Shown here: positions 1-64,000 of the stretch, one piece after another
Layout of the letters: each line of letters starts with the position of its first letter
How positions within the stretch are numbered: position 1 is the stretch's first letter
Virus record (IMG/VR): IMGVR_UViG_3300042391_000634
Location: 248,001-312,000 of that record
Length of the DNA: 64,000 nucleotides
Reading direction: 5' to 3' (one strand)
Notes under the pieces: generated by a model
What the model saw: only the letters and a program-made list of their open reading frames with translations
Database searches by the model: none
What the model was told of the DNA's origin: nothing
Translations under genes and position numbers: made by a program

Positions 1-1
1 T

Positions 2-574
2 ATTTACGATATTGCAGGTAGTAATTACACGGGTTCTTTAATCAATAGTCCAACATATTCAACAGGAAGTTTAACATTGAATGGTTCATCACAATATATT
101 AATATGAACGCTTCAGCTGTAGTACCTGGCGGTGCAAGTTCATATAGTGTATCTACTTGGGTATATAGAACAAGAAATGATGTTGGATACGAAGAAGTAT
201 TAGCTCAATGGACATATGCAAATTCAGGTAATTCATTCTATTTTGGTTTTAATAATAGTAATGTTAGATTTAGTGATACTTGGTATAATGTAACAGTTTC
301 AGGTGCTGGAACTATAAATACTTGGATGAATATTGTTGGAGTTAATTTCGGCGGGTCAAATGCTCATATTTACATAAATGGAAATTTGATGGCGGTCAAG
401 GGTTCTGCATTAACATATACAGGAACTGCAAATATGATTATAGGTAGGCAGGGTGAGTTAGATGGAGAATATTTTTCAGGTAAAATTGGTCAAATATTAA
501 TATACAATAAGGCTTTAAATAAAGCTGAAATTTTAAATAATTACTATTCAACTAAATCTAGATTTGGATTATAA
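2..574 (+). CDS. LamG/concanavalin A-like domain protein (5'-truncated by window edge), probable virion protein
   Basis: Frame open from nt 2; LamG motifs 'WMNIVGV..IYING','IIGR..YFSGKIGQILIYNKAL..EI..NY'; ends KSRFGL like paralog at 1188. Confidence 0.8.
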   Translation: MYDIAGSNYTGSLINSPTYSTGSLTLNGSSQYINMNASAVVPGGASSYSVSTWVYRTRNDVGYEEVLAQWTYANSGNSFYFGFNNSNVRFSDTWYNVTVSGAGTINTWMNIVGVNFGGSNAHIYINGNLMAVKGSALTYTGTANMIIGRQGELDGEYFSGKIGQILIYNKALNKAEILNNYYSTKSRFGL

Positions 575-586
575 AATAAAATAACT

Positions 587-1183
587 ATGGGATTTAATAT
601 AGGAGGTTCTACTTTATCGTCATCAATGTTAACACCGGATGGTGTTATATTACCAAAAAACTTTAAAAGAGTTACAAGTGATATGATTGATAGTGTAGTT
701 AACACAAACTGTACACTTTTATCACAAGGAAATGATAGTACCGGTGGATATGCAATTTCATATCAATTTAATTTAGGTGGATGTGGTGGTACTGAATCTG
801 GTTTATATGTTAAAATAAAAAACACAATTACTTGGTCAAGAATATTTTGTAAATTTACAAATGAAGGTAGTGCCGCATGTTGGACATTTAATCAAAATGG
901 TTATGGTGGACTATCACCTAACTTAGCATCTTATAATACTGGATTAGGTGACATTATATTTCGTTGGGATGCATCAAATGCATTTGAAAATACACAATTT
1001 AATGTACAAACTGGCGCATGTGATAATGAGGCTACAAATTTTATGAGATTCAGTGGTGTCAAATCTTTTTATATGTTTATGAGAAGAAATGATAGTAATA
1101 TTGCCGGAATCGGTCACGGTAGATCTTGTAATTCTACCGGCGGAGGATCTTATTGTACAATATCAGAAATTTATATAATATAA
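587..1183 (+). CDS. Hypothetical Gly/Ser/Cys-rich protein, likely virion-associated
   Basis: 198 aa ORF between two LamG genes; no family recognised. Confidence 0.5.
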   Translation: MGFNIGGSTLSSSMLTPDGVILPKNFKRVTSDMIDSVVNTNCTLLSQGNDSTGGYAISYQFNLGGCGGTESGLYVKIKNTITWSRIFCKFTNEGSAACWTFNQNGYGGLSPNLASYNTGLGDIIFRWDASNAFENTQFNVQTGACDNEATNFMRFSGVKSFYMFMRRNDSNIAGIGHGRSCNSTGGGSYCTISEIYII

Positions 1184-1187
1184 CATT

Positions 1188-1964
1188 ATGCCATTAGATT
1201 TAACAGGAAATAAATTAAATAGTACTTCAATAGGCCCCAAAGGTGAAGTTTTAAAACAAATCTCATCTGATGGTCTGATATTTCATGTTGATGCTGCAAA
1301 TAAAAATTCTTATTTAGGTTCGGGGTCAACATGGGTTGATTTAAGTGGTAACAATAATAATGGTACATTATATAACTCACCAACCTTTGCTTCAAATGAT
1401 GCAATTGGTAATTTAGCATTTAATGGATCAAATCAATACATGCAAGCAAATATCTCATCAACACTATTAAATGGTGATCCAAATTTTACAATTGAAATGT
1501 TTGTAAAAAGAACAGCAACATTAGTCGGTACGGCAGGTGCTTATTGGGGATTGGGACAAGGAGGAACACAAGGATTTGCAGTACAAGGATGGACACCTAC
1601 AGATAATAGAATACATATGGATTTATGGGATTCATCAAGAGTTGATACTCAACAAGATTATCCATTAAACACTTGGGTTCATATTGTTTGGTCTAAAATA
1701 GGTACGGGTATTAGTCCTAGTACGGTTAATTGTTTTATAAATGGTGTTGCGGCAAGTTGTATATCAGGTAGAGAACAAACATCAGGACCAAACTATCCAA
1801 CATCGACCGCAGGTAATGGTATTGCAATTGGAAGAATTGCCGGTAATTACGATGGATACTATGGACAAATGAAAATGGGTGTTTTTAGAGTGTACACAAG
1901 AGGTATATCATTAAAAGAAGCGGCACAAAATTTTAATAGTCAAAAATCAAGGTTTGGTTTATAG
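1188..1964 (+). CDS. LamG/concanavalin A-like domain protein
   Basis: 'GLIFHVDAANKNSY.GSGSTWVDLSGNNNNGTL..P' N-terminus typical of phage LamG proteins; 'RVYTRGIS..E..QNFN'. Confidence 0.8.
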   Translation: MPLDLTGNKLNSTSIGPKGEVLKQISSDGLIFHVDAANKNSYLGSGSTWVDLSGNNNNGTLYNSPTFASNDAIGNLAFNGSNQYMQANISSTLLNGDPNFTIEMFVKRTATLVGTAGAYWGLGQGGTQGFAVQGWTPTDNRIHMDLWDSSRVDTQQDYPLNTWVHIVWSKIGTGISPSTVNCFINGVAASCISGREQTSGPNYPTSTAGNGIAIGRIAGNYDGYYGQMKMGVFRVYTRGISLKEAAQNFNSQKSRFGL

Positions 1965-1984
1965 AAATATTTTTCTTATATTAT
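1953..1984 (+). promoter_or_regulatory. Putative Bacteroidota-type promoter (TTTG-N20-TATATTAT)
   Basis: TTTG 1953-1956, TATATTAT 1977-1984, ATG at 1989; same layout recurs at four other operon starts. Confidence 0.5.
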
Positions 1985-1988
1985 CTTA

Positions 1989-2720
1989 ATGATTACCAAT
2001 CAAGATTTCATAACAGGAAATATCACAACAAATGCTGGTGACTCAGTCCCTTATAGATGGACACACGGTGCAACGACAGAACATATGGGTGATGGTCTTA
2101 TTGTCTATTCACTGATACAACATATGAGAGCAAAAACGTGTGTCTGTATCGGGTCGGGAGGTGGGTTTATACCCCGTATTATGACACAAGCAAGATTGGA
2201 TTTACACAAACAAGGAATATTTGAAGGTAATCCAGATATTAATTGGGGAGACATTGGTGTAACATATATCGTTGACGCATGTAACGGTATTGGAGGTCCA
2301 AATGATTTAGAGGATGAAAACTCATACTATCACAAACAATTCCAACCACGATTAATTAAATCAACATCAGAAGATGCCTACTATAATTTCTTTGTTCTAC
2401 AAGATATAAAGATAGATGTTTTATTTATTGATGGTGATCACTCATATGATGGAGTTAAGTTGGATTTTGATTTGTATTCAAATATTTTATCAGATAAAGG
2501 AATTATTATTATACACGATACCGATCCAAATTACGAGGAAAATCTATTAATATCGGAAGATTCAAAAAAAGACCATCACAGATTCGACGGACCATCAAAA
2601 TTAGTTAAAGAATTAGAAAAAAACCCATCATATAATTTGATTAATTTATATAATTTTCATATATTACCTAATAAACCATCATCAAGTGGTATAACGGTAA
2701 TTAATAAGAAAAATGGTTAA
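1989..2720 (+). CDS. Class I SAM-dependent methyltransferase (Methyltransf_24-like)
   Basis: 'CIGSGGG' motif I; 'IDVLFIDGDHSYDGVKLDF..Y...L...GIIIIHD'. Confidence 0.8.
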   Translation: MITNQDFITGNITTNAGDSVPYRWTHGATTEHMGDGLIVYSLIQHMRAKTCVCIGSGGGFIPRIMTQARLDLHKQGIFEGNPDINWGDIGVTYIVDACNGIGGPNDLEDENSYYHKQFQPRLIKSTSEDAYYNFFVLQDIKIDVLFIDGDHSYDGVKLDFDLYSNILSDKGIIIIHDTDPNYEENLLISEDSKKDHHRFDGPSKLVKELEKNPSYNLINLYNFHILPNKPSSSGITVINKKNG

Positions 2721-3570
2721 ATTATTAACAGTCATAGGTCACGGAACAAATTTACTTTCACATTTCATTGAACATTATCAAAAACATGTTGATGAAATTA
2801 ATATTGCTGTTTATGAAACAGAATTACATCCAAATTTAACAGAAGAAATTAATGAAGTAATTAAAAACTACGAAAAAGTTAATGTTGTTATAACCGTTCA
2901 AGAAAGAGTATTTGATTGGGAAAAAGTAACACAACTTTATAATTTTGTTAAATCAAAACGAAAAGATAGTTGGTATGTTATTGCCGATATTGATGAATTT
3001 CATTTATATCCTAATGACGATTTACATAAATTAATATACGACTGCCAAGAAAATAATTGGGACATTGTAAGAGGTGGTTTTATTGATAGAATTGGTAGAG
3101 GAGGTGAATTTAGTGAATTAGTTAACGATGTATCTATATGGGAACAATTCCCAAATGCGGGGTTCTTTAGATATCCAATGAGTAAAGCATGTCCAAATAA
3201 GATTTGTATTATGAAAGGATATGTTGATGTGACGGCAGGACAACATTATGCTAAAATTAATGACCACACAACATGGAGATGGCAAGGGTGGAGCCATCCA
3301 TTGATTGCACCAATCAAAACACACTCAGTACAAGTTCATCACTTCAAATGGGATTCAACATCAATAGATAGAGTATCAGATGTTGCAAACCTAAATGAAG
3401 ATTATGCGTTTTCAAGTGAATATTTTCAAATGTATAAAGAATTAAAGAAGACAAATTTTAAAATAGATTTATTAAATCCTGATTTTATGTTTGAATTAGG
3501 ATTAAATAAACCCGAATATAACCGTTATAAAAATTGGAATAAATTAATTAAAAAAATCATATCAATATGA
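2713..3570 (+). CDS. GT-A fold glycosyltransferase (GT2-like)
   Basis: 'FIEHY', 'WYVIADIDEF' DxD motif, 'HHFKW'. Confidence 0.7.
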   Translation: MVKLLTVIGHGTNLLSHFIEHYQKHVDEINIAVYETELHPNLTEEINEVIKNYEKVNVVITVQERVFDWEKVTQLYNFVKSKRKDSWYVIADIDEFHLYPNDDLHKLIYDCQENNWDIVRGGFIDRIGRGGEFSELVNDVSIWEQFPNAGFFRYPMSKACPNKICIMKGYVDVTAGQHYAKINDHTTWRWQGWSHPLIAPIKTHSVQVHHFKWDSTSIDRVSDVANLNEDYAFSSEYFQMYKELKKTNFKIDLLNPDFMFELGLNKPEYNRYKNWNKLIKKIISI

Positions 3571-3821
3571 CAAAGGAAGAAAAAGATAAAATTGAACTTG
3601 AACTTGAAACACGTAAAATCAAGGCATTAGAAAAAATTGCAAATTCATTAGATGCACTAACTGTGTGGTTTGAGGAAATAGATAAAGATGAATGGGGAAA
3701 TAGGGTCCAATATTATTTAGCTGAATTTCATAATAAAATAGTGAAAGAAATTCCATTTAAAGAAGAAGAGGAAGAAGAAATTAAAACTGACGATAAGAAA
3801 GTAAAGAAAAATGCGAAATAA
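3567..3821 (+). CDS. Hypothetical charged protein
   Basis: 84 aa ORF overlapping both neighbours. Confidence 0.5.
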   Translation: MTKEEKDKIELELETRKIKALEKIANSLDALTVWFEEIDKDEWGNRVQYYLAEFHNKIVKEIPFKEEEEEEIKTDDKKVKKNAK

Positions 3822-5226
3822 AAAAATCGGAGTAGTTGTTCCATTTAGAAATAGATACGACCAACTTGACATTTTTAAAGAGAGAATTACAAAATATCTT
3901 AGTGAAAAGAACATTTCATATGAAATTATCATAGTTGAACAAGATGATGCTAAATTGTTCAATAGAGGAATGTTATTGAATATAGGATTTACTTATGCTG
4001 AGAAACTTAAATGTAAGTATGTTGTTTTTCATGATATAGATATGTTACCGATTGATGTAGATTATGGTTATAGTACCACCCCATTACATTTGGCCACTAA
4101 TTTCTTAAACAATGAAAGGGAATTATTCGATACCTATTTTGGTGGAGTTACAATGTTTAATGTTAAAGATTTTAAAAAAATAAATGGGTATTCAAACAAA
4201 TATTGGGGTTGGGGATATGAAGATGATGATTTACTTTTAAGATGTGTCGTTAATGATTTAGATTTAGATACATTAATTTTAAAAAACGTAGGAACAAATG
4301 GAACGGCATTAAAATTTAACGGTAACGATGCGTATGTTAAAGGAATTAATAATTTTAATTTAAATAATAATATTACATTTTTTATTTCATTTTATCCTGA
4401 TAATATTAAATGTAATTATATTGACGATTCGGATCAATATAATATATTCACAATACCTGGTTATGACTTCGCCATATCATATAATTCATTTTCAAGATAT
4501 AATTTCTGTACGTTTGATGAAAATAATAACGTATTATATGTTAATTCTAAAATAAAGAAAAATTATAAAACAAACATTTCAATAACAATTAACAATACCG
4601 AAAAAATAATTAAAGTTTATCAAGATGGGGAATTAATTGGTAAAATTGAATCATTTGAGAAACTTCATCAATATAAAAAGCAACCATTTTTTTATATTGG
4701 AACAAGTGACCCAAATAATGAGTTAAATCCTAAATATTTTAAGGGATATTTTGATTCTTTGGCGGTGTATGATACTGTTTTAGAGGATGATGAAATATTA
4801 GAAATTTCACAAAATAAGTATAGAGGATTATTACAAAATTTTGGAAATTATAACTCTGCTGACCTTATTAAATTATATTATGACACTAAGATAATAAAAG
4901 GTTATAAATTAAAAGATTTATCAGGAAATAATAATGATGGTGAAATCATTAATTGTGAAATTACAGACTTAATAGTAGATAGTATATACGAATTATATGT
5001 TCCACATAGGAGAAAATCTCTATTTGAAAGTTTACCTCACGAAGAAAATGGATTTTTAGATAACAAATGGAAAGATCAATCTACTAGATGGAATCAACTA
5101 CGATTTATAAATGAAGTATCTACAAATCACGAATTATTATATAACGATGGATTATCAGATTTAAATTTTGCAGAACACGGAATAACAAACGAAAATAACA
5201 TAACATTTGTAACAGTTGGAATATGA
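3811..5226 (+). CDS. GT7 (beta-1,4-galactosyltransferase-like) with inserted LamG domain
   Basis: 'VPFRNR','FNRGMLLNIG','FHDIDMLP','YFGGV','NGYSNKYWGWGYEDDD'; LamG segment about 4291-4960; GT7 tail 'H..N..RF..DGLSDL'. Confidence 0.85.
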   Translation: MRNKKIGVVVPFRNRYDQLDIFKERITKYLSEKNISYEIIIVEQDDAKLFNRGMLLNIGFTYAEKLKCKYVVFHDIDMLPIDVDYGYSTTPLHLATNFLNNERELFDTYFGGVTMFNVKDFKKINGYSNKYWGWGYEDDDLLLRCVVNDLDLDTLILKNVGTNGTALKFNGNDAYVKGINNFNLNNNITFFISFYPDNIKCNYIDDSDQYNIFTIPGYDFAISYNSFSRYNFCTFDENNNVLYVNSKIKKNYKTNISITINNTEKIIKVYQDGELIGKIESFEKLHQYKKQPFFYIGTSDPNNELNPKYFKGYFDSLAVYDTVLEDDEILEISQNKYRGLLQNFGNYNSADLIKLYYDTKIIKGYKLKDLSGNNNDGEIINCEITDLIVDSIYELYVPHRRKSLFESLPHEENGFLDNKWKDQSTRWNQLRFINEVSTNHELLYNDGLSDLNFAEHGITNENNITFVTVGI

Positions 5227-6656
5227 GTCATAAATTAGGTATTTGTATACCGTACAGAAATAGAAAGGAACACATTGAGAATTTGATACCACATTTATCA
5301 AAATATTTAAATGAAAAAGGAATAGAACATAAATTTTATGTTGGACATCAAGTTGATGATAAATTATTTAATAGAGGTGCAACAAAAAACATTGCAGCAC
5401 ATTATGCGTTTGAAGATGGTTGTGATTATGTAGCTTGGCACGACGTGGATATGTTAGCAATTGATAAAGATAATTTAATTTGTGATTACTCCTATCCTGA
5501 AAAATCACCAATTCACATTGCAACCAAATTATCAAAATATAACTACACACTAGGGTATGATCAATACTTTGGAGGTGTTGTTTTATTTACCAAAGAACAA
5601 GCGTATCAAACCAATGGTTATTCAAACGAATATTGGGATTGGGGTCAAGAAGATGATGATCTTTTTTGGAGGTGTTATTTTGAGGGTTATAAAGATGGTA
5701 AGATTTTTAAATCACATAAAGAAAAATCGGTTGTAAATTTTAATGGAGACGATTCATTAGTGGTTATACCAACAAACGAAAAGATAAGTAAATGTTTATC
5801 TGGTAATCATACTATTTCTGTATTATTTAAAGCAGAACAACAACAAGAGAAAGTGCCTATTTGGTTGGTTGGTGACAAAGAAAAGAAATTTATTGAATAC
5901 CCAATATTAAGAAAACACGAATCTTGGACATGGGGGTTATCCTTTAATAATTCAAGGACGGTTAACATGACAGTTTTTGATAAAAACGAAAATTATCATA
6001 ATAATTGGGTTAAGAAATTTGAAAATGAATGGACGTGGGTAACAGTTTCATTTGATAATAAAACAAAAGAAATGTATTTCTTTGTTAACAATGAATTGGT
6101 TACTAACGTAAACGATGTTAAAGAGAATAAACCATTCATGGTCGGAGAAAACCTTAAAAAACATGATAACACCAATCCATTTATATTAGGGTTTTGTAGT
6201 AATCAAAAAACATATTTTAAAGGTCAAATTGCTGAAGTTAAAATATATGACAAGTGTTATAAAAATATAAAAACGTCGATTAGTAAAGAAAAAAGTTTAG
6301 TTTTACATATGGATTTTGAGAATGGTTATTTAGATATAATAAATAACATAATATGTGAAAATCTTAATACTGAAATTACTAAAGAAAATATTGAAGTTAT
6401 TGATAATATAATCCCAATAAGAAGAGAAGGTAATTTTAATTGTATGTTCCATGAAGATGAAGGATTTATTAATGGTGAATGGAAAAAGGGAGAGACGACG
6501 GCAAGAAATGAAAAAAGATTTGTTACTGAAATGCAACAAAAGAAGATAGATTATAAAGAAGACGGATTAAATAAAATATTAGAAGTATTGGATATTATTA
6601 ATGTTGATGAAACAATATACCCAAATACAATGTTTATAAATGTTAAAACAAAATAG
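5223..6656 (+). CDS. GT7 paralog with inserted LamG domain
   Basis: 'IPYRNR','FNRGATKN','WHDVDML','YFGGV','NGYSNEYWDWGQEDDD'; LamG segment about 5730-6360; tail 'RNEKRF..DGLN'. Confidence 0.85.
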   Translation: MSHKLGICIPYRNRKEHIENLIPHLSKYLNEKGIEHKFYVGHQVDDKLFNRGATKNIAAHYAFEDGCDYVAWHDVDMLAIDKDNLICDYSYPEKSPIHIATKLSKYNYTLGYDQYFGGVVLFTKEQAYQTNGYSNEYWDWGQEDDDLFWRCYFEGYKDGKIFKSHKEKSVVNFNGDDSLVVIPTNEKISKCLSGNHTISVLFKAEQQQEKVPIWLVGDKEKKFIEYPILRKHESWTWGLSFNNSRTVNMTVFDKNENYHNNWVKKFENEWTWVTVSFDNKTKEMYFFVNNELVTNVNDVKENKPFMVGENLKKHDNTNPFILGFCSNQKTYFKGQIAEVKIYDKCYKNIKTSISKEKSLVLHMDFENGYLDIINNIICENLNTEITKENIEVIDNIIPIRREGNFNCMFHEDEGFINGEWKKGETTARNEKRFVTEMQQKKIDYKEDGLNKILEVLDIINVDETIYPNTMFINVKTK

Positions 6657-6657
6657 A

Positions 6658-9462
6658 ATGTTTTTAGAATACGAAAAACCATGGTTATTAGAGTTACCAA
6701 ATATTAATAGCGATAAAATAAATCCATTATTAACGGAAAGCACAACGTTAACAATAGAATTTAAAGTAGATAAATTTCACGATGATAGTGAAAAAATTGG
6801 ATTCTTTGGGATGCCAGGTAAAAACTTTGGTATTAGTTACGATTTTGAGGTCGAGACATTTGTATTTGAATTTTGGACAAAGGGAAATAAAGGAAAAGAC
6901 ACTTTTCATTGTTACAAAGATTTTCATATTAATAGAAACGACATTGAAAATGGTATAGTGTTTACTTTAATATATGATAAAGAAAATTTAAAGTTTGAGT
7001 TATATCATAATTTTTATTTATTTTTTGAAATTGAATTAGACGGTCCATTATTTGAAGATTACTTAACCCAACCGTTATATATGGGTTGCCACAATCCCGA
7101 TGCTGACAATGAAAGACATAGATGTTTTACTGAAATGGACGTACTTCATTTTAGTATTTTTAATGGAGTAAATGATATACTTGAAATTGAAAAATTCTAT
7201 AACAATAGTAAAATAAAAAACGATAATTTATCATGTTATTTTGATTTTAAGGAAAAATATTTAGTTCATAAAGAAGATATGGAATATAATATTATCCAAA
7301 ATCAAAAAGACAAACTTATCAAGATTTCATTAAGTGATTTAAATAGTAGTGTTGCTGACAGAATTAAACATAAGAAAATAAGGGTGCCGGGTTTAAAGAT
7401 AGAACACCAAAAACCTTTTATCTTAAAAACAAAAGAATTACAAAACATATTAACCAATAAAAGTTATTCACTTAACATTACTTTTAAAGTTGAAAGACAA
7501 TATACTCAAGATCAAAAAATAGGATTCTTTGGTATACCAGGTAAAAACTTCGGTATTAGTTTTGACTATGAAGTGGAAAAATTTGTTTTTGAATATTGGA
7601 CACAAAAAAATGAAACAGACACCCAATTTCATTGTCATAAAGATTATAAGATAAATCAAAATAATTTACATAATGGTTTAACGATTTCAATTATATATGA
7701 AAAAAATTCATATTTTGAATTATACCACAATTATAATTTAATTGATAGAATTGAAGTAACCGATGATTTATTATTTGATTATGATTTACAACCTTTATAT
7801 TTCGGTTGCCACAATCCAAGCTCTTTATTGGAAAGTCATAGATGTTTTACTGAAATGGAATTAAATCATTTTAGTGTTTATGAGGGGGTTATGGACATTA
7901 AAGACATTGAAAAAAATATTAAATCCGATAACCTATTAACACATTTTAATTTTAAAAGGACTGAAGACAATGAGATTTTTGATAGTATTAATAAAGAAGC
8001 CTCAATTGAAATGGTAGATCTTTTATCGTTCAAAAAAATGGTCGATTTTAATCAAATGAAAGATAAGTTAAATAAAGTCGGTTGTGGATTTTGTTTAGCT
8101 AAATGGACACAAGTAACAATGCACTTACATAATGGTACAACACATAGTTGTCACCATCCTGAACCACACAAGATAGGTTTAGATGAGATTAAAAGAAATC
8201 CAACATCGTTACATAATAGTGTAGTTAAAAAACAAGCAAGAAAAGAAATGTTAGAAGGTAAACGACCTTCAGAATGTCAATATTGTTGGAATGTTGAAGA
8301 TAATTCAGATTCTTTTTCTGATAGATTTTTTAAATCATCAGAACCGTGGTCTGAACCTTATTTTGATGAGATTGCTAATTCACATTGGAGAGATAACTAT
8401 AATCCAAAATATGCTGAAGTTAGTTTTTCTAATACGTGTAATTTTAAATGTGCGTATTGTGGTCCCGAATATTCTTCTAAGTGGATGGAAGAAATAAATG
8501 AATACGGTGGATATAGTTTAGAGACACACGAATATAATGGGACAAAAAGAATGGAGGATAGAGGAACTAAACCATATAGACAAACCGAAGAAAATCCATA
8601 CGTCGAGGCGTTTTGGCAATGGTTCCCTGAATTATACTCAACGTTAGATACTTTTAGAATAACAGGAGGAGAACCTTTACTATCTAAAGACACATGGAAA
8701 GTATTGGATTATATTATCGAATCTGAAACACCTAATAAAGAATTAAAATTATCAATCAATAGTAATTTGGGGGTTAACGATGAATTGATAGATAGATTAA
8801 TATTGAAACTTGAAAAAATAATATCAGAAGATAGAGTCAAAGAAGTTGTAATATTCACATCATGTGAGGGTTACGGTAAACAAGCCGAATACACAAGATT
8901 TGGATTAGAATTTGATAGATTATTTTCAAACATTGATAAGATATTAACAGTATTAGATAAAGTAACAATTGTTGTAATGTCAACCTTCAATGTGTTCAGT
9001 ATATTCTCTTATGAGAAATTAATTAAAAAGATATACGAATATAAAATTAAACATTTCAACACTAAGAGGTATTGGAACTCAGCAATAATTTTAGACACAT
9101 CATATCTTCGTCACCCATCTTTTATGACATTTAGAATATTAAAAGATTATATAGATGTTGAATATTTTAATAGGTGGATTAAATACATGAAGTTTAACTC
9201 AACATACAGAAGTCTAAATTTCTATGAACAACAAACAATTGAAGACGTAGGATTCTCAACACAAGAAATAGAAAAGATTGTAAGATTAAGAGATATATTT
9301 GTAACAGACTACGAAACTGAAATGAGTTTATTTGATGATAATAAAAAAGATTTCTTGAAATTCATAAAAGAATATGAAGTAAGAAGAGGTATGAACTGCC
9401 AAGAATACTATCCTGAATTAACTAACTTTATTAAAAAAATAGAAAATGACAATAAATTATAG
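6658..9462 (+). CDS. Radical SAM protein (N-terminal twitch type) fused to two LamG-like repeats
   Basis: Two repeats 'KIGFFG.PGKNFGIS.D.EVE.FVFE.WT'; 'CGFCLAKW..HSCHH','CQYCW'; CNFKCAYC; 'ITGGEP'. Start moved to ATG 6658 after upstream stop. Confidence 0.85.
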   Translation: MFLEYEKPWLLELPNINSDKINPLLTESTTLTIEFKVDKFHDDSEKIGFFGMPGKNFGISYDFEVETFVFEFWTKGNKGKDTFHCYKDFHINRNDIENGIVFTLIYDKENLKFELYHNFYLFFEIELDGPLFEDYLTQPLYMGCHNPDADNERHRCFTEMDVLHFSIFNGVNDILEIEKFYNNSKIKNDNLSCYFDFKEKYLVHKEDMEYNIIQNQKDKLIKISLSDLNSSVADRIKHKKIRVPGLKIEHQKPFILKTKELQNILTNKSYSLNITFKVERQYTQDQKIGFFGIPGKNFGISFDYEVEKFVFEYWTQKNETDTQFHCHKDYKINQNNLHNGLTISIIYEKNSYFELYHNYNLIDRIEVTDDLLFDYDLQPLYFGCHNPSSLLESHRCFTEMELNHFSVYEGVMDIKDIEKNIKSDNLLTHFNFKRTEDNEIFDSINKEASIEMVDLLSFKKMVDFNQMKDKLNKVGCGFCLAKWTQVTMHLHNGTTHSCHHPEPHKIGLDEIKRNPTSLHNSVVKKQARKEMLEGKRPSECQYCWNVEDNSDSFSDRFFKSSEPWSEPYFDEIANSHWRDNYNPKYAEVSFSNTCNFKCAYCGPEYSSKWMEEINEYGGYSLETHEYNGTKRMEDRGTKPYRQTEENPYVEAFWQWFPELYSTLDTFRITGGEPLLSKDTWKVLDYIIESETPNKELKLSINSNLGVNDELIDRLILKLEKIISEDRVKEVVIFTSCEGYGKQAEYTRFGLEFDRLFSNIDKILTVLDKVTIVVMSTFNVFSIFSYEKLIKKIYEYKIKHFNTKRYWNSAIILDTSYLRHPSFMTFRILKDYIDVEYFNRWIKYMKFNSTYRSLNFYEQQTIEDVGFSTQEIEKIVRLRDIFVTDYETEMSLFDDNKKDFLKFIKEYEVRRGMNCQEYYPELTNFIKKIENDNKL

Positions 9463-10183
9463 AGAACCGTATTGGTTAAAGTTTCAATGGGACTTATCTA
9501 CACATCATGAAAATCAATATGTAACTGAATTCAATAAATCTGAAAATCTATCATTAACTGATTTTTTTTACAACGAAAATTTTATTATTACATGTAATTT
9601 TAAAATAGAAGATAACTATGAGGGTGAGGATGTTCGTATGATATTTGGTAAATCAGGTAAAAATATGGGATTAAGGTATAATAAACCACAAAGGGAGTTG
9701 TGTTTTGAATTTTGGACGACTACTGAATCTGAAGATTGTTATAATAATGTTTTATTTCCATCGGTAACTAAAGAAGATATTGAAAAAGGAATAACTGTTA
9801 GTGTTATTAGAGATGAAAACAGAATAACCGTTTATAAAAATTTTGTTGAGGATAATCATATTGATTTTGACAATGAGTTTGTTAATGATTATAAAAGACC
9901 TGGTTTATTTATCGGTTGTTGCAGTCCAAGTCCACATCCAAACACATTCGGAGGTTTTACTAAAATAGAAATGAATCATTTTTCATTAATAAGTAAAACT
10001 TCAAACATTAAAGATTCTAAAAGTATATATGAAAAGGAAACCGATGTGATTTTAAAAAATAGATTTTATGATGATATCGTCTGTTTATATGACTTTAAAA
10101 CAGTTAATAATTTAGGTATAGTATACGATGAATCTAAAAATAGTAATTTCTTAGAAAAGGTACCAAAAGAATTTATTATATAA
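9446..10183 (+). CDS. Stand-alone copy of the LamG-like repeat domain
   Basis: 'IFGKSGKNMGL.Y','FEFWT','LFIGCCSP','EMNHFS','CLYDFK' match the repeats of the 6658 ORF. Confidence 0.65.
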   Translation: MTINYREPYWLKFQWDLSTHHENQYVTEFNKSENLSLTDFFYNENFIITCNFKIEDNYEGEDVRMIFGKSGKNMGLRYNKPQRELCFEFWTTTESEDCYNNVLFPSVTKEDIEKGITVSVIRDENRITVYKNFVEDNHIDFDNEFVNDYKRPGLFIGCCSPSPHPNTFGGFTKIEMNHFSLISKTSNIKDSKSIYEKETDVILKNRFYDDIVCLYDFKTVNNLGIVYDESKNSNFLEKVPKEFII

Positions 10184-10228
10184 TTTCATATGTCAATAAT
10201 AAAGTTTATATTATAAAAAAACACCAAT

Positions 10229-11683
10229 ATGTCAGAACACTTAAGTGATTGGAGAGATGAACATTTAAATAAAGTAAGTTGTAGTTTTTGTGCGGCTAAA
10301 TGGTTAAACGTAAGTTTACATTTAGGTCATGGATTTACAAATTCATGTCACCTACCATTACCACATCCAATAGATGTTGAAGCAATTAAAACCAACCCTG
10401 CGGCATTACATAATACCGATTTCAAAAAAGAAATTCGTAAAATGATGTTAGAGGGTATTAAACCGGCAGAATGTTCTTACTGTTGGAAGATTGAGGATAT
10501 CGGTAGAAATAATATTTCTGATAGGGTATATAAGAGTCAAATATATAGTCCTGAAGATATTGCGGCGTTAAAGGAATTACCTTGGGATGCAGATATTATA
10601 CCTCAAACTATGGAGGTTAGTTTTGATAGAACATGTAATTTTGCATGTTCATATTGTAATTCAGGATACTCAACAACATGGGGTAAAGATATTAGAGATA
10701 ACGGACCATATCAAAATTTTAAAACCACAAGTGCAGGTGCCTATTACGCAGATGGTTCTTGGTCGGAGATTTATGGTAAATACAATGAAAACAATCCGTA
10801 TGTGGATGCTTTCTTAAAATGGTGGCCTGAATTGTCACAAAAATTAATGGAAATACGTATAACTGGTGGGGAACCATCACAGTCACGTAATTTTTGGCAG
10901 TTTATGGATGTAATGAAACAATACCCATCCCCTAATTTACGACTTGCAGTCAATTCTAACCTAGGTCTTAACGAAACGACTATGAATAGGTTAATTAGTA
11001 TATCTCACGAATTAGATATCAAAGAATTCGATTTATATACAAGTTGTGAAGCTTATGGTGAGCAAGCGGAATATATTAGAGATGGATTAAATTATGAACT
11101 ATGGAGAAGTAATTTAGTTAAAGTAATTGAGAGCGCTAAAATTAGACAAGTTGTTATCATGATGACAATTAATAGTTTGTGTTTATTTAGTATTACCGAA
11201 TTTTTAGATGATATGTTGAAATTAAAAGAAAAATACGGAACACATAAACCAGTTGTAGATTTTAACATATTAAGATGGCCAGCATTTATGTCACCGCTTA
11301 CATTACCGGATGATGTAAAACATGATTTACATGGTAAGTTATCAATGTGGTGGAGAAAACATAAAAAGAATCCATTAATTAATATGAATGAAGGTGCACA
11401 AATCCAAAGATTAATTGATTATATCGAAGTTGTTAATAGAGGTCATAACACAAGTGAAATGGATATGTCGATGCAATATCACGATTTTAAAAGTTTCTAT
11501 GTTCAATATGATATTCGTAGAAATAAGAATTTTGTAAAAACATTCCCTGAATTGGAAGATTGGTATAATTCATTAGTAATTGATAATACAATTCCATATG
11601 TGGCAATGACTGATGGTAGAATAACTCATTTTGAGCCAGGTGTATATGTTTCAGATAAAGAAAATTATAACAAACCAATTTAA
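10229..11683 (+). CDS. Radical SAM protein (N-terminal twitch type)
   Basis: 'CSFCAAKW..NSCH','CSYCW', CNFACSYC, 'ITGGEP'; paralog of the 6658 C-terminal half. Confidence 0.85.
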   Translation: MSEHLSDWRDEHLNKVSCSFCAAKWLNVSLHLGHGFTNSCHLPLPHPIDVEAIKTNPAALHNTDFKKEIRKMMLEGIKPAECSYCWKIEDIGRNNISDRVYKSQIYSPEDIAALKELPWDADIIPQTMEVSFDRTCNFACSYCNSGYSTTWGKDIRDNGPYQNFKTTSAGAYYADGSWSEIYGKYNENNPYVDAFLKWWPELSQKLMEIRITGGEPSQSRNFWQFMDVMKQYPSPNLRLAVNSNLGLNETTMNRLISISHELDIKEFDLYTSCEAYGEQAEYIRDGLNYELWRSNLVKVIESAKIRQVVIMMTINSLCLFSITEFLDDMLKLKEKYGTHKPVVDFNILRWPAFMSPLTLPDDVKHDLHGKLSMWWRKHKKNPLINMNEGAQIQRLIDYIEVVNRGHNTSEMDMSMQYHDFKSFYVQYDIRRNKNFVKTFPELEDWYNSLVIDNTIPYVAMTDGRITHFEPGVYVSDKENYNKPI

Positions 11684-11685
11684 TA

Positions 11686-12984
11686 ATGGATTTTTTATTT
11701 GAGGACACAGAAAAGTTAGCGAATTTCACATCATGTAATGATATTAATCCATCTGGCATTGGTAGGTTTGGTATTTCGGCATTATTAACTGCAACACAGA
11801 TATATGTTCAAGCGCATGACAAACATAGTGAATTACAATATTATCCTGCGAGCGATGAAAAAAACGGATACATTATACCAGTTTCGGTAAATCATAGTCC
11901 CGATGATTGGACAGGTCATAACCCAAGAGTTAAAAGTTTCTTTTTTCATCTTAATGAAAAATACTTAAAAGATTTAAGAGATAAAAAAGCATTCTTAATG
12001 TTAGATCAAAGTTTAGAAGGTTATCAAACGTCATGGTTGTGGGATTATTTCCATAAACAATGTCAAGAATGGGATGTATCACCAAAACGTATTATATATG
12101 TGACAGGAAATATGATTGCAGATGTGGTTTATGATAAATGGTGTGAAGATAATAATATAATTGAAAAATTAAAGGTTATACCATATCCACATTTTGAATT
12201 AGATATGGGTATGACTTGTTATGGCCGATCTAAAGGTGAGAAAGCACATCCGTTACCGACATTTCAAGATCATATTAATTATAAACTTACACATCCTGAA
12301 AAATTAAAATCGTTTGCGTGTTTAAATAAAAGAATTAGACCACAGAGAGTTTGGTTTTACAATTATCTTTATCATTCTGGTTTATTAAAAGACGGATTAG
12401 TTAGTATGAATGATTTTCCAAAACATTGGTATCAATGGGAAGGGAAACACATGGAAGAAGAATTATTGAATGAAATTACTAAAGGACTACCTTTATTAGT
12501 TTATGAAAAACCTAATAATGAATTAGATGATAGTTTCTACATTAATCGTTTTAATGATGATATTTGTTTGGATACATTTGTTACAGTCATTAGTGAAGCA
12601 CATTGTGGTGATAGTGACCAAACAATGTTCTTAAGTGAAAAAACATTTAAAGTATTAGCTTGTAGACATCCATATATGATAATGGGTAATAAAGATAGTC
12701 TTAATATGATGAGAAAAATTGGTTATAAGACTTTTGATGGTTTTATAGATGAAGGGTATGATACATTACCAACACATGAGAGACTTCAATATCTAATCGA
12801 ATCAATTAGAAAGGTGGTTAACATAAAAGACAAAATTGAATGGTTTAAATCAATGGAAGACACAATTGAATATAACTATAGTGCGTTGATTGAGAAATTA
12901 TTTAGATTTCCAGATGCATATTTGGAAATGAAAAGATATTGTAAAGAAGAAACAAATAAACTAAAACATAAATCATTAATATAA
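11686..12984 (+). CDS. Putative GT-B glycosyltransferase, GT10-like paralog 1
   Basis: 'CLNKRIRPQR','VISE..FLSEKTFK...HPYMIMG','FIDEGYD'. Confidence 0.5.
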   Translation: MDFLFEDTEKLANFTSCNDINPSGIGRFGISALLTATQIYVQAHDKHSELQYYPASDEKNGYIIPVSVNHSPDDWTGHNPRVKSFFFHLNEKYLKDLRDKKAFLMLDQSLEGYQTSWLWDYFHKQCQEWDVSPKRIIYVTGNMIADVVYDKWCEDNNIIEKLKVIPYPHFELDMGMTCYGRSKGEKAHPLPTFQDHINYKLTHPEKLKSFACLNKRIRPQRVWFYNYLYHSGLLKDGLVSMNDFPKHWYQWEGKHMEEELLNEITKGLPLLVYEKPNNELDDSFYINRFNDDICLDTFVTVISEAHCGDSDQTMFLSEKTFKVLACRHPYMIMGNKDSLNMMRKIGYKTFDGFIDEGYDTLPTHERLQYLIESIRKVVNIKDKIEWFKSMEDTIEYNYSALIEKLFRFPDAYLEMKRYCKEETNKLKHKSLI

Positions 12985-13415
12985 TGAAACAAAGAAGATT
13001 TTTACCGACATTATCGGAATTACTTGATAGATTATCAATAGTACAATTAAAAGAGGTTTTTATAACCGACCATAAAGAAGAGTATGCTCAAGAAATTGCA
13101 GACATTACACATGATATACAACTTATTTTAAGTGAAAAAGATGTTGTAATTACTGGTGAAATGTTGAGAGCGGTTATTGTGTGTGCACAAATGAACTTAC
13201 ACATTTGGCATAATGAATCTAATGTAAGAAGTGGAAAAGAAGGACCAAGTATGTTAGCCCTAACACACGGTTTAAATGGTATTAGAAATACCGCTAAAAA
13301 TAAAATACAAGAAGTTGTTGGTGGCAGAAAAGATTACAAAATTGATTGTATCGCCGCAGATTTTAAAGATTGGGAAATTAGTTGGCCGAAGAAAGATGAA
13401 GAAATGGAAGGATAA
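12984..13415 (+). CDS. Hypothetical helical protein (DUF6165-like)
   Basis: 'TLSELLDRLSIVQLK','N..IW..E..VR','N..R...K..I' resemble DUF6165 (from memory). Confidence 0.45.
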   Translation: MKQRRFLPTLSELLDRLSIVQLKEVFITDHKEEYAQEIADITHDIQLILSEKDVVITGEMLRAVIVCAQMNLHIWHNESNVRSGKEGPSMLALTHGLNGIRNTAKNKIQEVVGGRKDYKIDCIAADFKDWEISWPKKDEEMEG

Positions 13416-13417
13416 AT

Positions 13418-13444
13418 AAAAAGGGACATTAAGTCCCTTTTTTT
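13418..13444. terminator. Bidirectional intrinsic terminator
   Basis: AAAAAGGGAC-attaa-GTCCCTTTTT between convergent genes. Confidence 0.85.
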
Positions 13445-13991
13445 ATGATTCGTAATATAACTCAGGATATTCAACTATAACATGAATACCACCTTCAGTA
13501 TAAGCGTTTTTATAAATTGATTCAATCTCTGAATAATTTTTTAAATCCCAAAATTTAGTATTGGGACATATAGATTTAAATTCTTCAAAATAATTACCTC
13601 TATGTTGGTGACCCGGATCTAATGGTTTATCAGAACCTTTACCTAAACGAACAATCATATTAGGTTTCCATTTACCTTGACTCATTAACCCAATTTTATC
13701 AACATGATTTACCAATTGATTTGTTGCACATATTACAAAATCCCAACGAGGGTAGAATGTAATAACAAATTTACCGGCCATTGCCATTCCTAATGACATA
13801 CCCATTTGAGATTCTTCCATAACGGGAAGTTCAATTAATTTATCTTTAGGAACTTCACCTATTGTGGTACTCATAGGATTACCGTGCCAAAGGACTTGTT
13901 GACCTATAAAAACGGTATCTTCCTGTTGACCAAGGTAAGTCATTGAATTAGTTAGTGCGTCCTTGTACGGGGTGTATTGTGGTGAACTCAT
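13443..13991 (-). CDS. TPP enzyme beta subunit (pyrimidine-binding domain only; PDH E1-beta/transketolase-like)
   Basis: 'VFIGQ','ELPVMEESQMGMSLGMAMAG','NQLVN','GHQH','VIVEY'; ATG 13991 overlaps upstream TGA. Confidence 0.8.
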   Translation of the reverse strand: MSSPQYTPYKDALTNSMTYLGQQEDTVFIGQQVLWHGNPMSTTIGEVPKDKLIELPVMEESQMGMSLGMAMAGKFVITFYPRWDFVICATNQLVNHVDKIGLMSQGKWKPNMIVRLGKGSDKPLDPGHQHRGNYFEEFKSICPNTKFWDLKNYSEIESIYKNAYTEGGIHVIVEYPELYYES

Positions 13992-14821
13992 ATTAAATCT
14001 TTTTCTATTCTTTTTATTATGTTTTGTGCAAATATTTGATGACATTCTTTTGACGGGTGGTGATCCAACGGAGGTGTATTTGTGAAGTTATTAAAGTCAC
14101 TTTTAATTTCCATATTACCATGTCTCCTCTGTAAATTTTCTATTGTCTCAAACGGTTCCCCATTATATTCAATGTTAATAAATTTACTATAAAGATATTC
14201 ATCTTTTTTAATTCTACTAAGTAATTCGTCCGTCCAAGCAAATATAATTGGTTTTATACCTTTTTCTTCATAAAACATTAATTTTTCCTTCAATCTTTCA
14301 ACTTGTAAATCTTTATGTAATTCAAACCATTCATCAACAGACATATTATTTTGTTCCATCCATATAAATAAATTTTCAATGTTGTATCCAAAATTTATCT
14401 TGTTATCACCACCAACCCAAGCACCACAGAATTGTTTTTTACCATTCAAAGTAAACCAAAATTTATTTCTCGAAACTTGACTTAATTGAATTATAATATA
14501 ATCAATATCTTCATATGAATATTTTTCATATGATAAATGTTCTTGACCTTTTGTGTTACGGTCAAAAATAGTGTTAAAAAAATCAAACGTTTCATCTTCA
14601 GAACCACCATTAAGATTTTTTACAACTTCAAATGTATTAAAATGATTCGCAATCAATCTTGGATGACGAATTGTATCTTTAAATTTTAAATGTGCGTCAG
14701 TTAAATGATGTCTTTCATATGTTGTTTCATTTGGGGGATAAACTAAACCAGGTAAATCCGAATAGAAATATAACCCCTGACCCCATGTAAATGAACAACC
14801 CCCAAATAGTAATCCTTTCAT
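13988..14821 (-). CDS. SGNH-like hydrolase/acyltransferase family protein
   Basis: 'GGCSFTWGQG','GGS','DHHPSKECH'. Confidence 0.6.
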   Translation of the reverse strand: MKGLLFGGCSFTWGQGLYFYSDLPGLVYPPNETTYERHHLTDAHLKFKDTIRHPRLIANHFNTFEVVKNLNGGSEDETFDFFNTIFDRNTKGQEHLSYEKYSYEDIDYIIIQLSQVSRNKFWFTLNGKKQFCGAWVGGDNKINFGYNIENLFIWMEQNNMSVDEWFELHKDLQVERLKEKLMFYEEKGIKPIIFAWTDELLSRIKKDEYLYSKFINIEYNGEPFETIENLQRRHGNMEIKSDFNNFTNTPPLDHHPSKECHQIFAQNIIKRIEKDLI

Positions 14822-14822
14822 T

Positions 14823-17435
14823 TTATTTATTAAATTCTTCTTTATGTTCATTATACCAATCGTAACCTTTCTTCAAACCTACTGACAAAGATGTTTTTGA
14901 TTCCCAACCTAATTTCTCTTTAATTTTATTAGAATCAATTTTACGTGTAGGTATCATAGAAGGTTTTCCACTAATAAATTCTATTGGAGCATCATGTTCT
15001 GCAATTGTTTTCATTATATCTAATACTTCCAGTACTGAATAAACTTTATTAGAACCAACATTATATACTTCAAACATTTCAGTTTCATTTTCCATAATAA
15101 CTTGTAATGCCTCCACAAAATCTTCAATGTATAATAAATCCCTCAATTCACTACCATCACCCCATACAGGAATTGGGTTCATTCTGTCGGCAACTTTACG
15201 AATTGTTGCTGGTGTCACATGACACTTATTGAAATCATACTTATCATGAGGACCAAACAAATTTGCTGGTCTAACGACAGTACATTTCATTTTAACAGGT
15301 AAATACTTACCATATAATTCACATTGAATCTCAGCATATCTTTTCATCCAACCCACAGGGAAGTAAACAGGATATGGTTCGTCAAATAAGAAATCAGTCT
15401 CAACAACGGGTTCATCTCCTTTAGGTGGATAAACTGTGTTAGATGATAAGAAGATGTAATGTTGAACCTTATTTCTCCAACTGGAGTCAATTAAGAAGTT
15501 ATTCATTGCAACATTCGGTGTAACATGAGCTAATGGATCAACTACCGTGTCCACTGCGTTAGATGTTGAAGCAGCAGCATGAAATACCACATCCACTTCT
15601 TTTGTTGCCATTAAACAACCTTCATAAGTTTGTAAATCATGATATGTGTAATCAACACCATCTTGAATTGTTCTAACACCTCTTTTGTGTAAATTAACTC
15701 TTAAATTGGTGTATCCTTCTCTAAGTAATCTTTCGGTTAAATTTTGTCCTACTAATCCCGAACCACCAGTGATTAATATTTTGGAATTTTTATTCATCAT
15801 ATTTTGTTCTTTTTTTTGCCATGTTTTAAATTCACTTTCATTATAGATAAAATCAATGTAAGTAAATCGTCTAAAATTATTTTTAACTACCTCAACTGCA
15901 TGATTAATATTGTTTTCACTAAAATCTAATATACTAAAATTATATTTTACCGGTAACACTTCTTCTTTAGTATCACCATCATCAATAATTAATTTACCAC
16001 CACCATCAATATAGTCTTTTTCATCTGAAAGGTAAATCAAAACCACACAATATCTTGCGACATTATAACCATCCTGATGAGGAGTAATGAAATCACCATT
16101 CTCGTATAATGTAAAATTATCTTGATGTAGTATATTATCTTTTAAATCGGGATAAATGTTTGGTATGTATGAATCAATTAAGGTTCTAAAATACATTTTA
16201 GCATCCATCATATCTTTAGATATGTTATGAGTTTCCCACCACTTTTGAATCACAAATGCGTCGTTATTTTTAATAAATTCATCTCTGGCCGGAACTTCAT
16301 CTAAGGTAATACTACGTTTATAGTTATCATCACCACTAGCAACACCATATTCGTATCTATACAAATAATTACTTTTATCATTAGATGAAGAAATTACTAA
16401 ATCAACATTACGATTAAAATCATTAACATCTTTAAATAATTTACCACTATTACCAACATAGTAACCTTTTGATAAAAAATCTCTTACATTGAAATCTAAA
16501 TTTGGATTTGGGAATTGTGAAATGTAATAATAGTATGTTTTTTTAAGAGCATCTACAAATGGTTTAGAAGGTAATAAATCATATGATTTTTGTTTAGTCA
16601 CATCCATTTGTCTTCTAAGATCACCATTAGGTTTAGTTGAATCCCACGTGATGGTAATATCTTTACCACTAATTTTAACTAAATCATCAATCATCGATTT
16701 AATAGTAATTTCTTCTCCTGAACCAAAATTTACAATATCATTAATTTTATTTTCATACATTTTATATATTGCATCTGCAACGTCATCACCAAATACAAAG
16801 TCTCTAGTTGGACTACCATCCCCCCAACATTCCATTGTCCCTTCAGATTCCCATATTTTCTTAATTGTAGTTGATATTACGGTACCATTACCACTAAAGT
16901 CATCATATTCACCAAATATATTTGCAGGTCTTATAATTGACCATTTATCATACCCATATTGAACTTTATATGCTTCTAATAACAATTCACCTGTCCTTTT
17001 AGACCAAGATGGAAACCAATCATGTTCAGATGGTAATGTTTTCCATACATCATCCTCCACAAATTTTTCAGCGGGAGCATACACACCAACAGAACTCATA
17101 AAAACTAACCATATATCTCTTTTATAACATTGGTGAATCAATTCCGTATTAATTTTAAAAGACGGATATAAGAAATCAACAGGTTTAGTTTTAGCTCTAA
17201 TAGGAGAACCCTTTATTCCAAATGCATTAATAACAACATCAGGAGAATACTTATCCAATATATTACTAATATTATTTTCTTTAGTAAGGTCCATTTTTTC
17301 AAATGAAAATCTTTTGGTTGAAATGTTGGGTTCATTTATGTCAACGCCAATCACATGGTATCGTTCCCTTAAAAATTTTTTTATTAGATAGGTCCCAACC
17401 AAACCAGAACAACCCGTTATTAATACTTTTTTCAT
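14823..17435 (-). CDS. Fusion: NDP-sugar epimerase/reductase (Fcl-like) + 2OG-Fe(II) oxygenase + second Fcl-like epimerase/reductase
   Basis: Two 'ILITG.SGLVG' Rossmann motifs with 'RPAN.FG..D.F' and 'WGDGS..RD'; middle 'YENGDFITPHQD..H.V..V...R'. Confidence 0.8.
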   Translation of the reverse strand: MKKVLITGCSGLVGTYLIKKFLRERYHVIGVDINEPNISTKRFSFEKMDLTKENNISNILDKYSPDVVINAFGIKGSPIRAKTKPVDFLYPSFKINTELIHQCYKRDIWLVFMSSVGVYAPAEKFVEDDVWKTLPSEHDWFPSWSKRTGELLLEAYKVQYGYDKWSIIRPANIFGEYDDFSGNGTVISTTIKKIWESEGTMECWGDGSPTRDFVFGDDVADAIYKMYENKINDIVNFGSGEEITIKSMIDDLVKISGKDITITWDSTKPNGDLRRQMDVTKQKSYDLLPSKPFVDALKKTYYYYISQFPNPNLDFNVRDFLSKGYYVGNSGKLFKDVNDFNRNVDLVISSSNDKSNYLYRYEYGVASGDDNYKRSITLDEVPARDEFIKNNDAFVIQKWWETHNISKDMMDAKMYFRTLIDSYIPNIYPDLKDNILHQDNFTLYENGDFITPHQDGYNVARYCVVLIYLSDEKDYIDGGGKLIIDDGDTKEEVLPVKYNFSILDFSENNINHAVEVVKNNFRRFTYIDFIYNESEFKTWQKKEQNMMNKNSKILITGGSGLVGQNLTERLLREGYTNLRVNLHKRGVRTIQDGVDYTYHDLQTYEGCLMATKEVDVVFHAAASTSNAVDTVVDPLAHVTPNVAMNNFLIDSSWRNKVQHYIFLSSNTVYPPKGDEPVVETDFLFDEPYPVYFPVGWMKRYAEIQCELYGKYLPVKMKCTVVRPANLFGPHDKYDFNKCHVTPATIRKVADRMNPIPVWGDGSELRDLLYIEDFVEALQVIMENETEMFEVYNVGSNKVYSVLEVLDIMKTIAEHDAPIEFISGKPSMIPTRKIDSNKIKEKLGWESKTSLSVGLKKGYDWYNEHKEEFNK

Positions 17436-17441
17436 AATATA

Positions 17442-18680
17442 TTATTTGTTTATGTTATTAAAATATTCTAAGTCTTTATTTAATTTAGAAATATTAATAA
17501 CAATTTGTTTATTTTTCTCAAATCTTGATTCGTTATTTTTATAAAATTCAATAAGTTTGTCTTTATTTTTACTAAGTCTTTTTATTTCATCATATACCAT
17601 AAATAATCTCTTTTTATTATCAGGCTCATTATCATAAGAATGATCAAGTATGTCATCAAACATATCAAAACCATACATTTCTTTAATGTATTTAATGTGG
17701 TTCATTGACGATAAGAAAATAGGAAATTGATAGAAATAAAATGGTTTTAGTGTCTTTTCGGTAATGTGAATTTCATTAAACAAAAAATTTGATTCTGTAA
17801 CAATATTAACATATGAACTTTCATATGTTTTTAATTCATATATTTGGTTCCATTCAAAGGAAGGTGAAATCTCTTCAGAAGTAAACCATTCTCTGTCTAC
17901 CTCAAATTTACTTCGTTTAACGTCAATATTATCTAAGTAAGCAATTTGTTCTTGGTAAACGAAATGCATCTCATATTTTGTTAATAAATTTTCATAGAAT
18001 CCACCATATCTATTCGTTTTACGATACCAACCCATAACCATAGACCAATCAATGTCCTCAATTAAACCACTTTTTAGTAATAAACAAATAAAAACATAAC
18101 GATGCACCTTTGGACTACGATTATGACACATAAAAAATTCAGAGTTTTTCTCCGGTATAAATTTAGAGTCATATTTACATAAATGTTTAGATATAAATTT
18201 TAATAAAAATCCTGTTGAATAAACATTAATTTCGGTATTTAAAGATTGCTTATGTTGACTTAACCTAGAGTTATTATTTAATATATAAAATCTTTTTCTA
18301 TCGTAACCCTTATCTAAACAATCGTCATCAATAAATTTTAAATACTCTTCAGTTTCAGGCTCATGTTCATTTAAAATCACTATGTTGAAATTTTCACATT
18401 TCATAAAACACTCAACAACGTTTTCAGGTAAAGGTATTTTTTTAAATTGGTGAAACAAGTATAAGGAATTACCAACTGGATTAATAAAATAAAAATATTT
18501 CTCATTTGGGTTATTATATACGTCCTCAATCTTACAATTTCTTACTTGATTAATAACTTCATAGAAATTAAATAACCCTTTTACTGTTCTAAATGAATTA
18601 CTATTAGTGGTACTACATAAATTGGGTAACATGTCCTCACCATCCCAAGAATCGTATACCGTGTTTAAAATTTTATCCAT
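17442..18680 (-). CDS. Putative GT-B glycosyltransferase, GT10-like paralog 2
   Basis: 'MCHNRSPKVHR','NIVTES..HITEKTLKPF','DHSYD'. Confidence 0.5.
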   Translation of the reverse strand: MDKILNTVYDSWDGEDMLPNLCSTTNSNSFRTVKGLFNFYEVINQVRNCKIEDVYNNPNEKYFYFINPVGNSLYLFHQFKKIPLPENVVECFMKCENFNIVILNEHEPETEEYLKFIDDDCLDKGYDRKRFYILNNNSRLSQHKQSLNTEINVYSTGFLLKFISKHLCKYDSKFIPEKNSEFFMCHNRSPKVHRYVFICLLLKSGLIEDIDWSMVMGWYRKTNRYGGFYENLLTKYEMHFVYQEQIAYLDNIDVKRSKFEVDREWFTSEEISPSFEWNQIYELKTYESSYVNIVTESNFLFNEIHITEKTLKPFYFYQFPIFLSSMNHIKYIKEMYGFDMFDDILDHSYDNEPDNKKRLFMVYDEIKRLSKNKDKLIEFYKNNESRFEKNKQIVINISKLNKDLEYFNNINK

Positions 18681-19860
18681 TATTATTTCTTAATTTTTTA
18701 AAGTATTCAATATCATAAGTATCATTAGATATTTCTGATATTATTTTTTTATTTTGTATTAATCTATCAACATTTGTATCATAAAATTTTTTTACATCCA
18801 AACCATTTAATTTTTCAATTTCATGCACAATAAGACTAAACCTTTTTTTATCGTCAATTTCATTATCATATGAGTGGTCAATAAAATCATCAAACATATC
18901 AAATTTATATATTTCCTTTAATTTTTTAACATGTCCATATGTTGTTAAAAAAATAGGTAATTGATAAAAATTAAATGGTTTAAAAGATTTTTCAGTAATA
19001 TGAATACGGTTACCCTCAAAATAGGTTTCAGTTACGATATTAATATAGGCACTTTCAAATGTTTTAGTGTAAATAAAATCATTTTCTAAATTATCATTTA
19101 ATTGATTATATTCATATTTACTTTTTTTGATACCTAATTTATTAAAATATTCTACGTGTGGCAGTAAAGAATTAATTTCATCGTCACTATATAATTTTCT
19201 AAAAAACTGATAGTAATCTCTATTTGGGTCATCATTTAAAAGAAATGACCAATCAGTATTATTAAGAATATTTAATTTTTTCATTTCCAAAAGAATTCCA
19301 AATCTATGAGGTTTAATTCTTTTATTGTGGCACATAAATAAAAATTCTTTATCTGTTACAATATTAATATTATTTTTAAAAATGTGTTTTGAATAATAGG
19401 AAGGTAGAAATCTTAAAGAATAAACATTAACACCATTATTTTTTAATTTATAATAGTCTAAATTAGAATTATTATTAATAAAATAAAATTGATTAGGATT
19501 TAATTCTTGTTTTATTACCGATTCACTAAGTAAAATATAATTTTCTTCTGATTCAGATTCATGTTCATTTAAAAAAACAACATTTAAATTTTTATTGTTT
19601 TTCATTAATTCAATAAATTCAGGTTTTAGAAATGTCGGTAGTCCTAAAAATCTTAAATCAGATAATTGATAAATAAAATAATAGTAATTCTCATTACTAT
19701 TTTCAATAGAATTACATTCAATGATATTATTAATACCAATAGATTCCAAAACATTTTTTATTTTACTAAATTTACGTTCTTTAGGTTCTCTAATTTGATA
19801 ATAATATCTCTCATCAATATCTTCGTAATCACCCACTAATATATTTAAAAAATCACCCAT
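18673..19860 (-). CDS. Putative GT-B glycosyltransferase, GT10-like paralog 3
   Basis: 'MCHNKRIKPHR','NIVTET..HITEKSFKPF','DHSYD'; likely ATG at 19860. Confidence 0.5.
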   Translation of the reverse strand: MGDFLNILVGDYEDIDERYYYQIREPKERKFSKIKNVLESIGINNIIECNSIENSNENYYYFIYQLSDLRFLGLPTFLKPEFIELMKNNKNLNVVFLNEHESESEENYILLSESVIKQELNPNQFYFINNNSNLDYYKLKNNGVNVYSLRFLPSYYSKHIFKNNINIVTDKEFLFMCHNKRIKPHRFGILLEMKKLNILNNTDWSFLLNDDPNRDYYQFFRKLYSDDEINSLLPHVEYFNKLGIKKSKYEYNQLNDNLENDFIYTKTFESAYINIVTETYFEGNRIHITEKSFKPFNFYQLPIFLTTYGHVKKLKEIYKFDMFDDFIDHSYDNEIDDKKRFSLIVHEIEKLNGLDVKKFYDTNVDRLIQNKKIISEISNDTYDIEYFKKLRNNNG

Positions 19861-20477
19861 TTCCCTGTTCCGTAGTGCGGCCACTCTTTTTTATATTCAT
19901 ACCAAATAACATCATTAGGTATTTCTCTTTTAATACCATTCCAAGTTTCCTCAGTTGGTGTATTTGTAGATACCCCATTATCCTCAATAATAAAACGAAT
20001 AGGTAAGTCGTAACGTTGTGCATATTTATGCATTTCATAAAAACCACCAGTTTCAAATGCCATATCACCAATAAAACACCAAACTTTATCATCTTTATTA
20101 TCTCTTTTATTGGCCATAGCAACACCGGTTGCAATTGGAATAATAGCCCCAACAATTGCCGAAGCATAAAATTTATACTCTTCACTAACAATTGTAATAG
20201 ATCTTCCCTCTATAATTTCTTGTTCTAACCATTCTGATGGTATTCCCTTAATTAATGCGTGATAATGTGATCTCCACGTACTAAAGACCCAATCGGTTGG
20301 TTTTATTCTTTTACCAATTTCAAGTAATTGTTCTTCATTACCACCACTTAAATGTACTGGTCCTTTTATTCTTCCAGCTTCCCAATGGTCGGCAATTGTT
20401 TTCTCAAAACCAATTAAACCATGTTTATCCCAAAGAACTTCATTTACTATGGGATATTGTTCTAAATTTTTTATCAT
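19845..20477 (-). CDS. TPP enzyme alpha subunit (PDH E1-alpha-like, short)
   Basis: 'GPVHLSGGNE','STWRSHYHAL','AIVG', TPP motif 'GDMA..G..(x)..EDN'. Confidence 0.85.
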   Translation of the reverse strand: MIKNLEQYPIVNEVLWDKHGLIGFEKTIADHWEAGRIKGPVHLSGGNEEQLLEIGKRIKPTDWVFSTWRSHYHALIKGIPSEWLEQEIIEGRSITIVSEEYKFYASAIVGAIIPIATGVAMANKRDNKDDKVWCFIGDMAFETGGFYEMHKYAQRYDLPIRFIIEDNGVSTNTPTEETWNGIKREIPNDVIWYEYKKEWPHYGTGKWVIF

Positions 20478-21019
20478 CTGTCTCTTTTTTGTAATATTGG
20501 ATTATTTGTTGGCCATTCCATTTGATATTCGGGATCATTCCATTTAACAACTCCTTGTTCGTCAGCATCAACATAACCATCTTTGTAAAATAAGTTATAA
20601 TGAAACATACAATCGGTTAGTGCGTAATGTCCATTCGCAAAACCTGGTGGAACTAGTACTTGATTTCTATCTTTTTCAGTTATCATAAAAGATTCCCACT
20701 CACCGAAGGTGTCTGATTTTGGTCTCATATCTAATACTATTAAATATATATCACCAACCGCAGCTTGAACTAATTTCCAAGTCTTATTATCATAATGTAA
20801 TCCTCTCAACACACCTTTGTATGATTTTGAAAATCTACCGTGGATACTAATTTCAGATTTCTCATAATGAATGTGTCTCATTACAGGATGTTCTTCACTA
20901 TGAAATGTTGTAAATATTTCACCCCTATACTCTCTATAAATTGAAGGTGTGAACGTAGGTACTTGGTGACCAAATTTTTTTGATGGAGTCTCTATAAACT
21001 CATCCCATTTGTTACTCAT
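20474..21019 (-). CDS. rmlC: RmlC-like NDP-4-keto-sugar 3,5-epimerase
   Basis: 'GVLRGLHY','KLV','D.R..S.TFG.W','VPPGFANGH','WNDP..WP'. Confidence 0.85.
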   Translation of the reverse strand: MSNKWDEFIETPSKKFGHQVPTFTPSIYREYRGEIFTTFHSEEHPVMRHIHYEKSEISIHGRFSKSYKGVLRGLHYDNKTWKLVQAAVGDIYLIVLDMRPKSDTFGEWESFMITEKDRNQVLVPPGFANGHYALTDCMFHYNLFYKDGYVDADEQGVVKWNDPEYQMEWPTNNPILQKRDR

Positions 21020-21831
21020 ATTATTTTTTTATTTTGTTTTTTTTGTAAAAATTTAGCAAGTTCTTTTGCATATTCTAAATGGCCAAAATAACCTGGATGA
21101 AAATCTTTATAGTTTTCACCAACTTCATCTTTAATTAATAAGTTATTATTTTTACACCAACCAGCAATATCATCACCTTTATTATGTTTTGTAAATGAAA
21201 TAATGTCATTATCATCAAAACAATCTTTAAAATAAAAATCATTTGAAGACATGACAAATACTTTAATATTATTCATTTTACAAAAAGAATAAAGACCAAT
21301 AAATTGTTGTTCATTTTTTTTAATATTCTCTTCTAAATTAAAAAAATCAAAAAACAATTGTTTAAATTTATCTTGATATTTTTTATCTATTTCATATACT
21401 CCACTATCAAAATACGATCTGGTCGCATATCCAAATTCAAGTTTACGTTCCTCACCAATAAAATTAGAATTTGAAATGAAATAATCACCAATTTCGTTAA
21501 AATAAAATTCAGATCTTGTAGAATCTGGTTTTTCCAAAATTAAAAAAAATTCATCTCTTTCAAGCCAATGACTATCGATAAAATCATATGTCTTTCTTAC
21601 CAATCTTTCCATTCCACCACCACACTTAGCTTCATTAATACAAGGAATATTGATTATATCCGATAATCGTTTACCAAAATTAACCTCAGATCTATTTAAC
21701 CAACTAACACCAAATTGTTTTTGATATTCAGGAATAACACTATCACTCCTAATATCTGGTTCTTCTAAACCACCACCCTCACAATATGAGGACCCATTAA
21801 CGTAAAAATATTTATATTTTGATAAGTCCAT
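21016..21831 (-). CDS. SGNH-like protein
   Basis: 'NGSSYCEGGG','DFHPGYFGH'. Confidence 0.6.
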   Translation of the reverse strand: MDLSKYKYFYVNGSSYCEGGGLEEPDIRSDSVIPEYQKQFGVSWLNRSEVNFGKRLSDIINIPCINEAKCGGGMERLVRKTYDFIDSHWLERDEFFLILEKPDSTRSEFYFNEIGDYFISNSNFIGEERKLEFGYATRSYFDSGVYEIDKKYQDKFKQLFFDFFNLEENIKKNEQQFIGLYSFCKMNNIKVFVMSSNDFYFKDCFDDNDIISFTKHNKGDDIAGWCKNNNLLIKDEVGENYKDFHPGYFGHLEYAKELAKFLQKKQNKKII

Positions 21832-21832
21832 A

Positions 21833-22804
21833 TTATGTTTGATTTGCATATCCTAAAGGAAAACCGTTTCTAAATTCTGCACCCATTTTAGGAACAACCA
21901 TTTGATAAGCCATTATTAATTCTTCAATACCACGATCTAAATCCCATTCTGGTTTCCATCCAGTTGATTCAACTTTAGAATTTGATACGATATAATTTCT
22001 CTTATCGGGGTCCTCGTAAAAATCGTTATACGATACTGCAAAGTTTTTAACGTGAGATTGAATTTTTTCTAATAATTCTTGTTTACTTAAATTAGCGTCA
22101 CTTAAACCAACATTAAAAACATCACCCTTGTATTTGTCGTAGTTATTTAACATAAATAAGAATACGTTAGCCACATCTTGAATATGTATAAAATTACGTT
22201 TAAATGATTTCTCAAATACTACAATATATTTGTCAGTAATTGCTTTATATGTAAAATCATTAACTAATAAATCGGTTCTCATACGAGGGGATACACCGAA
22301 TACTGTTGCCAATCTAAAAATAATGGCATCGGTTGAAGTCCTTAAAAAATTCTCAGCCTCACATTTTGTTTGACCATAAACTGAAATTGGTGTAAGTGGA
22401 GATTCTTCGGTACATTCTAATTGACCAGTACTTAAACCGTAACCACTATTAGTATTTGGATATAATATTTTCTTACCTTTACCATTACAATATTTTACAA
22501 TATTAACGATTTGTTTAAAATTAATTTCTTTAGCTAATTCGGGTTCCGATGCACATGCTGGAAACCCCACTATTGCCGCCAATGGAATTATAACATCACA
22601 CTCATTACAAAGTCTTTCCAATAAAATTTCGTTACGAACATCACCATGTATAAATTTAAATTTAGGATTTGAGGTGTATGATAGAAGAGAAACCTGATTA
22701 AAGATTAACTTGTCAAGAACAACAACTTCGTGTCCTTCAGACAACATTTTTCCCGTAATTACTGATCCAAGGTATCCGGCCCCTCCGGTTATTAATATTT
22801 TCAT
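21833..22804 (-). CDS. NAD-dependent sugar epimerase/dehydratase (extended SDR)
   Basis: 'ILITGGAGYLGS','LAAIVG.PAC','YGQTK','RLATVFGVSPRMR.DL'. Confidence 0.9.
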   Translation of the reverse strand: MKILITGGAGYLGSVITGKMLSEGHEVVVLDKLIFNQVSLLSYTSNPKFKFIHGDVRNEILLERLCNECDVIIPLAAIVGFPACASEPELAKEINFKQIVNIVKYCNGKGKKILYPNTNSGYGLSTGQLECTEESPLTPISVYGQTKCEAENFLRTSTDAIIFRLATVFGVSPRMRTDLLVNDFTYKAITDKYIVVFEKSFKRNFIHIQDVANVFLFMLNNYDKYKGDVFNVGLSDANLSKQELLEKIQSHVKNFAVSYNDFYEDPDKRNYIVSNSKVESTGWKPEWDLDRGIEELIMAYQMVVPKMGAEFRNGFPLGYANQT

Positions 22805-22808
22805 ATAT

Positions 22809-22839
22809 AAAATATACAAAAAAAATAATGAATTACAAA
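22809..22839 (-). promoter_or_regulatory. Putative promoter TTTG-N19-TATATTTT in divergent intergenic region
   Basis: Reverse complement of CAAA (22836-39) and AAAATATA (22809-16); a TATATTTC at 22863 faces the + operon. Confidence 0.5.
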
Positions 22840-22880
22840 TTGTTATTATGGTTTTTTTTATTTATATTTCATAATAATTT

Positions 22881-24155
22881 ATGAGTAAAATCATTTGCAG
22901 TTTAGAAGAGTGGGATAGTATAATCAATTACTATAGACCTAACGGTTCATCAAAGACGTGGTATCTTAATGAATTAAAGGAATTGCACAGACCTTTAATG
23001 TGGGGTATGTGGAACATATTCAGTGAAGATGGTGATCTTTTTGATAACGGAAGATTCAAGGGAATCATAACCCCTAATTACTCTAAAGATATTGAATACA
23101 CACCAATAGAAAACATTGATAATCAACCACATATATACATTATTAACGTTTGGAACCTACATTTTTTTGTGGAAAACTTTGACATAGGATTTAAGTGTAT
23201 GTCAAAACAATACATTGATGATGTAAGAAATGGAAAATCTAAAATAGTATTGGTTTATTTATTTGAAGGGTATTCAGGGTCATATGGTAATCATGATTTA
23301 GAAATATTAGAAAAGTGGAGAAAAGATATGGATTTTCCTGTTAATTCAGTTTATTTAATCTGTGGTAATCTTATATCTAATCAACTTGTTAAAGAAAGAG
23401 GGTTAGGTTTTCAAGCAAGACCAACACATTCATTTGAGCCGTGGAATAGATATGATGAAATGACACCAATTGATTTTAAACCAATTGATAATAGATATTT
23501 ATTTTTATCATATAATAGAAACCCAAGACCACAGAGGTTAGTGTTCTTAACACATTTATTAGAATACGGTGTTTTTGATAAGGGGTTGGTGAGTTTAAAT
23601 AAATTAAGAGAACCCATACCTGATTATTTAAATCAAGAACATTTAAGTTATCTAAAAGATAATGCACCATTTATTATTGACCATAGATATGATTTGAATT
23701 ATAATTTGGCAGTTAATATAACTAAAGAGGATTATGAGAGAACATTCCTTTCAATGGTTACAGAATCTTTGGTTGATGACGGAACATTATTCTTCTCGGA
23801 GAAAATTTGGAAACCATTAATGGTCGGACATCCATTCTTGTTATATGGTAATCAATACTCATTGAAATATCTTAAAGAAAAAGGATATAGAACATTTGAT
23901 AAATGGTTTGATGAGGGTTACGATAATGAACCAAATAGAGACCAACGATCTATAATGATATCAAAAGAATTAAAAAGATTGAGTGAATTATCAATGGAAC
24001 AACTTCATCAGATGAGAAATGAAATGAAAGATGTGTGTCAACATAATCAATTAAAATACAGAGAACTATACGATTTAAAATATAGTGAAATGGAAATAAA
24101 CAAAGACATATCTGATGTATTAGATGAGATATGGTCTGACTTAAATAAAATATAA
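22881..24155 (+). CDS. Putative GT-B glycosyltransferase, GT10-like paralog 4
   Basis: 'LSYNRNPRPQR','MVTES..FFSEKIWKPL..HPFLLYG','FDEGYD'. Confidence 0.5.
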   Translation: MSKIICSLEEWDSIINYYRPNGSSKTWYLNELKELHRPLMWGMWNIFSEDGDLFDNGRFKGIITPNYSKDIEYTPIENIDNQPHIYIINVWNLHFFVENFDIGFKCMSKQYIDDVRNGKSKIVLVYLFEGYSGSYGNHDLEILEKWRKDMDFPVNSVYLICGNLISNQLVKERGLGFQARPTHSFEPWNRYDEMTPIDFKPIDNRYLFLSYNRNPRPQRLVFLTHLLEYGVFDKGLVSLNKLREPIPDYLNQEHLSYLKDNAPFIIDHRYDLNYNLAVNITKEDYERTFLSMVTESLVDDGTLFFSEKIWKPLMVGHPFLLYGNQYSLKYLKEKGYRTFDKWFDEGYDNEPNRDQRSIMISKELKRLSELSMEQLHQMRNEMKDVCQHNQLKYRELYDLKYSEMEINKDISDVLDEIWSDLNKI

Positions 24156-24156
24156 T

Positions 24157-25332
24157 ATGAAAGTAGGATTTATTGGAATTGGTAAATTAGGTAAAGAGGC
24201 CGCAGAGGTAATGCACGATGCGGGACATGATGTAACGGGTTATGATATTCAATCAGTAACCGATACTAAATTTAAAATGGTGACATCATTAAAAGATGTT
24301 TGTCAAGATAAAGAATTAATTTTTATAGCGGTGCCAACACCACACGACCCCGCGTATGATGGTAGTCAACCAATGGCTCAATTACCACCAAAAGATTTTG
24401 ACTATACAATTGTACAGGGAATTTTAAATGAACTAAATGATTATACAAATAAATCACAATTAGTTGTATTAATATCGACTGTTTTACCTGGCACAACAAG
24501 AAGAGAGTTTTATCCGTTGGTTAGAAATTATCGATTTATTTATAACCCATATCTTATAGCAATGGGAACAGTTAAAGAAGATATGATAAAACCTGAAATG
24601 ATTATAATTGGTACTGAAGATGGAACAACTACGGGAGACGCAAACAAACTAACTGAGTTTTACGAAACCTTTGTGTATCCAAAAACAAGATGTGAAATTG
24701 GAACTTGGGATGACGCCGAAGGAATTAAAATATTTTATAATACATTTATTTCTGCAAAATTAACATTGGTTAATATGATACAGGATATTGCAGAGAAAAA
24801 TGGAAATATGAATACAGATATTGTTACCGGTGCATTAGAAAGAAGTACACAAAGAATCACAGGACCGGCATATATGAAAGCGGGAATGGGTGACGGAGGT
24901 TCATGTCACCCAAGAGATAATATTGCATTAAGATATCTTTCAGAAAGATTTGGTTTAGGTTATGATTTATTTGACTCAATTATGAAAACAAGAGAGGTTC
25001 AAGCAAAGAATTTAGCCGATAAATTAGTTAGACAAGCAAGACAACATAATTTACCAATTATTATTATGGGTAAAAGTTATAAACCGGGTGTTGAATTTAC
25101 AGAAGGTTCATATTCAGTATTAGTTGGTTATTACGTTAATTTTACATATAAAGAAAATGTTGATTTTGATAAAATAGAAACACCAGCAGTTTATTTATTA
25201 GGACATAGAGGAATTTTTAACGAGACAATATTCCCTGAAGGTAGTATTGTTGTGGATCCATGGAGAGAAAGAAAATTAAACGACACAATTTATTATGGAG
25301 GAAAAAAACAAGATACTAAATCTTTGTTATGA
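24157..25332 (+). CDS. UDP-glucose/GDP-mannose dehydrogenase family
   Basis: 'GFIGIGKLG','AVPTP','STVLPGT','YNP','K..YNTF','GGSCHPRD'. Confidence 0.9.
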   Translation: MKVGFIGIGKLGKEAAEVMHDAGHDVTGYDIQSVTDTKFKMVTSLKDVCQDKELIFIAVPTPHDPAYDGSQPMAQLPPKDFDYTIVQGILNELNDYTNKSQLVVLISTVLPGTTRREFYPLVRNYRFIYNPYLIAMGTVKEDMIKPEMIIIGTEDGTTTGDANKLTEFYETFVYPKTRCEIGTWDDAEGIKIFYNTFISAKLTLVNMIQDIAEKNGNMNTDIVTGALERSTQRITGPAYMKAGMGDGGSCHPRDNIALRYLSERFGLGYDLFDSIMKTREVQAKNLADKLVRQARQHNLPIIIMGKSYKPGVEFTEGSYSVLVGYYVNFTYKENVDFDKIETPAVYLLGHRGIFNETIFPEGSIVVDPWRERKLNDTIYYGGKKQDTKSLL

Positions 25333-26593
25333 TAGATGGGATAGTGAAACCAATACCTTCAAATATAATGGAGGAGACAAATTCACATTTAATTTCCAAC
25401 ATCTATTATTACATTTTCAAATAGAAACAAAGGAACAAAATAAATTTGAAATTAAATCACACAATTTAAGTGAAGTTTATTTTAGGCCCGATTTAAATTT
25501 TTATTACCCAATCGCACACGGTAATATTGATATAATAAATTTATTTGTTGAAAATGAAGAAAAGGAAACAGAAAAATTTGAAAAGTCACCTTTAAGTGAT
25601 GAAGTTATTGAATGTTTAAAAAAATGTAAAAATCTTAAAGTGATTATAGTGACTGAACATGAACCAGATTATGAAACTGGATTTGTTAGGTTATTAGAAT
25701 ATCTCGAATTAAAAAAATTAGACCCAAAACAATTTTATGTTATTAATAATAATGAAAGATTAAATGATTTAAAGAAAAAATATAACAGTGAAATAAATGT
25801 ACATACGTTACATTTTATTGCACATTCATCTAATTTTTCATTAACAAATGCTGGAGGATGTAATTGGATTGATGATAAGGAAGGTAAAATGTTTATGTGT
25901 TTTAATAAAACACCAAAACATCATAGATATGCTTTATTGTGTTTTTTAAAAAAACAAGGATTATTAGAAAAAATTAATTGGTCGTTGGTACCACCATACG
26001 ATTGTTTTCCGATTGGACATTACTATGATAAAATCTTTACTAAAGAACAAAAGGAATATTTTAAGGATGAAATAATTTATTTTAATGAACTTAAGTTCAA
26101 AAGAAGTGACATGGAAGAAGATAAAAATTGGTTTAATTTATTTAATGAACCTAATACCGAAGGTTTCCCGTCGTGGATGAGAATACCTGAGTTCGGTATG
26201 AATTATGAAAATTCATATATTAATATTGTTACTGAATCTAAATTTTTTGATGATTTATTTGTTACCCATATTAGTGAGAAATCATATAGACCATTTTTCT
26301 ATTATCAATTACCAATGATATTGGCAACTCAATATCATATTAAAACAATGAAAGAGAAATATAATTTTGATTTCTTTGATGACATCATAAATCACTCTTA
26401 TGATAATGAACCAAATCAAATGAGAAGATTAGAGATGTTTGTTGAAGAAATTAAAAGATTAGATGGAATACAAGACCAAGTTAAAGAGTTCTATAAGAAC
26501 AATAAACAAAGATTTGAAGACAATAAACAAAAGGTATGGAACATGTTGAATATTGTTGAAAAAGATTATCAATTTTTTGAAAGTTTAATATAA
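25295..26593 (+). CDS. Putative GT-B glycosyltransferase, GT10-like paralog 5
   Basis: 'MCFNKTPKHHR','NIVTES..HISEKSYRPF','NHSYD'. Confidence 0.5.
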   Translation: MEEKNKILNLCYDRWDSETNTFKYNGGDKFTFNFQHLLLHFQIETKEQNKFEIKSHNLSEVYFRPDLNFYYPIAHGNIDIINLFVENEEKETEKFEKSPLSDEVIECLKKCKNLKVIIVTEHEPDYETGFVRLLEYLELKKLDPKQFYVINNNERLNDLKKKYNSEINVHTLHFIAHSSNFSLTNAGGCNWIDDKEGKMFMCFNKTPKHHRYALLCFLKKQGLLEKINWSLVPPYDCFPIGHYYDKIFTKEQKEYFKDEIIYFNELKFKRSDMEEDKNWFNLFNEPNTEGFPSWMRIPEFGMNYENSYINIVTESKFFDDLFVTHISEKSYRPFFYYQLPMILATQYHIKTMKEKYNFDFFDDIINHSYDNEPNQMRRLEMFVEEIKRLDGIQDQVKEFYKNNKQRFEDNKQKVWNMLNIVEKDYQFFESLI

Positions 26594-27333
26594 TGAGAAC
26601 ACTTTGGACGTTTGGATGTAGTTTTACTGCGGAGTATGACCCAATCGATGGAATATTTTTTCCATTTGAAAATGATTTTGATAAATATAAAAAATGGAGA
26701 GGAGGTAACTTACCACCAGTTTGGCCGACCATACTCGGAGAAAGATTAAACTGTAAGGTAATGAATTGTGCCGTTGGGGGTTCATCTAATTACAACATTT
26801 TCAATCAGTTCATTAATGTATGTGAGTTAATAAAACAAGATGATATTGTGGTGTTTGGATGGACAAACCTTACAAGATTTATATCTGTAAATTTAGATGA
26901 AAATATCTTTACACAAATATTAGTTTCAGAAAATAACTTCGGAGGAACTGGTTTTTCAAAAAGAACAATAGAAGAAATAATGTATAATAGATCTCATCCT
27001 TTATGGGCATTAGAAGTAAACCAATGGATGAGATTTATAAATGTATATTTAAATAACGTTGGTGCTCATAATTTTTATTGGACGGCTGACGAGACAATAT
27101 TCAATCAACATAATATTCAAGAAGATGATACAAAGTGTATCGTTGTAAGAGATGGGGAAAGTAATAAAACAAACTTGTTGGGTTATTTGAACTTACCAAT
27201 GTTCTTTGATGGAGTTCTTAAAGCAAGAATTGTTGAAGAAACTAATGGTATTGTAATTGATGACCATATGGGAGAATTTGGGCACAAAAATCAAGCGGAC
27301 TATTTCTATAACCATATCATAAAAAATATATAA
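26593..27333 (+). CDS. SGNH-like protein
   Basis: 'WTFGCSFT','GGSSN','GWT...R','DDHMGEFGH'. Confidence 0.6.
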   Translation: MRTLWTFGCSFTAEYDPIDGIFFPFENDFDKYKKWRGGNLPPVWPTILGERLNCKVMNCAVGGSSNYNIFNQFINVCELIKQDDIVVFGWTNLTRFISVNLDENIFTQILVSENNFGGTGFSKRTIEEIMYNRSHPLWALEVNQWMRFINVYLNNVGAHNFYWTADETIFNQHNIQEDDTKCIVVRDGESNKTNLLGYLNLPMFFDGVLKARIVEETNGIVIDDHMGEFGHKNQADYFYNHIIKNI

Positions 27334-27956
27334 TGAGATTAATTACGTTTGGTGATAGTTGGACGGCAGGACATGGAATTGAGACAGATGTAAAATACAA
27401 AGAGGAACCGTTCCCTCACATGTTCATCCAAAAATTAAGAGACATGAACTCATGGCCAAGATGGGTCTCAGATAAATTAAAATGTGAATATATTAATTTA
27501 GGTGTTTGTGGTTATGGTAATGAATATATTTTAAAAGATATTAAAGAAACAGTTGAAAACGGGTTCATTAATAAAGATGATATTGTTATAGTAATGTTAT
27601 CATATCCTTACCGTTATAAATCAAAAGACATTCACAATGTGGTTGAAATATATCTATTAATGGAAGAATTATTGGGGGGATATAAACATTTTTATTTTAA
27701 TTCTTTCTATCCGTCATTTAGAGAAGAGGATGTGGACACAAAAAAATTACCTGAATATTTTATAAATCCAGATGGGTGCGTATCTGATGTATTAAGAAAG
27801 TATGAAATAAAAAACGATATAGGTGTTTGGGAGTATGAGAGTAGGTCAGTTTGGAATGATGAGAAAAATTTCTACGAAGGAGATTACCACCCAAATTTAA
27901 AGGGGTATAAAATAATTGCAAAACACATATATGACGAAATCAAACGAAGAATCTAA
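27333..27956 (+). CDS. SGNH-like protein
   Basis: 'TFGDSWTAG','NLGVCGYGN','DYHPNLKGY'. Confidence 0.7.
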   Translation: MRLITFGDSWTAGHGIETDVKYKEEPFPHMFIQKLRDMNSWPRWVSDKLKCEYINLGVCGYGNEYILKDIKETVENGFINKDDIVIVMLSYPYRYKSKDIHNVVEIYLLMEELLGGYKHFYFNSFYPSFREEDVDTKKLPEYFINPDGCVSDVLRKYEIKNDIGVWEYESRSVWNDEKNFYEGDYHPNLKGYKIIAKHIYDEIKRRI

Positions 27957-28665
27957 AAAAATATGGGAACAATACCTAACTGAAGAATATGTTAAACATG
28001 TTGGATATACCCCATATATTCCGAAAGAAACTGATTATTACGCGGTTATAATTGAACCAAGGGTTCATCCTGATTTGTTAACGGTAATAAAATCTACAAT
28101 GTTTCATTTAAATGAAACAAATTCATCTATCAAATGGGGGTTACAAATATTTCACGGTAATCAAAATAAAGAATTGGTTGAAAACATTAAGTTAAGTTTA
28201 GGTAATGTGACTTTAACAAATATTGGAATTGATAACTTTACTCATACTGAACATAGTAGATATATGGAAAGTGTTGAGTTTTGGAGACAAGTAAAAGGAA
28301 CTAAGGCTTTAATCTTCCAAACGGATTCCTTATTATTAAGGAGCGGAATAGATGATTTTTTAGAATATGATTATGTGGGTGCACCGTGGAGAAAACCCAA
28401 AGAAAATCAATGGGTCGGAAACGGAGGATTATCATTAAGAACAGTTAGTAAAATGATTGAGATTTGTGAAAATAATCCAGTTACTGAAGATATTTTAGAG
28501 GATATTTATTTTATGAAGTATATGGAGGGAAACGGAGTTGCAGATATCGAAACCGCAATGAAGTTTAGTATGGAGGATGTATTTTCACCAAACCCCTTAG
28601 GAGTTCATAACCCAATAAGGCACATAGGACCTGAACAATTAAAAAAGGTTTTATATAAAAAGTAA
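27931..28665 (+). CDS. DUF5672-like putative glycosyltransferase
   Basis: 'LIFQTDS','FLEYDYVGAPW','VGNGGLSLR','EDIYF','A.KFS.E'. Confidence 0.75.
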   Translation: MTKSNEESKKIWEQYLTEEYVKHVGYTPYIPKETDYYAVIIEPRVHPDLLTVIKSTMFHLNETNSSIKWGLQIFHGNQNKELVENIKLSLGNVTLTNIGIDNFTHTEHSRYMESVEFWRQVKGTKALIFQTDSLLLRSGIDDFLEYDYVGAPWRKPKENQWVGNGGLSLRTVSKMIEICENNPVTEDILEDIYFMKYMEGNGVADIETAMKFSMEDVFSPNPLGVHNPIRHIGPEQLKKVLYKK

Positions 28666-28668
28666 GTA

Positions 28669-30336
28669 ATGTATATAATAGGAATTTCAGCATTTTATCA
28701 CGATTCATCTGTTTGTTTATTCAGAGATAACCAATTAATATTTGCATGTGAAGAAGAGAAGTTCACAGGTATTAAACATGATGATTCGTTTCCAAAAAAA
28801 GCGTTGGAATATATCTACAAACAATATAAGATAACACCAAAGAATTTACAGGCGGTTTGTTATTATGAAGACCCACAATTGAAATATCAAAGAGTAATGG
28901 AAAACATTAAACCTCAATGGTTTAAGAATCCATTATATTCATTAAAATCTTATTTGAAAATACGTAATAATGTAAAAGAGATTGATAAGAAATTAAAGGA
29001 GATTTGTTCCACCGTATTTTATTCAACACATCACGAGGCTCATCAATATTATGCACATTATACATCACATTTTGAGGAGTCAACTTGTTTATCGGTTGAT
29101 GGTGTAGGTGAGATTGATACCGTATCATTAGGTGTTGCCGATTATAATGGAATCAAATACAGTTCACTTGCAAAGTATCCACATTCAATGGGTCTTTATT
29201 ACTCCGCATTAACCTCATATTTAGGGTTCAGACCAAACGAAGGAGAGTATAAGGTAATGGGATTAGCGTCCTATGGTGACCCCCAAAAGTATATTAAAGA
29301 GGTAAGAAACCTTATATCATTTAAATCAGGTAAGTTAGTATGTAATATGGATGTATTTTGTTGGAATAAGACAGATAAATCCATGTTCAATGAAAAACTT
29401 GCGGAACTATTAAGTGTTCCACAAAGATTACCCGAAGAAACTTTAGAACAAACACACAAAGATTTAGCGGCCGCTGTTCAATTAAGATATGAGGAAGTAT
29501 TGTTTGAAATTATTAAATCAATTAGACATGTAAGTAAAAGTCTAAACTTAACGTTGAGTGGTGGTTGTGCTTATAACGGAACCGCAAATGGTAAGATTAT
29601 TGATAAGACACACTTTACACATCTTTGGATACCACCCGCACCATCAGATGCAGGATCAGCAATCGGTGCTGTTGTTCATTATTTAGTTAAAGAACGTAAA
29701 GTAAGGAGTAAAATTACAAGAAGTCCATTTTTGGGTCCTGAATATTATTACGATTATATTAGACGTGCAATTGGTATGAACAACTTTAAAAAATATGAAT
29801 CTGAAAATAAATTAAGAACCCATATTGCTCAAAAAATATTTGAAGGTAAAGTAGTTGGGTGGTTTCAAGGACACATTGAATTTGGATCTCGAGCGTTAGG
29901 TAATAGATCTATTTTAGCTAATCCAACGTTTCCCGATATGAAAGATAGAATCAATAAGGTAATTAAAAAGAGAGAAGGTTTTAGACCATTCGCACCAATG
30001 GTTACTCAAGATAAACAACATCAATTCTTTGAAATGACGGATGATGTTCCATATATGAATCAAGTTGTTAAAGTTAAGGATGAATATAGAGACAAATTAC
30101 CGGCGGTAACACATGTAGACGGTAGTGCTAGAGTTCAAACAGTTTATAAACACACAATGATACATGATTTATTAATCGAATTTGAAAAATTAAGTGGTTA
30201 TCCAATTTTATTGAATACCTCATTCAATGTTAAAGATAAAACAATGGTATTAACACCAAAAGATGCCGTTGATACTTTCTTTGATACTGATATGGATATA
30301 TTAGTAATGGGTAATTATGTTATGTATAAAAATTAA
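28669..30336 (+). CDS. O-carbamoyltransferase (NodU/CmcH family)
   Basis: 'GISAFYHDS','EEE.F..IKH','HH.AH','DGVGE','EYKVMGLA.YG','EFGSRALGNRSILA','FRPFAP','HVDGSARVQTV','LNTSFN'. Confidence 0.95.
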   Translation: MYIIGISAFYHDSSVCLFRDNQLIFACEEEKFTGIKHDDSFPKKALEYIYKQYKITPKNLQAVCYYEDPQLKYQRVMENIKPQWFKNPLYSLKSYLKIRNNVKEIDKKLKEICSTVFYSTHHEAHQYYAHYTSHFEESTCLSVDGVGEIDTVSLGVADYNGIKYSSLAKYPHSMGLYYSALTSYLGFRPNEGEYKVMGLASYGDPQKYIKEVRNLISFKSGKLVCNMDVFCWNKTDKSMFNEKLAELLSVPQRLPEETLEQTHKDLAAAVQLRYEEVLFEIIKSIRHVSKSLNLTLSGGCAYNGTANGKIIDKTHFTHLWIPPAPSDAGSAIGAVVHYLVKERKVRSKITRSPFLGPEYYYDYIRRAIGMNNFKKYESENKLRTHIAQKIFEGKVVGWFQGHIEFGSRALGNRSILANPTFPDMKDRINKVIKKREGFRPFAPMVTQDKQHQFFEMTDDVPYMNQVVKVKDEYRDKLPAVTHVDGSARVQTVYKHTMIHDLLIEFEKLSGYPILLNTSFNVKDKTMVLTPKDAVDTFFDTDMDILVMGNYVMYKN

Positions 30337-30339
30337 AAT

Positions 30340-30456
30340 ATGAAAAAACTAATCAATTGGGTGAAGAAATACTTTGCCGACAAGAAAAGAAAGAAAGAAT
30401 TTAAAAAGAAATTAGAAGAATTACGTAAAAGAGATCCATTTATCTATAACCACTAA
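30340..30456 (+). CDS. Small basic protein (38 aa) ending DPFIYNH; not in ORF track
   Basis: MKKLINWVKKYFADKKRKKEFKKKLEELRKRDPFIYNH; fills the gap between neighbours exactly. Confidence 0.7.
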   Translation: MKKLINWVKKYFADKKRKKEFKKKLEELRKRDPFIYNH

Positions 30457-30459
30457 TCT

Positions 30460-31194
30460 ATGTTAATATATACAAATGGTTGTTCACATAGTGACGATCA
30501 CCCAACACTCAAAGAGAGTTATGTTTGGCCTAATCAACTTATGAGTGGATTTACCAAATCATTTAACTATTATCATAATCAATCTATTTTACCTTTGACT
30601 TTAAGTGAAATAAAGGCATTAGATAATGACTTTTTAGTTAATGATGCGAGATCTGGTGTTGGTAATGATAAGATATTTCATCAATCAATGGAATCCATAT
30701 GTAAATTAATGAGTACAGGTAAAAAACCTGATTTTGTTATAATACAATGGTCGGGACCAAATAGACGAGAACATTGTTTAATGGATGAAAAACCAGTATA
30801 TGTAACTTTATATGATAACACAGAATACCATTTAAAGTATGAACCGATGGGTAGTATGCATACAATTCATTATGTATATTGTTTACAACAATTTTTAATG
30901 AATCACGATATTCCTTATTATTTTTTCAATTATATGCAATTTGACTATAGTATTACGGAATTAGAAATATATAAAAAAATCGATATAGGTAGATTCGTTG
31001 ATTTTGGGTTACATAGTAGAACATTATTTACGGGTTTAATCGACCTCTTTAAAGAAAAAAGGTTCAATAGAGATGAACAGGGTCATGCAAATGAGGAAGG
31101 AAATAAATTTATTGCGGATAAAATAATGGGGACAATAAAAAATGACCCATTAAATGAAAAATTTATTGAGAATTATTTCTCAAAATCAACTTAA
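30460..31194 (+). CDS. SGNH-like protein
   Basis: 'YTNGCSHS','SGVGN..I','IQWSGPNR','GHANEEGN'. Confidence 0.6.
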   Translation: MLIYTNGCSHSDDHPTLKESYVWPNQLMSGFTKSFNYYHNQSILPLTLSEIKALDNDFLVNDARSGVGNDKIFHQSMESICKLMSTGKKPDFVIIQWSGPNRREHCLMDEKPVYVTLYDNTEYHLKYEPMGSMHTIHYVYCLQQFLMNHDIPYYFFNYMQFDYSITELEIYKKIDIGRFVDFGLHSRTLFTGLIDLFKEKRFNRDEQGHANEEGNKFIADKIMGTIKNDPLNEKFIENYFSKST

Positions 31195-31214
31195 TTGATT
31201 ATATTAATAATATT

Positions 31215-31649
31215 ATGATATATTGGTTAACAGGACAACCCGGATCAGGTAAAACAACATTAGCATCATGGATACAGGCGAGTTTCCCAATTAAATCTAT
31301 GATAGTAGATGGGGACGATATCCGTGAGATATTTGTAAATAAAGATTATAGTGAGGAAGGTAGACGTAAAAATATAGAAAAGGCTCAGATTTTGGCTAAA
31401 TTCTTACACCATAAAGGGTATACTGTTATTGTATCGTTAGTTTCACCTTATAGAGATCAAAGAGAACAATTTAAGATTGAAATGGGGGATGATTTGATTG
31501 AAATTTATGTTCATACCACAAATATTAGAGGTAGAGAACAATTTCATGTTAATTATGAGGAACCCCAAACCTTTTTTATTGATTGTGATACAACGGATAG
31601 TTCCGAATATAACACATTTATGGAATTAAGAAGAAAATTAAAAATATAG
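31215..31649 (+). CDS. cysC: Adenylylsulfate (APS) kinase
   Basis: 'WLTGQPGSGKTT','DGDDIR','YSEEGR..NI','VSPY...R','YEEP'. Confidence 0.85.
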   Translation: MIYWLTGQPGSGKTTLASWIQASFPIKSMIVDGDDIREIFVNKDYSEEGRRKNIEKAQILAKFLHHKGYTVIVSLVSPYRDQREQFKIEMGDDLIEIYVHTTNIRGREQFHVNYEEPQTFFIDCDTTDSSEYNTFMELRRKLKI

Positions 31650-31652
31650 AAT

Positions 31653-32036
31653 ATGAGTAAAAAATATGCGATGTATGTGGGGCGTTGGCAAAATTGGCAT
31701 AAGGGTCATGAATGGCTCCTTAACCAACAATTAGAGAAGGGAAAAGATGTGTGGGTGGCAATTAGAAATGTGGAGATAGATGAGAATAATCCAAAAACTG
31801 CTCAACAGGTGATGATGGATTTATCAGATACTCAGTTCTTTAAAGAAAATTCACAAAGAATTAATATATCAATTATTCCAGACATTGAGAGTATCAATTA
31901 CGGTAGAGGAGTTGGATATGACGTTATTTACCACGAACCACCTGAAGAAGTAGCTAAAATTAGTGGTACAAGTATCAGAAACGGGTATATTGACTCAAAT
32001 GGAGATATTATTGAATATCCTAATATGAATAATTAA
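31653..32036 (+). CDS. HIGH-family (cytidylyltransferase-like) nucleotidyltransferase
   Basis: 'GRWQNWHKGH' and 'ISGTSIR'. Confidence 0.75.
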   Translation: MSKKYAMYVGRWQNWHKGHEWLLNQQLEKGKDVWVAIRNVEIDENNPKTAQQVMMDLSDTQFFKENSQRINISIIPDIESINYGRGVGYDVIYHEPPEEVAKISGTSIRNGYIDSNGDIIEYPNMNN

Positions 32037-32252
32037 ATGATAGTAGAACGTAAACGACATATAGCCAAAACCATTTCATATCGTATTGTGAGCACCCTAA
32101 TTGGATTTTTACTAATGTGGTTGATAAGTGGGTCGATTAAGGTCGGAGCGGCGTTTGGGTTAGCTGAATTAATTTATAAACCAATTCAATATTATGTTCA
32201 TGAAAGAATTTGGTATAAATTGATAAAATTTGGATTAAAAGATAAAAAATAA
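32037..32252 (+). CDS. DUF2061-like small membrane protein
   Basis: 'RHIAKTISYR..ST','YYVHERIW'. Confidence 0.8.
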   Translation: MIVERKRHIAKTISYRIVSTLIGFLLMWLISGSIKVGAAFGLAELIYKPIQYYVHERIWYKLIKFGLKDKK

Positions 32253-32261
32253 GTATTTATA
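32251..32261 (+). promoter_or_regulatory. Putative phage late-promoter motif AAGTATTTATA
   Basis: Identical 11-mer upstream of tail fibre (46140) and GAGTATTTATA upstream of 48279. Confidence 0.5.
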
Positions 32262-32279
32262 TACAAATAACAAAAAGAT

Positions 32280-33770
32280 ATGAGAACAGTATTGATAGGT
32301 TCGGACTTTATGTACGACAAAGATGGTAATTTAAAACCAATTGAAATAAATACATCAGTAGGTTGGGATGGTGCCGAAAAAGTAGAAGATGATGTAGATT
32401 GTTTAGATTTAACAAATTTATATCAATTTGTTGAGAATAACAATTTTCAAAATGTACATTATATTGGAAACATTGGTTTTTTTCACAAAACATTAGAAAC
32501 ACACTATAGTGGAAGTTCAGTTACATATGAATTTCATAGTGTTAGTGCAACTGCCATTACTATACCATATATCGAAGATACAACCGATGTATTAATTATT
32601 AGAAGTGCATATGATACGACCGCATTAGTAGATGATACATATTGTAGAGATAAAATTGAATTTCTTAAATTAATTAAAGATTCTTCATTTAGTTCTCAAT
32701 TTGTGTATAAAGATGAAACCAATACATTGGTTTCAAATATTACATCTATAAATGATAACGGTGAACATCCTAATTTTATACTTAAATCAATATTACCAAA
32801 TTACGATATATCATTATACCCAAAATATTTTAAAGTAACGAATCAATCGGAATTAGATACTATTATTGCAAATAATGTTACTACCAATTATTTCTTAATG
32901 GAATATTTGTATAATCCAACTAAAATTTGGGGGGGACATCTGACAGTAATAAGAAGTTTAAATTTATTAGTTCCACCAAATTTAGAATCAATTCAACTTG
33001 GACAATATACAAAATTAAATCAAAATATGTTATTGACAGGTGTAACATATAATCTAACCACATTAGAAGTTGATGCAGATTTTAGATCTAGTTATAGTAC
33101 ACTTCCAATAATAGACAATGTTCCTAAATTGTTAGATGCAGACATGGTAGAAATGGCGGATGGTTCATTTAAAACTGCGTTGGATTTACAAGTTGGTGAT
33201 AGTATTAAAACAATTGAAATTCCAAATCCGGCTGGAACTAGTATAGATAGTTATATATCATCCGAATTTGGTCTTACATATGAAACCTTATTAACTGATA
33301 CAATATACACAACCAATGTCATTACCAATAAACAAAAAGTAAACACTTTAACTTTTATACGTGAATTAGTATTTGACGATAATAGTACGTGGGAAGATAC
33401 ATCCGCTTCACGTTATTTGATAGATAGAGCGGGTGTGGTTATGTTTAAATCTTTATTTGGAATATTTGCAGGAGATGTAGTTTTATTGTTAGATACTACC
33501 GATGAGAATATAAATTTTGTAAGAAAAACTGTTGTATCAAATACTGAATTTAAAAGAGTTTTTTCTGGATGGTTTATTTCAGTTGAGAATGCAAAATTAT
33601 TCTTAACTAAAACTCCGGGTTCAACTAATAACGAATCATTTGTTTCAATTGAACATAATAGAGCTCCTTGTCCTACCTATGCATGTAATAGTGGATGTGG
33701 ATATTATTGTCCGTCTTGTCCAAAAAATCAATCATGTGCACCGGACAATGAGTGTTCACCAATTTGTTAA
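32280..33770 (+). CDS. Circularly permuted ATP-grasp domain + Hint-like domain + C-terminal Cys-rich peptide
   Basis: 'GSDFM..DG.LKPIEINT','HPNFILK','YFLMEYL'; Hint 'V.MADGSFK...LQVGD.I' and terminal HN (aa 459-460); 36-aa tail with 8 Cys. Confidence 0.7.
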   Translation: MRTVLIGSDFMYDKDGNLKPIEINTSVGWDGAEKVEDDVDCLDLTNLYQFVENNNFQNVHYIGNIGFFHKTLETHYSGSSVTYEFHSVSATAITIPYIEDTTDVLIIRSAYDTTALVDDTYCRDKIEFLKLIKDSSFSSQFVYKDETNTLVSNITSINDNGEHPNFILKSILPNYDISLYPKYFKVTNQSELDTIIANNVTTNYFLMEYLYNPTKIWGGHLTVIRSLNLLVPPNLESIQLGQYTKLNQNMLLTGVTYNLTTLEVDADFRSSYSTLPIIDNVPKLLDADMVEMADGSFKTALDLQVGDSIKTIEIPNPAGTSIDSYISSEFGLTYETLLTDTIYTTNVITNKQKVNTLTFIRELVFDDNSTWEDTSASRYLIDRAGVVMFKSLFGIFAGDVVLLLDTTDENINFVRKTVVSNTEFKRVFSGWFISVENAKLFLTKTPGSTNNESFVSIEHNRAPCPTYACNSGCGYYCPSCPKNQSCAPDNECSPIC

Positions 33771-33798
33771 TAATAATTCTTAAATAAAATAAAATAAA

Positions 33799-33888
33799 AT
33801 GGCAATCATAATATCAAATACCGATATCAATACTTTAAATACCACAATGACAACAATTGGTAGTTTAATAGTAACCGCAAACTCATAA
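33799..33888 (+). CDS. 29-aa Thr/Ser/Asn-rich peptide; not in ORF track
   Basis: MAIIISNTDINTLNTTMTTIGSLIVTANS; A-rich leader (AAAAT repeats) before ATG; fills gap in operon. Confidence 0.6.
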   Translation: MAIIISNTDINTLNTTMTTIGSLIVTANS

Positions 33889-33920
33889 TGATTTATTAAT
33901 CATTTAATAATTAGTTATAT

Positions 33921-34451
33921 ATGATACACCTTATAAAAGGTATATTAACAAAAGAAGAATGTAACATTCTTAAAAACCAGTTTGATATTGATAAACAAAT
34001 CAATCCATCACTAGATAAATCAAAGGTTACAGGTAACACCTATGGGTATGAACCTTCTTATATTTTCAATGAATATTTAGATAAACTTAAATCATCTGTT
34101 TTAAAACTTAATTATAAAATAGATGATTTAAGAAATGTCAATTCATATATCAGAGAATACAAAAATAATGATTTTTTAAAAAAACATAGAGATAGAGACG
34201 ATATTAGTGTTACTATGTCGATATGTGTAGAATCAACAATAAATAAAGTTTGGCCATTAAATGCTGAAATTGATGATATAGAATATTCTTTTAACACAAA
34301 TGTAGGCGATGCTATTGTGTTATTTGATGCGGATAAAATATATCATTGGAGAGATATTTTAATTTGTAATCAAAATGAAAGAGTAATACAATTCTTTTTA
34401 CATTGGACACCCATTATACAGATTACCAAAAAAATAAAAACAATAATATAA
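33921..34451 (+). CDS. 2OG-Fe(II) oxygenase
   Basis: 'LTKEEC','R.Y....L.KHRD','ISVT','GDA','HWR','Q.FLHW'. Confidence 0.8.
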   Translation: MIHLIKGILTKEECNILKNQFDIDKQINPSLDKSKVTGNTYGYEPSYIFNEYLDKLKSSVLKLNYKIDDLRNVNSYIREYKNNDFLKKHRDRDDISVTMSICVESTINKVWPLNAEIDDIEYSFNTNVGDAIVLFDADKIYHWRDILICNQNERVIQFFLHWTPIIQITKKIKTII

Positions 34452-34996
34452 TGAATTATAATTTTAAATATTATGGCCAAGTAGATGTATCTAATATCGA
34501 TAATTTAATTGTAAATACCCAATTAAATTGGGATGAATACACATATAGACAAACCGATAGATATGGTCAATCCGATACTAAAACAATACCATTATTATGG
34601 TCTGAAGATTTTGTTGAAAATATAACTTGGAAATCTTATGAAATTTTTAAAGATAGTTTAATTGAAATAGAAAATAATTTAATCAATTTATTGGGAGAAG
34701 GTAAAATTGAAGTTGCACTATTAATTAATTTACCAAAAAATAAAAAAATATTACCACACATAGATTCTGGATATGAACATTTTTTTAAAACTAAAAGAAT
34801 ACATATACCAATTACAACAAATGATAAATGTAACTTTATGGTTGGTGAAGAAATTGTACAAATGAAACTAGGTGAAATATGGGAAATTGATAATGCAAAT
34901 AAAGTACATGGTGTTAATAATGATGGGAATACTGATAGAATTCATTTATTAATAGACTATCAAATTTCTGACAAAAAAATAAAAACATTATTATAA
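34451..34996 (+). CDS. Aspartyl/asparaginyl beta-hydroxylase-like oxygenase
   Basis: 'ILPHID','RIHIPITTN','GEIWEIDN..VHGVNN.G.TDRIHLLID'; ATG 34451 overlaps upstream TAA. Confidence 0.85.
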   Translation: MNYNFKYYGQVDVSNIDNLIVNTQLNWDEYTYRQTDRYGQSDTKTIPLLWSEDFVENITWKSYEIFKDSLIEIENNLINLLGEGKIEVALLINLPKNKKILPHIDSGYEHFFKTKRIHIPITTNDKCNFMVGEEIVQMKLGEIWEIDNANKVHGVNNDGNTDRIHLLIDYQISDKKIKTLL

Positions 34997-35009
34997 ACAA
35001 AAATAAATT

Positions 35010-35591
35010 ATGGCATTTACATATACAATAGTTCCTGAATTTTTAACAAAAGAAGAATGTAATATAATATTAAATTTTTCATTAAAAGAATTAAAATTAG
35101 AACCATCTCAAATTGTTACTCATTATATGGGTGGTAATGTTGATACCGATATAAGGAAGTCAAATCAAGTATTTTTTCCATATTATAAAGAATTTCCATT
35201 TTTATTAGAAAAAATGAGTAAATTGTTAAATAAACATATTGACGTTAAAGGATTTGATTTGGATTATGAACATAGTCAATTTCAATTTACAGAGTATAAT
35301 TCAGGTGACCATTTTGGTTGGCATAGAGATGTAATTGGTGAAAAAATTACAAATTATGATAGATATTGTTCGTTAGTGATACAATTAAATGATGAATATG
35401 AAGAAGGTGATTTACAAATAAAAGATATAGAAGATAAAACATTAACAGTTGAAAAAGGTGTTGGCAATTTAATATTATTTTTATCTAATATTGAACATAG
35501 AGTAGTGCCAGTAAAAAGTGGAGTTAGATACACATTAGTTAATTGGGTAAAATTAATGGAAAAAAAAGATTATAAAAAAACATTATTATGA
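35010..35591 (+). CDS. 2OG-Fe(II) oxygenase (PKHD/prolyl-hydroxylase-like)
   Basis: 'QFTEY..GDHFGWHRD','QLNDEYEEGDL','F.S..EHRV.PV.SG.RYTLV.W'. Confidence 0.9.
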   Translation: MAFTYTIVPEFLTKEECNIILNFSLKELKLEPSQIVTHYMGGNVDTDIRKSNQVFFPYYKEFPFLLEKMSKLLNKHIDVKGFDLDYEHSQFQFTEYNSGDHFGWHRDVIGEKITNYDRYCSLVIQLNDEYEEGDLQIKDIEDKTLTVEKGVGNLILFLSNIEHRVVPVKSGVRYTLVNWVKLMEKKDYKKTLL

Positions 35592-35592
35592 T

Positions 35593-35904
35593 ATGAAATT
35601 AGATTTTAAAGAAATATTCACAGCTTGGTATAATGTTGTAAATCATACTCCTGAACAAAGGGAGTTGGCAGATAAAAGATTTGCAATATGTTTAGAATGT
35701 CCATCTAAAAAAGAAATATTAGAAGGTAAAGAATGGTCTTTAAAATGTGGAGAATGTGGTTGCCCATTAAAGGCGAAAGTTTATACAAAAAAAACATATA
35801 ACAATAAAGATGGTTCATGTCCACTTAATAAATGGAAAGAAATTGAAATAGAATATATAAGTAATGTCAAAACCAATTATAAAACCAAAAAAACAATTAT
35901 ATAA
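35593..35904 (+). CDS. Small Cys-rich metal-binding protein (DUF6171-like)
   Basis: 'R.AICLECP','CGECGC.L.AK','CPL.KW'. Confidence 0.6.
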   Translation: MKLDFKEIFTAWYNVVNHTPEQRELADKRFAICLECPSKKEILEGKEWSLKCGECGCPLKAKVYTKKTYNNKDGSCPLNKWKEIEIEYISNVKTNYKTKKTII

Positions 35905-35906
35905 CA

Positions 35907-36596
35907 ATGTCGTACTTAATAAACGATAATCTTATATGGATAATTACACCCAAATGTGCTAGCAATTCAATAGAAACAGCCCTATTAAATTCAAATTTAA
36001 AGTTAAAAACGTATAACGATACGTTAGATCCAAAATCACATATACATATACCTTTAAATGATTCATTAAATTATTTTGGTAATAAAGAAACTGTATGCAT
36101 TACCAGAGATTGGTTTGGAAAATGGTTAAGTGCATTGAATTTTATTTGGGACATAATTGAATTTTATTGGGGGTTTACACCTATTTGTAAATGGGAAGAT
36201 ATTGATAATGATTTCATATATAATACATTCGATACGGAATTTTTGAATCATTTACATTGGATAAATGATGAGGGATATGAAAAATGTATAATTAAATTAT
36301 TAAAAATTAATCAGGACGAAATTAATAACATACCAAAAAATTTACCACCAGTAGTTATGGTTTTAATTTCTGAAAAATACTATAAAAGTAATCAAAAATG
36401 TACGTATGAATTTGATATTAAAGAGTTAGATAAATTTGTTAAATTTATTGAAGATAGGTTTGGTGAAAAAATACAATTAGATAATTTAAACACATCGACG
36501 AAAAGACCAAATAAAATAATAATAAACGATGAGTTAAAATCTTTTGTTTGGGAAAAATTTGAAAAACCATTTGAAAAACGAAATCAATTAATTTAA
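35907..36596 (+). CDS. Sulfotransferase family 2-like protein
   Basis: 5'-PSB-like 'ITPKCASNSI' and 3'-PB-like 'TRDW...WLS'. Confidence 0.65.
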   Translation: MSYLINDNLIWIITPKCASNSIETALLNSNLKLKTYNDTLDPKSHIHIPLNDSLNYFGNKETVCITRDWFGKWLSALNFIWDIIEFYWGFTPICKWEDIDNDFIYNTFDTEFLNHLHWINDEGYEKCIIKLLKINQDEINNIPKNLPPVVMVLISEKYYKSNQKCTYEFDIKELDKFVKFIEDRFGEKIQLDNLNTSTKRPNKIIINDELKSFVWEKFEKPFEKRNQLI

Positions 36597-36597
36597 T

Positions 36598-37266
36598 ATG
36601 GCAACTCTTTGGACATTTGGAGATTCGTTTACTGCAGGTGATGGTTGTGTGCAAAATATAGCAATTAGGGATGGTGATTTTAAATATTATAATGAATATA
36701 AACAATCGGATAGTGATATATGGTCAAATATATTAAGTAAAACTATTGGATTTGAAGTAAAAAATATGGGAAAAAGTGGAGCAAGTAATGATTATATTTT
36801 AGATTCTATTATTGACAATTTTGATATGATAGAACCAAATGATGTGGTTATAATTGAAAAAACATTTTACCAAAGATTTGATATTCCTAAATCTGGTGGT
36901 GATATATTCCAAACAATTTATGCTGAGGGCATCTACCAACTTTCTATTGATTTAAAAATGAACAGATACTTTTGTGAAGATAAATTAGAAAGTGAAACAA
37001 TATTAAATTATGGTGTTTTATTTGCTGGTCATAAATTATTTAAACAAAGACACGATAAACGATTTAAATTTATAAAAACCCAATTGAATAACAAAGGAAA
37101 CAAAATATTAATGTGGGACGTATTGGATGTTTTAAATGGTAAATTTGAAACAATATCGGAACATACAAAAGGTAAAATAAAAGATTATCATTTTAGTTTT
37201 AATGGTCACAAAACATTTAGTGAACTTTTATTTAAAAAATTATACACCAAACCCGAATTAATTTAA
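36598..37266 (+). CDS. SGNH-like protein
   Basis: 'WTFGDSFTAG','GKSGASN','DYHFSFNGH'. Confidence 0.65.
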   Translation: MATLWTFGDSFTAGDGCVQNIAIRDGDFKYYNEYKQSDSDIWSNILSKTIGFEVKNMGKSGASNDYILDSIIDNFDMIEPNDVVIIEKTFYQRFDIPKSGGDIFQTIYAEGIYQLSIDLKMNRYFCEDKLESETILNYGVLFAGHKLFKQRHDKRFKFIKTQLNNKGNKILMWDVLDVLNGKFETISEHTKGKIKDYHFSFNGHKTFSELLFKKLYTKPELI

Positions 37267-38319
37267 ATGAACAATCAAGTTGAGTTAAAGAATTATTTTT
37301 GTAGTGTACCATTTACATCATTAGAAATACATAATAATGTTTGTTTTGTTTGTTGTCCATCTTGGTTACCAAACAAAGTGGAACTTAGTGAAATTCCTTT
37401 AAAAGATGTTTACAATAGTGAACCAATTATAGATATTAGAAATTCTATTTTAGACGGTTCGTTTAAATATTGTAGTAAAGAGCTTTGTCCTTATTTAAGT
37501 AAATTAGTAAACTTTGGAGTAACATCAGGACCCGTTACATTAAAATCACATTCAAATATTAATAGCCCTATTATAGAAAATAATACACCGAATGATTTAA
37601 TAATGAATTTTGACAGGACTTGTAATTACAAATGTCCATCATGTAGAGTAGATTTAATTGTTGAAAATAGTGAAGGAATACAAAGAGTTGAAAAAACAAT
37701 TGAAGATATTGACACATATTATTCAAAATATGTAAAAACTTTGTATATAACAGGATCAGGCGACCCATTTGTTTCAGTTGGATTTAGAAATTATCTAAGA
37801 AATTTTAATCCTAAAAAATACCCAAATTTATCATCAATACATTTTCACACCAACGCATCTATGTGGAATAAAGAAATGTGGGATAGTATGCCAAATGTAC
37901 ATAAATATGTTCATACGTGTGAAATTAGTATAGATGCCGGCACCAAAGATACTTACGAAAATAAAACGAGATTAGGTGGTAATTGGGAAAACTTATTAAA
38001 TAATTTAAAATTTATTAGCACTTTACCACATATGAATGTAAAAACGTCATTTGTTGTTCAAGATACAAATTATACTGAAATGGAAACCTTTTATAATTTA
38101 ATGTATTCTATATTTGGCAAAAGAGTAAATGTATTTTTTGGTAAGATAACTAATTGGGGAACATTTTCTGACGGTGAATTTAAATTAAAACAGGTATGGG
38201 ATACCGAACATCCAGAACACATGTTATTTAAAAAAGAATTTAATAAAATATGGAAAAATCAAAACCTTTTTCATAACTTATATGAATTCATAGACAATAC
38301 ACATACATCGTTGATATGA
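37267..38319 (+). CDS. Radical SAM protein with N-terminal SPASM/twitch-like Cys cluster
   Basis: 'CSVPF','VCCPSW','C...CP'; CNYKCPSC; 'GSGDPF','TNA','ISIDA'. Confidence 0.85.
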   Translation: MNNQVELKNYFCSVPFTSLEIHNNVCFVCCPSWLPNKVELSEIPLKDVYNSEPIIDIRNSILDGSFKYCSKELCPYLSKLVNFGVTSGPVTLKSHSNINSPIIENNTPNDLIMNFDRTCNYKCPSCRVDLIVENSEGIQRVEKTIEDIDTYYSKYVKTLYITGSGDPFVSVGFRNYLRNFNPKKYPNLSSIHFHTNASMWNKEMWDSMPNVHKYVHTCEISIDAGTKDTYENKTRLGGNWENLLNNLKFISTLPHMNVKTSFVVQDTNYTEMETFYNLMYSIFGKRVNVFFGKITNWGTFSDGEFKLKQVWDTEHPEHMLFKKEFNKIWKNQNLFHNLYEFIDNTHTSLI

Positions 38320-38336
38320 TAGTGAAATAAAAAATA

Positions 38337-39467
38337 ATGGAAGATAATATTTTAAATAAAAAAATAAATATAAATTTTATAGACGGACCTTTTGTTAAAA
38401 TAATAGAAGATACTACATTACATTATAAAATTGAATTTATTGATAGAGATGACAATAAAATTATTTTTGAAATAGATTTAATAAGTAATAAATGGGCCAA
38501 ATGTTCAAAAAAATACTTTGTAAATTGGTTAATTAAAATAAAAGGTATTGATAATGATTTTTATTATGAACATACTTTTGATTTAAACAAAAAAAGAGTT
38601 TTTGTTTTTTTAGAATCACACTTACTTGGAGATACCTTAGCTTGGATTGATCAAGTCGATAGATTTAGAATAAAAAATAAATGTGAGGTGATATGTGCAA
38701 CATCCCATAATAATATCTTCAAAGAACAATACCCCAATATTCAATTTACATCACCTACTTTACCTAAATCAAATGAGTCTGATTTTTATGCACTATATCG
38801 ATTAGGGGTTTGGCGTATTAATGATGTAATCGATATGGATAGACATAAAATTGATCCAAGAAAATTACCATTAATACAAGTTGGTTCTGATATTTTAGGA
38901 ATTAATTATAAAGAAACAAAACCAAAATTAGCAAACTTAGGTAAAACAAAACAAAAACTAGTTACAATAGGATTTCACGGTGGAGGACAATTTAAATATT
39001 GGAATAACCCGACAGGATGGCAAGAAGTTGTGAATTTTTTAAATTTAGAAGGATATGAGGTTAGATTATTATCAAATGAAGAAGATGGTTATATGGGTAA
39101 TCGGCCACCAAATGGTATAACTAAACAACCAAATGGACCATTAAGTGAAATAATTAAAGTTTTACAAGAATCTGTTTTATTTATCGGTATTAGTAGTGGT
39201 TTAAGTTGGTTATCTTGGGCGGCTGGAACACCAACAATAATAATATCGGGATTTACAGATATTCATTTAGAACCAATAAATGGAATAACAAGAATCATTA
39301 ATAAAGATGTATGTAATAGTTGTTGGTCTAAATATGAATTTAAACCTCATAATTGGTATTGGTGTCCTGTTTATGCCGGTACTGAAAATAGATTTGAGTG
39401 TTCTAAATCAATAACTGGTGAAGTGGTAATTAAAAAAGTAAAAAATTTAATTAATAATTTATCATGA
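38337..39467 (+). CDS. TibC/Aah-like protein O-glycosyl(heptosyl)transferase
   Basis: 'LGDTLAW','KYWNNPTGW.EVV','FIG.SSGLSWL.WA','ISGFT', iron-finger-like 'CNSCW..WCP..FEC'. Confidence 0.75.
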   Translation: MEDNILNKKININFIDGPFVKIIEDTTLHYKIEFIDRDDNKIIFEIDLISNKWAKCSKKYFVNWLIKIKGIDNDFYYEHTFDLNKKRVFVFLESHLLGDTLAWIDQVDRFRIKNKCEVICATSHNNIFKEQYPNIQFTSPTLPKSNESDFYALYRLGVWRINDVIDMDRHKIDPRKLPLIQVGSDILGINYKETKPKLANLGKTKQKLVTIGFHGGGQFKYWNNPTGWQEVVNFLNLEGYEVRLLSNEEDGYMGNRPPNGITKQPNGPLSEIIKVLQESVLFIGISSGLSWLSWAAGTPTIIISGFTDIHLEPINGITRIINKDVCNSCWSKYEFKPHNWYWCPVYAGTENRFECSKSITGEVVIKKVKNLINNLS

Positions 39468-39757
39468 TTTTAAAAGAAAAAATATTATTTAGTAAAGAGG
39501 AGTGTCAATCCATTATTTTTTATGGGGGCAATAATATTACAAATTGGGATATTAAAGATAGAAAATATCATTCACAGCCAATTACATATTCGTTGGGAAA
39601 CAAATGGTTATTTGATAAACTTAAAAAATTTTTTGAAGAACAACTAAACGCTCAAATAAAAAAAAATAAAGAAGTTATTCATTTTCATAAATTTGTAAAA
39701 GGTGATTGGTTTTTAGAAAACGAACATATAAAAATAGAAACAAATAAATTAATATGA
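39464..39757 (+). pseudogene. Internally deleted 2OG-Fe(II) oxygenase
   Basis: N-terminal 'LFSKEEC' and 'FHKFVKGDWF' then jumps to C-tail; HxD and distal His absent. Confidence 0.6.
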
Positions 39758-40557
39758 AACCATTAAAATATTGGAAAAATGACACATTTGAAATATCATC
39801 ATATCAATATAAATTGGAAGATAGGGTAAATAAAAAATATCCCACATCTGGTTCGGATAATAGTGGTAAATGTCTTTATACTTACAATGAACTTGGTTTT
39901 AGAGGTGATAGTATTAAGAAACAAGGGTTTAAAGTAATGTCATTAGGTTGTTCAGTTACCGAAGGTGTTGGTGTAAATGACAATCAAACGTGGTCATCAC
40001 AATTTGTAAATTTATTAACTAATGGGGTTGATATGAATTTTGGTACAGGAGGTAGAAGTAATGACTTTATTTCGAGATGCTTATTATCATATTATGATAT
40101 CATAAAACCAGATTTAGTTTTAGTTATGTATACTTCACCAACTAGAAGAGAATATTATACCGAAAATAATGGAGTTGAACCATTTGTGGTTGGTAGTAAA
40201 TGGGGTTGGTATGAACACCAAGAAGATGGTAGAAAGGCACATAAAATGTTATTTGAATTACAAAATGATAATGAAGATTTTATCAATTGGTATAAAAATC
40301 ATTTATTAATTAAATATTTTTTAGAGTCTAAAGGTTGTAATTGGTTATGGAATGGTTGGTTTGACATACCAAAAGAATATGAAGAATTTAATAGATTTGA
40401 TGGTGGTTATGAAAGATTTTTAGATTTAGGTGTAGATAATGGGCATCCAGGTCCAAACCACAATAAAACCTATGCACACAAACTACATGATTTTATAACA
40501 AAAAATTTCCCAAACTACATAAATAATTTACCGAAAAATAAGCAAAATTTGATTTGA
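39754..40557 (+). CDS. SGNH-like protein
   Basis: 'YNELGFRG','LGCSVTEGVG','G.GGRSND.I','D.GHPGP'. Confidence 0.6.
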   Translation: MKPLKYWKNDTFEISSYQYKLEDRVNKKYPTSGSDNSGKCLYTYNELGFRGDSIKKQGFKVMSLGCSVTEGVGVNDNQTWSSQFVNLLTNGVDMNFGTGGRSNDFISRCLLSYYDIIKPDLVLVMYTSPTRREYYTENNGVEPFVVGSKWGWYEHQEDGRKAHKMLFELQNDNEDFINWYKNHLLIKYFLESKGCNWLWNGWFDIPKEYEEFNRFDGGYERFLDLGVDNGHPGPNHNKTYAHKLHDFITKNFPNYINNLPKNKQNLI

Positions 40558-40583
40558 TTTTCAATTTATTTTCATTATATTAT
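40553..40583 (+). promoter_or_regulatory. Putative promoter TTTG-N19-TATATTAT
   Basis: TTTG 40553-56, TATATTAT 40576-83, ATG 40588. Confidence 0.5.
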
Positions 40584-40587
40584 ACCA

Positions 40588-43323
40588 ATGAAAATACTTG
40601 CACACACATGTTTTATTGGAGTCACAGGATATGCTAATCACGCAAAGTCCTTTTTTTGTGCTCTGAACAAACACCACACCGTAAAAGTTAGAAATTCAAC
40701 CATAGGTGGTGGTTGGAAGGGAATGAATAACACCCCGCATGATAATGAACCTTACATCACAGATGAGATGAAGGATATGTTAATTCTTCAAACTCTTAAT
40801 AATTCGGACGGTAGTAGGTCGGATTACCCAATCTACGGATATAGCGGTGATTATAATACAGACGTTAATATTGTTTTGGTAGATACAAACAACCATTATT
40901 TCTATGACAATTATGTGGGGTATAATATTGCATATAACGTTTGGGAATCAACACGTTATCCCGATAATTTCTTTAAAAGATTACATTACTTTGACGAGGT
41001 ATGGGTACCAACACAATGGCAATTTGATTGTTTGGTTGAACAGGGTTATCCATCACATAAAATATCGATAGTCCCTGAGGGAGTTGATGTGGATACATTT
41101 AAACCGTTAACTAAGACACCAAAGAAGGACAAATTTAGGTTTTTACACTTTGGTAGATGGGATTATAGAAAAGGAACAACAGAGGTTTTAAGAGCGTTTA
41201 GTGAGACATTTAAAGATAGGGACGATGTGGAGTTAATTGCATCAGTTGAAAACCCTTATCCATTTGACGGACTTAAAACAACTGAAGATAGGGTTAAACA
41301 TCACAATATAGACACAACGAACATTAAATTTATAAAATTCACACCACAGGAAGAATATGTAAAATATTTGCAAGAGGGTGATGTGTTTGTTTCATGTGCT
41401 AGAAGTGAAGGTTGGAACTTACCTTTAATTGAGGCAATGGCATGTGGAACACCTTCAATTTATTCCGATTGGGGGGGACAATTACAATTTGCAGAAGGTA
41501 AAGGTGTACCAGTTGGAATTAAAGGATTGAGACCTGCAAATATTGAGCATAAAGAATGGCCAGGTGAATATTGTGAACCAGATTGGGATGATTTGAAGTG
41601 GAAGATGAGACAGGCGTACGATTATAACACGGCAATGTGGGTAAAGGCCGTTAGTGACGCAAAAGATATTCATGAAAAATTTAATTGGGATACGGTTGCA
41701 AAGGGAGCATGTGATATATTGGAAAGAAATAAAAAACCATTTGCGTTTGTAACTACCGGTAACTTAGGATACATGCCGGTGATTGAAAAGTTAGTTCAAT
41801 CATTATTAGAATTTTCTAAACGTAAGATTATAGTATATGGTATTGATTGTGAGGTTCCATTTGATTATCCAAATATTATTAAAAGAACGATAACAACACA
41901 AAAGATATCTGAACATGATAAATGGTATTGGAAACAAATGGCATGTATTGAATCCGTTAATGAAGGGTTTGATAACTATGTTTGGATGGATGGTGATGTT
42001 GTCGTTAATTACAACGTAGATAATATCAAATCTTATTTCAAAGAGATTGAAAACTATCCAATATCCGATATACATGTTCAAGAAGAATTCTTTGGTTGGT
42101 ATGATGATGGAACTAAATCACAATTATTTAATGAACGAGTTGCTGAAGATTGGGGAGTTCAAAAACAACAACCATATATGCATGTATGTATGTATGTTTA
42201 TAATAAAGAATGTAAATGGTGGTTTGAAGAGATCCTTAATCATTATGTGGAAGTAATGAAAGATGGTGGTAAAGACTACAAACGTTTATACCTATGGAAT
42301 GATGAAGGTATTGATAATGCAATGAGATGGAAATACAACTTTAAAAAACATTTACCACTATCTAATTTTGACACATCATCTTATGATGGTGATGACGGAA
42401 TGACAAATGAGACACAACATCATTTCTTAAAGTTTTGGAATGAAGAAGGACCACAAAATTTCAATAGAATATTTGGATATCAAGCAATACCAAAAGATAA
42501 GAATCAAATTCTTTATTTCCACGGTAATAAGAATGCACAGATGTCCGATTTTATGATGGACTTTATTAAGATGAAACGTGATAATAGTTTTTACAAATCA
42601 GAACAATTTTATACATCGTTAGATGTTAACACATATAAGTTAGAGAACTTAGGTGACATCAAAGATGTACCGGGAGGTACTATGGAAATTGCAGATAAGT
42701 ATGGATGGGCAAGAGCAATCTACCATGAAATTTTTAATTTACATGATTACTATAAAGGTGGTAATGAAAGAAGAATAAATGAAGGTGATATTGTGGTGGA
42801 CTTAGGTGGTAACATGGGTATCTTCAATAGGTGGGCATATCATCAAGGTGCGAGTAAAGTAATCTCATTTGAACCAGATAGACGATATTTTAAATTACTG
42901 TCACTTAACGCTGACCCACGTTCAGTATTATTCAACGCAGCCGCGGCACATGAAATTGGAGAATTGAATTTATATGAGAGTAGTCACTTAGGTGGGTCAA
43001 ATGTTTTTGGTGTTGAAGGTCAAGAAGGATATAGTGTTAAAACATATACTTTAAACTATCTTTTTGAAAGTGGTTTAATTGACCATATCGATTTTCTTAA
43101 GGTTGATATTGAAGGAGCAGAACATGCTGCATTTGCTGGTATCAGTGATGAGAACTTACAAAAAGTTAAAACCATCGCAATGGAATATCATCATAGTCAT
43201 TTTGAATACGATGAAGAATTAAGAACAAATTTTATAAATAAAATGAATGGATTAGGGTTCAATTCATATCTATTATTTATGGGTAATAATAACAGTTTAC
43301 AAATGATATATTTTTGGAAATGA
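40588..43323 (+). CDS. Fusion: GT4 glycosyltransferase + GT-A-like domain + FkbM methyltransferase
   Basis: 'GRWDYRKG','SEGWNLPLIEAMACG'; 'WMDGD','NDE','FHG.K'; 'VVDLGGNMG','FEP','LKVDIEGAE'. Confidence 0.85.
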   Translation: MKILAHTCFIGVTGYANHAKSFFCALNKHHTVKVRNSTIGGGWKGMNNTPHDNEPYITDEMKDMLILQTLNNSDGSRSDYPIYGYSGDYNTDVNIVLVDTNNHYFYDNYVGYNIAYNVWESTRYPDNFFKRLHYFDEVWVPTQWQFDCLVEQGYPSHKISIVPEGVDVDTFKPLTKTPKKDKFRFLHFGRWDYRKGTTEVLRAFSETFKDRDDVELIASVENPYPFDGLKTTEDRVKHHNIDTTNIKFIKFTPQEEYVKYLQEGDVFVSCARSEGWNLPLIEAMACGTPSIYSDWGGQLQFAEGKGVPVGIKGLRPANIEHKEWPGEYCEPDWDDLKWKMRQAYDYNTAMWVKAVSDAKDIHEKFNWDTVAKGACDILERNKKPFAFVTTGNLGYMPVIEKLVQSLLEFSKRKIIVYGIDCEVPFDYPNIIKRTITTQKISEHDKWYWKQMACIESVNEGFDNYVWMDGDVVVNYNVDNIKSYFKEIENYPISDIHVQEEFFGWYDDGTKSQLFNERVAEDWGVQKQQPYMHVCMYVYNKECKWWFEEILNHYVEVMKDGGKDYKRLYLWNDEGIDNAMRWKYNFKKHLPLSNFDTSSYDGDDGMTNETQHHFLKFWNEEGPQNFNRIFGYQAIPKDKNQILYFHGNKNAQMSDFMMDFIKMKRDNSFYKSEQFYTSLDVNTYKLENLGDIKDVPGGTMEIADKYGWARAIYHEIFNLHDYYKGGNERRINEGDIVVDLGGNMGIFNRWAYHQGASKVISFEPDRRYFKLLSLNADPRSVLFNAAAAHEIGELNLYESSHLGGSNVFGVEGQEGYSVKTYTLNYLFESGLIDHIDFLKVDIEGAEHAAFAGISDENLQKVKTIAMEYHHSHFEYDEELRTNFINKMNGLGFNSYLLFMGNNNSLQMIYFWK

Positions 43324-43982
43324 GTACATTAGATAATTTGGCAAAAGTGTATGGAACTGATAAGTCTTCCGACAATCACAATTATTGTGTTAAATATGAA
43401 AAGTATTTACCATTTAACAGATATGATAAATTAAACATATTGGAGATTGGTGTCTTAGATGGTAAGTCACTATTAACTTGGAAGGATTATTATTATCGTT
43501 CTAATATTTTAGGTATTGATATTAATGCTGATTGTAAAAAATACGAAGAGGAAAGAATTTCAGTTGAGATTGGATCACAAGCTGATAATGTTTTCTTGCT
43601 TGATATAATGAGAGAGTATGGACCATTTGATATAATATTAGATGATGGGTCACATATGAATGAACATGTTATTTATTCTTTTGAACATCTGTTTGAATCT
43701 ATTAAACCTGGTGGGGTTTATATAGTTGAAGATGTTGCAACATCCTATTTCCCTTGGTACGGTGGGGGTTTAAATGACCCTAAGAGTATGATGGAATACT
43801 TCAAGAAATTAACGGATGATATTAACTTTAGAGGTGTTGAGAACTTAGATGACCAAGCCGCAGTATGGGATCGACGAGAAGATAAACTAATACCGTATTC
43901 AAATAAAGTACAACCTGATTGTAGAACTGACATAGAGTCAATAACCTTCCTTAATGGAATAATTTTAATAAGAAAAAGATAA
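43320..43982 (+). CDS. Sugar O-methyltransferase-like (MycE-type) SAM methyltransferase
   Basis: 'YGTDK..H.Y..YE','LEIGV','FDIILDDGSH','GGVYIVED'. Confidence 0.8.
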   Translation: MSTLDNLAKVYGTDKSSDNHNYCVKYEKYLPFNRYDKLNILEIGVLDGKSLLTWKDYYYRSNILGIDINADCKKYEEERISVEIGSQADNVFLLDIMREYGPFDIILDDGSHMNEHVIYSFEHLFESIKPGGVYIVEDVATSYFPWYGGGLNDPKSMMEYFKKLTDDINFRGVENLDDQAAVWDRREDKLIPYSNKVQPDCRTDIESITFLNGIILIRKR

Positions 43983-46105
43983 TGGGATACACACAATTTA
44001 ATGATGATGTTTTTGTAGTTGACTGCTGGCCGGATAATAAAGATAAAGAAAATGTTTTAAAAAAATTACTTACAAGTTTAAAGGTATATAATTGTCCCAT
44101 TATATTATGTGGACATTACCCTGTTTCACCTGAGATACAAGTATTGGCTGATTATTATCTATATGATGGTAATAATGATATATTATTAGAAAAGGATTTT
44201 GCTGAGTATGGTATTAATAGTGATAGATGGACAGATATGGGAACATATAAGTTAACCAATAAAATTGATTTTCATCATGACTATGCAATTTGGTTAACAA
44301 TGAAAAACGCTTTCAATCTTGTTAAACAATTAGGTAAACAATATATTCATTTTTTAGAGTATGATAATTTACCGGACGAAACACAATATCGACAAGCATT
44401 TATGGAATATATTAGAAGTAACGATGCGGTGGTTTATGAGTATTCAGAAGGTTCAACAAAAGAAAGTAATCCATATAGTTCGGCTTATATCTTTTCAATT
44501 AAGACAGATGTTGCGTTAAAGATGATTGGTCTTATTAATAGTAAAAAAGAATACTTTAAGGGTAAACCTGATAGATGGCAATTAGAAAAACAATTATATC
44601 AATCAATTAAAAAGGTTACCAATAGCATATTCGTTAGTAAGTATATTCCGAACGATAATGAACTTAACATTTTTGCGGTATGGAATAGAAATGGTATATT
44701 AAAAAACGGCGTTCGTTTACAAACATATTTGGGTGTAGACGACTCTGGTCAATTGTTTATTCATTTTATATCGGGGTTTTCAGAACAACCAGCAAATAAA
44801 GATTATTTAATTGAAGTTAACTATGGAACATATAAAAAATTCCATACGGTTAAAAAGGGAGAATACAAATTAGAAAGACTTGGTGAATATAAACAAAATG
44901 AGGTAGTTGAAGTACGTCATCAAGGATTGGAAATATTCACACAGGAACTTAAACACGAAATGAATGAGTTTAGAAGAAATAATAAATTATCAAGAAATAA
45001 CGTTAACACAAATAGAAAAACAAACATTTATTTTGTAGATGGTCCATTTGTTGAAATTGTTGAAGATGGTGATTATCTATATAATGTTCAATTTATAAAT
45101 AATAAAAATAATAAAATTGAATATGAATTAAACCTAAAGAGTAATAATTGGGCTAGATCGGCTAAAAAATACTACGTAGATTGGTTAATTAAAATTAAAG
45201 GTGTTGATAATGACTATTATCATGAACATCATATGAATTTAGAAAATAATAGGGTTATGATTTGTTTTGAATCAAAATCTTTAGGTGATAGTTTAGCTTG
45301 GATACCATATGTTGAGAAATTCAGGGTTAAAAATAAATGTAAAGTAATATGTTCTACATTTAATAATGATTTATTTAAGAATCAATACCCCGAAATTGAA
45401 TTTGTTTTACCCGGTAGTAATGTTAATAATATTAATGCACTTTATCGTTTAGGTTTATTTTATGATGATAAAAGACAAATAGATTATACCAAACATCAAA
45501 CAGATCCAAAGAAAGAACCTTTATTAAAAGTGGGGTCCGATATCTTGGGGTTAGATTATGAGGAAATTAAACCTAAATTGGCTAAATTAGGGAAGAAGAA
45601 AAAGAAAATGGTATCAATTGCGATTCATTCAACCGCTCAATGTAAATATTGGAATAACCCAACGGGTTGGCAGGATGTCGTAGATTACCTTAAAGCTAAG
45701 AATTATGAAGTCAGACTCCTATCAAGAGAAGAAGATGGATATATGGGTAACAAAAATCCAAAGGGTGTAACGATACAACCCACTAGTAAATTAACAGATA
45801 TCATAAAAGTGTTACAAGAATCTGAATTATTTATAGGTATAAGTAGTGGATTAAGTTGGTTATCATGGGCTTCAGATACACCTACAGTTATAATTTCAGG
45901 ATTTACTGATGTTGATTTAGAACCTACCGATGGTGTAACAAGAATAATCAATAAAAATGTATGTAATAGTTGTTGGTCTGACCATGAATTTAATCCAGGT
46001 AATTGGAATTGGTGTCCTGTTCATGAGAATACAGAAAGACAATTTGAATGTTCAAAAACTATTACAAGTGATGATGTTATATTAAGAATTGAAAAACTTT
46101 TATAA
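43982..46105 (+). CDS. GT-A-like N-terminal domain + TibC/Aah-like protein glycosyltransferase
   Basis: N-half 'HFLEYD'; C-half paralogous to 38337 ('LGDSLAW','KYWNNPTGW','SSGLSW','CNSCW..WCP..FEC'). Confidence 0.75.
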   Translation: MGYTQFNDDVFVVDCWPDNKDKENVLKKLLTSLKVYNCPIILCGHYPVSPEIQVLADYYLYDGNNDILLEKDFAEYGINSDRWTDMGTYKLTNKIDFHHDYAIWLTMKNAFNLVKQLGKQYIHFLEYDNLPDETQYRQAFMEYIRSNDAVVYEYSEGSTKESNPYSSAYIFSIKTDVALKMIGLINSKKEYFKGKPDRWQLEKQLYQSIKKVTNSIFVSKYIPNDNELNIFAVWNRNGILKNGVRLQTYLGVDDSGQLFIHFISGFSEQPANKDYLIEVNYGTYKKFHTVKKGEYKLERLGEYKQNEVVEVRHQGLEIFTQELKHEMNEFRRNNKLSRNNVNTNRKTNIYFVDGPFVEIVEDGDYLYNVQFINNKNNKIEYELNLKSNNWARSAKKYYVDWLIKIKGVDNDYYHEHHMNLENNRVMICFESKSLGDSLAWIPYVEKFRVKNKCKVICSTFNNDLFKNQYPEIEFVLPGSNVNNINALYRLGLFYDDKRQIDYTKHQTDPKKEPLLKVGSDILGLDYEEIKPKLAKLGKKKKKMVSIAIHSTAQCKYWNNPTGWQDVVDYLKAKNYEVRLLSREEDGYMGNKNPKGVTIQPTSKLTDIIKVLQESELFIGISSGLSWLSWASDTPTVIISGFTDVDLEPTDGVTRIINKNVCNSCWSDHEFNPGNWNWCPVHENTERQFECSKTITSDDVILRIEKLL

Positions 46106-46139
46106 TTTGGTGATTTTTTTCATTTAATTTAAAATTATC

Positions 46140-46150
46140 AAGTATTTATA
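46140..46150 (+). promoter_or_regulatory. Putative late-promoter motif AAGTATTTATA
   Basis: 19 nt upstream of tail fibre ATG. Confidence 0.5.
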
Positions 46151-46169
46151 TGGGTAACAATTAAACCAT

Positions 46170-48197
46170 ATGAAAATATTTGACGCAAACATCTCTGGAT
46201 CACTAAACGTATCGGGCTCAGCCCATTTCTTTAATGATCTTACAGTAGACGGAACACTAAACGCCACCATCAGTGGAACATCCACAAACGCACTATCCTT
46301 AAACACAACGGGTTCCGCTCGTTTTGCTACAACAGGTAGTAACGTATTTAAAGCCGACCAAACAATTAGCGGTTCACTTTATGTGACTACCGATATAATA
46401 TTAAATGGACAATCATATACTGGACAAACTTCTGGTACATCAGGAACTAGTGGATCTAACGGTTCTTCAGGAACCTCAGGATCTAGTGGATCTAACGGTT
46501 CTTCAGGAACCTCAGGATCTAGTGGTTCAGATGGTTCTTCAGGAACTTCAGGAACATCAGGTTCTTCAGGATCTAACGGATCTAGTGGAACATCAGGTTC
46601 TTCAGGATCTAACGGATCTAGTGGAACATCAGGATCTAGTGGTTCTAACGGTTCTTCAGGAACATCAGGTTCTTCAGGATCTAACGGATCTAGTGGAACA
46701 TCAGGATCTAGTGGTTCTTCAGGAACATCAGGAACTAGTGGTTCTTCAGGAACTGCGGGTACATCAGGTTCTTCAGGTACCGTTACCTTATCAGGAACAC
46801 AAGACAATGGTTTATTAACACTTAATGGATCTTCTCCAAATGTGTCTGTAGAATCTAATTTAACATATGACGGATCTTTATTTAAGGTTAATTCAAACAC
46901 AACAATTACAGGTTCATTGACCATTACCGCAAACTTAAACGTTTTAGGTTCTTCATCAATCACATATACTACTGCATCTCAATTAAGAGTAAATGATAAT
47001 GTTATAACGGTTAATACCGCATCGCCAGGTGTAAGATTTGGTGGTTTATCTGTAATGGATAGTGGATCAAATAGTAGTACGGGATCTATATTTTGGGATT
47101 CATTAAATAACAGATGGGTATATCAACAAGAATCAGGATCATCTTACACAGGTGGTATCATAATGTCTGGTCCAAGAAACAATGGGGCTTTAGGAAGTGA
47201 AACTACTTTAACAAACAATAAAGTTGCAAAATCTACGGGTGGAGATCATCTTGGTGATAGTAATATCAGTGACGACGGAACGACGGTTACAATTAGTACA
47301 AATACAGAAATTACAGGTTCATTAAAGGTAACAAATGGTATCACAGGTACTTTAACAGGTAATATCACAGGTAATGCGGCAACGGTAACAACAAATGCTA
47401 ACTTAACAGGTAATGTAACCTCAGTTGGTAATTCAACGACAATAGCTGCGGGAGTTGTAACCGATTCAATGTTAGCTGGTTCTATATCAAACGCTAAATT
47501 AACTAACTCATCTGTAACGGTTTCGGCAGGAACAGGTATGAGTGGTGGTGGTGCGGTATCATTAGGTGGTACAGTGACATTAACAAACGCGGGTGTAACC
47601 TCAATCACAACAAATACAGGATTAAGTTCAAACGTAGGTGCAACAGGTGCGGTTACGATTACAAATACAATAACCAATAACAACCAATTAACAAATGGTG
47701 CGGGATATCTTTCAACCGCCGTAACCTCAGCAGTGGCTGGTACGGGTGTTGGGGTAAGTGCAGCAACAGGAGCCGTAACATTCTCAATCGGTCAAGCGGT
47801 AGCAACATCATCAAACGTTCAATTTAACTCATTGGGTGTAGGAACTGCGGGACCAGTAACAGCAGGTTTAATCAGAGCAACAAATGATGTTATTGCGTTC
47901 TACGGTTCTGATGAAAGACTAAAAGAAAACATCACACCAATTGAAAATTCCTTAGATATCTTAAAACAAATAAATGGTTATTACTTCGATTGGAAGGAAA
48001 TGCCAGGTATTCATGAGAACGAAGGTCATGATATAGGGGTTGTAGCACAAGAAATTGGTGCTGTTTTACCTGAAATCGTAACAACAAGAGAGAATGGTTA
48101 TATGGCCGTTAAATACGAAAAATTAGTTGCATTGTTAATTCAAACAAACAAAGAATTATTAAATCGTGTTGAGGCTTTAGAAGCTAAAATAAAATAA
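46170..48197 (+). CDS. Tail fibre protein with Gly-X-Y Ser/Thr repeat and C-terminal intramolecular chaperone (Peptidase S74)
   Basis: 'SDERLKENI','GVVAQE...PE.V','V.YEKLVALLI...KEL' coiled coil; Thr/Gly/Ser-rich shaft. Confidence 0.85.
   Translation: MKIFDANISGSLNVSGSAHFFNDLTVDGTLNATISGTSTNALSLNTTGSARFATTGSNVFKADQTISGSLYVTTDIILNGQSYTGQTSGTSGTSGSNGSSGTSGSSGSNGSSGTSGSSGSDGSSGTSGTSGSSGSNGSSGTSGSSGSNGSSGTSGSSGSNGSSGTSGSSGSNGSSGTSGSSGSSGTSGTSGSSGTAGTSGSSGTVTLSGTQDNGLLTLNGSSPNVSVESNLTYDGSLFKVNSNTTITGSLTITANLNVLGSSSITYTTASQLRVNDNVITVNTASPGVRFGGLSVMDSGSNSSTGSIFWDSLNNRWVYQQESGSSYTGGIIMSGPRNNGALGSETTLTNNKVAKSTGGDHLGDSNISDDGTTVTISTNTEITGSLKVTNGITGTLTGNITGNAATVTTNANLTGNVTSVGNSTTIAAGVVTDSMLAGSISNAKLTNSSVTVSAGTGMSGGGAVSLGGTVTLTNAGVTSITTNTGLSSNVGATGAVTITNTITNNNQLTNGAGYLSTAVTSAVAGTGVGVSAATGAVTFSIGQAVATSSNVQFNSLGVGTAGPVTAGLIRATNDVIAFYGSDERLKENITPIENSLDILKQINGYYFDWKEMPGIHENEGHDIGVVAQEIGAVLPEIVTTRENGYMAVKYEKLVALLIQTNKELLNRVEALEAKIK
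46434..46784 (+). repeat. Coding tandem repeat: 39 Gly-X-Y triplets (GSS/GTS/GSN) with a 36-nt higher-order unit
   Basis: Repeated GGTTCTTCA/GGAACATCA/GGATCTAGT/GGATCTAAC; unit GSNGSSGTSGSS. Confidence 0.95.
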
Positions 48198-48209
48198 TTA
48201 TATTAAATG

Positions 48210-48249
48210 ATACTCACCACGTCCTAAAAAAATGTGGTGAGTATTTATA
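48210..48249 (+). terminator. Hairpin after tail fibre, overlapping a TATTTATA motif
   Basis: ATACTCACCAC (48210-20) pairs with GTGGTGAGTAT (48234-44); TATTTATA at 48242-49. Confidence 0.6.
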
Positions 48250-48278
48250 ACAAAGAACTTAGTTAAAAGAAATATATC

Positions 48279-48497
48279 ATGGGTACAGTACCAGCAACGG
48301 GAACCGAAGTAAGTATGGGAAGAATTAGTGTAGTTTTAGGACTGGCAGCAACACCAGGTCAAGTACAAGTAGGTTTGAACTCAACTTTAGGTGTTGGTCG
48401 TAATAGGTCATATTCAGGAATTGCTAGTATCCCAAGTGGATCTGAAAGTGCTGAAGGAGCATCTTTCGGTGGTTTATCAGGTTCAGGTACATATTAA
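48279..48497 (+). CDS. Small Gly/Ser-rich protein, probable tail-fibre-associated
   Basis: 'P.TG.EVSM..I' N-terminus typical of small genes following S74 fibres; late motif upstream. Confidence 0.55.
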   Translation: MGTVPATGTEVSMGRISVVLGLAATPGQVQVGLNSTLGVGRNRSYSGIASIPSGSESAEGASFGGLSGSGTY

Positions 48498-48534
48498 TTT
48501 TACATTTTCACCTTTTTTTATTATATTATAATGT

Positions 48535-48978
48535 ATGGATTTACGTTATAAGTGTCACCCCTCAAAATACGAATTACAATACGTTAAATGGAACGGAATT
48601 AACTTTGATAGAGAAAGACTCATCAAGTTTGTTAAACGTCTCAAATTGACGTATTTTTTGTGTTTTATACCCTATTACAGAAGGGAACATCAAATACTTA
48701 AGGAGATATTAAACACTTACGATATAGTTCGTATTCAAGGACTATTAGATGGGGATGAGAACATATTAAGAATGTGTTTTATTGAGAAATGGGCAAGGAT
48801 TGGTGCTGTAGATATCTTACTAACAAATACATATTCAAGATTAACATATACGACGATTAGTAATCTTCCAATTAAAGACTTTCAACTTATATCTAAAAGG
48901 GTTGAAGAAATGGTTGAAGCGGGTAGAAACATAACATATCAAAATAATACCATAACAGACAACATACCAGGATTATGA
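48535..48978 (+). CDS. Hypothetical protein
   Basis: 147 aa ORF coupled to downstream GT. Confidence 0.5.
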   Translation: MDLRYKCHPSKYELQYVKWNGINFDRERLIKFVKRLKLTYFLCFIPYYRREHQILKEILNTYDIVRIQGLLDGDENILRMCFIEKWARIGAVDILLTNTYSRLTYTTISNLPIKDFQLISKRVEEMVEAGRNITYQNNTITDNIPGL

Positions 48979-49610
48979 GTAAATCAATCAACAATAGTTC
49001 AATGTGGGAGGTAAAACCACTTAAGTTATCAATATTAGTTCCAACGAGGGATACTGTTCATAGTCAGTTCTCTTATTGTATAACTCAATTATTTAATACA
49101 ACAAGAGAGGCGGGTATAGATGCTTATTTATTCTACGATTCAAGTACAATATTATTAAATCAAAGAAACAATCTTATTAAGAAAGCAAAGGAAGTAAATT
49201 CAGATTATGTCCTTTGGTTAGATAGTGATATGATGTTCCCACCAACCACAGCGTTACGTCTTTTAGAACACAATAAGGACATTGTGGCATGTAATTATAT
49301 GAGACGTTCAAAACCTCTTAAAACGGTTGCATACACCGATTTAAATGATTGGAATAGTTGGTTACCAATGGAAATACAGGAAGACCTCGTTAAAGTGGAG
49401 GGAGTAGGTATGGGATGTATGTTAATGAAATTAGATACATTCGATAAATTAGAAAAACCATATTTTGAATTTAGATATAAAGAAAACACCGAAGATTACT
49501 TCGGTGAAGACTTTATTCTATTAGGTAAGTTAAGAGAATTAGGATATGAAGTGTTTATTGATACATACTTAAGTATGATGGTTAAACATGTTGGTAATTA
49601 CGCCTTTTGA
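48975..49610 (+). CDS. GT-A glycosyltransferase (GT2-like)
   Basis: 'RN.L','WLDSDM.FP','G.GCML','GEDF','H.G'. Confidence 0.75.
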   Translation: MSKSINNSSMWEVKPLKLSILVPTRDTVHSQFSYCITQLFNTTREAGIDAYLFYDSSTILLNQRNNLIKKAKEVNSDYVLWLDSDMMFPPTTALRLLEHNKDIVACNYMRRSKPLKTVAYTDLNDWNSWLPMEIQEDLVKVEGVGMGCMLMKLDTFDKLEKPYFEFRYKENTEDYFGEDFILLGKLRELGYEVFIDTYLSMMVKHVGNYAF

Positions 49611-50710
49611 TTTTTGTCGACAATTAACAAACTTAAATTACCATATTCATATAAACCTGGACTATAATCATCTATTGAAACTCTTATAGTGTTAATAACA
49701 TTAAAATCATCCTGAGTTAAGTCATCACCAACAAAAACTTTTATATCTACGTTATCGACATCCTCAAATTTAGATTTTAAATCATATCTTGTAAATTTCT
49801 TCTCGTTATCAATATAATTTTGAGGAATTTCATCTATTTCAATCTTATCAAAAAATGGTTCCAACAATTCAATATGTTTGGAACTACTTAATTTAACACC
49901 AACAACTTTCTTAACGTATGTAAAGTTATCTGTTGTTTGATAATCCATGGCATTAAACATAGGAATACTAATACCCCATTTTCTAATGAAATTTCTAATT
50001 GAATGAGCTTCAATGTCTTGACGTATGTTTTTCATTTCATCACTAAATCTTGATGTCTGTGAAACAAAATGATAAGTAATTGCACTATCACATGTTTTTA
50101 ATTCATATCCTTTTAATTTCGCACGAATTAAAAAGTCATCATCTTCACAAAAACATGGAACAAAACTAAATCCATCAAATCCACCTAAATCAATAAATGT
50201 TTTCTTATATGATGACATAAAGAAAACTGCACCATTATGTAGAGTATCACTATTTTTCCATTGTTTAACATAATCATTAAAATTTGAATCATCAAAATTA
50301 TTAAATCCCCTACCTAAATCTATTAACACCTTACCTGGTCTTTCGTGACCTTTAAAAATGGGTGGTTCGATTGTTGTATATGACAATATCATATTCTCAG
50401 TTAACAATCTTTCAATTGCCTCCAAGAAACCTTCACCGATAACCATATCGTTATGTATAAGAACAATCTTTTCAGTATCAACAAGATCAATACCGGCATT
50501 ATATGTTTCAGAAAAAGTTAAACGATCATCATCATGAAAGAAAGATAAATTTTCATCCATTAAAGATTGTAACCATTCTTTTGTACCATCACTTGAACCA
50601 CCACTACTAATAACTAATGGTGCATCGGGGTAAATTTCACGAAGTCTTTTATAACATTCTGTTGTTAAATCTAATTTATTGTAAACGGCTAAGACAAAGC
50701 TTATATTCAT
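49598..50710 (-). CDS. GT2 glycosyltransferase
   Basis: 'VLAVYN','S.DGT','IHND','GGFD','EDDDF..R','YHF'. Confidence 0.85.
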   Translation of the reverse strand: MNISFVLAVYNKLDLTTECYKRLREIYPDAPLVISSGGSSDGTKEWLQSLMDENLSFFHDDDRLTFSETYNAGIDLVDTEKIVLIHNDMVIGEGFLEAIERLLTENMILSYTTIEPPIFKGHERPGKVLIDLGRGFNNFDDSNFNDYVKQWKNSDTLHNGAVFFMSSYKKTFIDLGGFDGFSFVPCFCEDDDFLIRAKLKGYELKTCDSAITYHFVSQTSRFSDEMKNIRQDIEAHSIRNFIRKWGISIPMFNAMDYQTTDNFTYVKKVVGVKLSSSKHIELLEPFFDKIEIDEIPQNYIDNEKKFTRYDLKSKFEDVDNVDIKVFVGDDLTQDDFNVINTIRVSIDDYSPGLYEYGNLSLLIVDKNQKA

Positions 50711-50728
50711 TTTATTATTTTTTAAGTT

Positions 50729-51352
50729 CTACACTTTTTTATTGTTAAATTTATTAAATTTCTTACAAATCGTTAATCCATGTCTATATGGAAACGATTC
50801 ATTATGGTCTTTTGGTTTTGTACCTAAGTCAATAACTTGATATCCAATATCAAAAAAATGATTAGACAAATCTCTTTCATCTGGTTGATGAATCCATCCA
50901 ACACCATTATAAAATGAATGACTGGTTGTTTTTTGATAATGTAAATTAGTATCGTGTAAAACCAAGACCGTATCATCGTCTATTATACCACATTCCACCA
51001 TGTTATTAAAAAAAGATAAGGAATAATTATAGTTATGACAATCAAAAAATACCATATCAACTCTATCTTTAATATCGTCTTTAACCACTCGTTCTACAGA
51101 TTTAATAATTGTTATATGATTAGGTGAAATTGGGGTTAGGTTAGTAATATCAATAGTATAAACAGTACCATCTGTGCCGACTGATTCTAAAAAGTTTTTT
51201 GCGGAATAACCATGAAGTCCCCCCACCTCAATTATTCTTTTAAAAACGCATGTTTTTATTATTGAAAATAAAACCAATGCTTCGTCGTCTTGAATTGGCC
51301 CTAAAACCATTTGACTAGGTTCTTGTGTAAGATGTTCTAAATTATATTTCAT
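50729..51352 (-). CDS. Class I SAM methyltransferase (Methyltransf_24-like)
   Basis: 'IEVGG..GYSA','VYTID','FFDC','LHDT'. Confidence 0.7.
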   Translation of the reverse strand: MKYNLEHLTQEPSQMVLGPIQDDEALVLFSIIKTCVFKRIIEVGGLHGYSAKNFLESVGTDGTVYTIDITNLTPISPNHITIIKSVERVVKDDIKDRVDMVFFDCHNYNYSLSFFNNMVECGIIDDDTVLVLHDTNLHYQKTTSHSFYNGVGWIHQPDERDLSNHFFDIGYQVIDLGTKPKDHNESFPYRHGLTICKKFNKFNNKKV

Positions 51353-51380
51353 TTCATTTCATTTCATTTTATTTTATTTT
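51346..51380. repeat. Microsatellite (ATTTC)4(ATTTT)3 spanning a stop/start junction
   Basis: Direct reading; on the minus strand gives tandem ATGAA units. Confidence 0.8.
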
Positions 51381-51965
51381 ATTATTAAAAACGTAAAACA
51401 TCATCCTCTCAAATTCCCAAGGAGATTGTTCTCTTTCTTCAGTTATTTTTTTACACTTCTCATAAAAAGAAATGTCTCTCATTCTTATTTGTTCTTTAGT
51501 CACACAAAATAAACAACCGGCAACAAACGGATATTCACCAATTGGAGGTGATGTAAATAATGATGACCATAATGTGTTGATGTTTAATACTGGTACGTGG
51601 TGAGGTAGACCGTTTGATTGACTTACCAATTTTTCTTTAAACACACCATTACTAAAAAAATGACAATCATCGATATTCAATTTACTATAACCTAATGAAT
51701 TAGGAAAAACATCTAATATCCAATCATAATTCTTAACGTGGTCAAATGGTTCAGCTTGAGTAAAGAAAACCCAATCAGATAAATTATTGTAATTAGTCAC
51801 GATGTGATGAAAATATGTGTGCATCTCCCTACCAACATTATCTAATTTAATAGTGTTTAAAATTTCAACATTTGATTTATTGTAAATGATAATTTTATAA
51901 TCCTTTACTTTATTTAACCAATTTAAATTTTCTTTATAGTATGATACAACTAATTCTTTTGTCAT
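51369..51965 (-). CDS. DUF3431-like protein
   Basis: 'VVS.Y.E.L.W','N.GRE.HTY.HI..NY..L','F.Q..PFDH','F.V..E.I','FER'. Confidence 0.75.
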   Translation of the reverse strand: MTKELVVSYYKENLNWLNKVKDYKIIIYNKSNVEILNTIKLDNVGREMHTYFHHIVTNYNNLSDWVFFTQAEPFDHVKNYDWILDVFPNSLGYSKLNIDDCHFFSNGVFKEKLVSQSNGLPHHVPVLNINTLWSSLFTSPPIGEYPFVAGCLFCVTKEQIRMRDISFYEKCKKITEEREQSPWEFERMMFYVFNNKIK

Positions 51966-52961
51966 TTATTTTGTTTTCCAAAATGAATAAATTCCTTTAT
52001 CTAATTCGTAGAACGGCCACACAAATCTCTCTCTAACTGGTTGACTTTTAACCCACTCCCACATTTTAGTTAGACCTTCTTTTAAATCTGTTTTATGTTC
52101 AAAATCTAACAGGTCAATTGACTTTTGCCAAGTTGGTATAGAGTGTTTAACCTCGTGTCTACCTTCAAAATATTTCACTTCACCTCCACCAACTACTTCA
52201 CGTAAAATTTCGTTAGCTTCATTGATTGAATATTCTTTTACACCACCTAGATTAATTATCTCTTTCGATGCTCTAATATCTTGAGAAGCTTTCCATAATG
52301 GTTCAAGACTGTCATCAATATAACTAAACGCTCTTGTTTGTGTACCGTCACCAAATATTGTCATTGGTTCATTGATTGTGTGTTGATACATCCAAATACC
52401 TAATACGTTTCTATATTTGTCCCATACGTTTTGTTTAACACCGTAAACATTGTGAGGTCTAATGATACACCAATCAAGTCCGTGTTGTTCACCGGCAATC
52501 TGTATATCCATTTCACAACCATATTTAGCGACACCGTAAGGGTCAATAGGTTTAGGAACTTGAATCTCATCAAACATGTTACCATCTTGATGACCATACA
52601 CCGCTAATGTCGATGTGAATACTAATCTTTTAATATTGTGTTTAATACATTGTGTAATAATACGTGATGTTGCAACTAAATTGTTTTGATAGTTATATGT
52701 TCTAATAAATGGTGATAATCCTTCAGCAGCATAAGCCGCAAAGTGATAAACGTAATCAAATTGGTGTCTTTCAAAACATTCTTCAACATTACCATTAACT
52801 AAATTCATCTCCCATAACTCCACTTTAGAATTAACATTTTCTTTATAACCACCACTCATATCGTCTATACCAACAATATGAACATCGGGATGATTTTCAA
52901 TAATGTAATCTGATAATCTTGACCCAAGTAAACCCGCAACTCCTGTAATTAAAATTTTCAT
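51966..52961 (-). CDS. NAD-dependent sugar epimerase/dehydratase
   Basis: 'ILITGVAGLLGS','HFAAYAAEGLS','YGVAK','RPHNVYG','GDG.Q.R.FSY'. Confidence 0.9.
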   Translation of the reverse strand: MKILITGVAGLLGSRLSDYIIENHPDVHIVGIDDMSGGYKENVNSKVELWEMNLVNGNVEECFERHQFDYVYHFAAYAAEGLSPFIRTYNYQNNLVATSRIITQCIKHNIKRLVFTSTLAVYGHQDGNMFDEIQVPKPIDPYGVAKYGCEMDIQIAGEQHGLDWCIIRPHNVYGVKQNVWDKYRNVLGIWMYQHTINEPMTIFGDGTQTRAFSYIDDSLEPLWKASQDIRASKEIINLGGVKEYSINEANEILREVVGGGEVKYFEGRHEVKHSIPTWQKSIDLLDFEHKTDLKEGLTKMWEWVKSQPVRERFVWPFYELDKGIYSFWKTK

Positions 52962-53572
52962 ACTTTATAATAATTTTCTTTTAAATCATTTTCGTTTACA
53001 TAATTTATTTTTTTCATAATGACTTGATAACCATTGTTAACTATTTCTAAATATTTGTGATATCCATGATAAAACGCGTCAGCACCAGTTTTAACTTGCA
53101 TATATTGTTCTTGTTCAAGTCCTCCACCGTAATCGTCAAATATAATATAACCATTATTTTTCAAACAGTAAAATGCATTAACAGCATCTTCTAAAACATA
53201 TTTACACATATGATTACCATCAATGTAAACAAAGTCTAAAAACTCTTTAGTGTCACCGTTATGGTTAAATGTTTTAAAACTATCGGCCGACTCACCTAAA
53301 ATATATGTTACCTTATCTTCATATGGTTTAATATTGTTCTCAATAAATTCATTTGTATTAATATCCATTATATAATGATGTGAACCTTCCTTTTTACAGA
53401 ATTCATCTAAAATATAAACTGAAGAACCACCATACAATGCACCTATTTCTAAACATACTCTTGGTTCATCACCATAGTTAGGTAAAAAATGGTCCCATGC
53501 ATCCACATGATTTAAAAAGAAATAACGTTCTCCTTCTGGATATTTAAAATGTTCGGGGTATTGATATGACAT
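52958..53572 (-). CDS. Class I SAM methyltransferase (Methyltransf_24-like)
   Basis: 'LEIGALYG.S','DFVYIDGNH','GYIIFDDY'. Confidence 0.85.
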   Translation of the reverse strand: MSYQYPEHFKYPEGERYFFLNHVDAWDHFLPNYGDEPRVCLEIGALYGGSSVYILDEFCKKEGSHHYIMDINTNEFIENNIKPYEDKVTYILGESADSFKTFNHNGDTKEFLDFVYIDGNHMCKYVLEDAVNAFYCLKNNGYIIFDDYGGGLEQEQYMQVKTGADAFYHGYHKYLEIVNNGYQVIMKKINYVNENDLKENYYKV

Positions 53573-53574
53573 AA

Positions 53575-54306
53575 TTAATTTTTTTTATACATAAAGTTAT
53601 AAACACCACAATCTTCCACATCACATGAAACGTGTATGTTGTTTAACCATATTTTAGGGGTTTTTGTTGGTGTGTAATCGGATTGACCCCTATTACAAAG
53701 AATTAACCAATCTTCATATGTTTTATAATAGTAATGATTTAATTGAATAATATCTGTAGGGCCGTTGGGATTGAATGGGCCTCTAAAAAAATTCCTATTA
53801 GTGTCCATTAATTTATTTGATGGGTTGTGAGGTAAAGACATTGTTGATTCACTTTTTAAATTCAATAAAGTTTTTATATGATGATTAACATCTTTATCTC
53901 TAAATGTAAATTGTTTTATCAATGAATTTTTATTTTCATTATCTCTAACTAATTTATTATTAGAACCAAACATATACCAGTTCATCGATATTCCAAATTC
54001 ATTATGGTATTCTAATATAAATTCTTTAATATTAGAATGTTTTTTTAGATGTATAAATTCATCACAATCAATGAAGGCAACCCAGTCATAATCATTTTTA
54101 TATTTAGAAATAAAATCATTATACGATTTTACTTGCTTGTGCTTACCTGGAAAATCAACAAGTATAATATTAGGATGGTTAATTTTACATTTCCAATCGT
54201 TTTGATAAATTATAATATCGTCAAAACCTAATTTTAAATGATAATTACACCACTCCTCGATATAATGGTCCTCATCCTTTGCAATACACATAACCGATAT
54301 TCTCAT
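53575..54306 (-). CDS. GT2/GT92-like glycosyltransferase
   Basis: 'IAKDE..YI.EW..YH..LGFD','FIDCDEF','W..FG','LNHY'. Confidence 0.8.
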   Translation of the reverse strand: MRISVMCIAKDEDHYIEEWCNYHLKLGFDDIIIYQNDWKCKINHPNIILVDFPGKHKQVKSYNDFISKYKNDYDWVAFIDCDEFIHLKKHSNIKEFILEYHNEFGISMNWYMFGSNNKLVRDNENKNSLIKQFTFRDKDVNHHIKTLLNLKSESTMSLPHNPSNKLMDTNRNFFRGPFNPNGPTDIIQLNHYYYKTYEDWLILCNRGQSDYTPTKTPKIWLNNIHVSCDVEDCGVYNFMYKKN

Positions 54307-54923
54307 AATGAACTATAGTAGTTGTTTTGTTTTTCTTGACGATCAATCGTCTTATGGTGTTGTATACAATATTCTTCATCTAATGGTAATGATGAAAATT
54401 TCTGACCACCTATTATTCGTTCGTGAACCTTACCATACCAAGTCATTCCTTTACGGTATATTCGTCCTTGAGCATCAGGAAAGTTTACCCATCCTTTTTT
54501 ATTAACATTCCAACCCCATTTATTAATATGTTCTTGTGTTATACCATTAACAGTATTAATACGAGGAACAAATATTAAATCAACCTTTGGATTTAATTCT
54601 AATATCTGATGGAGATTTTTAATTACATATTCACTAACCATTTCATCGGCATCTATTTGATAGATATAATCTCCCTGACAGTAATCATTCAATTTGTTTT
54701 TCCAATCCGCAAAGTTACCACCAAAATCAAACCCTCTCCACGTTTGAACGTGAGGGAATTTATTATATGGTAATAAGAAATCTAATATTTCGGGATTGCC
54801 GTTCTTCTCATCATAGAGAATAACAATCTCATCTTCCTTTCTTTTATGTTCAAATAAAAATGGAACTAATCTTTTTATTTCCTCTAATTCATTACAAACT
54901 GTAATTGCAAAACTTATTTTCAT
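54303..54923 (-). CDS. GT2 glycosyltransferase
   Basis: 'ITVCNE','IDADE','PD.Q.R','VHE','HHK'. Confidence 0.8.
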   Translation of the reverse strand: MKISFAITVCNELEEIKRLVPFLFEHKRKEDEIVILYDEKNGNPEILDFLLPYNKFPHVQTWRGFDFGGNFADWKNKLNDYCQGDYIYQIDADEMVSEYVIKNLHQILELNPKVDLIFVPRINTVNGITQEHINKWGWNVNKKGWVNFPDAQGRIYRKGMTWYGKVHERIIGGQKFSSLPLDEEYCIQHHKTIDRQEKQNNYYSSL

Positions 54924-54924
54924 A

Positions 54925-55167
54925 TTATGCTCTTTGTCCTCTGTTTATTCTTCCCGTTAATATATTTATTACTTCGTTGTCAATTTCTTCCACAATTTGT
55001 TCCGACATTAATCTTGTTAATTCAGCCTCAGCATCAATTCCATGATAATAATTTAAATCATCAACCAATTCAGGTCTCCATTGTGCTCGTAATGTTCTAA
55101 CGATATTCTGAATACCTTCCGATTGAATTGTTATCCCATGAAAAAATCTAAACTGTCTAACTCCCAT
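54925..55167 (-). CDS. Small protein carrying a T4 gp23-like major capsid protein segment
   Basis: 'RTLRAQWRPELVDDLNYYHGIDAEAELTRLMSEQIVEEIDNEVI'; likely ATG at 55167. Confidence 0.65.
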   Translation of the reverse strand: MGVRQFRFFHGITIQSEGIQNIVRTLRAQWRPELVDDLNYYHGIDAEAELTRLMSEQIVEEIDNEVINILTGRINRGQRA

Positions 55168-55168
55168 A

Positions 55169-55399
55169 TTATTGTCTTTCTCTTGTGAATAATTTAAATA
55201 CTCTACCATTATCATTAAATGTCATTTCAGTATTACTCGTTGGACTTAAACGAATACTACAATCATTCGGACCATGAGCAAAAATAACTGGTTCATCATC
55301 ACCAAATTGAAAACAAAATTCAACATTTGATGGTTCAAATGAGACCGGTGTAAAACATAATGTAGGTGTTTCATCACCTTTAAAAAATTTGAAGTTCAT
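55169..55399 (-). CDS. Hypothetical protein
   Basis: 76 aa ORF coupled within the operon. Confidence 0.5.
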   Translation of the reverse strand: MNFKFFKGDETPTLCFTPVSFEPSNVEFCFQFGDDEPVIFAHGPNDCSIRLSPTSNTEMTFNDNGRVFKLFTRERQ

Positions 55400-56661
55400 T
55401 ATTTAACTTTATTTAATTTAGGTAATATTAATTTAGTTTGTTGTGGAGGAGGTTGAAACGCAATTGAATAAGGTTTTAATATCTCACCAAACTTAACTTT
55501 CATTTTTTCTAAAGAAAAATTTTCTTTATTTTCTTCTTTAAGTTTTAATGACTTCAATAAAAAATTACTATAATCATTTTTAACTATTTTCATAATTTCA
55601 GCAGCTTCACCGTAGTTCGCCGTAAACCATTTAGATCCTTTAATGATGAACTGATCAATTGCACTATCGTCAACATCTGTTAATTTACCACCAACCATAA
55701 CGGATTTATCCATAGGTAAAAAATCTTTATGTCCCGACCAATTAGAGGCAATAACGGGTTTTCCTGACATTGTGAATTCTAATAGTGGTCTACCGAATCC
55801 CTCACCTTTAGTAATCGATACCATAGATTTTATTTTTGGATGATTATACAAATCATTCATTTCTTTATTAGTAAGGTCACCAAATAACAAATATATTGAA
55901 GGTGGATTTTGTATATCGGTAACAACATCTTTAATTTTCTTTATAAACAAATCTCTTTCTTTAATTGAGAAATTAGATGATGATGTTTTTAATACTAATG
56001 CCGGCATATCCCTACCATCTTTAAATGATTCAACAAAACATTTAATTAACATACCAATGTCTTTTCTATCTTGACCTATATTACCTTTTAACCAATGACC
56101 AACAAATAAAAATGCAAAGTTTTCTTTTATATCCAATTTAAAATCTTTATTAATTACATCATTAAATATTGATGTATCAACACCCTCAAATAGAACCTCA
56201 ATAGGTTTTTCTATTCTATGTTGTTTAATTATTTCATTTGTATTTTTATTTCTTTCGTCATAAACCGTTGATAATAAAACTTCTTTAGAAAAATTAGATG
56301 TTGCAATAATTAAATCCATTTGATTACAACCATCAACCCAATCTTTAGGGGCTACAGTTGTTTCAATACCTGCGGTGATACCAATGTTAAATTTACCAAA
56401 TCTACGAAACTCATTAGGTACAGTAACTTGAATGTAGATGTCTGGTAATCCTTCAAATCTTGTTGTAATATTAGATTCAATCCATTTATGAAATGTATTG
56501 TCAGGTTCTAATGCAGTCATAGGTGTGTTACCCCATACACAACTATCAATCTTTATATTAAAAAGATTCATTTGATATAATGATTCTAATAAATCTCTTG
56601 AATGTGATCCATAACCACTTCTTGTTTTAACCGGTCCTCTAAATAATATTGTTGGTTTCAT
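55399..56661 (-). CDS. GT4-like glycosyltransferase
   Basis: 'SGYG..SR','FLFVGHW','RK','GEGFGRPLLE','SGH.DF'. Confidence 0.85.
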   Translation of the reverse strand: MKPTILFRGPVKTRSGYGSHSRDLLESLYQMNLFNIKIDSCVWGNTPMTALEPDNTFHKWIESNITTRFEGLPDIYIQVTVPNEFRRFGKFNIGITAGIETTVAPKDWVDGCNQMDLIIATSNFSKEVLLSTVYDERNKNTNEIIKQHRIEKPIEVLFEGVDTSIFNDVINKDFKLDIKENFAFLFVGHWLKGNIGQDRKDIGMLIKCFVESFKDGRDMPALVLKTSSSNFSIKERDLFIKKIKDVVTDIQNPPSIYLLFGDLTNKEMNDLYNHPKIKSMVSITKGEGFGRPLLEFTMSGKPVIASNWSGHKDFLPMDKSVMVGGKLTDVDDSAIDQFIIKGSKWFTANYGEAAEIMKIVKNDYSNFLLKSLKLKEENKENFSLEKMKVKFGEILKPYSIAFQPPPQQTKLILPKLNKVK

Positions 56662-58022
56662 TAAATTACTTTATATAAATTAAATCTCTCTCTTGGAGTG
56701 AAATTTTTTATTGTTTTGTTAATCCCATCACACATTTTATCACACATAATTTTCGATGATAGGTTTTTAATTGCCCATTCTCTTCCCTTTAAACCTCTTT
56801 CTTTTCTTTCTTCTTTAGACCAATTATACATTTCCATTATCGTATCGGCAACATCATTGTTATTAACTCTATCATCGTACAAGTAAGGTGTTAATGGTGA
56901 ACCATTTAAATTAATTGCTGATGACCATATAGGTATAACCCATTCACCATATGGGATAGTTTCATAATCCTTTTTACTGTGTAATGTTTCTATATTTATA
57001 TAATCATTTTCTGTAAACGGAAATCCACATTGGTCTTGTAATCCACCTGTTACATTAACAATAATAGGGGTTCCAGCCATTATACTTTCGGCGGTACCTA
57101 AACCAAATCCTTCATTATTTGCAATGTTAATCGTACAATCAGCAAGATTATATAATTTATTTAAAACATCAGACTCAATTTTAGACTGAGAAAATATTAC
57201 GTCATAATTTGGACATATCTTATCTCTAACAGCGTATAAATCAGTACCATTGTTATCTATAGGAGTTGTGTGCATTAATAAAACACATCTCTTTGATTTT
57301 TCTTTAGGAAGTTTATCACAAAACAACTTAAAAGAATTAATAACATCTGAAGGTTGTTTTCTACGAATATTTCTACTGTTAAAAAACAAAACAAAATCAT
57401 ATTCTTTATCACCAAACAAATCTTTTTTTACATCAATCAATTCTTTATCCTCCAATGGTTTAAATGTATCTTGATTGATACCGTGAGGAACGTAACTAAT
57501 TTGCCAATCTTGTAATGGTTTACAAAAACCGTCATCTAATTTACCAACACGGTGGACAATTCCATATGTTAATTTAGAAATACAACCTAACCAATCACAA
57601 CTTTCGTAGTAGTTTTTATTATATAATGGGTCCGGTGTGTTATCCCAAATATGGTAATAAAGAATTGGAACTTGTTGTCTAATTTCATGTTCATTGTCAT
57701 ATAACCATTGCCAATAGTGAGGATCGGTAAAGTGTAATATTGCATCGATTTTAAATTCACTTAATAATTTTCTTAAAATGTTTATATCACCGTAACTATT
57801 GTATGGTATAATTTTTAATTCAGCATCGGCAATTCCAGTTTTTTCTCTAATGTCGGTATCCACATCAACCATTTTTCCATTTTCAGGATGATTAATACCA
57901 GCACCTAATTGAACCCAATTAAATCTATCTACAGTACCCATTACAATTTCTCTTGACATAGTGGAAATTCCCGATGTCATTCGTAAATCGTCTGATAATA
58001 ATAAAATTCTTTTTTTACCCAT
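56661..58022 (-). CDS. GT4 glycosyltransferase
   Basis: 'LLSDD..TSG','VPHG','RN.RRK','NEGFGL..AE....G.P','TGG'; likely ATG at 58022. Confidence 0.85.
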   Translation of the reverse strand: MGKKRILLLSDDLRMTSGISTMSREIVMGTVDRFNWVQLGAGINHPENGKMVDVDTDIREKTGIADAELKIIPYNSYGDINILRKLLSEFKIDAILHFTDPHYWQWLYDNEHEIRQQVPILYYHIWDNTPDPLYNKNYYESCDWLGCISKLTYGIVHRVGKLDDGFCKPLQDWQISYVPHGINQDTFKPLEDKELIDVKKDLFGDKEYDFVLFFNSRNIRRKQPSDVINSFKLFCDKLPKEKSKRCVLLMHTTPIDNNGTDLYAVRDKICPNYDVIFSQSKIESDVLNKLYNLADCTINIANNEGFGLGTAESIMAGTPIIVNVTGGLQDQCGFPFTENDYINIETLHSKKDYETIPYGEWVIPIWSSAINLNGSPLTPYLYDDRVNNNDVADTIMEMYNWSKEERKERGLKGREWAIKNLSSKIMCDKMCDGINKTIKNFTPRERFNLYKVI

Positions 58023-58023
58023 A

Positions 58024-58221
58024 TTAATATTTTGACCCACTCACAGATAAATCTGTGTAATTGTTTATTTTATTTCTAAATGCATCATCTTTAACATAAA
58101 GATCTAATGTACGATTAACTAATTTTTGTAGGTTAATATTACCATCAATTGCATTTATTTTAAATTTTCTGTAAACGTCTTCCAATACATGGACACTCGT
58201 TAATTTTTTTTCTACTTTCAT
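58024..58221 (-). CDS. Small ribbon-helix-helix-like protein
   Basis: 'LTSVHV....Y..FK......LQKLVNR.L.LY' pattern; first gene of the GT operon. Confidence 0.45.
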   Translation of the reverse strand: MKVEKKLTSVHVLEDVYRKFKINAIDGNINLQKLVNRTLDLYVKDDAFRNKINNYTDLSVSGSKY

Positions 58222-58256
58222 ATTCAATTATATATTTAGATATATATTACTAATTC

Positions 58257-58287
58257 AAAAAATATCGCCAATTAAGACGATATTTTT
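58257..58287 (-). terminator. Intrinsic terminator-like hairpin
   Basis: AAAAATATCG..CGATATTTTT downstream of the 58478 ORF. Confidence 0.6.
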
Positions 58288-58310
58288 AATTATCATTAAT
58301 ATTAACGATA

Positions 58311-58478
58311 CTAAGTGTTAAGTTGATTTAACTTAGCAATTATTGCATCAACAGTTTTTTGTTGTTCTTCTGTTAGTGTTGGAGATTGTGTAGGTTGAGA
58401 TTGGTCAACAGTCACATTAACTTCCGCAGGTTGATTTACAACCTCTGTGTTTTTATTTTTTTTACAGCCGCATCCCAT
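58311..58478 (-). CDS. 55-aa protein starting MGCGCKK; not in ORF track
   Basis: MGCGCKKNKNTEVVNQPAEVNVTVDQSQPTQSPTLTEEQQKTVDAIIAKLNQLNT; TATTTATA upstream (58493-58500, minus) and hairpin downstream. Confidence 0.7.
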   Translation of the reverse strand: MGCGCKKNKNTEVVNQPAEVNVTVDQSQPTQSPTLTEEQQKTVDAIIAKLNQLNT

Positions 58479-58501
58479 AGTATTTCTTTTTTTATAAATA
58501 T

Positions 58502-58532
58502 TTTGGTTTATTGTTTTTATTTCTTATATTTT
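58502..58532 (+). promoter_or_regulatory. Putative promoter TTTG-N19-TATATTTT
   Basis: Upstream of the 58571 operon. Confidence 0.45.
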
Positions 58533-58570
58533 AATAATACAAAAAATAAATTTTAAAATCAATAAAAAAC

Positions 58571-59254
58571 ATGAAAATAGGTGTTCAAGGTTGTTCCCAT
58601 TCTTCCGACAGTTACGGACACCCGTGGCATTACTATTTAGGTCAAGAATATAGTGCGGACATTAAATTTGGGGCATCCTCAGGTTCAGGTAATGAAATCA
58701 ACATTGAGAAGGTTAAAATGTTAATAAATCGTTATCCTGATATGAAAACCTTTATTTTACAACTTACCGACCCCTCAAGATTAGATTTTGGTATAGATAA
58801 TATTGATTATGATTGGTTATATAGAGATAAAGAATTAATAAATTTAAGACACTATACGGTTAGATTAAATAATAATGACGGCGAACTTAAACATCATTTT
58901 AGAAATAAATATGAGATACATGATTTTTTTAAGAATCATGTTTTAACATCAGATTTAAATATCAAATATAAAATTTTTCATACATTAATGTCAATTCAAT
59001 ACATATGTAATTTTTATGATATTAAAGTAATTTTTATAAGTTGGTTTGTTGATTTACAATCACTTGCAAAAGAAATTGGTTATAGTGATATATTGGATAA
59101 AATGAACGTATTAAAAGGAACGGTTATGGATTTTATTGATAAAAATAAAGTAATGGAAATCCCTGGTAACGGACACTACGGATCAAAAGAACATAAAAGA
59201 ATATTTGAAGAATATATAAACCCACAATTAATAAAATATAATATAAATGGATAA
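58571..59254 (+). CDS. SGNH-like protein
   Basis: 'QGCSHS','SGSGN','QLT.PSR','GHYG...H'. Confidence 0.55.
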   Translation: MKIGVQGCSHSSDSYGHPWHYYLGQEYSADIKFGASSGSGNEINIEKVKMLINRYPDMKTFILQLTDPSRLDFGIDNIDYDWLYRDKELINLRHYTVRLNNNDGELKHHFRNKYEIHDFFKNHVLTSDLNIKYKIFHTLMSIQYICNFYDIKVIFISWFVDLQSLAKEIGYSDILDKMNVLKGTVMDFIDKNKVMEIPGNGHYGSKEHKRIFEEYINPQLIKYNING

Positions 59255-59939
59255 GGATTTCAAAATGGTTAAAAGTGTCTACACCTCAAACTTTGACGCA
59301 ATTACGAACATAATGCACCTTTATAACATAGAAAGGTTTGATTTAGATTGTACATACTCTAAAGGTAGTTTTTGGAAAGACTTACCTGGACCCGTTTATA
59401 AGACAGATTTAATACCTGCAAATGATACGGTAGTTGAGGCTAATTCTGAGAATCTACCGTTTGAGGATGGGTCAATGAGAACTATTATGTATGATCCTCC
59501 ATTTGTTGTGGCTGGAGCATCCTATAAGAACAATAAAGAAGGTAGCTCAATCATAGCAAAAAGATTTGAGGGGTATACTAATTATAAAGAATTAACTGAC
59601 AATTATTACAATACATTAAAAGAATTATATAGGGTATGTCAGAAAGGTGGGTATGTTGTAATGAAATGTCAGGACACAGTATCAGGAGGTAAGAATCACT
59701 TTACACATTGTCTTATTATGAACATGGCTATGGAGATTGGGTTCTATCCAAGAGATATGTTTATTCTTCATAACAAGGTGAGAATAAATAGTTTTGGAAC
59801 AAAATGGACTAAACAAGAACATGCAAGAAAATATCATAGTTACTATTGGGTATTTGAGAAAGTGAAACCAAGAGTAAAATATGATTTTATAACCCCAATT
59901 AAATTAGAAATAGATATCGATGAGTCACCAAATAATTAA
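59247..59939 (+). CDS. Putative amino (N6-A/N4-C) DNA methyltransferase
   Basis: 'DCTYSKG.FW','LPFEDGS','YDPPF','ELYRV...G..V.KCQD'. Confidence 0.65.
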   Translation: MDKDFKMVKSVYTSNFDAITNIMHLYNIERFDLDCTYSKGSFWKDLPGPVYKTDLIPANDTVVEANSENLPFEDGSMRTIMYDPPFVVAGASYKNNKEGSSIIAKRFEGYTNYKELTDNYYNTLKELYRVCQKGGYVVMKCQDTVSGGKNHFTHCLIMNMAMEIGFYPRDMFILHNKVRINSFGTKWTKQEHARKYHSYYWVFEKVKPRVKYDFITPIKLEIDIDESPNN

Positions 59940-60588
59940 TAAAGATTTTAGAACTTGTGAAATTCCAAGTGGATTAACAATAACTGACCCACCATATAAT
60001 CAAGATTATTCATATAATGAATATGACGATAAATTGACCGATGAACAGTATATTGAATTATTATCACACATCCCAACCCCTTGTGTTATAATACACTACC
60101 CTGAGGAAACGATTAATATATTACCAAAAGCAATTAAAGCAAAATGTGAACAAGTTGTTTGTTGGGTATATAATTCTAACACAGGAAAACAAAGTAGATT
60201 AATTTCTTGGTGGGGATGTAAACCTGATTTTAGAAAGGTTAGACAACCTTATAAAAATTTGAAAGATAAGAGAATACAAAAAAGAATATCGGAGGGGAAA
60301 ACAGGTGCAAAATTATATGATTGGTGGGAAATTAATCAGGTAAAGAATGTTAGTAAAGAAAAGACCGACCACCCTTGTCAAATCCCTGAAGAGTTAATAA
60401 AACGAATCATAATAACAACCGCTAAGGAAAATCAGACTATAATTGATGTCTTTGGAGGTAGTGGAACAACGTCAAAGGTTGCGAATGATTTGGGTTATGA
60501 TACCATATCATATGAAATAGACCCATTGTATTGTCAAATTGCGGAAAATAGAATTAAACAGGATTTTGAGGAGACCCCAAATACATAG
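59920..60588 (+). CDS. Beta-class N4-C/N6-A DNA methyltransferase
   Basis: 'ITDPPYN','HPCQIP','IDVFGGSGTT','YEID..Y'. Confidence 0.9.
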   Translation: MSHQIINKDFRTCEIPSGLTITDPPYNQDYSYNEYDDKLTDEQYIELLSHIPTPCVIIHYPEETINILPKAIKAKCEQVVCWVYNSNTGKQSRLISWWGCKPDFRKVRQPYKNLKDKRIQKRISEGKTGAKLYDWWEINQVKNVSKEKTDHPCQIPEELIKRIIITTAKENQTIIDVFGGSGTTSKVANDLGYDTISYEIDPLYCQIAENRIKQDFEETPNT

Positions 60589-60916
60589 CCACTTTATCAC
60601 CAATTTTCCAACCATCGGTAGAACCCGAGGGAAATTCAATAACATGGTCACCAATACCCGTGTAACGGGGTAAGGTCATTCGATGTGGGTCTTCAACAGG
60701 ACAATTACGATGAATGTGACTGATACGTTTATTGAGGATAAAAACGATATCTAATGGGATTAAACAATTCTTCATCCAAAATGAATGATGACCTCTACCC
60801 ATTTTGAATACCATACAACCGTTTAGTTCTTCTCTACCCATCATACCTCTTTCAATATCCTCAGGTGTAGACAAGTATTCGGCGGCAAATGTTTTATTAT
60901 TAATGTGAACTGACAT
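60554..60916 (-). CDS. DUF192 family protein
   Basis: 'RGMMGR','M.F','FWMKN.LIPLDIVF','VIE..G','GD.V'. Confidence 0.85.
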   Translation of the reverse strand: MSVHINNKTFAAEYLSTPEDIERGMMGREELNGCMVFKMGRGHHSFWMKNCLIPLDIVFILNKRISHIHRNCPVEDPHRMTLPRYTGIGDHVIEFPSGSTDGWKIGDKVAMYLGSPQNPV

Positions 60917-60927
60917 ATCTATAATTA

Positions 60928-60959
60928 TTTGGAATTATCAAAATATATCATTATATTTA
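60928..60959 (+). promoter_or_regulatory. Putative promoter TTTG-N20-TATATTTA
   Basis: Immediately upstream of the 60964 ORF. Confidence 0.5.
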
Positions 60960-60963
60960 AACT

Positions 60964-61215
60964 ATGGAAAGTATATTCGGAGGTTTAATAGAATTTGATA
61001 CGGAAAATGACTTTGATGAATTTGTTAAAGACATCAATGAAAAAAATGCACTTTCAATAATTGAAAAGGCTTTTGAATATGGTCATCATAATAATTTATA
61101 TACGGTGCAAGAGACGTATTTTATTTATAAATGTTTAAAAAAATTAAAAGACAATGCAAATAAGAATCAAGGAAATCATTTACATAATGATGATACTAAC
61201 GGGGATATTAATTGA
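60964..61215 (+). CDS. Hypothetical protein
   Basis: 83 aa ORF after promoter motif. Confidence 0.5.
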   Translation: MESIFGGLIEFDTENDFDEFVKDINEKNALSIIEKAFEYGHHNNLYTVQETYFIYKCLKKLKDNANKNQGNHLHNDDTNGDIN

Positions 61216-61333
61216 GAAATACGGACTTAAGGGTGCCGACCCTGAGTTGGTAAAATATTTTGGATGGGGGGTGATTAGTCTCGGTTCATTCAATTTAGTA
61301 TTAGATTACATTAGAAAACCTAAAAAGAAATAA
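61154..61333 (+). CDS. 59-aa putative membrane protein; not in ORF track
   Basis: MQIRIKEIIYIMMILTGILIEKYGLKGADPELVKYFGWGVISLGSFNLVLDYIRKPKKK; two hydrophobic stretches, basic tail; stop just before next ATG. Confidence 0.55.
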   Translation: MQIRIKEIIYIMMILTGILIEKYGLKGADPELVKYFGWGVISLGSFNLVLDYIRKPKKK

Positions 61334-61334
61334 T

Positions 61335-61907
61335 ATGATAAAGTATACAAAAAAATGGGACAAAGAGTTTACCAAAAAATATTCCAATTGTTTGAAAGAA
61401 TTGGAATCTCTTGAAAAAGAATTTAAAACTATGGTTGACGATAATCCCGACCAATACATTTCAGTTTATCCTGACACTTCCAACATTGAATTAGGTCAAG
61501 AAAATGGTTTTATGGTTTATGACTTTGGTAAGGACGAGACTCCACGTGTTGATGTTCAGTTATCAACACCTAATGGATCTTTTAATTTTACATTTACCGA
61601 TTTAAAAAAACTAATTGAGTTCAGAGATGAATTAATGAAATCAATTGACACATTCAAAAGACCATTAGAAAAAGAAAAAAACATAATTGATTCAGATTGT
61701 GATGAGGATTTACCTGAAGACGCTGAAGAAACAGAATGGGAAATTAAAGCCGAACAACCATTAGTTCAATCTTGGACTTACACGGTTATGGCGAGAAGTG
61801 CATGTGAAGCAATTAAGAAAATAGAAGAGGGTGAAGAAGATGGGGTCACTAATAACGATGATTTCAATTACTATGATTACGGTGATATTGAATACGAAGC
61901 AATTTAA
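61335..61907 (+). CDS. Hypothetical acidic protein
   Basis: 190 aa ORF. Confidence 0.5.
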   Translation: MIKYTKKWDKEFTKKYSNCLKELESLEKEFKTMVDDNPDQYISVYPDTSNIELGQENGFMVYDFGKDETPRVDVQLSTPNGSFNFTFTDLKKLIEFRDELMKSIDTFKRPLEKEKNIIDSDCDEDLPEDAEETEWEIKAEQPLVQSWTYTVMARSACEAIKKIEEGEEDGVTNNDDFNYYDYGDIEYEAI

Positions 61908-61912
61908 ATAAT

Positions 61913-62107
61913 ATGTTAAATAATTATGACAAAGATTTCTTTATTTATAAAAAGAAACATCATTGGTTTATTATACCGACAGTTGTTTTCTTTTACAATA
62001 AAGATACGTTTCTCGAAACCGGCGTAACATCACCATCTTGGGGATTAACAATTAGATGGTTAACATATATGGTGGGAATACAAATACAAAAGACTTATGA
62101 AAATTGA
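61913..62107 (+). CDS. Hypothetical protein
   Basis: 64 aa ORF in operon. Confidence 0.45.
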   Translation: MLNNYDKDFFIYKKKHHWFIIPTVVFFYNKDTFLETGVTSPSWGLTIRWLTYMVGIQIQKTYEN

Positions 62108-62279
62108 GATTACAAAAGAACAGATAGAAAAAACATTGGGTTATGAAATTGAACATTTTAGCTTACATCCACATTATAAAGATGGGTTATGTAGCGGGTT
62201 AGAAATATGTGTAACCCCAACAGTTACAGAAATTGAAATACCAATGGAGGTTTTTATATCCACAAAAAGACCATCATAA
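62097..62279 (+). CDS. Hypothetical protein
   Basis: 60 aa ORF in operon. Confidence 0.45.
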   Translation: MKIEITKEQIEKTLGYEIEHFSLHPHYKDGLCSGLEICVTPTVTEIEIPMEVFISTKRPS

Positions 62280-62282
62280 TAG

Positions 62283-62915
62283 ATGAATACATTATGGACA
62301 TTTGGAGATAGTTTAACCGATGGATTTAGATCTAATGATACGTGGGCAAAAACGTATGTTGATTGGAAAGGTTATATTCCATTAACATATGGTGAAATTA
62401 TATCTAAAGAATTAAATTACGAATTAATTAATTTAGGTAAGGGTGGTTCAGACAACAACCTAATATTTGAATCATTTATTAAAAACATAGATAATATTAA
62501 AGATGGAGATATTGTAATAATAGGTTGGTCTGATATTGGTAGATTTAGATTAGCCACCAAATTAAATACATGGATATCATTTGTTCCTAATTTTAACAAT
62601 AACCTGACAAATATGGAAAACATTAGTAACCAAACAATAATGGAAGTATTTGTTAATAGGTTATCTGATGTCTATACCGATGAGGTCAATATATGGATTA
62701 ATTTTATTAAAAAAACCATAAAAAATTTTAAAATTATTAATTGGTCAACATTTAATCAAGGTAAAATAAATGGTATTTATGTTAATGAAATTGAGAGAAT
62801 TATAGATGAAACCAATGGACTTATAAAAGACGCACATTTTAGTGAAAGGGGTCAAAAACAGTTATCTGAAATTTTATTAAATAAAATAAATGGTAATTAT
62901 AACAAAATAATATAA
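62283..62915 (+). CDS. SGNH-like protein
   Basis: 'WTFGDSLT.G','NLGKGGSDN','GWS..R','DAHFSERG'. Confidence 0.65.
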   Translation: MNTLWTFGDSLTDGFRSNDTWAKTYVDWKGYIPLTYGEIISKELNYELINLGKGGSDNNLIFESFIKNIDNIKDGDIVIIGWSDIGRFRLATKLNTWISFVPNFNNNLTNMENISNQTIMEVFVNRLSDVYTDEVNIWINFIKKTIKNFKIINWSTFNQGKINGIYVNEIERIIDETNGLIKDAHFSERGQKQLSEILLNKINGNYNKII

Positions 62916-62916
62916 A

Positions 62917-62950
62917 AAAACCCTGATAATCAATAAATTAACAGGGTTTT
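62917..62950. terminator. Bidirectional terminator-like hairpin
   Basis: AAAACCCTG..CAGGGTTTT between convergent genes. Confidence 0.7.
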
Positions 62951-62964
62951 AGTAAGGAATTGTA

Positions 62965-63090
62965 TTATCTTCCTTGTCCACGATAGTTCTTTTCAGTTCT
63001 ATCATGTTTGTTGCGAGTTTTGGTAGATTTACCACATTTTCTTTTACCGAAAGTGACTTTATTACTACTTACACCTTTTGATTTAGCCAT
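62965..63090 (-). CDS. 41-aa basic protein ending YRGQGR; not in ORF track
   Basis: MAKSKGVSSNKVTFGKRKCGKSTKTRNKHDRTEKNYRGQGR; TACTTATA variant upstream, hairpin downstream. Confidence 0.7.
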   Translation of the reverse strand: MAKSKGVSSNKVTFGKRKCGKSTKTRNKHDRTEKNYRGQGR

Positions 63091-63154
63091 AAATTTATTT
63101 TATTATAAGTATATCTGAAAATACTTTTGTATATTTGAACCCTAAACTTACTTT

Positions 63155-64000
63155 ATGGAAGAAATATTACTTTATCAACGATACTCTTACGCAAGGATAA
63201 CCCCGTTTAAGAACTATTCTAAGTTCCCAAGAGTAGACATACCTCATAGTGGTATACATAAACAAGTGTCATATGAAGATATCAAGTATGGTGGTAGTAT
63301 GGCCACTGAATATTATGACGGGAATAGTGGAGTCCCAATATCACCACTAACAGATGAAATTAAGAAGAAAAAAACAAGATTTTTTTATTGGGATGATGAG
63401 TATAAAAATCCTCCGATTATTAGGTACGCATCCACTCATAAACTAAATGGAATAATAGGGGAGTTTTATACCACAAAAGATAGACACATCAAGAAATACT
63501 ATAACGAACCTCTTAGTGAAATATCGGTTCATATTATAGAGAGGTCAGTAATAAAAAGAGGTGATAAGGTTACCATTAAAATAAATAAATTTACAAAATG
63601 TAGAGGATTTAACTGTAAGTATTTTAAATCAAACAAATGGGCATCATCGGTTACTTTTGATATGGTTAAAGGAGATTTTTTATTGGTTAATAGTAGTAAA
63701 CACGGTAAAACCAAAACCACACCTCGATTTAGAAAGAATGGATTTCAACAACTTGACAATTTTATAGACAGTAGTGATGGACCATTTAAGTTTTTGAGAA
63801 ATCATTTAAGTAAAAATAATCCATTGTATAATGAATTAAAAAATAATTTTAAAGATAAAGAATTTAACGAGGTGTTGAGTAAAGTGTTTAATATTAATTT
63901 TCCAACAGACGGGTTATTATTTAAAACTATGTTTTATGACGAAGTAATGAGGTGGTTTATTAATACCAAAAAAATAAAGATACCAAATGACTATAAAAAA
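63155..64000 (+). CDS. Hypothetical protein, 3'-truncated by window edge
   Basis: Frame from ATG 63155 (MEEILLYQRY...) appears open to the end; TATATTTG at 63130. Confidence 0.6.
   Translation, partial: MEEILLYQRYSYARITPFKNYSKFPRVDIPHSGIHKQVSYEDIKYGGSMATEYYDGNSGVPISPLTDEIKKKKTRFFYWDDEYKNPPIIRYASTHKLNGIIGEFYTTKDRHIKKYYNEPLSEISVHIIERSVIKRGDKVTIKINKFTKCRGFNCKYFKSNKWASSVTFDMVKGDFLLVNSSKHGKTKTTPRFRKNGFQQLDNFIDSSDGPFKFLRNHLSKNNPLYNELKNNFKDKEFNEVLSKVFNINFPTDGLLFKTMFYDEVMRWFINTKKIKIPNDYKK

What the first reader, a model, noticed from the sequence alone, without database searches (positions are those of the whole stretch)
13443..20477. Minimal split TPP enzyme among sugar-nucleotide genes: likely branched-chain sugar synthesis
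Seen: a short E1-alpha-like gene (210 aa) and a beta-like gene lacking the C-terminal domain (182 aa), about 6 kb apart in one operon with RmlC and SDRs. There is no E2 or E3 in the window. Known: AviB1/AviB2 (avilamycin eurekanate) and YerE (yersiniose) use TPP to add a pyruvate-derived two-carbon branch to NDP-4-keto-sugars. Inference: the phage makes a C-branched sugar rather than encoding a pyruvate dehydrogenase AMG.
Basis: partly seen in the sequence, partly recalled or inferred. Interest (0 to 1): 0.6.

Follow-up and report, generated by a model that had tools for sequence, protein, structure and literature searches.

The report
Minimal split thiamine enzyme for sugars
A freshwater jumbo phage carries a stripped-down, two-piece thiamine-dependent enzyme inside a GDP-sugar (heptose-type) modification operon; it is not a pyruvate dehydrogenase, and it most likely adds a carbon branch to a 4-keto sugar, though no experiment has tested this.

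Summary
Gene 19845-20477(-) encodes a 210-aa E1-alpha-like ThDP (PP) domain. Gene 13443-13991(-) encodes a 182-aa E1-beta-like PYR domain. Both lie in one minus-strand operon (13443-22819) of a 335-kb lake phage. The two proteins form one enzyme:
- they are fused in cyanophages S-SM2 and P-TIM68;
- they are adjacent in the cellular loci that held DNA downstream of alpha;
- they lie on the same strand in 72 of 80 related viral contigs;
- a complex model passes (0.88 versus 0.00 for controls).

It is not a PDH. Both subunits lack the E1 C-terminal parts, and the genome has no E2, lipoyl domain or E3.

The neighbours are close homologues of the Campylobacter GDP-heptose C4-dehydrogenase (PDB 6VO6, E 5e-103), the 4-keto-heptose epimerases, and GDP-fucose-synthase-like reductases, plus GT10-like transferases. 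Five related contigs carry only dehydrogenase, epimerase, alpha and beta, with no reductase. The ThDP enzyme therefore sits where the keto group must be consumed.

Best reading (about 0.55): carboligation of a 2-oxoacid-derived unit onto a GDP-4-keto sugar. The mini alphas form a distinct clade spanning bacteria, archaea and phages (PHROG 34187, "unknown function"), not a demonstrated AviB orthologue. Chemistry is inferred, not shown.

The parts
21833..22819 (-). SDR, 328 aa. Homologue of the Cj1427-type GDP-heptose C4-dehydrogenase, which makes the 4-keto sugar without 6-deoxygenation.
   Evidence: PDB 6VO6/6VO8 at E 5e-103, 348 bits, full length. It shares the NTNSGYG motif in place of the dehydratase acid/base pair. 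That 6VO6 is Cj1427 comes from memory; the chemistry is described in PMC10680097. It is 93% identical in relative L013. Orthologues at 47-49% identity lie next to mini alpha/beta in bacteria.
21016..21849 (-). Accessory ORF, 277 aa, function unknown.
   Evidence: No Pfam, NCBIfam, PHROG or PDB hit. Present in only 3 of 80 related viral loci.
20474..21019 (-). RmlC-like cupin, 181 aa. Probable GDP-4-keto-heptose 3- or 3,5-epimerase (Cj1430-like).
   Evidence: Pfam dTDP_sugar_isom, E 9e-32. The best PDB hits are C. jejuni GDP-D-glycero-4-keto-D-lyxo-heptose epimerases 8DCL, 7M14, 8DCO and 8DB5 (E about 2e-33), against about 1e-21 for dTDP RmlC. Present in 68 of 80 related viral loci.
19845..20477 (-). 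Mini E1-alpha-like subunit, 210 aa: the ThDP diphosphate-binding (PP) domain only.
   Evidence: E1_dh positions 9-172 of 300. It aligns to residues 60-209 of human PDH E1-alpha. G137, D138, E165 and P200-H201 are invariant and N167 nearly so in 26 family members. It matches the N-terminal half of PHROG 34187 and of S-SM2 gp198.
18673..19884 (-). GT-B glycosyltransferase paralogue, 403 aa (GT10-like, probably uses a GDP-sugar donor).
   Evidence: 39% identical to the 412-aa neighbour and a member of alignment A2. Fold evidence is given under the next part.
17442..18680 (-). GT-B glycosyltransferase, 412 aa (GT10-like).
   Evidence: AlphaFold model built from the 33-sequence alignment A2: pLDDT 90.4. 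The top Foldseek PDB hit is H. pylori alpha-1,3-fucosyltransferase 2NZW (E 4.6e-4, prob 0.99); further hits are other GT-B enzymes. The family consensus contains a TEK-type motif. No sequence-level family hit.
14823..17435 (-). Three-domain protein, 870 aa: a GDP-fucose-synthase-like SDR (about 1-310), a 2OG-Fe(II) oxygenase domain (about 441-529), and a GDP-fucose-synthase / GDP-mannose-epimerase-like SDR (about 545-868).
   Evidence: Pfam and NCBIfam hits. PDB hits: 8DU0 for residues 2-306; 2C59, 1BSV and 7M13 for residues 541-868. Relatives split it into 549 aa plus 324 aa. The SDR parts are each present in 61 of 80 related loci and the 2OG part in 21 of 80.
13988..14851 (-). ORF of 287 aa (likely 277 aa from the second Met), function unknown. 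Translationally coupled to beta.
   Evidence: Its stop overlaps the beta start (ATGA). A paralogous family is present in 38 of 80 related loci. The only lead is a feature similarity to viral clusters, some of whose members carry DUF6071 or SGNH/GDSL. No PDB hit.
13443..13991 (-). Mini E1-beta-like subunit, 182 aa: the ThDP pyrimidine-binding (PYR) domain only, without the C-terminal E2-binding domain.
   Evidence: Transket_pyr. It aligns to residues 7-176 of human E1-beta. The catalytic Glu E59 and His H130 are invariant in 23 members. It matches the C-terminal half of PHROG 34187 and of S-SM2 gp198. The complex model with alpha scores ipSAE 0.88 against 0.00 for the best control.
13418..13442 (.). 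Bidirectional intrinsic-terminator hairpin that closes the operon.
   Evidence: A 10-bp stem with T runs on both strands.

Best explanation
The two genes encode the PP and PYR halves of one minimal ThDP enzyme, presumably an alpha2beta2 assembly like E1. It works at the nucleotide-sugar level.

Proposed steps (all inferred):
1. The phage takes a host GDP-manno-configured sugar, either GDP-D-glycero-D-manno-heptose or GDP-mannose.
2. The Cj1427-like SDR oxidises C4.
3. The cupin epimerises C3/C5.
4. The ThDP enzyme decarboxylates a 2-oxoacid, with pyruvate the default guess. It adds the resulting acyl-anion equivalent to the C4 ketone, giving a tertiary alcohol with an acyl (acetyl) branch.
5. 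In this phage the fused SDR / 2OG-oxygenase / SDR protein then tailors the product, for example by reducing the branch carbonyl or by hydroxylation.
6. GT10-like transferases install the sugar in a glycan.

Shown: the domain content, intact cofactor and catalytic residues, alpha-beta partnership, lack of PDH partners, and the conserved gene neighbourhood. Inferred: the acceptor, the donor and the product.
For: - One enzyme: alpha and beta are fused in S-SM2 gp198 (402 aa) and in P-TIM68. PHROG 34187 covers both halves. Beta follows alpha within about 40 nt in the 10 of 12 cellular loci where downstream DNA was held and a beta match was scored. Beta lies on the same strand in 72 of 80 viral loci, at gaps of 18 nt to 9.2 kb. 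The complex model scores 0.88 against 0.00 for the best control; 51 of 78 solved complexes and 2 of 108 mismatched pairs reach the mark. The runs share at least 97% of contacts and partner pLDDT is 90.
- Active enzyme: the G-D...E-x-N metal/ThDP motif, Glu59(beta) and His130(beta) are conserved across phages, bacteria and archaea.
- Keto-sugar context: the neighbours match 6VO6 (E 5e-103), the C. jejuni 4-keto-heptose epimerases, and GDP-fucose-synthase-like reductases.
- Minimal cassette: five contigs carry only dehydrogenase, epimerase, alpha and beta, with no other SDR within 10 kb at E<1e-3. The ThDP enzyme thus occupies the place of the C4 reductase.
- Nucleotide level: the phage genome has no NTP_transferase, GmhA or GHMP kinase.
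- Branching context elsewhere: NDP-keto-sugar C-methyltransferases flank alpha/beta in a 735-kb phage and in 5 viral loci.
- Partner reductases and donor supply: a reductase sits next to the gene in other contexts, namely Zn-ADH in cyanophages, an AKR in L030, and an SDR in L042. A malic enzyme, a pyruvate source, lies in cluster L030.
- Precedent: YerE-type and E1-type (alphaKADH2) enzymes add acyl groups to keto sugars. KbDH-alpha/beta does so in vitro with pyruvate and ketone acceptors (PMC12247030, PMC9306805, PMC4802897, PMC10338323).
Against: No biochemical datum exists for any member of this mini clade. Authentic AviB, Plm or KbDH sequences could not be compared. The one full-length E1 pair found in a sugar cluster (L032) falls outside the clade. 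In several cellular and cyanophage loci alpha/beta sits beside GmhA, sugar kinases and nucleotidyltransferases. That would also fit a role upstream, at the sugar-phosphate level. The five minimal-cassette contigs are close relatives and count as about one lineage, and a host reductase could complete the pathway. No RNA data were found. That 6VO6 is Cj1427 rests on memory.
Confidence: 0.55

Rival explanations
1. The mini ThDP enzyme acts upstream, on sugar phosphates. In a transketolase- or DXS-like condensation it builds a ketose phosphate (sedoheptulose-7-P or an unusual higher ketose). GmhA, a kinase, a phosphatase and a nucleotidyltransferase then turn this into an NDP-heptose.
For: GmhA (SIS) lies directly upstream and is translationally coupled in Chloroflexota locus L042. 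GmhA, a carbohydrate kinase and nucleotidyltransferases are present in the S-SM2 and P-TIM68 clusters. GHMP kinase, HAD phosphatase and NTase genes are present in L029 and L030, and an HldE-like gene in L044. The logic matches the octose pathway of lincomycin (from memory).
Against: This phage and 75 of 80 related contigs have alpha/beta among nucleotide-level enzymes with no NTase or kinase within 10 kb; a GmhA-like gene appears in only 5 of 80. The whole genome lacks SIS_2, GHMP and NTP_transferase. The four-gene cassette would be left without a reductase. The best family match is E1_dh, not Transketolase_N or DXS.
Confidence: 0.15
2. The enzyme branches a keto sugar but transfers a different unit: a hydroxyacetyl group (transketolase-like, as proposed for miharamycin and amipurimycin) or a longer functionalised acyl group from a larger 2-oxoacid (as with ErwE and MygE), possibly 2-oxoglutarate.
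For: Donor range varies widely among sugar-branching ThDP enzymes (PMC9306805, PMC12247030). A class II aldolase gene lies in the S-SM2 cluster. The Cj1427-type partner already handles 2-oxoglutarate.
Against: E1-type (alphaKADH2) branching enzymes known so far appear restricted to C2 units from pyruvate. The malic enzyme in L030 points to pyruvate. No aldolase was found in this operon.
Confidence: 0.15
3. The enzyme is a decarboxylase or lyase acting on a sugar-borne 2-oxoacid or alpha-hydroxyketone. It removes or rearranges carbon rather than adding a branch.
For: E1 enzymes natively decarboxylate 2-oxoacids. A nucleotide-sugar dehydrogenase gene lies nearby at 24157-25332 and in 5 of 80 related loci.
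Against: No conserved partner would create a sugar 2-oxoacid. The dehydrogenase is an occasional neighbour only. A 4-keto-uronate decarboxylates without ThDP.
Confidence: 0.08
4. It is a pyruvate, acetoin or branched-chain 2-oxoacid dehydrogenase E1 kept by the phage as a central-metabolism auxiliary gene, using host E2 and E3.
For: The best-scoring named models are PDH E1 alpha and beta. JGI annotates homologues that way.
Against: Scores are far below the NCBIfam cut-offs: 93 against 394 bits and 36 against 321 bits. Alpha lacks the C-terminal half, which in E1 holds the regulatory loops and an active-site His (from memory). Beta lacks the E2-binding Transketolase_C domain. The genome has no E2, lipoyl domain or E3. 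The gene sits in sugar clusters in phages, bacteria and archaea.
Confidence: 0.03

Closest known systems
E1-type (TEED alphaKADH2) sugar C-acetylating enzymes: AviB1/AviB2, Plm8/Plm9, AlmDI/DII, EvdU5/EvdS3, KbDH-alpha/beta
   Same: A two-subunit E1-alpha/beta-like ThDP enzyme encoded in a nucleotide-sugar cluster beside the enzyme that makes the keto sugar. No E2 or E3 partner. The expected chemistry is transfer of a pyruvate-derived C2 unit to a ring ketone, followed by optional reduction of the branch.
   Different: Those enzymes are described as highly similar to full PDH E1 subunits and occur in actinomycete antibiotic clusters acting on deoxy-keto or 4-keto-pentose sugars. Here each subunit is cut down to the bare PP or PYR domain (210 and 182 aa). 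The clade is separate from a full-length E1 pair that coexists in bacterial cluster L030/L032. The setting is a phage GDP-heptose-type pathway. Authentic sequences could not be compared.
Campylobacter jejuni capsular heptose modification cassette (Cj1427 C4-dehydrogenase, Cj1430 C3/C5-epimerase, Cj1428 C4-reductase)
   Same: The operon's SDR, cupin and GDP-fucose-synthase-like domains are their closest solved homologues. The order of steps is the same: oxidise C4, epimerise, then act on the ketone (PMC10680097).
   Different: No ThDP enzyme is described in the C. jejuni pathways in the paper read here (no occurrence of 'thiamine' in PMC10680097). Here alpha/beta is added, or in five relatives stands in place of the reductase. 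The phage lacks the GDP-heptose supply genes.
YerE / ErwE / MygE (ALS-like 'DC' superfamily sugar-branching ThDP enzymes of LPS)
   Same: The proposed reaction type is the same: a 2-oxoacid donor is added to an NDP-4-keto sugar in a surface-glycan pathway, followed by a reductase.
   Different: Those are single-chain, ALS-type enzymes; from memory, three domains of about 560-580 aa, and YerE is reported as a flavoprotein (reference title). They belong to a different ThDP superfamily and act on CDP-3,6-dideoxy-4-keto sugars.
Cyanophage 'transketolase central region-containing protein' (S-SM2 gp198, P-TIM68) = PHROG 34187
   Same: True family members: 44% (alpha part) and 31% (beta part) identity to S-SM2 gp198, and 43% and 32% to the P-TIM68 protein. 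They have the same two domains and sit in sugar-nucleotide clusters.
   Different: They are fused into one chain of about 400 aa. Their neighbours are Zn-ADH, GmhA, a kinase and nucleotidyltransferases. They fall in a different subclade. Their function is annotated as unknown.

Membership tests
2-oxoacid dehydrogenase E1, heterotetrameric alpha2beta2 (PDH / BCKDH / acetoin DH) | Alpha subunit with the ThDP/Mg-binding GDG...NN-type motif | tested here: met
   G137-D138-M...E165-D-N167 aligns to the human E1-alpha motif. G137, D138 and E165 are invariant and N167 nearly invariant in 26 members.
2-oxoacid dehydrogenase E1, heterotetrameric alpha2beta2 (PDH / BCKDH / acetoin DH) | Beta subunit PYR domain with the cofactor-activating Glu and active-site His | tested here: met
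   E59 and H130 align to the E1-beta Glu and the QH motif. Both are invariant in 23 members.
2-oxoacid dehydrogenase E1, heterotetrameric alpha2beta2 (PDH / BCKDH / acetoin DH) | Full-length alpha (about 320-370 aa, whole E1_dh profile) | tested here: not met
   210 aa; only profile positions 9-172 of 300 match. The same truncation is seen in all mini members. NCBIfam gives 93 bits against a cut-off of 394.
2-oxoacid dehydrogenase E1, heterotetrameric alpha2beta2 (PDH / BCKDH / acetoin DH) | Beta C-terminal Transketolase_C domain (E2 binding) | tested here: not met
   182 aa containing Transket_pyr only. There is no Transketolase_C anywhere in the genome.
2-oxoacid dehydrogenase E1, heterotetrameric alpha2beta2 (PDH / BCKDH / acetoin DH) | Works with an E2 lipoyl acyltransferase and E3 | tested here: not met
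   The phage genome has no PF00198, no PF00364 and no PF07992 above the cut-off. Use of host E2 was not excluded by these searches.
E1-type (alphaKADH2) sugar C-acetylating enzymes (AviB1/B2, Plm8/9, KbDH-alpha/beta) | E1-alpha/beta-like pair encoded in a nucleotide-sugar cluster next to a keto-sugar-forming enzyme | tested here: met
   The operon contains a Cj1427-like dehydrogenase and an epimerase. This neighbourhood is conserved in 54-68 of 80 viral loci and in bacteria.
E1-type (alphaKADH2) sugar C-acetylating enzymes (AviB1/B2, Plm8/9, KbDH-alpha/beta) | Groups phylogenetically with authentic members | tested here: inconclusive
   Authentic sequences were not obtainable. A proxy, the full-length E1 pair in sugar cluster L030/L032, falls outside the mini clade on a long branch, with support 93/91.
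E1-type (alphaKADH2) sugar C-acetylating enzymes (AviB1/B2, Plm8/9, KbDH-alpha/beta) | Pyruvate-dependent acetyl transfer to a keto sugar | not testable with these tools
   Needs an enzyme assay.
YerE-like ALS-type sugar-branching enzymes | Single-chain enzyme with TPP_enzyme_N, TPP_enzyme_M and TPP_enzyme_C domains (flavoprotein) | tested here: not met
   Only a weak TPP_enzyme_C match (32 bits), secondary to E1_dh. There is no N or M domain, and the enzyme has two chains.
Split-gene transketolase (as proposed for miharamycin and amipurimycin) | Transketolase_N subunit plus a Transket_pyr + Transketolase_C subunit | tested here: not met
   There is no Transketolase_N match at E<=0.01 in Pfam. 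The transketolase NCBIfam hit is 33 bits against a cut-off of 488. There is no Transketolase_C.
Campylobacter-type GDP-heptose modification cassette | Cj1427-like C4-dehydrogenase, Cj1430-like epimerase and GDP-fucose-synthase-like C4-reductase | tested here: met
   6VO6 at 348 bits; 8DCL/7M14/8DCO at about 119 bits; 1BSV/7M13/8DU0 at 78-102 bits.
Campylobacter-type GDP-heptose modification cassette | GDP-heptose supply genes (GmhA, HddA, GmhB, HddC) in the same genome | tested here: not met
   The phage has no SIS_2, GHMP or NTP_transferase. They are present beside mini alpha/beta in cyanophages and cellular loci. The real substrate, heptose or mannose, therefore stays open.

The most novel reading that the evidence does not exclude
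The mini alpha/beta pair would be a fourth, previously unrecognised architecture of sugar-branching ThDP enzymes: the smallest E1-derived form, with bare PP and PYR domains that occur split, adjacent or fused. It is spread through bacteria, DPANN-type archaea and hundreds of phages. It is coupled to Cj1427-type C4-dehydrogenases, so that it replaces the C4-reductase and turns GDP-heptoses or hexoses into C4-acyl-branched sugars not yet seen in any glycan. Abundant lake and ocean phages would then display or impose such sugars.
Probability: 0.4. Interest if true: 0.75.

Novelty: new variant of a known kind. Interest (0 to 1): 0.62.

Why it matters
ThDP-dependent branching of keto sugars is currently known from three enzyme types: YerE-like, full-length E1-like, and split transketolase. 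All come from bacterial LPS or antibiotic pathways. A minimal E1-derived form tied to the heptose C4-oxidation pathway would have three consequences:
- it would add a new and very compact carboligase scaffold for making tertiary alcohols;
- it would predict unknown branched heptoses or hexoses in environmental glycans;
- it would give a function to PHROG 34187 and to the cyanophage genes annotated "transketolase central region" or "PDH E1 alpha", which are easily misread as central-carbon AMGs in viromes.

The family is abundant. At least 554 IMG/VR contigs carry it, thousands of metagenome proteins match it, and this phage's sequence is found in lake metagenomes from 17 studies. A corrected annotation would therefore affect many ecological AMG surveys.

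Tried and rejected
- Megablast of the operon against the phage collection found nothing.
- A single-sequence AlphaFold model of the 412-aa ORF failed (pLDDT 32). It worked only with a 33-sequence alignment.
- The 277-aa and 287-aa ORFs gave no Pfam, NCBIfam, PHROG or PDB hit. For the 287-aa ORF the Atlas gave only a weak SGNH/DUF6071 lead.
- A profile of the GT family against PDB sequences, and a scan of its members against Pfam, gave nothing. Only the fold search placed it.
- The papers on the Cj1427 structure and function and on AviB1/B2 are not held. A text search for the PDB code returned only noise. The identity of 6VO6 is therefore from memory.
- No paper was found that links a ThDP enzyme to heptose pathways or to these cyanophage genes.
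- No RNA run holds the region, so read laying was not used and expression is untested.
- The promoter scan was uninformative in this AT-rich DNA: 74 sites found against 72 expected.
- The large representative-protein search and the metagenome-contig scan were not run. The family was already placed and the claim does not rest on absence of relatives.
- Rejected: a giant-virus origin, an early thought prompted by the GT7 and collagen genes, because terminase and portal genes are present.
- Rejected: a 4,6-dehydratase role for the 328-aa SDR, because it has the Cj1427-type motif.

Full report
**What is there**

The window is bases 248001-312000 of a 335,630-bp IMG/VR virus record with 31% G+C. 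The record has a large terminase, a portal and a DNA polymerase, so it is a tailed jumbo phage. The same stretch occurs in lake-water metagenomes from 17 studies.

Nine tightly packed or overlapping genes run on the minus strand from 22819 to 13443 and end at a bidirectional terminator hairpin at 13418-13442. In order they are:

| Coordinates | Size | Assignment |
|---|---|---|
| 21833-22819 | 328 aa | SDR |
| 21016-21849 | 277 aa | unknown |
| 20474-21019 | 181 aa | RmlC-like cupin |
| 19845-20477 | 210 aa | E1-alpha-like protein |
| 18673-19884 and 17442-18680 | 403 and 412 aa | two paralogous proteins |
| 14823-17435 | 870 aa | SDR / 2OG-Fe(II)-oxygenase / SDR fusion |
| 13988-14851 | 287 aa | unknown |
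| 13443-13991 | 182 aa | E1-beta-like protein |

The start codon of the last gene overlaps the preceding stop (ATGA).

**The two ThDP pieces**

- Alpha matches only positions 9-172 of the 300-position E1_dh profile. It aligns to residues 60-209 of human PDH E1-alpha, including the G-D...E-D-N cofactor/metal motif.
- Beta matches only the pyrimidine-binding domain. It keeps the cofactor-activating Glu (E59) and the active-site His (H130).
- These residues, plus a C-terminal P-H in alpha, are invariant across 26 alpha and 23 beta sequences from phages, bacteria and archaea.
- The parts that make an E1 a dehydrogenase component are missing: the C-terminal half of alpha and the Transketolase_C domain of beta.
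- The whole genome has no E2 catalytic domain, lipoyl domain, Transketolase_C, or E3 above the cut-off.
- NCBIfam scores against PDH E1 models are far below their cut-offs.

**They are one enzyme**

- In cyanophages S-SM2 and P-TIM68 the two halves are fused in one protein of about 400 aa, annotated "transketolase central region-containing protein". Alpha is 44% identical to residues 6-199 of S-SM2 gp198, and beta is 31% identical to residues 231-398.
- PHROG 34187 (405 positions, "unknown function") matches alpha at positions 5-198 and beta at 237-401.
- Twelve cellular loci were fetched, from Chloroflexota, Desulfobacterota, Omnitrophota, Parcubacteria, Nanoarchaeota and Woesearchaeota. Beta follows alpha within about 40 nt in the ten loci that kept DNA downstream of alpha and scored a beta match. 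One Prochlorococcus single-cell contig carries the fused form.
- A complex model scored ipSAE 0.88, with 0.00 for the best of three controls. That mark is reached by 51 of 78 solved complexes and 2 of 108 mismatched pairs. The runs agree in at least 97% of contacts and partner pLDDT is 90.
- Because E1 alpha/beta complexes are solved, this pass shows likeness rather than independent proof. The interface (alpha 111-126, beta 60-74) is the usual PP:PYR contact.
- Among 80 related viral contigs, beta lies on the same strand within 10 kb in 72. The alpha-to-beta gap ranges from 18 nt to 9.2 kb. The 6-kb split in this phage is thus the result of genes inserted between two originally adjacent genes.

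**The neighbours point to a GDP-heptose-type 4-keto sugar, not a 6-deoxy sugar**

- The 328-aa SDR matches PDB 6VO6/6VO8 over its full length at E 5e-103. It shares the N-T-N-S-G-Y-G stretch where 4,6-dehydratases carry their acid/base pair.
- From memory, 6VO6 is C. jejuni Cj1427. The papers that would confirm this are not held.
[quoted passage not shown] Cj1430 then epimerises C3/C5 and Cj1428 reduces C4 (PMC10680097).
- The cupin's best solved relatives are those GDP-4-keto-heptose epimerases (E about 2e-33), well ahead of dTDP RmlC (about 1e-21).
- Both SDR domains of the 870-aa protein resemble GDP-fucose synthase, GDP-mannose epimerase and the C. jejuni C4-reductases.
- The 403/412-aa paralogues had no sequence-family hit. 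A model built from a 33-sequence alignment (pLDDT 90.4) is a GT-B fold. Its best match is the GDP-fucose-dependent alpha-1,3-fucosyltransferase of H. pylori.
- Two GT9 (heptosyltransferase-family) genes lie elsewhere in the window.
- The phage has no GmhA, GHMP kinase or sugar-1-P nucleotidyltransferase. It must therefore draw on a host GDP-sugar. Whether that sugar is GDP-heptose or GDP-mannose cannot be told.

**Comparative evidence for where the ThDP enzyme acts**

At least 554 IMG/VR contigs encode a relative. In the best 80, the genes found most often within 10 kb are:

| Gene within 10 kb of alpha | Loci (of 80) |
|---|---|
| beta | 72 |
| cupin | 68 |
| first GDP-fucose-synthase-like SDR | 61 |
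| second GDP-fucose-synthase-like SDR | 61 |
| GT-B family | about 60 |
| Cj1427-like SDR | 54 |
| nucleotidyltransferase or GHMP kinase | 0 |
| GmhA-like gene | 5 |
| NDP-sugar C-methyltransferase | 5 |

- Five contigs (L057, L064, L066, L068, L076) carry only dehydrogenase, epimerase, alpha and beta, with no other SDR detectable within 10 kb. In that cassette the ThDP enzyme stands where the C. jejuni pathway has its C4-reductase, so it is the only candidate to consume the ketone. These five are close relatives and count as roughly one lineage.
- In bacteria, orthologues of the Cj1427-like SDR (47-49% identity) sit beside mini alpha/beta in three loci. In a Desulfosudaceae chromosome the local set is GHMP kinase, nucleotidyltransferase, SDR, then alpha and beta.
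- A 735-kb phage has beta, a radical-SAM/SPASM gene and alpha, flanked by two NDP-keto-sugar C-methyltransferases.
- Other contexts place a carbonyl reductase next to the gene: Zn-ADH in cyanophages, an aldo-keto reductase in L030, and an SDR in L042. L030 also holds a malic enzyme, a plausible pyruvate source.

**Mechanism proposed**

ThDP bound between alpha (diphosphate/Mg site) and beta (Glu59-activated pyrimidine) decarboxylates a 2-oxoacid. The resulting enamine attacks the C4 ketone of the epimerised GDP-4-keto sugar. The product is a tertiary alcohol with an acyl branch.

In this phage the SDR domains and the 2OG oxygenase would then tailor the branch or ring, and the GT10-like enzymes would transfer the sugar.

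The chemistry has precedent:
- YerE (CDP-4-keto-3,6-dideoxyglucose plus pyruvate);
- ErwE and MygE, with longer donors;
- E1-type enzymes in antibiotic pathways (AviB1/B2, Plm8/9, EvdU5/S3, AlmDI/DII);
- KbDH-alpha/beta, which couples pyruvate to ketones, including sugar analogues, in vitro (PMC9306805, PMC12247030, PMC4802897, PMC10338323).

None of the steps for the phage enzyme is shown experimentally.

**Rivals**

- A role upstream at the sugar-phosphate level is suggested by GmhA, kinases and nucleotidyltransferases beside the gene in cyanophages and some cells. It fits poorly with this phage, which lacks all of those genes.
- A different donor (hydroxyacetyl or a longer acyl group) is an open variant of the main reading.
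- A decarboxylase/lyase role has little support.
- A true PDH E1 role has almost none.

**Relation to known families**

A tree of 26 mini alphas and two full-length E1 alphas places the mini forms in one clade (support 93/91) on a long branch. It has two subclades:
- one with archaeal, Desulfobacterales, 735-kb-phage and fused cyanophage members, several of which sit next to radical-SAM genes;
- one with the Cj1427-associated bacteria and the jumbo phages.

One of the two outgroups (L032) is a full-length E1 pair lying next to a C-methyltransferase, RmlC and SDRs in the same bacterial gene cluster that also holds a mini pair. The two kinds are therefore distinct.

I file the finding as working like the E1-type sugar-branching enzymes, but not as a demonstrated member of that group. 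It is a new minimal variant.

**Limits**

- No expression data: no RNA run holds the region.
- The 277-aa and 287-aa ORFs remain unassigned.
- The host is unknown.
- The identity of the acceptor, donor and product is inferred from gene context only.

Noticed in passing
window 1-64000: Nearly the whole 64-kb window is a glycan-biosynthesis island. It holds GT7-like (beta-4-GalT-like) proteins with LamG domains, GT1/GT2/GT4/GT9 genes, FkbM and other methyltransferases, a carbamoyltransferase, GDSL/SGNH and DUF6071 proteins, 2OG and Asp/Asn-hydroxylase-like oxygenases, a nucleotide-sugar dehydrogenase, and a further SDR.
   Followed up: partly
window 38337-39467 and 43982-46105: Two proteins match GT9 (the heptosyltransferase family). 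One also matches the N-terminal domain of the protein heptosyltransferase TibC. This hints that the phage uses heptose and perhaps glycosylates proteins with it.
   Followed up: no
window 46170-48197: A collagen-repeat protein with a C-terminal S74 'chaperone of endosialidase' domain lies in a locally G+C-rich stretch (38% against about 30%). It is a likely fibre and a candidate carrier of the glycan.
   Followed up: no
window 6640-9462 and 37267-38319: Two radical-SAM genes. The 940-aa one passes the NCBIfam cut-off for twitch-domain radical-SAM proteins (306 bits against 170). Radical-SAM/SPASM or B12 radical-SAM genes also sit next to mini alpha/beta in a 735-kb phage, a Desulfobacterales locus, a Woesearchaeota locus and a Desulfosudaceae locus.
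   Followed up: partly
L030 (= L019) 623-16473: One bacterial polysaccharide cluster holds both a full-length E1-alpha/E1-beta pair (310 and 312 aa, next to a C-methyltransferase, RmlC and SDRs) and a mini alpha/beta pair (206 and 181 aa). The mini pair sits with an aldo-keto reductase, a GHMP kinase, GT2 genes, a malic enzyme, a HAD phosphatase and a nucleotidyltransferase.
   Followed up: partly
L012 (P-TIM68) about 8990-10197; L026 2630-3829: The P-TIM68 fused gene is annotated as 381 aa, but the open frame gives 402 aa, as in S-SM2. A Prochlorococcus single-cell assembly contig carries a near-identical 399-aa fused form, probably phage DNA from an infected cell.
   Followed up: no
window 14823-17435 vs L013 11885-14510: The 870-aa three-domain protein of this phage is two genes (549 aa and 324 aa) in close relatives. 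The 2OG-oxygenase part is present in only 21 of 80 related loci.
   Followed up: partly
G000:C1:75864-75983 (outside the window): A 372-aa ORF has a sub-threshold match to the first 41 positions of Pyr_redox_2 (a dinucleotide-binding motif only). It is not an E3.
   Followed up: no

What the first reader, a model, noticed from the sequence alone, without database searches (positions are those of the whole stretch)
32251..40557. Candidate new phage peptide-modification system: permuted ATP-grasp-Hint-Cys-peptide polyprotein followed by a tailoring operon
Seen: ORF 32280-33770 begins GSDFM..LKPIEINT and later has PNFILK and YFLMEYL. It then has a Hint-type block A (KLLDADMVEMADGSFK..LQVGD), His459-Asn460, and RAPCPTYACNSGCGYYCPSCPKNQSCAPDNECSPIC (36 aa, 8 Cys). 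Downstream and co-oriented are a 29-aa peptide, three intact 2OG oxygenases (one Asp/Asn beta-hydroxylase-like), a CxxC protein, a sulfotransferase, SGNH proteins, a SPASM-like radical SAM and a TibC-like GT. Known: that ATP-grasp motif order is the circularly permuted arrangement of eukaryotic glutathione synthetase (RSDYM..IEINT, FVLKP, YILME). Hint domains cleave after a terminal Asn. ATP-grasp, SPASM radical SAM and 2OG enzymes are RiPP tailoring enzymes. Inference: the ligase carries its own self-released Cys-rich substrate, which the neighbouring enzymes then modify. I know no described system with this architecture. The putative late promoter suggests the product is linked to the virion or to lysis.
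Basis: partly seen in the sequence, partly recalled or inferred. Interest (0 to 1): 0.92.

Follow-up and report, generated by a model that had tools for sequence, protein, structure and literature searches.

The report
Self-cleaving ligase-peptide precursor of jumbo phages
A widespread, undescribed phage protein joins a glutathione-synthetase-like ligase to an intein-like self-cutting domain and a fast-evolving cysteine-rich peptide; it always sits beside a tiny conserved peptide gene and a zinc-ribbon gene, so it looks like a new way for viruses to make and possibly attach small modified proteins.

Summary
ORF 32280-33770 (496 aa) has no Pfam, PHROG, NCBIfam or PDB sequence match. Its AlphaFold models (pLDDT 84; N-domain 92) show an ATP-grasp domain closest to eukaryotic glutathione synthetase, then a Hint/intein fold ending in His459-Asn460, then a 36-aa tail with 8 Cys.

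- **Family size:** at least 770 homologues and 364 clusters at 50% identity, all viral or metagenomic.
- **Conserved residues:** D9, E22, N24, R108, D118, K169 and R225 are invariant, and HN is about 97% conserved. Hint position 1 is never Cys.
- **Tail:** hypervariable (dN 5-7x the body), with 6 or 8 Cys and one near-universal Lys.
- **Distant relatives:** they keep the module but carry other cargo. Some have a Cys-rich segment closed by a second Hint or by a Peptidase_S74 domain. Others carry 700-1200-aa BACON arrays or almost nothing.
- **New partners:** a 24-30-aa ORF follows the gene in 57 of 58 loci, and a zinc-ribbon gene lies nearby in 55 of 57.
- **Frequent neighbours:** 2OG oxygenase, sulfotransferase, PAPS genes and radical SAM. 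Distant loci have tail-sheath genes nearby.

Cleavage, ligase substrate and tailoring are inferred, not shown. The late promoter and the SPASM label are not supported.

The parts
32280..33770 (+). Focal precursor gene (496 aa): ATP-grasp, then Hint, then Cys-rich tail
   Evidence: ORF confirmed. At least 770 homologues. AF2 model pLDDT 84, pTM 0.79.
32280..33116 (+). Glutathione-synthetase-type (circularly permuted) ATP-grasp domain, aa 1-279
   Evidence: AF2 pLDDT 92. Foldseek: 1m0t yeast GSH synthase 2e-6, 7uk6 YjfC 2e-5, 5oev GS-like 8e-5, RimK 0.046. D9, E22, N24, R108, D118, K169 and R225 are invariant in 115 diverse representatives.
33126..33659 (+). Hint (intein-like) domain, aa 283-460, with no N-terminal nucleophile (K283) and ending in His459-Asn460 (nt 33654-33659)
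   Evidence: Foldseek: 6y75 BIL2 1.7e-7, 1mi8 DnaB intein, 1at0 Hedgehog, 2lwy BIL, target TM 0.70-0.75. H459 in 109 of 113 and N460 in 111 of 113 representatives; position 283 is never Cys.
33660..33767 (+). Predicted released cargo: 36-aa hypervariable tail with 8 Cys and the conserved C-P-K motif (K482)
   Evidence: Tails of 171 homologues: 6 or 8 Cys in nearly all, at least one Lys in 170, CPK in 113. Tail dN is 5-7x that of the body.
33799..33888 (+). Universal small peptide gene (29 aa here), ending I-G-x-L-I-V-x-x-N-S
   Evidence: Present 12-58 nt after the focal stop in 57 of 58 non-redundant loci; G, L, I and the terminal N-S are nearly invariant. Related small ORFs occur in distant types.
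35593..35904 (+). Universal zinc-ribbon partner (103 aa; six invariant Cys plus K and W)
   Evidence: Within 2.2 kb of the focal gene in 55 of 57 loci and directly adjacent in 30. Invariant C33, C36, C52, C55, C57, C76. Weak profile matches to zinc ribbons of TFIIB and RPB12 and to a DC1-like domain.
35010..35591 (+). Prolyl-hydroxylase-type 2OG-Fe(II) oxygenase; frequent neighbour
   Evidence: PF13640 6e-14. Present in 32 of 43 loci.
33921..34451 (+). Second 2OG-oxygenase-like protein (176 aa; H-x-D and a distal His seen by eye)
   Evidence: PHROG 2954 and 3531 only; 3531 is also hit by the 2OG oxygenase. Present in 17 of 43 loci.
34451..34996 (+). Asp/Asn beta-hydroxylase-like cupin; accessory. 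The ATG at 34451 is the likelier start; the ORF list gives a TTG at 34403.
   Evidence: PF05118 4e-12. Present in only 2 of 43 loci.
35907..36596 (+). Sulfotransferase-like protein (229 aa; PK-x-x-S-x-S loop and R-D..S motif)
   Evidence: No Pfam hit itself. Homologues carry faint Sulfotransfer_2 hits. Present in 28 of 43 loci.
36598..37266 (+). GDSL/SGNH hydrolase; accessory
   Evidence: PF00657 3e-5. Present in 8 of 43 loci.
37267..38319 (+). Radical SAM enzyme with an N-terminal Cys-rich part and no SPASM domain
   Evidence: PF04055 at cut-off. N_Twi_rSAM 1e-15, below cut-off. Present in 20 of 43 loci at about 87% identity. Also precedes the cassette in L090.
38337..39467 (+). GT9 / TibC-like glycosyltransferase; accessory
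   Evidence: PF01075 4e-7, TibC_1st 8e-4. Present in 2 of 43 loci.
39464..40557 (+). Two frequent neighbours of unknown function (97 aa and 267 aa; the 267-aa one has a G-x-S-x-x-x-G block like SGNH hydrolases)
   Evidence: Present in 25 of 43 and 23 of 43 loci. No family hit.
31215..32252 (+). Upstream trio: APS kinase, 127-aa nucleotidyltransferase, DUF2061 membrane protein (probable PAPS supply)
   Evidence: PF01583 4e-19 and PF09834 9e-17. Adenylyltransferase-like. Upstream in about 19 of 37 loci and in distant types.
28669..30336 (+). Carbamoyltransferase; frequent upstream neighbour
   Evidence: Carbam_trans_N and Carbam_trans_C, 1e-60 or better. Present in 18 of 37 loci and in distant types.

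Best explanation
The gene encodes a single-use, self-processing precursor of large myophages.

**Proposed steps.** The Hint domain has lost the N-terminal nucleophile that splicing needs but keeps the C-terminal His-Asn. Asn460 is therefore expected to cyclise and cut the Asn460-Arg461 bond. That frees the variable C-terminal cargo, here a 36-aa Cys-rich mini-protein with a free amino terminus. The fused ATP-grasp domain looks catalytically intact. It is expected to make an ATP-dependent amide (or ester) bond during maturation or attachment of that cargo, and the universal small peptide and the zinc-ribbon protein are its likely partners. The frequently linked enzymes probably tailor the product: a prolyl-hydroxylase-type 2OG oxygenase, a sulfotransferase with PAPS-supply genes, a radical SAM enzyme and sugar enzymes. 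The near-invariant C-P-K is the obvious target site. The end product is most likely exposed on or associated with the virion.

**Shown:** the folds, the invariant residues, the cargo variability and the gene linkage.

**Inferred:** cleavage, ligase activity and its substrates, tailoring of the cargo, and the virion location.

**My sub-estimates:** cleavage at HN 0.8; active ligase 0.75; cargo or small peptide is the ligase substrate 0.5; neighbours modify the cargo 0.4; virion-associated product 0.5.
For: - **Fold.** The Hint fold is found with E 1e-7 to 1e-6 and target TM 0.70-0.75. The ATP-grasp fold is nearest to glutathione synthetases.
- **Residues.** D9, E22, N24, K169, R108, D118 and R225 are invariant, and HN is 97% conserved, in 115 representatives that share as little as 20-30% identity.
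- **Cargo behaves as a separate, exchangeable unit.** Of 114 representatives, 67 have short Cys-rich tails, 9 have a Cys-rich segment plus a second true Hint starting with Cys (Intein_splicing 58 bits, PT-HINT 49 bits), and 8 have a Cys-rich segment plus Peptidase_S74 from profile position 1. A further 14 carry 90-300-aa cargo, 6 carry 540-1240-aa cargo (BACON Pfam hits in two of them) and 3 have stubs of 5-7 aa.
- **Tail evolution.** Tail dN is 0.26-0.34 against 0.048 for the body in 10 independent close pairs.
- **Tail composition.** Cys counts are almost always even and one Lys is kept.
- **Cassette linkage.** The small peptide is present in 57 of 58 loci and the zinc ribbon in 55 of 57. 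The cassette is duplicated as a unit on one contig (L038 and L062).
- **Neighbourhood.** It is conserved even around distant types.
- **Virion link.** Tail-sheath genes lie 0.1-6 kb downstream in L081, L084 and L090. A tail-fibre gene lies at 46170-48197 in the window.
Against: - No biochemical data exist, and no sequence-profile membership was found in any ATP-grasp or Hint Pfam family for the window protein.
- TM-scores to glutathione synthetase are low (0.37-0.46 of the query, rmsd 9-12 A).
- The Arg that precedes the first Mg-binding Asp in classical ATP-grasp enzymes is an invariant Gly or small residue here (the mapping is from my knowledge of the family).
- 62 of 171 tails have no Asp or Glu. 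A graspetide-type side-chain ligation inside the tail therefore cannot be general.
- Members with a second Hint still keep the ATP-grasp, so a simple 'activate the cargo C-terminus' role would be redundant there.
- Cargo-less members exist.
- The sugar, sulfate and carbamoyl genes could serve a glycan pathway unrelated to the cargo, since the whole 64-kb window is glycan genes.
- Disulfides would not form in a bacterial cytoplasm, so the even Cys count could instead reflect metal sites.
Confidence: 0.55

Rival explanations
1. The true ligase substrate is the small conserved peptide, not the Cys-rich tail. The ATP-grasp would modify or ligate the 24-30-aa Thr-rich peptide, using either its conserved Glu/Asp or its conserved C-terminal N-S carboxylate. 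This would work like a graspetide precursor or a LysW/Pup-type carrier. The Hint-released cargo would then be only the acceptor, or an independent passenger.
For: The small ORF is more conserved than the tail and is present in 57 of 58 loci. It has invariant G, L, I and a terminal N-S, and an acidic residue in 55 of 57. It persists next to cargo-less and large-cargo members. LysX/ArgX and RimK, which act on C-termini of small proteins, appear among the weaker fold matches. Lys is kept in almost every tail and in the stubs after HN.
Against: There is no direct evidence of interaction. In distant types the C-terminal dipeptide changes (H-S, L-Q, S-K), so a strict C-terminal recognition motif is not universal. 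Graspetide ligases are RimK-like rather than GS-like (from my knowledge of that family).
Confidence: 0.2
2. The system is an effector or bacteriocin-like system built on the polymorphic-toxin plan. The Hint releases a diffusible, disulfide-rich antimicrobial or host-acting peptide, or a larger effector. A downstream gene would provide protection.
For: A Hint domain placed directly before a hypervariable C-terminal module is the layout of PT-HINT polymorphic toxins, and distant homologues give weak PT-HINT hits. The tail evolves fast. Small Cys-rich peptides are often antimicrobial (general knowledge).
Against: There is no secretion or trafficking domain; the N-terminus is an enzyme. The genes downstream are conserved rather than varying with the tail. 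The large cargo is made of BACON/Ig-like arrays, and some cargo ends in a tail-fibre-type S74 chaperone; both point to structural or adhesive roles. The loci sit in tail-gene regions. The tail matches no known toxin fold or family.
Confidence: 0.12
3. No cleavage occurs. The protein is an amidoligase of the surrounding glycan pathway, for example adding an amino acid or amine to a sugar acid. The Hint fold would be a structural spacer and the Cys-rich tail a metal-binding or docking module.
For: The gene lies inside about 64 kb of sugar-nucleotide, glycosyltransferase, carbamoyl and sulfate genes, including a UDP-glucose dehydrogenase. The even Cys numbers and a CxxC motif fit zinc sites. The bacterial cytoplasm disfavours disulfides.
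Against: Near-total conservation of the catalytic His-Asn at the exact domain end is hard to explain without cleavage. So are a tail replaced by unrelated cargo of 5 to 1240 aa, and second self-cleaving domains at the far end of the Cys-rich segment. The cassette also occurs without the glycan context, next to tail genes (L090).
Confidence: 0.1
4. The Hint is a decayed mobile intein left inside an otherwise ordinary gene, and the tail is a remnant C-extein.
For: Phage genomes often carry inteins, and the fold matches inteins.
Against: There is no homing endonuclease, no N-terminal nucleophile and no +1 nucleophile. The Hint is at the same position in all 364 clusters, under strong purifying selection (body dN/dS 0.14). 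No intein-less allele was seen.
Confidence: 0.02

Closest known systems
Eukaryotic-type glutathione synthetase (circularly permuted ATP-grasp; PDB 1m0t, 5oev)
   Same: It is the best structural match to aa 1-279 in sequential alignment. The motif order is the same: the Asp..Glu-x-Asn metal-site hairpin comes first, then the Lys strand (PNFILK), then the L-M-E hinge. Glutathione synthetase activates a C-terminal carboxylate of a small peptide (from my knowledge).
   Different: There is no sequence-profile match. The domain has about 280 aa against about 470, and TM is only 0.37-0.46. The Arg of the R-S-D-Y-M motif is Gly here. The domain is fused to a Hint domain and the substrates are unknown.
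Bacterial intein-like (BIL) domains and PT-HINT of polymorphic toxins
   Same: It has a Hint fold (2lwy and 6y75 are among the top hits) with a C-terminal His-Asn, placed directly before a hypervariable C-terminal module. It has no homing endonuclease and no +1 nucleophile, so it is expected to cleave rather than splice.
   Different: It lacks the N-terminal Cys/Ser entirely. The upstream partner is an enzyme rather than a trafficking or filament domain. The host genome is a phage. The downstream genes are conserved and not immunity-like.
BUBL loci of ciliates (BIL - ubiquitin-like domain - BIL), a 'single-ubiquitin-dispensing platform' (PMC8616854)
   Same: The subfamily with Hint1-HN, a Cys-rich segment and then a Cys1 Hint2 has the same layout: a small domain bounded by two Hint domains. 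In BUBL that layout gives ATP-independent conjugation of the small domain's C-terminus to a Lys.
   Different: The window protein has no second Hint. The bounded unit is a Cys-rich peptide rather than a ubiquitin fold. An ATP-grasp domain is present in addition.
Borosin-type RiPPs (for example OphMA), where the enzyme carries its own substrate as a C-terminal tail (from my knowledge)
   Different: The borosin enzyme is a methyltransferase and release needs a separate protease. Here release would be built in through the Hint, and self-modification is unproven.
Graspetides (microviridin-type ATP-grasp RiPPs) and the LysW/LysX or RimK systems
   Same: An ATP-grasp ligase sits next to a small peptide or protein gene. 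RimK and LysX/ArgX appear as weak fold matches.
   Different: Those ligases are not permuted. 62 of 171 tails lack any Asp or Glu. There is no leader/core organisation shown.
Endosialidase / tail-fibre intramolecular chaperone (Peptidase_S74)
   Same: One subfamily ends its Cys-rich segment with an S74 domain matched from profile position 1, which is the self-cleavage site. The window's own tail-fibre gene, 46170-48197, also ends with S74.
   Different: S74 is not present in the window's focal protein.

Membership tests
ATP-grasp superfamily, glutathione-synthetase-type permuted branch | ATP-grasp three-dimensional fold | tested here: met
   The AF2 N-domain model (pLDDT 92) matches 1m0t at 2e-6, 7uk6 at 2e-5, 5oev at 8e-5, then RimK, LysX/ArgX and PurK weakly. 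TM is only 0.37-0.46.
ATP-grasp superfamily, glutathione-synthetase-type permuted branch | Metal-site Asp / Glu-x-Asn hairpin and ATP-binding Lys conserved | tested here: met
   D9, E22, N24 and K169 are invariant in 115 diverse representatives. Their assignment to the Mg and ATP sites is by analogy, not by a solved complex.
ATP-grasp superfamily, glutathione-synthetase-type permuted branch | Permuted order, with the metal-site hairpin N-terminal to the Lys strand and hinge | tested here: met
   The order D9..E22-x-N24, then K169, then L206-M207-E208 is read directly from the sequence. The best sequential structure alignments are to glutathione synthetases.
ATP-grasp superfamily, glutathione-synthetase-type permuted branch | Match to a curated sequence profile of the family | tested here: not met
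   No Pfam, NCBIfam or PHROG hit at E up to 0.1. No PDB sequence or profile hit.
ATP-grasp superfamily, glutathione-synthetase-type permuted branch | ATP-dependent carboxylate-amine ligation | not testable with these tools
   Needs an enzyme assay.
Hint / intein superfamily | Hint fold | tested here: met
   6y75, 1mi8, 1at0 and 2lwy match at 1e-7 to 4e-6 with target TM 0.70-0.75. There is also a weak profile hit to the AXH domain, which I recall shares a Pfam clan with the Hint families.
Hint / intein superfamily | C-terminal His-Asn (block G) | tested here: met
   H459 in 109 of 113 and N460 in 111 of 113 representatives; invariant in 47 loci.
Hint / intein superfamily | N-terminal Cys/Ser/Thr nucleophile at position 1 | tested here: not met
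   Position 283 is Lys here. Across the family it is His, Leu, Lys or Ile, Ser in 7, and never Cys.
Hint / intein superfamily | +1 Cys/Ser/Thr on the C-extein, needed for splicing | tested here: not met
   +1 is Arg here and highly variable (F, Y, L, A, G, S, V, P and others) in 171 tails. It is therefore not a splicing intein.
Hint / intein superfamily | Match to a curated Hint profile | tested here: inconclusive
   The window protein has none. Distant homologues give PT-HINT at 21 bits and Hom_end_hint at 14 bits, both below cut-off, for the first Hint.
Hint / intein superfamily | Autocatalytic cleavage | not testable with these tools
   Needs expression of wild type against N460A.
RiPP gene cluster (graspetide or radical-SAM/SPASM type) | Conserved donor and acceptor residues (Asp/Glu with Lys/Thr/Ser) in the core peptide | tested here: not met
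   For the tail, Lys is conserved but 62 of 171 tails have no Asp or Glu. For the small peptide, an acidic residue is found in 55 of 57 along with many Thr, so this remains open for that peptide.
RiPP gene cluster (graspetide or radical-SAM/SPASM type) | SPASM or twitch C-terminal domain in the radical SAM maturase | tested here: not met
   No SPASM Pfam hit, and no Cys in the last 70 aa. The N-terminal-twitch family match is at 58 bits against a cut-off of 170.
RiPP gene cluster (graspetide or radical-SAM/SPASM type) | Tailoring enzymes genetically linked to the precursor | tested here: met
   2OG oxygenase in 32 of 43 loci, sulfotransferase-like in 28 of 43, radical SAM in 20 of 43. Whether they act on the peptide is not shown.
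Polymorphic toxin system | N-terminal secretion or trafficking domain and a variable immunity gene downstream | tested here: not met
   The N-terminus is an ATP-grasp domain. The downstream genes are a conserved small peptide and a zinc ribbon.

The most novel reading that the evidence does not exclude
The cassette is an ATP-driven protein-ligation machine, an ATP-dependent counterpart of protein splicing or ubiquitin-like tagging. The nucleophile-less Hint only unmasks an amine by Asn cyclisation. The fused glutathione-synthetase-type ATP-grasp activates a peptide carboxylate, either the conserved C-terminus of the small peptide or that of the cargo. The result is a new peptide or isopeptide bond, or a head-to-tail ring. 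Phages would use this to build or install hypervariable Cys-rich knots and BACON-type adhesins on the virion.
Probability: 0.2. Interest if true: 0.95.

Novelty: new variant of a known kind. Interest (0 to 1): 0.82.

Why it matters
- **A new way to make a peptide.** If cleavage and ligation are confirmed, this is a precursor whose 'leader' is an enzyme plus a built-in Hint protease. Its payload is swapped freely between phages. I found no description of such an architecture in Pfam, PHROGs or NCBIfam, among cultured phages, or in the searched literature.
- **It is common.** The family has hundreds of sequence clusters, on viral contigs up to 335 kb.
- **It evolves fast at one end.** That is the signature expected of a host- or environment-facing molecule.
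- **It could be useful.** It would add a natural single-polypeptide release-and-ligate module to the protein-engineering toolbox alongside inteins and sortases.
- **It assigns a role to unexplained genes.** It would give a first function to a large block of sulfate, hydroxylase and sugar genes in uncultured jumbo phages.

Tried and rejected
- **Sequence searches of the focal protein** found nothing meaningful: Pfam, PHROGs, NCBIfam, and PDB with both a single sequence and a profile. The only hits were weak ones to symplekin and AXH.
- **Cultured phages.** tblastn and megablast against 50,697 phage records gave no match.
- **Cellular genomes.**
  - The first GTDB scan found nothing.
  - A scan with distant members found only two MAG contigs. 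One of them carries tail sheath and tube genes. I saw no clear cellular copy.
- **BFVD fold search** found Hint-containing viral proteins but no clear full-length equivalent. The best match has TM 0.29.
- **The tail alone against PDB** gave nothing.
- **T4-type late promoter** was rejected: the motif is on the wrong strand and is under-represented in the window. Sigma-70-like and terminator scans are uninformative in this AT-rich DNA.
- **Positive selection.** Crude Nei-Gojobori estimates give tail dN/dS of 0.38, or 0.52 without Cys codons, so the ratio is not above 1. Tail dS is also about twice that of the body, which may reflect recombination or alignment error.
- **Giant-virus origin** was considered because of eukaryote-like GT7, Anp1 and DUF5672 genes. 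I rejected it in favour of a myophage because of overlapping operon-like genes, tail-fibre PHROG hits and sheath genes in related loci.
- **The small peptide as a split-intein C-fragment** was considered, because it ends in A-N-S. I dropped the idea because distant versions end in H-S, L-Q or S-K.

Full report
**Origin and setting**

The window is part of IMG/VR contig IMGVR_UViG_3300042391_000634 (335,630 bp). Locus L001 matches it at 100% identity. It has about 29% GC and no tRNA genes.

Nearly every gene with a family match belongs to sugar-nucleotide or glycan chemistry:
- epimerases and dehydratases, and a UDP-glucose dehydrogenase;
- glycosyltransferases of families GT1, GT2, GT4, GT7 and GT9;
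- FkbM methyltransferases and a carbamoyltransferase;
- an APS kinase.

A collagen-repeat protein ending in Peptidase_S74 (46170-48197) matches many phage tail-fibre PHROGs. Related loci carry tail sheath genes. I therefore read the source as a jumbo myophage. No cultured phage has a relative of the focal gene. A first scan of 185,579 species genomes found none either.

**The observation**

ORF 32280-33770 and all quoted motifs are present.
- The radical SAM protein has no SPASM domain.
- The 'sulfotransferase' is supported only by its phosphosulfate-loop-like motif and by faint Sulfotransfer_2 hits in homologues.
- The TibC_1st match is below its cut-off.
- The TATAAATA upstream lies on the minus strand and the motif is rarer than chance in the window.

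**What the protein is**

Sequence profiles are silent. An alignment of 47 homologues of 40-100% identity gave an AlphaFold model with mean pLDDT 84 and pTM 0.79.

Residues about 283-460 match solved Hint domains. These include BIL2 of the Tetrahymena BUBL locus, the DnaB intein, the Hedgehog autoprocessing domain and a clostridial BIL, at E 1e-7 to 4e-6 and target TM 0.70-0.75.

A separate model of aa 1-279 (pLDDT 92) matches these structures:
- yeast glutathione synthase, 2e-6;
- E. coli YjfC, 2e-5;
- a nematode glutathione-synthetase-like protein, 8e-5;
- RimK, LysX/ArgX and PurK, more weakly.

The TM-scores are modest (0.37-0.46). I treat the fold assignment as sound but the exact subfamily as provisional. 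The Asp9..Glu22-x-Asn24 hairpin comes first, then Lys169 in PNFILK, then the L-M-E hinge.

**Conservation**

The family is large. At least 770 clusters at 90% identity were found, nearly all 485-505 aa. A further search found 364 clusters at 50% identity.

In 115 diverse full-length representatives, D9, E22, N24, R108, D118, K169 and R225 are invariant. H459 is present in 109 of 113 and N460 in 111 of 113. The first Hint position is never Cys, and the residue after Asn is highly variable.

This is therefore not a splicing intein. The only intein-type reaction it retains the residues for is C-terminal cleavage by Asn cyclisation. That step is inferred from how inteins and BIL domains work, not shown.

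**The tail**

In all 80 IMG/VR loci the body ends in E-H-N (Q-H-N once), followed by a Cys-rich tail. The tails show these features:
- **Cys count.** Of 166 short tails, 124 have 8 Cys, 35 have 6, and only 2 have an odd number.
- **Lys.** Of 171 tails, 170 have at least one Lys, 134 have exactly one, and 113 have it as C-P-K.
- **Acidic residues.** 62 of 171 tails have no Asp or Glu.
- **Position of Cys.** The first Cys is usually the fourth residue. The last Cys is at or next to the C-terminus.

Over ten independent close pairs the body has dN 0.048 and dN/dS 0.14. The tail has dN 0.26 (0.34 without Cys codons) and dN/dS 0.38-0.52. The tail is thus hypervariable on a fixed Cys/Lys scaffold, but I could not show dN/dS above 1.

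The even Cys count fits either disulfides or metal sites, and I cannot choose between them.

**Cargo diversity in distant relatives**

This is the strongest new evidence for release. The profile search shows that the ATP-grasp plus Hint..HN module is constant, while what follows it is not. Of 114 full-length representatives, 107 have an aligned HN and were classified:

| Cargo after HN | Count |
|---|---|
| Short Cys-rich tail | 67 |
| Cys-rich segment, then a second Hint | 9 |
| Cys-rich segment, then Peptidase_S74 | 8 |
| 90-300-aa cargo | 14 |
| 540-1240-aa cargo | 6 |
| Stub of 5-7 aa | 3 |

- The second Hint begins with Cys and again ends in H-N. It matches Intein_splicing at 58 bits and PT-HINT at 49 bits, both above cut-off.
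- The Peptidase_S74 domain is matched from profile position 1, which is its self-cleavage site. Two of these matches are above cut-off.
- Among the large cargoes, two of the four scanned (P0176, P0186) give BACON Pfam hits.
- The stubs are Lys-containing.

A segment bounded on both sides by self-cleaving domains is hard to read as anything other than an excised product. The two-Hint form has the layout of the ciliate BUBL loci, where a BIL domain conjugates the enclosed domain to a Lys without ATP (PMC8616854).

**Partners**

- It starts 12-58 nt after the focal stop in 57 of 58 non-redundant loci.
- It is 24-30 aa long.
- It ends ..I-G-x-L-I-V-x-x-N-S.
- It has an acidic residue at one position in 55 of 57.

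Related small ORFs flank the distant types, including cargo-less and large-cargo members.

The 103-aa CxxC protein lies within 2.2 kb in 55 of 57 loci and is directly adjacent in 30. It has six invariant Cys plus Lys and Trp. It weakly resembles zinc ribbons.

One contig carries two full cassettes with different tails (L038 and L062). The core is therefore three genes: precursor, small peptide and zinc ribbon.

Other neighbours are frequent but not universal:

| Neighbour | Loci |
|---|---|
| 2OG oxygenase | 32 of 43 |
| Sulfotransferase-like | 28 of 43 |
| 97-aa protein | 25 of 43 |
| 267-aa protein | 23 of 43 |
| Radical SAM (about 87% identical) | 20 of 43 |
| APS kinase / nucleotidyltransferase / DUF2061 / carbamoyltransferase (upstream) | about 19 of 37 |
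| AspH-like | 2 of 43 |
| TibC-like | 2 of 43 |

The same neighbourhood surrounds the two-Hint, S74 and cargo-less types. In a GC-richer MAG contig the order is radical SAM, small peptide, zinc ribbon, precursor, tail sheath, tail tube.

**How it most likely works**

*Shown:*
- the two folds;
- the invariant candidate catalytic residues;
- the exchangeable cargo;
- the three-gene linkage;
- the location near tail genes.

*Inferred:*
- Asn460 cyclises and frees the cargo.
- The ATP-grasp makes an amide or ester bond involving the cargo, the small peptide, or both.
- The linked oxygenase, sulfotransferase, radical SAM and sugar enzymes decorate the product, with C-P-K as the likely site.
- The product ends up on the virion.

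Which carboxylate and which amine the ligase joins cannot be decided from sequence. Four points bear on it:
- Tails often lack Asp and Glu, so a graspetide-type link inside the tail is not general.
- The small peptide has a conserved acid and a conserved C-terminus.
- Nearly every tail or stub keeps a Lys.
- Cleavage creates a new amino terminus next to the ligase.

**Comparison and novelty**

The parts are known: a glutathione-synthetase-type ATP-grasp, a BIL/PT-HINT-like Hint, and S74. The idea of an enzyme carrying its own substrate also has a precedent in borosins.

The combination was not found in any library or in the searched literature. That combination is a ligase fused to a nucleophile-less Hint and a swappable cargo, with a universal mini-peptide and a zinc ribbon, in phages.

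I rate it a new variant of a known kind (Hint-released polymorphic cargo with a RiPP-like neighbourhood). I see a real chance that the chemistry is new.

Noticed in passing
window 33799-33888 and the equivalent position in L002-L080: The 29-aa ORF is far more conserved than the Cys-rich tail and is present in 57 of 58 loci. Gene callers probably miss it. L072 seems to carry a truncated copy (..T-I-G-G-L then a stop).
   Followed up: yes
window 46170-48197: A collagen-repeat protein ends in a Peptidase_S74 chaperone and matches many tail-fibre PHROGs. It causes the local GC rise to 0.38 in an otherwise 0.29 window.
   Followed up: partly
window 3811-5226 and 5223-6656: Two adjacent paralogues combine a eukaryote-type beta-1,4-galactosyltransferase (Glyco_transf_7N and 7C) with a Laminin_G_3 lectin-like domain. 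This is unusual for a phage.
   Followed up: no
window 14823-17435 (minus strand): An 870-aa fusion of two NAD-dependent epimerase/dehydratase domains, with a weak 2OG-FeII_Oxy_3 match (below the Pfam cut-off) between them.
   Followed up: no
window 6640-9462: A 940-aa protein has a radical SAM domain only in its C-terminal third. The rest has no family match. Seven related loci carry homologues.
   Followed up: no
window 37267-38319 versus loci: The radical SAM gene is about 87% identical across loci whose focal proteins are only 45-75% identical. It is the most conserved gene of the neighbourhood.
   Followed up: partly
L038 and L062 (same contig, IMGVR_UViG_3300042892_005961): One 211-kb contig carries two complete cassettes (precursor, small peptide, zinc ribbon) with unrelated tails of 8 Cys and 6 Cys.
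   Followed up: partly
L090:6171-12607 (MAG labelled uncultured Anaeromicropila sp.): A GC-richer contig binned as a bacterial genome carries radical SAM, small peptide, zinc ribbon and precursor directly before tail sheath and tube genes. It is probably a phage or prophage contig, and it hints at a Firmicutes host for that branch.
   Followed up: partly
window 31653-32036: A 127-aa HIGH-motif nucleotidyltransferase always sits between the APS kinase and DUF2061. It might be a minimal ATP-sulfurylase-like enzyme completing PAPS synthesis. This was not tested.
   Followed up: no
window 59247-59939: A strong match (1e-58) to a PHROG annotated as DNA methyltransferase lies at the edge of the glycan region.
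   Followed up: no
L086:1234-2439 and L087:459-1664 (cargo-less relatives): A Trp_halogenase-type flavin enzyme sits two genes upstream of the cargo-less precursor. This suggests that different tailoring sets accompany different cargo types.
   Followed up: no

What the first reader, a model, noticed from the sequence alone, without database searches (positions are those of the whole stretch)
33799..33888. Uncalled 29-aa Thr/Ser/Asn-rich peptide between the ATP-grasp-Hint gene and the oxygenases
Seen: MAIIISNTDINTLNTTMTTIGSLIVTANS with a strongly A-rich leader, filling the gap in the operon. It has no basic or aromatic residues, which is unusual for chance AT-rich ORFs. Inference: it could be a second precursor (Ser/Thr/Asp are graspetide crosslink residues; Asn/Asp are beta-hydroxylase targets) or a small partner or structural peptide.
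Basis: partly seen in the sequence, partly recalled or inferred. Interest (0 to 1): 0.6.

Follow-up and report, generated by a model that had tools for sequence, protein, structure and literature searches.

The report
Conserved micro-protein partner of phage ATP-grasp ligase
The 29-codon reading frame is a real, strongly conserved phage gene whose product is predicted to dock as a short helix onto the ATP-grasp ligase domain of the protein encoded just upstream, probably as a separately encoded piece of that enzyme rather than as a second modified-peptide precursor.

Summary
The ORF at 33799..33888 (+) is exactly as described. On its own it is no more than chance gives in 28% GC DNA, but it is conserved. 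A 23-30 codon homologue lies beside the homologue of the upstream 496-aa gene in every untruncated related locus (108 loci, 67 distinct peptides). It sits 9-58 nt downstream, in all three frame relations. Third-codon positions vary most, dN/dS is about 0.3, and the last Ser switches between AGY and TCN codons.

The upstream protein is a circularly permuted ATP-grasp ligase, then a Hint domain ending E-H-N, then a hypervariable Cys-rich tail. A complex prediction puts the peptide, as a helix, on invariant residues of the ATP-grasp domain only (ipSAE 0.84; best control 0.01).

Distant family members also carry a micro-ORF with the same helix core, sometimes directly upstream, and never fused. 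One-piece ATP-grasp enzymes align only to residues 55-278 of the domain, so the helix I recall preceding their Mg-binding hairpin has no counterpart.

My best reading is a trans-encoded, fold-completing or activating subunit (about 0.5). A ligated carrier or substrate peptide is not excluded. A graspetide or hydroxylated precursor is unlikely. Expression could not be tested.

The parts
33771..33798 (+). A-rich, Shine-Dalgarno-less leader of the micro-ORF. It follows the TAA stop of the 496-aa gene.
   Evidence: One search gives the sequence. One search shows an A-rich leader directly before the ATG in nearly all homologous loci (a few, such as L035 and L046, are merely A/T-rich). One search shows the same start context for most genes of this phage. 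One search shows the spacer varies from 9 to 58 nt and falls in all three frame relations to the upstream gene.
33799..33888 (+). Micro-protein gene: 29 codons plus TAA. The predicted helix covers about residues 9-25 and the C-terminus is an invariant Asn-Ser/Thr.
   Evidence: Searches confirm the ORF. Searches show conservation in 108 loci and 67 distinct peptides. One search gives codon-position entropy of 0.56/0.47/1.11, pooled pN/pS 0.44, median dN/dS 0.28, and AGY/TCN switching at the terminal Ser. predicts binding to the ATP-grasp domain with ipSAE 0.84 against 0.01 for the best control.
32280..33122 (+). ATP-grasp-like ligase domain (aa 1-281) of the 496-aa protein, and the predicted docking site of the micro-protein. 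The N-terminal hairpin carries D9, E22 and N24, which I assign by motif as the Mg ligands.
   Evidence: The AF2 model has pLDDT 81. Foldseek matches YjfC/YgiC, glutathione synthetase and GspS at E 2e-5 to 1e-3. VIA gives Z 8.1 for YgiC, 7.5 for GspS and 7.0 for a GS-like protein; RimK, LysX and GshB align only to model residues 55-278. All interface residues lie in aa 6-244 and most are invariant.
33126..33659 (+). Hint (intein-like) domain, aa 283-460. Lys283 occupies position 1 and the C-terminal motif E458-H459-N460 is invariant.
   Evidence: Foldseek matches inteins, the BIL2 domain and the hedgehog Hint domain at E 4e-7 to 1e-4. One search gives the invariant columns. Placing K283 at position 1 rests on motif alignment and on the beta-bridge at L284 in the model, so it is an inference.
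33660..33770 (+). Hypervariable Cys-rich C-terminal tail (aa 461-496) plus stop codon. This is the presumed cargo released by Asn460 cyclisation.
   Evidence: Searches show tails of 30-50 aa with 6-8 Cys that are unalignable between clades, next to a conserved body. Cleavage itself is inferred from intein chemistry and was not tested.
33889..33920 (+). Spacer before the next gene. It contains a short hairpin, TGATT-TATT-AATCA, at 33889-33902.
   Evidence: L015 has CGATT-TACT-AATCG, a compensatory change. The element is specific to one clade, the stem is weak, and no function is assigned.
35593..35904 (+). 103-aa CxxC...CxxCGC zinc-ribbon-like protein, the third constant member of the locus.
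   Evidence: It is present in all 45 close loci and in distant loci, either downstream or upstream of the big gene. It matches PHROG 13558 at E 5e-7. A homologue in L142 has a weak DUF6171 hit.

Best explanation
33799..33888 encodes a 29-residue micro-protein that is an obligate, separately encoded helical subunit of the ATP-grasp ligase domain of the upstream protein (32280..33770). Its conserved core (E9...N14..M17..I20-G21.L23-I24) folds into a helix. That helix packs between the four-stranded catalytic beta-sheet (strands 3-12, 18-22, 220-231, 236-246) and helices 116-132 of the ligase. By residue parity it sits on the face opposite the Mg/ATP ligands D9 and R225. I propose that it stands in for the helix which, in one-piece ATP-grasp enzymes, directly precedes the 'GxD...ExN' Mg-binding hairpin. 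The phage protein begins exactly at that hairpin and has no counterpart of the helix. Binding of the peptide would therefore complete the fold and so switch on the ligase. The ligase works in a virus-specific module made of a ligase, a Hint self-cleaving domain and a hypervariable Cys-rich or larger cargo, plus a zinc-ribbon protein. Shown: the gene is real and under protein-level selection; it is strictly linked to the ligase gene; binding to the ligase domain is predicted with high confidence. Inferred: equivalence to the missing canonical helix, the need for it in folding or activity, Hint cleavage, and what the ligase joins.
For: 1. Conservation and coding signature. A homologue sits next to the big gene in all 45 viral loci. 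With the metagenome loci that makes 108 loci and 67 distinct peptides. Codon-position entropy is 0.56/0.47/1.11, median dN/dS is 0.28, and the terminal Ser uses both AGY and TCN codons. The spacer runs 9-58 nt in all three frames, which excludes read-through or frameshift extension.

2. Linkage follows the big gene. In L043 and L046 the zinc-ribbon gene has moved upstream, yet the peptide stays directly after the ligase gene.

3. Complex prediction. ipSAE was 0.85, 0.84 and 0.82, against 0.01 for the best of three controls. Partner pLDDT was at least 87 and the runs agreed on at least 97% of contacts. The tool's pass mark (at least 0.32 and at least 0.20 above every control) was reached by 58 of 80 solved complexes and 2 of 110 mismatched pairs. 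The tool warns that its calibration held no chain under 30 residues and that my own alignments were used. All contacts are with aa 6-244. The contacting peptide residues (13, 14, 16, 17, 20, 21, 23, 24) are the conserved ones. The contacted ligase residues are mostly invariant: S8, F10, L18, P20, V117, Y121, L131, L235, S237, G241 and T244 are invariant, and I23, I132, F137, N228, L230, I238 and Y243 are near-invariant.

4. Geometry. F10 touches peptide residues 13 and 16, while 131/132 and 235/237 touch residues 20-24. This places the peptide's C-terminus towards the N-terminus of the ligase, as expected if a helix-strand junction had been cut.

5. Missing element. RimK, LysX/ArgX, GshB and Ddl align to model residues 55-278, which correspond to their residues 1 to about 215-241. 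The permuted or GspS-type enzymes align over 1-275. The ligase starts with the motif GSDFMYDKDGNLKPIEINT, which I read as the 'GxD...ExN' hairpin (sequence, plus general knowledge of the fold).

6. Distant subfamilies keep a micro-ORF with the same core (I-M-x-Q-I-G/A-x-L/I-I/V) but different tails. In L055, L056, L142 and L144 it lies directly upstream, with stop and start overlapping or 3 nt apart, which recreates the canonical helix-then-hairpin order.

7. No Pfam, PHROG, PDB or Rfam family explains the peptide or its DNA.
Against: No coordinates of the complex were available. Placement on the face opposite the active site rests on residue parity and motif mapping, not on a measured distance. 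The identification with the canonical pre-hairpin helix relies on my recollection of ATP-grasp topology plus alignment ranges, not on a residue-level superposition. The peptide is never fused to the ligase in any of about 25 full-length sequences inspected. That is odd for a purely structural element and hints that a free peptide or a free terminus matters. Within the close subfamily the last two residues, Asn-Ser/Thr, and the exact ORF end are invariant, which would also fit chemistry at the C-terminus. A high score may partly reflect the model's memory of the ATP-grasp fold. That would support the likeness, not binding in vivo. Expression is untested, because no RNA run holds the locus.
Confidence: 0.5

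Rival explanations
1. Carrier, tag or substrate peptide, in the manner of Pup/PafA, LysW/LysX or S6/RimK. The helix serves only as a docking handle. The free C-terminal tail (...A-N-S-COOH) is activated as an acyl-phosphate by the ATP-grasp domain. It is then joined to an amine: an amino acid, the N-terminus of the Hint-released cargo, or a lysine.
For: The nearest structural relatives of the ligase (GspS, YgiC, glutathione synthetase, RimK, LysX) all activate a terminal carboxylate of a small peptide or protein (enzyme chemistry from general knowledge). The Asn-Ser/Thr end and the exact ORF end are invariant in 67 peptides. Upstream-type relatives end in acidic ...SEEE...KEEES or ...SEEESE tails that resemble S6 and LysW tails. 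The peptide is always a separate gene. Many tailoring enzymes lie nearby.
Against: C-terminal tails differ completely between subfamilies (ANS, KHLQ/KHLS, KNA, KAKHS, acidic), whereas the helix core is what is shared. In the predicted pose the helix lies behind the catalytic sheet and the C-terminus points towards residue 1 of the ligase. I estimate that as about 20 A or more along the strand from D9 (an inference). The interface is large and made mostly of invariant residues, many of them hydrophobic, which suits a permanent subunit better than a substrate that turns over.
Confidence: 0.2
2. Trans-acting leader-like regulator. The peptide binds the ligase as RiPP leader peptides bind graspetide ligases and activates it allosterically. 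The ligase then acts on the Cys-rich tail carried in cis, but the peptide is not part of the enzyme's fold.
For: Binding by a conserved helix is predicted. Leader peptides are known to activate ATP-grasp RiPP ligases, including in trans (general knowledge). The hypervariable 'core' is fused to the enzyme through a Hint domain.
Against: The contact set spans the C-domain sheet and helices 116-132, not the central-domain site used by known graspetide ligases (site from general knowledge). The graspetide ligase CdnC is only a weak structural match, Z 3.9. The cargo has no conserved Ser/Thr, Asp/Glu or Lys pattern, and in relatives it can be 200-1100 aa long.
Confidence: 0.13
3. Second RiPP precursor. 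The peptide itself would be cross-linked by the ATP-grasp enzyme (a graspetide) or hydroxylated on Asn/Asp by the neighbouring oxygenases.
For: The composition is rich in Thr, Ser and Asn, with a conserved D/E9. It lies next to an ATP-grasp enzyme and 2OG oxygenases.
Against: Only one acidic position is conserved. Thr/Ser positions are freely replaced by N, Q, A, K or E in relatives. There is no leader/core division. The sequence is conserved while the true hypervariable element is the tail of the upstream protein. The Asp/Asn beta-hydroxylase homologue occurs in 2 of 46 loci, and the other oxygenases are absent from several loci, for example L043 and L046.
Confidence: 0.08
4. C-terminal fragment of a split intein or Hint domain. 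The ending ...LIVTAN|S would mimic intein block G: a terminal Asn followed by a +1 Ser/Thr.
For: The ending h-h-x-A-N-S/T resembles intein C-termini, and a Hint domain is encoded upstream.
Against: The upstream Hint domain is complete, with its own invariant E-H-N end, and it aligns to whole mini-inteins. The complex prediction places the peptide only on aa 6-244 and never on the Hint domain. Distant homologues lack the N-S/T end.
Confidence: 0.02
5. Not a functional peptide: a chance ORF, an RNA element, or a regulatory upstream ORF whose product does not matter.
For: It is short, lies in AT-rich DNA where small ORFs abound, and there is no expression data.
Against: The amino-acid sequence is kept across loci whose big protein is only 44-49% identical, with excess third-position change and serine codon-family switching. 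There is no Rfam hit. The flanking spacers are not conserved in length or sequence.
Confidence: 0.02

Closest known systems
Glutathionylspermidine synthetase / YgiC-YjfC / eukaryotic glutathione synthetase-type ATP-grasp ligases (partner enzyme)
   Same: The best structural matches of the docking domain are YgiC (Z 8.1), GspS (Z 7.5) and a GS-like protein (Z 7.0), with Foldseek E down to 2e-5. The ExN and GxD Mg-ligand motifs and the D-K, K and R phosphate-binding motifs are invariant (assigned by motif). As recalled for eukaryotic GS, the chain order is circularly permuted relative to RimK, Ddl and GshB (ranges).
   Different: Those enzymes are single polypeptides with no known micro-protein subunit. 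There is no sequence-level match to any Pfam ATP-grasp model. Here the domain is fused to a Hint domain and a hypervariable cargo.
LysW/LysX (ArgX), ribosomal protein S6/RimK, Pup/PafA: small proteins handled by carboxylate-amine ligases
   Same: A small separately encoded polypeptide binds a dedicated ligase. LysX/ArgX and RimK are weak structural matches, Z about 5. Some relatives of the peptide end in acidic tails.
   Different: In those systems the C-terminal tail enters the active site and is ligated. Here the predicted pose puts the helix behind the catalytic sheet, and the tails are not conserved across the family. LysW is a zinc-ribbon protein and Pup is 64 aa; there is no sequence similarity.
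Graspetide (microviridin-type) precursors and their leader peptides
   Same: A short peptide is encoded beside an ATP-grasp enzyme, and helix-mediated binding is predicted.
   Different: There is no leader/core organisation and no conserved Thr/Ser plus Asp/Glu ring motif. The ligase resembles graspetide ligases only weakly (CdnC, Z 3.9). The variable element is the tail of the enzyme, not this peptide.
HINT-processed polymorphic cargo proteins (PT-HINT of polymorphic toxin systems; bacterial intein-like domains)
   Same: In the neighbouring protein a Hint domain directly precedes a hypervariable C-terminal module.
   Different: The N-terminal part is an enzyme (ATP-grasp) rather than a trafficking domain. 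Hint position 1 is Lys, not Cys or Ser. The family is found only in viral contigs. It always comes with the micro-protein and a zinc-ribbon protein.

Membership tests
Protein-coding gene under purifying selection | Syntenic conservation with an excess of synonymous change | tested here: met
   108 loci and 67 distinct peptides. Entropy by codon position is 0.56/0.47/1.11 and median dN/dS is 0.28. The terminal Ser is encoded by both AGY and TCN codons.
Protein-coding gene under purifying selection | Evidence of transcription and translation | not testable with these tools
   20 DNA runs from lake-water and freshwater metagenomes hold the locus, but no RNA run does.
Graspetide / omega-ester peptide precursor | Core with conserved Thr/Ser and Asp/Glu (or Lys) positions that form rings, preceded by a leader | tested here: not met
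   Only D/E9 is a conserved acidic position. The invariant residues are N14, G21, L23, I24, N28 and S/T29. Thr/Ser positions are not conserved.
Graspetide / omega-ester peptide precursor | Partner ligase belongs to the graspetide (MdnB/MdnC/CdnC-type) ATP-grasp group | tested here: not met
   VIA gives Z 3.9 for CdnC (7mgv), against 8.1-7.0 for YgiC, GspS and GS-like enzymes.
Graspetide / omega-ester peptide precursor | Dehydrated (-18 Da) macrocyclic product | not testable with these tools
   This needs mass spectrometry.
Split-intein C-fragment (IntC) | Completes a Hint fold that lacks its C-terminal strands, and ends in Asn followed by a Cys/Ser/Thr extein residue | tested here: not met
   The ...AN-S/T ending is present. 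However, the upstream Hint domain has its own complete E-H-N end and matches whole mini-inteins, and the predicted contacts are only with aa 6-244.
Carrier or tag peptide of a carboxylate-amine ligase (LysW, S6, Pup type) | Dedicated binding to the ligase | tested here: met
   ipSAE 0.84 against 0.01 for the best control. The tool's pass mark was reached by 58 of 80 solved complexes and 2 of 110 mismatched pairs. This is a prediction only.
Carrier or tag peptide of a carboxylate-amine ligase (LysW, S6, Pup type) | A conserved C-terminal residue is delivered to the active site and ligated | tested here: inconclusive
   The C-terminus is invariant within the subfamily but differs across the family. 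The predicted pose points it away from D9, E22 and N24 (geometry inferred). No chemistry was tested.
ATP-grasp superfamily (partner domain, aa 1-281) | ATP-grasp fold | tested here: met
   Foldseek E 2e-5 to 1e-3 against YjfC/YgiC, GS and GspS. With VIA, 12 of the top 15 rows (Z at least 5) are ATP-grasp enzymes, best Z 8.1 with 200 residues aligned at rmsd 4.3 A. The tool notes that Z of 7-8 is only moderate.
ATP-grasp superfamily (partner domain, aa 1-281) | Catalytic motifs: Mg-binding D...ExN, and phosphate-binding Lys and Arg | tested here: met
   D9, E22, N24, K125, K169 and R225 are invariant, and E208 is kept in 27 of 28 sequences. Their assignment to function is by motif comparison from general knowledge.
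Fold-completing trans subunit of the ATP-grasp domain (the reading proposed here) | The enzyme lacks a secondary-structure element that one-piece homologues have, and the peptide occupies its place | tested here: inconclusive
   Canonical enzymes align only to model residues 55-278, which correspond to their residues 1 to about 215-241. The peptide is predicted to lie on the C-domain sheet next to strand 3-12.

The most novel reading that the evidence does not exclude
The micro-protein is more than a structural piece. It would be the gate or the co-substrate of a previously undescribed, virus-only peptide-maturation machine. A split ATP-grasp ligase becomes active only when the peptide docks. 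A Lys1-type Hint domain releases a hypervariable Cys-rich cargo. The ligase then joins a carboxylate, either the cargo's own C-terminus (giving a head-to-tail cyclic, cyclotide-like peptide) or the peptide's C-terminus, to the newly freed amine. Relatives in which the Cys-rich segment is bracketed by a second, Cys1-bearing Hint domain (P0039) would reach the same cyclic product through a thioester.
Probability: 0.15. Interest if true: 0.85.

Novelty: new variant of a known kind. Interest (0 to 1): 0.66.

Why it matters
Genes of 24-47 codons are routinely missed or left as 'hypothetical'. This one is a constant member of a widespread module of freshwater and marine phages: 293 clusters at 50% identity, and no match in a pattern scan (two conserved motifs) of about 185,000 bacterial and archaeal genomes. 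The module combines an ATP-grasp ligase, a self-cleaving Hint domain and a hypervariable Cys-rich or larger cargo.

If the peptide is a detached piece of the enzyme's fold, it would be a natural two-piece ATP-grasp ligase. I know of no other example, and five full-text searches found no description of this module. It would also offer a simple handle for switching the enzyme on in vitro. Anyone trying to express or assay the big protein would fail without co-expressing this unannotated gene. If the peptide is instead ligated, it would be a new phage peptide tag or carrier. Either way it is the practical entry point for working out what these hypervariable phage peptides are for.

Tried and rejected
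- **Phage record searches.** DNA and protein searches of 50,697 phage records with the locus and with the 496-aa protein found nothing. The zinc-ribbon protein gave one weak hit, in Roseobacter phage CRP-143.
- **Family and structure scans of the peptide.** Pfam and PHROGs gave nothing. A profile of the peptide against PDB sequences gave only a chance match to a lectin. Rfam on 33000-34600 gave nothing.
- **N-domain against PDB sequences.** The profile gave only noise, a myosin match at E 0.45.
- **Promoter and terminator scan.** It is uninformative in this AT-rich DNA: 52 promoter-like sites against 36 expected, and no terminator near the ORF.
- **Split-intein idea.** This was my first idea, prompted by the ...AN|S ending. 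I rejected it once the upstream Hint domain proved complete and the complex prediction placed the peptide on the ATP-grasp domain.
- **Read-through or frameshift extension of the big gene.** Rejected, because the spacers fall in all three frames.
- **Fused forms.** I looked for big proteins with the peptide fused to them. The apparent N-terminal offsets in some hits are internal insertions, not fusions.
- **Cellular genomes.** The pattern scan of genome contigs found no homologue of the ligase domain.
- **Expression.** No RNA run holds the locus.
- **Hydrophobic moment.** It is only modest (0.30; 6.5% of shuffles reach it), so I do not call the helix strongly amphipathic.
- **Literature.** Five full-text searches and three papers searched for key terms (PMC2938197, PMC7824862, PMC4431377) describe cyanophage dioxygenase arrays and other phage ATP-grasp families, but not this module. 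PMC3268129 is not held.
- I did not scan a joined 'peptide + ligase' sequence against ATP-grasp profiles, because such a string has no reference. No alternative genetic code was used.
Full report
**Setting**

The window is bases 248001-312000 of a 335,630-bp IMG/VR virus record with about 28% GC. Tail-fibre and baseplate PHROG hits mark it as a large tailed phage, most likely a T4-like myophage. Twenty DNA runs from lake-water and freshwater metagenomes hold the locus, and no RNA run does. Genes of this phage generally lack a Shine-Dalgarno sequence and start after A/T-rich leaders.

**1. The observation**

ATG is at 33799, followed by 29 codons reading MAIIISNTDINTLNTTMTTIGSLIVTANS and a TAA stop at 33886-33888. 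It fills the gap between the 496-aa gene (32280..33770) and the next gene (33921..).

Taken alone it proves nothing, since one search lists 91 ORFs of at least 20 aa in 6.9 kb. The A-rich leader is the phage's normal start context. The absence of basic residues is not conserved, because Lys is frequent in relatives.

**2. It is a real gene**

Forty-five viral contigs encode homologues of the 496-aa protein at 44-77% identity. Every one has an ATG ORF of 24-29 codons just downstream that ends ...IGxLI(V/I)xxNS. Eighty metagenome loci added more.

An HMM of the peptide was scanned over 6,814 small ORFs from 134 loci and hit 106 loci. At E<0.01 all hits but one lie directly after a big-gene homologue. 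The exception, on the minus strand of L098, looks like an assembly artefact. L126 has a second copy upstream of its big gene (item 6 below), and two further hits at E 0.02-0.6 are noise. Loci without a hit are truncated before the position, are distant subfamilies with their own version, or were missed by the script and found by eye. In all there are 108 loci and 67 distinct peptides.

The alignment is gapless apart from the length of the N-terminus. N14, G21, L23, I24 and N28 are invariant, and position 29 is Ser in all 28 aligned sequences and Ser or Thr across all 67 peptides. D/E9 is invariant as an acidic position and I20 is near-invariant.

The coding signature is clear:
- Entropy by codon position is 0.56, 0.47 and 1.11.
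- Pooled pN/pS is 0.44 and median dN/dS is 0.28.
- The terminal Ser is encoded by AGT/AGC in some clades and TCA/TCT in others.
- The spacer to the upstream stop is 9-58 nt and falls in all three frame relations, so the ORF is not a read-through or frameshift extension.

No RNA family matches the region. The exact window peptide is absent from the 15-billion-protein collection. Near-identical 29-aa versions have been called 'hypothetical protein' on up to 42 contigs.

**3. The neighbour it belongs to**

The 496-aa protein has no Pfam or PHROG hit. An AlphaFold model built from 28 homologues (pLDDT 75) matches inteins, the BIL2 domain and the hedgehog Hint domain over roughly aa 285-460 (Foldseek E 4e-7 to 1e-4).

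The alignment shows an invariant E458-H459-N460, followed by a hypervariable tail of 30-50 residues with 6-8 Cys. By motif alignment and the model's beta-bridge at L284, Hint position 1 is an invariant Lys283. The +1 residue after N460 is variable. I therefore infer C-terminal cleavage by Asn cyclisation without splicing. This is inference from intein chemistry and was not tested.

The N-terminal 281 residues were modelled separately (pLDDT 81). They match YjfC/YgiC, eukaryotic glutathione synthetase and glutathionylspermidine synthetase (Foldseek E 2e-5 to 1e-3). The exhaustive aligner gives:
- YgiC, Z 8.1 (200 residues aligned, rmsd 4.3 A)
- GspS, Z 7.5
- a GS-like protein, Z 7.0
- TTLL11, RimK and LysX/ArgX, Z about 5 to 5.6
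- the graspetide ligase CdnC, only Z 3.9

The tool warns that Z of 7-8 is moderate. However, 12 of the top 15 rows are ATP-grasp enzymes. D9, E22, N24, K125, K169 and R225 are invariant and E208 is kept in 27 of 28 sequences. The sequence GSDFMYDKDGNLKPIEINT matches the classic 'GxD...ExN' Mg-binding hairpin, which I assign from general knowledge.

**4. Where the peptide binds**

I folded the full 496-aa protein (28-row alignment) with the peptide (alignment A3). The result was ipSAE 0.85, 0.84 and 0.82, against 0.01 for the best of three controls. Partner pLDDT was at least 87 and the runs agreed on at least 97% of contacts. The tool's pass mark (at least 0.32 and at least 0.20 above every control) was reached by 58 of 80 solved complexes and 2 of 110 mismatched pairs. 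The tool adds that its calibration held no chain under 30 residues and that my own alignments were used. This supports binding; it does not show it.

Every contact is with the ATP-grasp domain: residues 6, 8, 10, 18, 20, 23, 35-36, 40, 116-117, 121, 131-132, 135, 137, 217, 224-244. On the peptide side the contacts follow a helical i, i+3/4 pattern (13, 14, 16, 17, 20, 21, 23, 24), and these are the conserved positions. Most of the contacted enzyme residues are invariant or nearly so:
- Invariant: S8, F10, L18, P20, V117, Y121, L131, L235, S237, G241, T244.
- Near-invariant: I23, I132, F137, N228, L230, I238, Y243.

The helix runs along strand 224 to 230 towards the turn at 232-235 and helix 125-132. 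F10 touches peptide residues 13 and 16. By residue parity the helix lies on the sheet face opposite D9 and R225, and its C-terminus points towards residue 1 of the enzyme.

**5. The wider family**

A profile of the N-domain, searched against 1.84 billion representative proteins, found 293 clusters at E up to 1e-3 and 114 at E up to 1e-30. In all full-length hits the domain is at the extreme N-terminus, and every sequence inspected starts M-[RK]-x-[VIT]. It is followed by a Hint domain and then variable cargo:
- short Cys-rich tails;
- cargo of 200-1100 residues, in one case with BACON domains;
- a Cys-rich segment followed by a second Hint domain that does carry Cys1.

A pattern scan (two conserved motifs) of about 185,000 bacterial and archaeal genomes found no homologue.

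Nine distant members were traced to their contigs. All nine have an adjacent micro-ORF of roughly 25-47 codons with the same helix core but a different tail.
- Downstream: L051 (...KTVMESVIQLIREKHLQ), L053 (...KTIFESIVNLIKIKHLS), L057 (...KSIFLILLNLIKNA), L059 (...TILAKFVQFLKAKHS).
- Directly upstream, with stop and start overlapping or a few nt apart: L056 (...EIKNLMQNIADAIVASADLVDAENSEEESE), L055 (...EIKNIMQTVANSLVNYVTKESEEE), L144 (...EIKRIMQTIAGDIVQLALSQKEEES), L142 (...DKIMQDILDSIVVYVSNKNEE).
- L143 has a weaker upstream candidate (...HDVAQEVLNCILNNNKK) that runs into the start of the big gene.

No fused form was seen.

**6. Interpretation**

Three observations point the same way. First, the part of the peptide shared across the whole family is the helix core, not the termini. 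Second, the predicted interface is large and built mostly from invariant residues, many of them hydrophobic. Third, non-permuted ATP-grasp enzymes (RimK, LysX, GshB, Ddl) align to model residues 55-278, which correspond to their own residues 1 to about 215-241, while the phage protein begins exactly at the Mg-binding hairpin.

In one-piece ATP-grasp enzymes a helix directly precedes that hairpin and backs the catalytic sheet. That statement is from general knowledge of the fold and was not superposed here. The big protein has no counterpart of that helix, and the peptide is predicted to lie in just such a position with the right polarity. The upstream-encoded relatives even recreate the canonical helix-then-hairpin order.

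I therefore favour a trans-encoded, fold-completing and hence activating subunit of the ligase (about 0.5).

Three things keep a carrier or substrate role alive (about 0.2):
- the gene is never fused to the ligase;
- the ORF end and the Asn-Ser/Thr terminus are invariant within the close subfamily;
- some relatives have acidic tails that resemble S6 and LysW tails.

A leader-like allosteric activator is a close variant (about 0.13).

Only one acidic position is conserved, the Thr/Ser positions are not kept, the ligase is not graspetide-like, and the Asp/Asn beta-hydroxylase homologue is present in only 2 of 46 loci. A split-intein fragment and a non-coding element are essentially excluded.

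**7. Locus context**

The constant trio is the big gene, the peptide and a 103-aa CxxC...CxxCGC zinc-ribbon protein at window 35593..35904. That protein matches PHROG 13558, and a relative has a weak DUF6171 hit.

Frequent but variable neighbours are:
- an APS kinase, a nucleotidyltransferase-like protein and a DUF2061 protein upstream;
- 2OG oxygenases, a sulfotransferase-like protein (a faint Sulfotransfer_2 hit in L051), a GDSL hydrolase, a radical-SAM enzyme and a GT9/TibC-like glycosyltransferase downstream.

This resembles the tandem dioxygenase, PAPS and sulfotransferase neighbourhoods described for cyanophages in PMC2938197. That paper does not mention this module. Neither do the other two papers I searched, nor the five full-text searches.

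**8. Limits**

- No expression data are available.
- No coordinates of the complex were available.
- The equivalence of the peptide to the canonical helix rests on alignment ranges and remembered topology.
- Hint cleavage and the ligase's substrates are unknown.
- I did not scan a joined peptide-plus-ligase sequence against ATP-grasp profiles, because it has no reference.

Noticed in passing
window 32280..33770 (aa 283-496); relatives P0039, P0138, P0150: The upstream protein ends in an invariant E-H-N followed by a hypervariable Cys-rich tail of 30-50 aa. Hint position 1 is Lys, not Cys. In some distant relatives the Cys-rich segment is bracketed by a second Hint domain that does begin with Cys (for example ...LIQHN|YCCWNC...CYGGS|CFVGDSLI...MVHN). 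That layout could release the peptide with a thioester end and might allow cyclisation.
   Followed up: partly
window 35593..35904: A 103-aa CxxC...CxxCGC zinc-ribbon-like protein (PHROG 13558; a relative has a weak DUF6171 hit) is present in every locus with the ligase gene, either downstream or upstream. It is a third constant component of unknown role. Its binding to the peptide or to the cargo was not tested.
   Followed up: partly
L142, L143, L144 (distant relatives): In these contigs the ligase-Hint-cargo gene sits directly upstream of the tail-sheath gene. One cargo carries BACON domains. This hints that some cargos are associated with the virion or bind carbohydrate, and that the hosts may be Bacteroidota.
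   Followed up: no
whole window (gene starts): Most genes have no Shine-Dalgarno sequence and start after A/T-rich leaders. This fits a host that does not use SD-led initiation. Several genes downstream of the peptide are instead preceded by aGGTTAT(n)ATG.
   Followed up: partly
window 33889..33902: A short hairpin, TGATT-TATT-AATCA, follows the peptide's double stop (TAA TGA). L015 has CGATT-TACT-AATCG, a compensatory change. It is seen in only one clade and the stem is weak.
   Followed up: no
window 31215..32252 and 35907..36596: An APS kinase, an HxGH nucleotidyltransferase-like protein and a DUF2061 membrane protein lie upstream. A sulfotransferase-like protein (PKCASNS motif; a faint Sulfotransfer_2 hit in a relative) lies downstream. 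Together these suggest a phage-encoded sulfation route.
   Followed up: no
window 34403..34996: The 197-aa TTG ORF (Asp/Asn beta-hydroxylase family) overlaps the previous gene by 49 nt. An ATG at 34451, overlapping the previous stop, gives a 181-aa product and is the likelier start. This gene is present in only 2 of 46 related loci.
   Followed up: partly
L126: 1116-1193 and 3132-3209: This contig carries two different copies of the peptide gene, one before and one after the big gene. The first is separated from the big gene by a zinc-ribbon gene. This suggests tandemly duplicated systems.
   Followed up: no
window 33921..34451: This 176-aa protein has no Pfam hit but matches PHROGs annotated 'ferrochelatase' (phrog_2954, E 1e-16). 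Given its context among 2OG oxygenases, that label looks doubtful.
   Followed up: no
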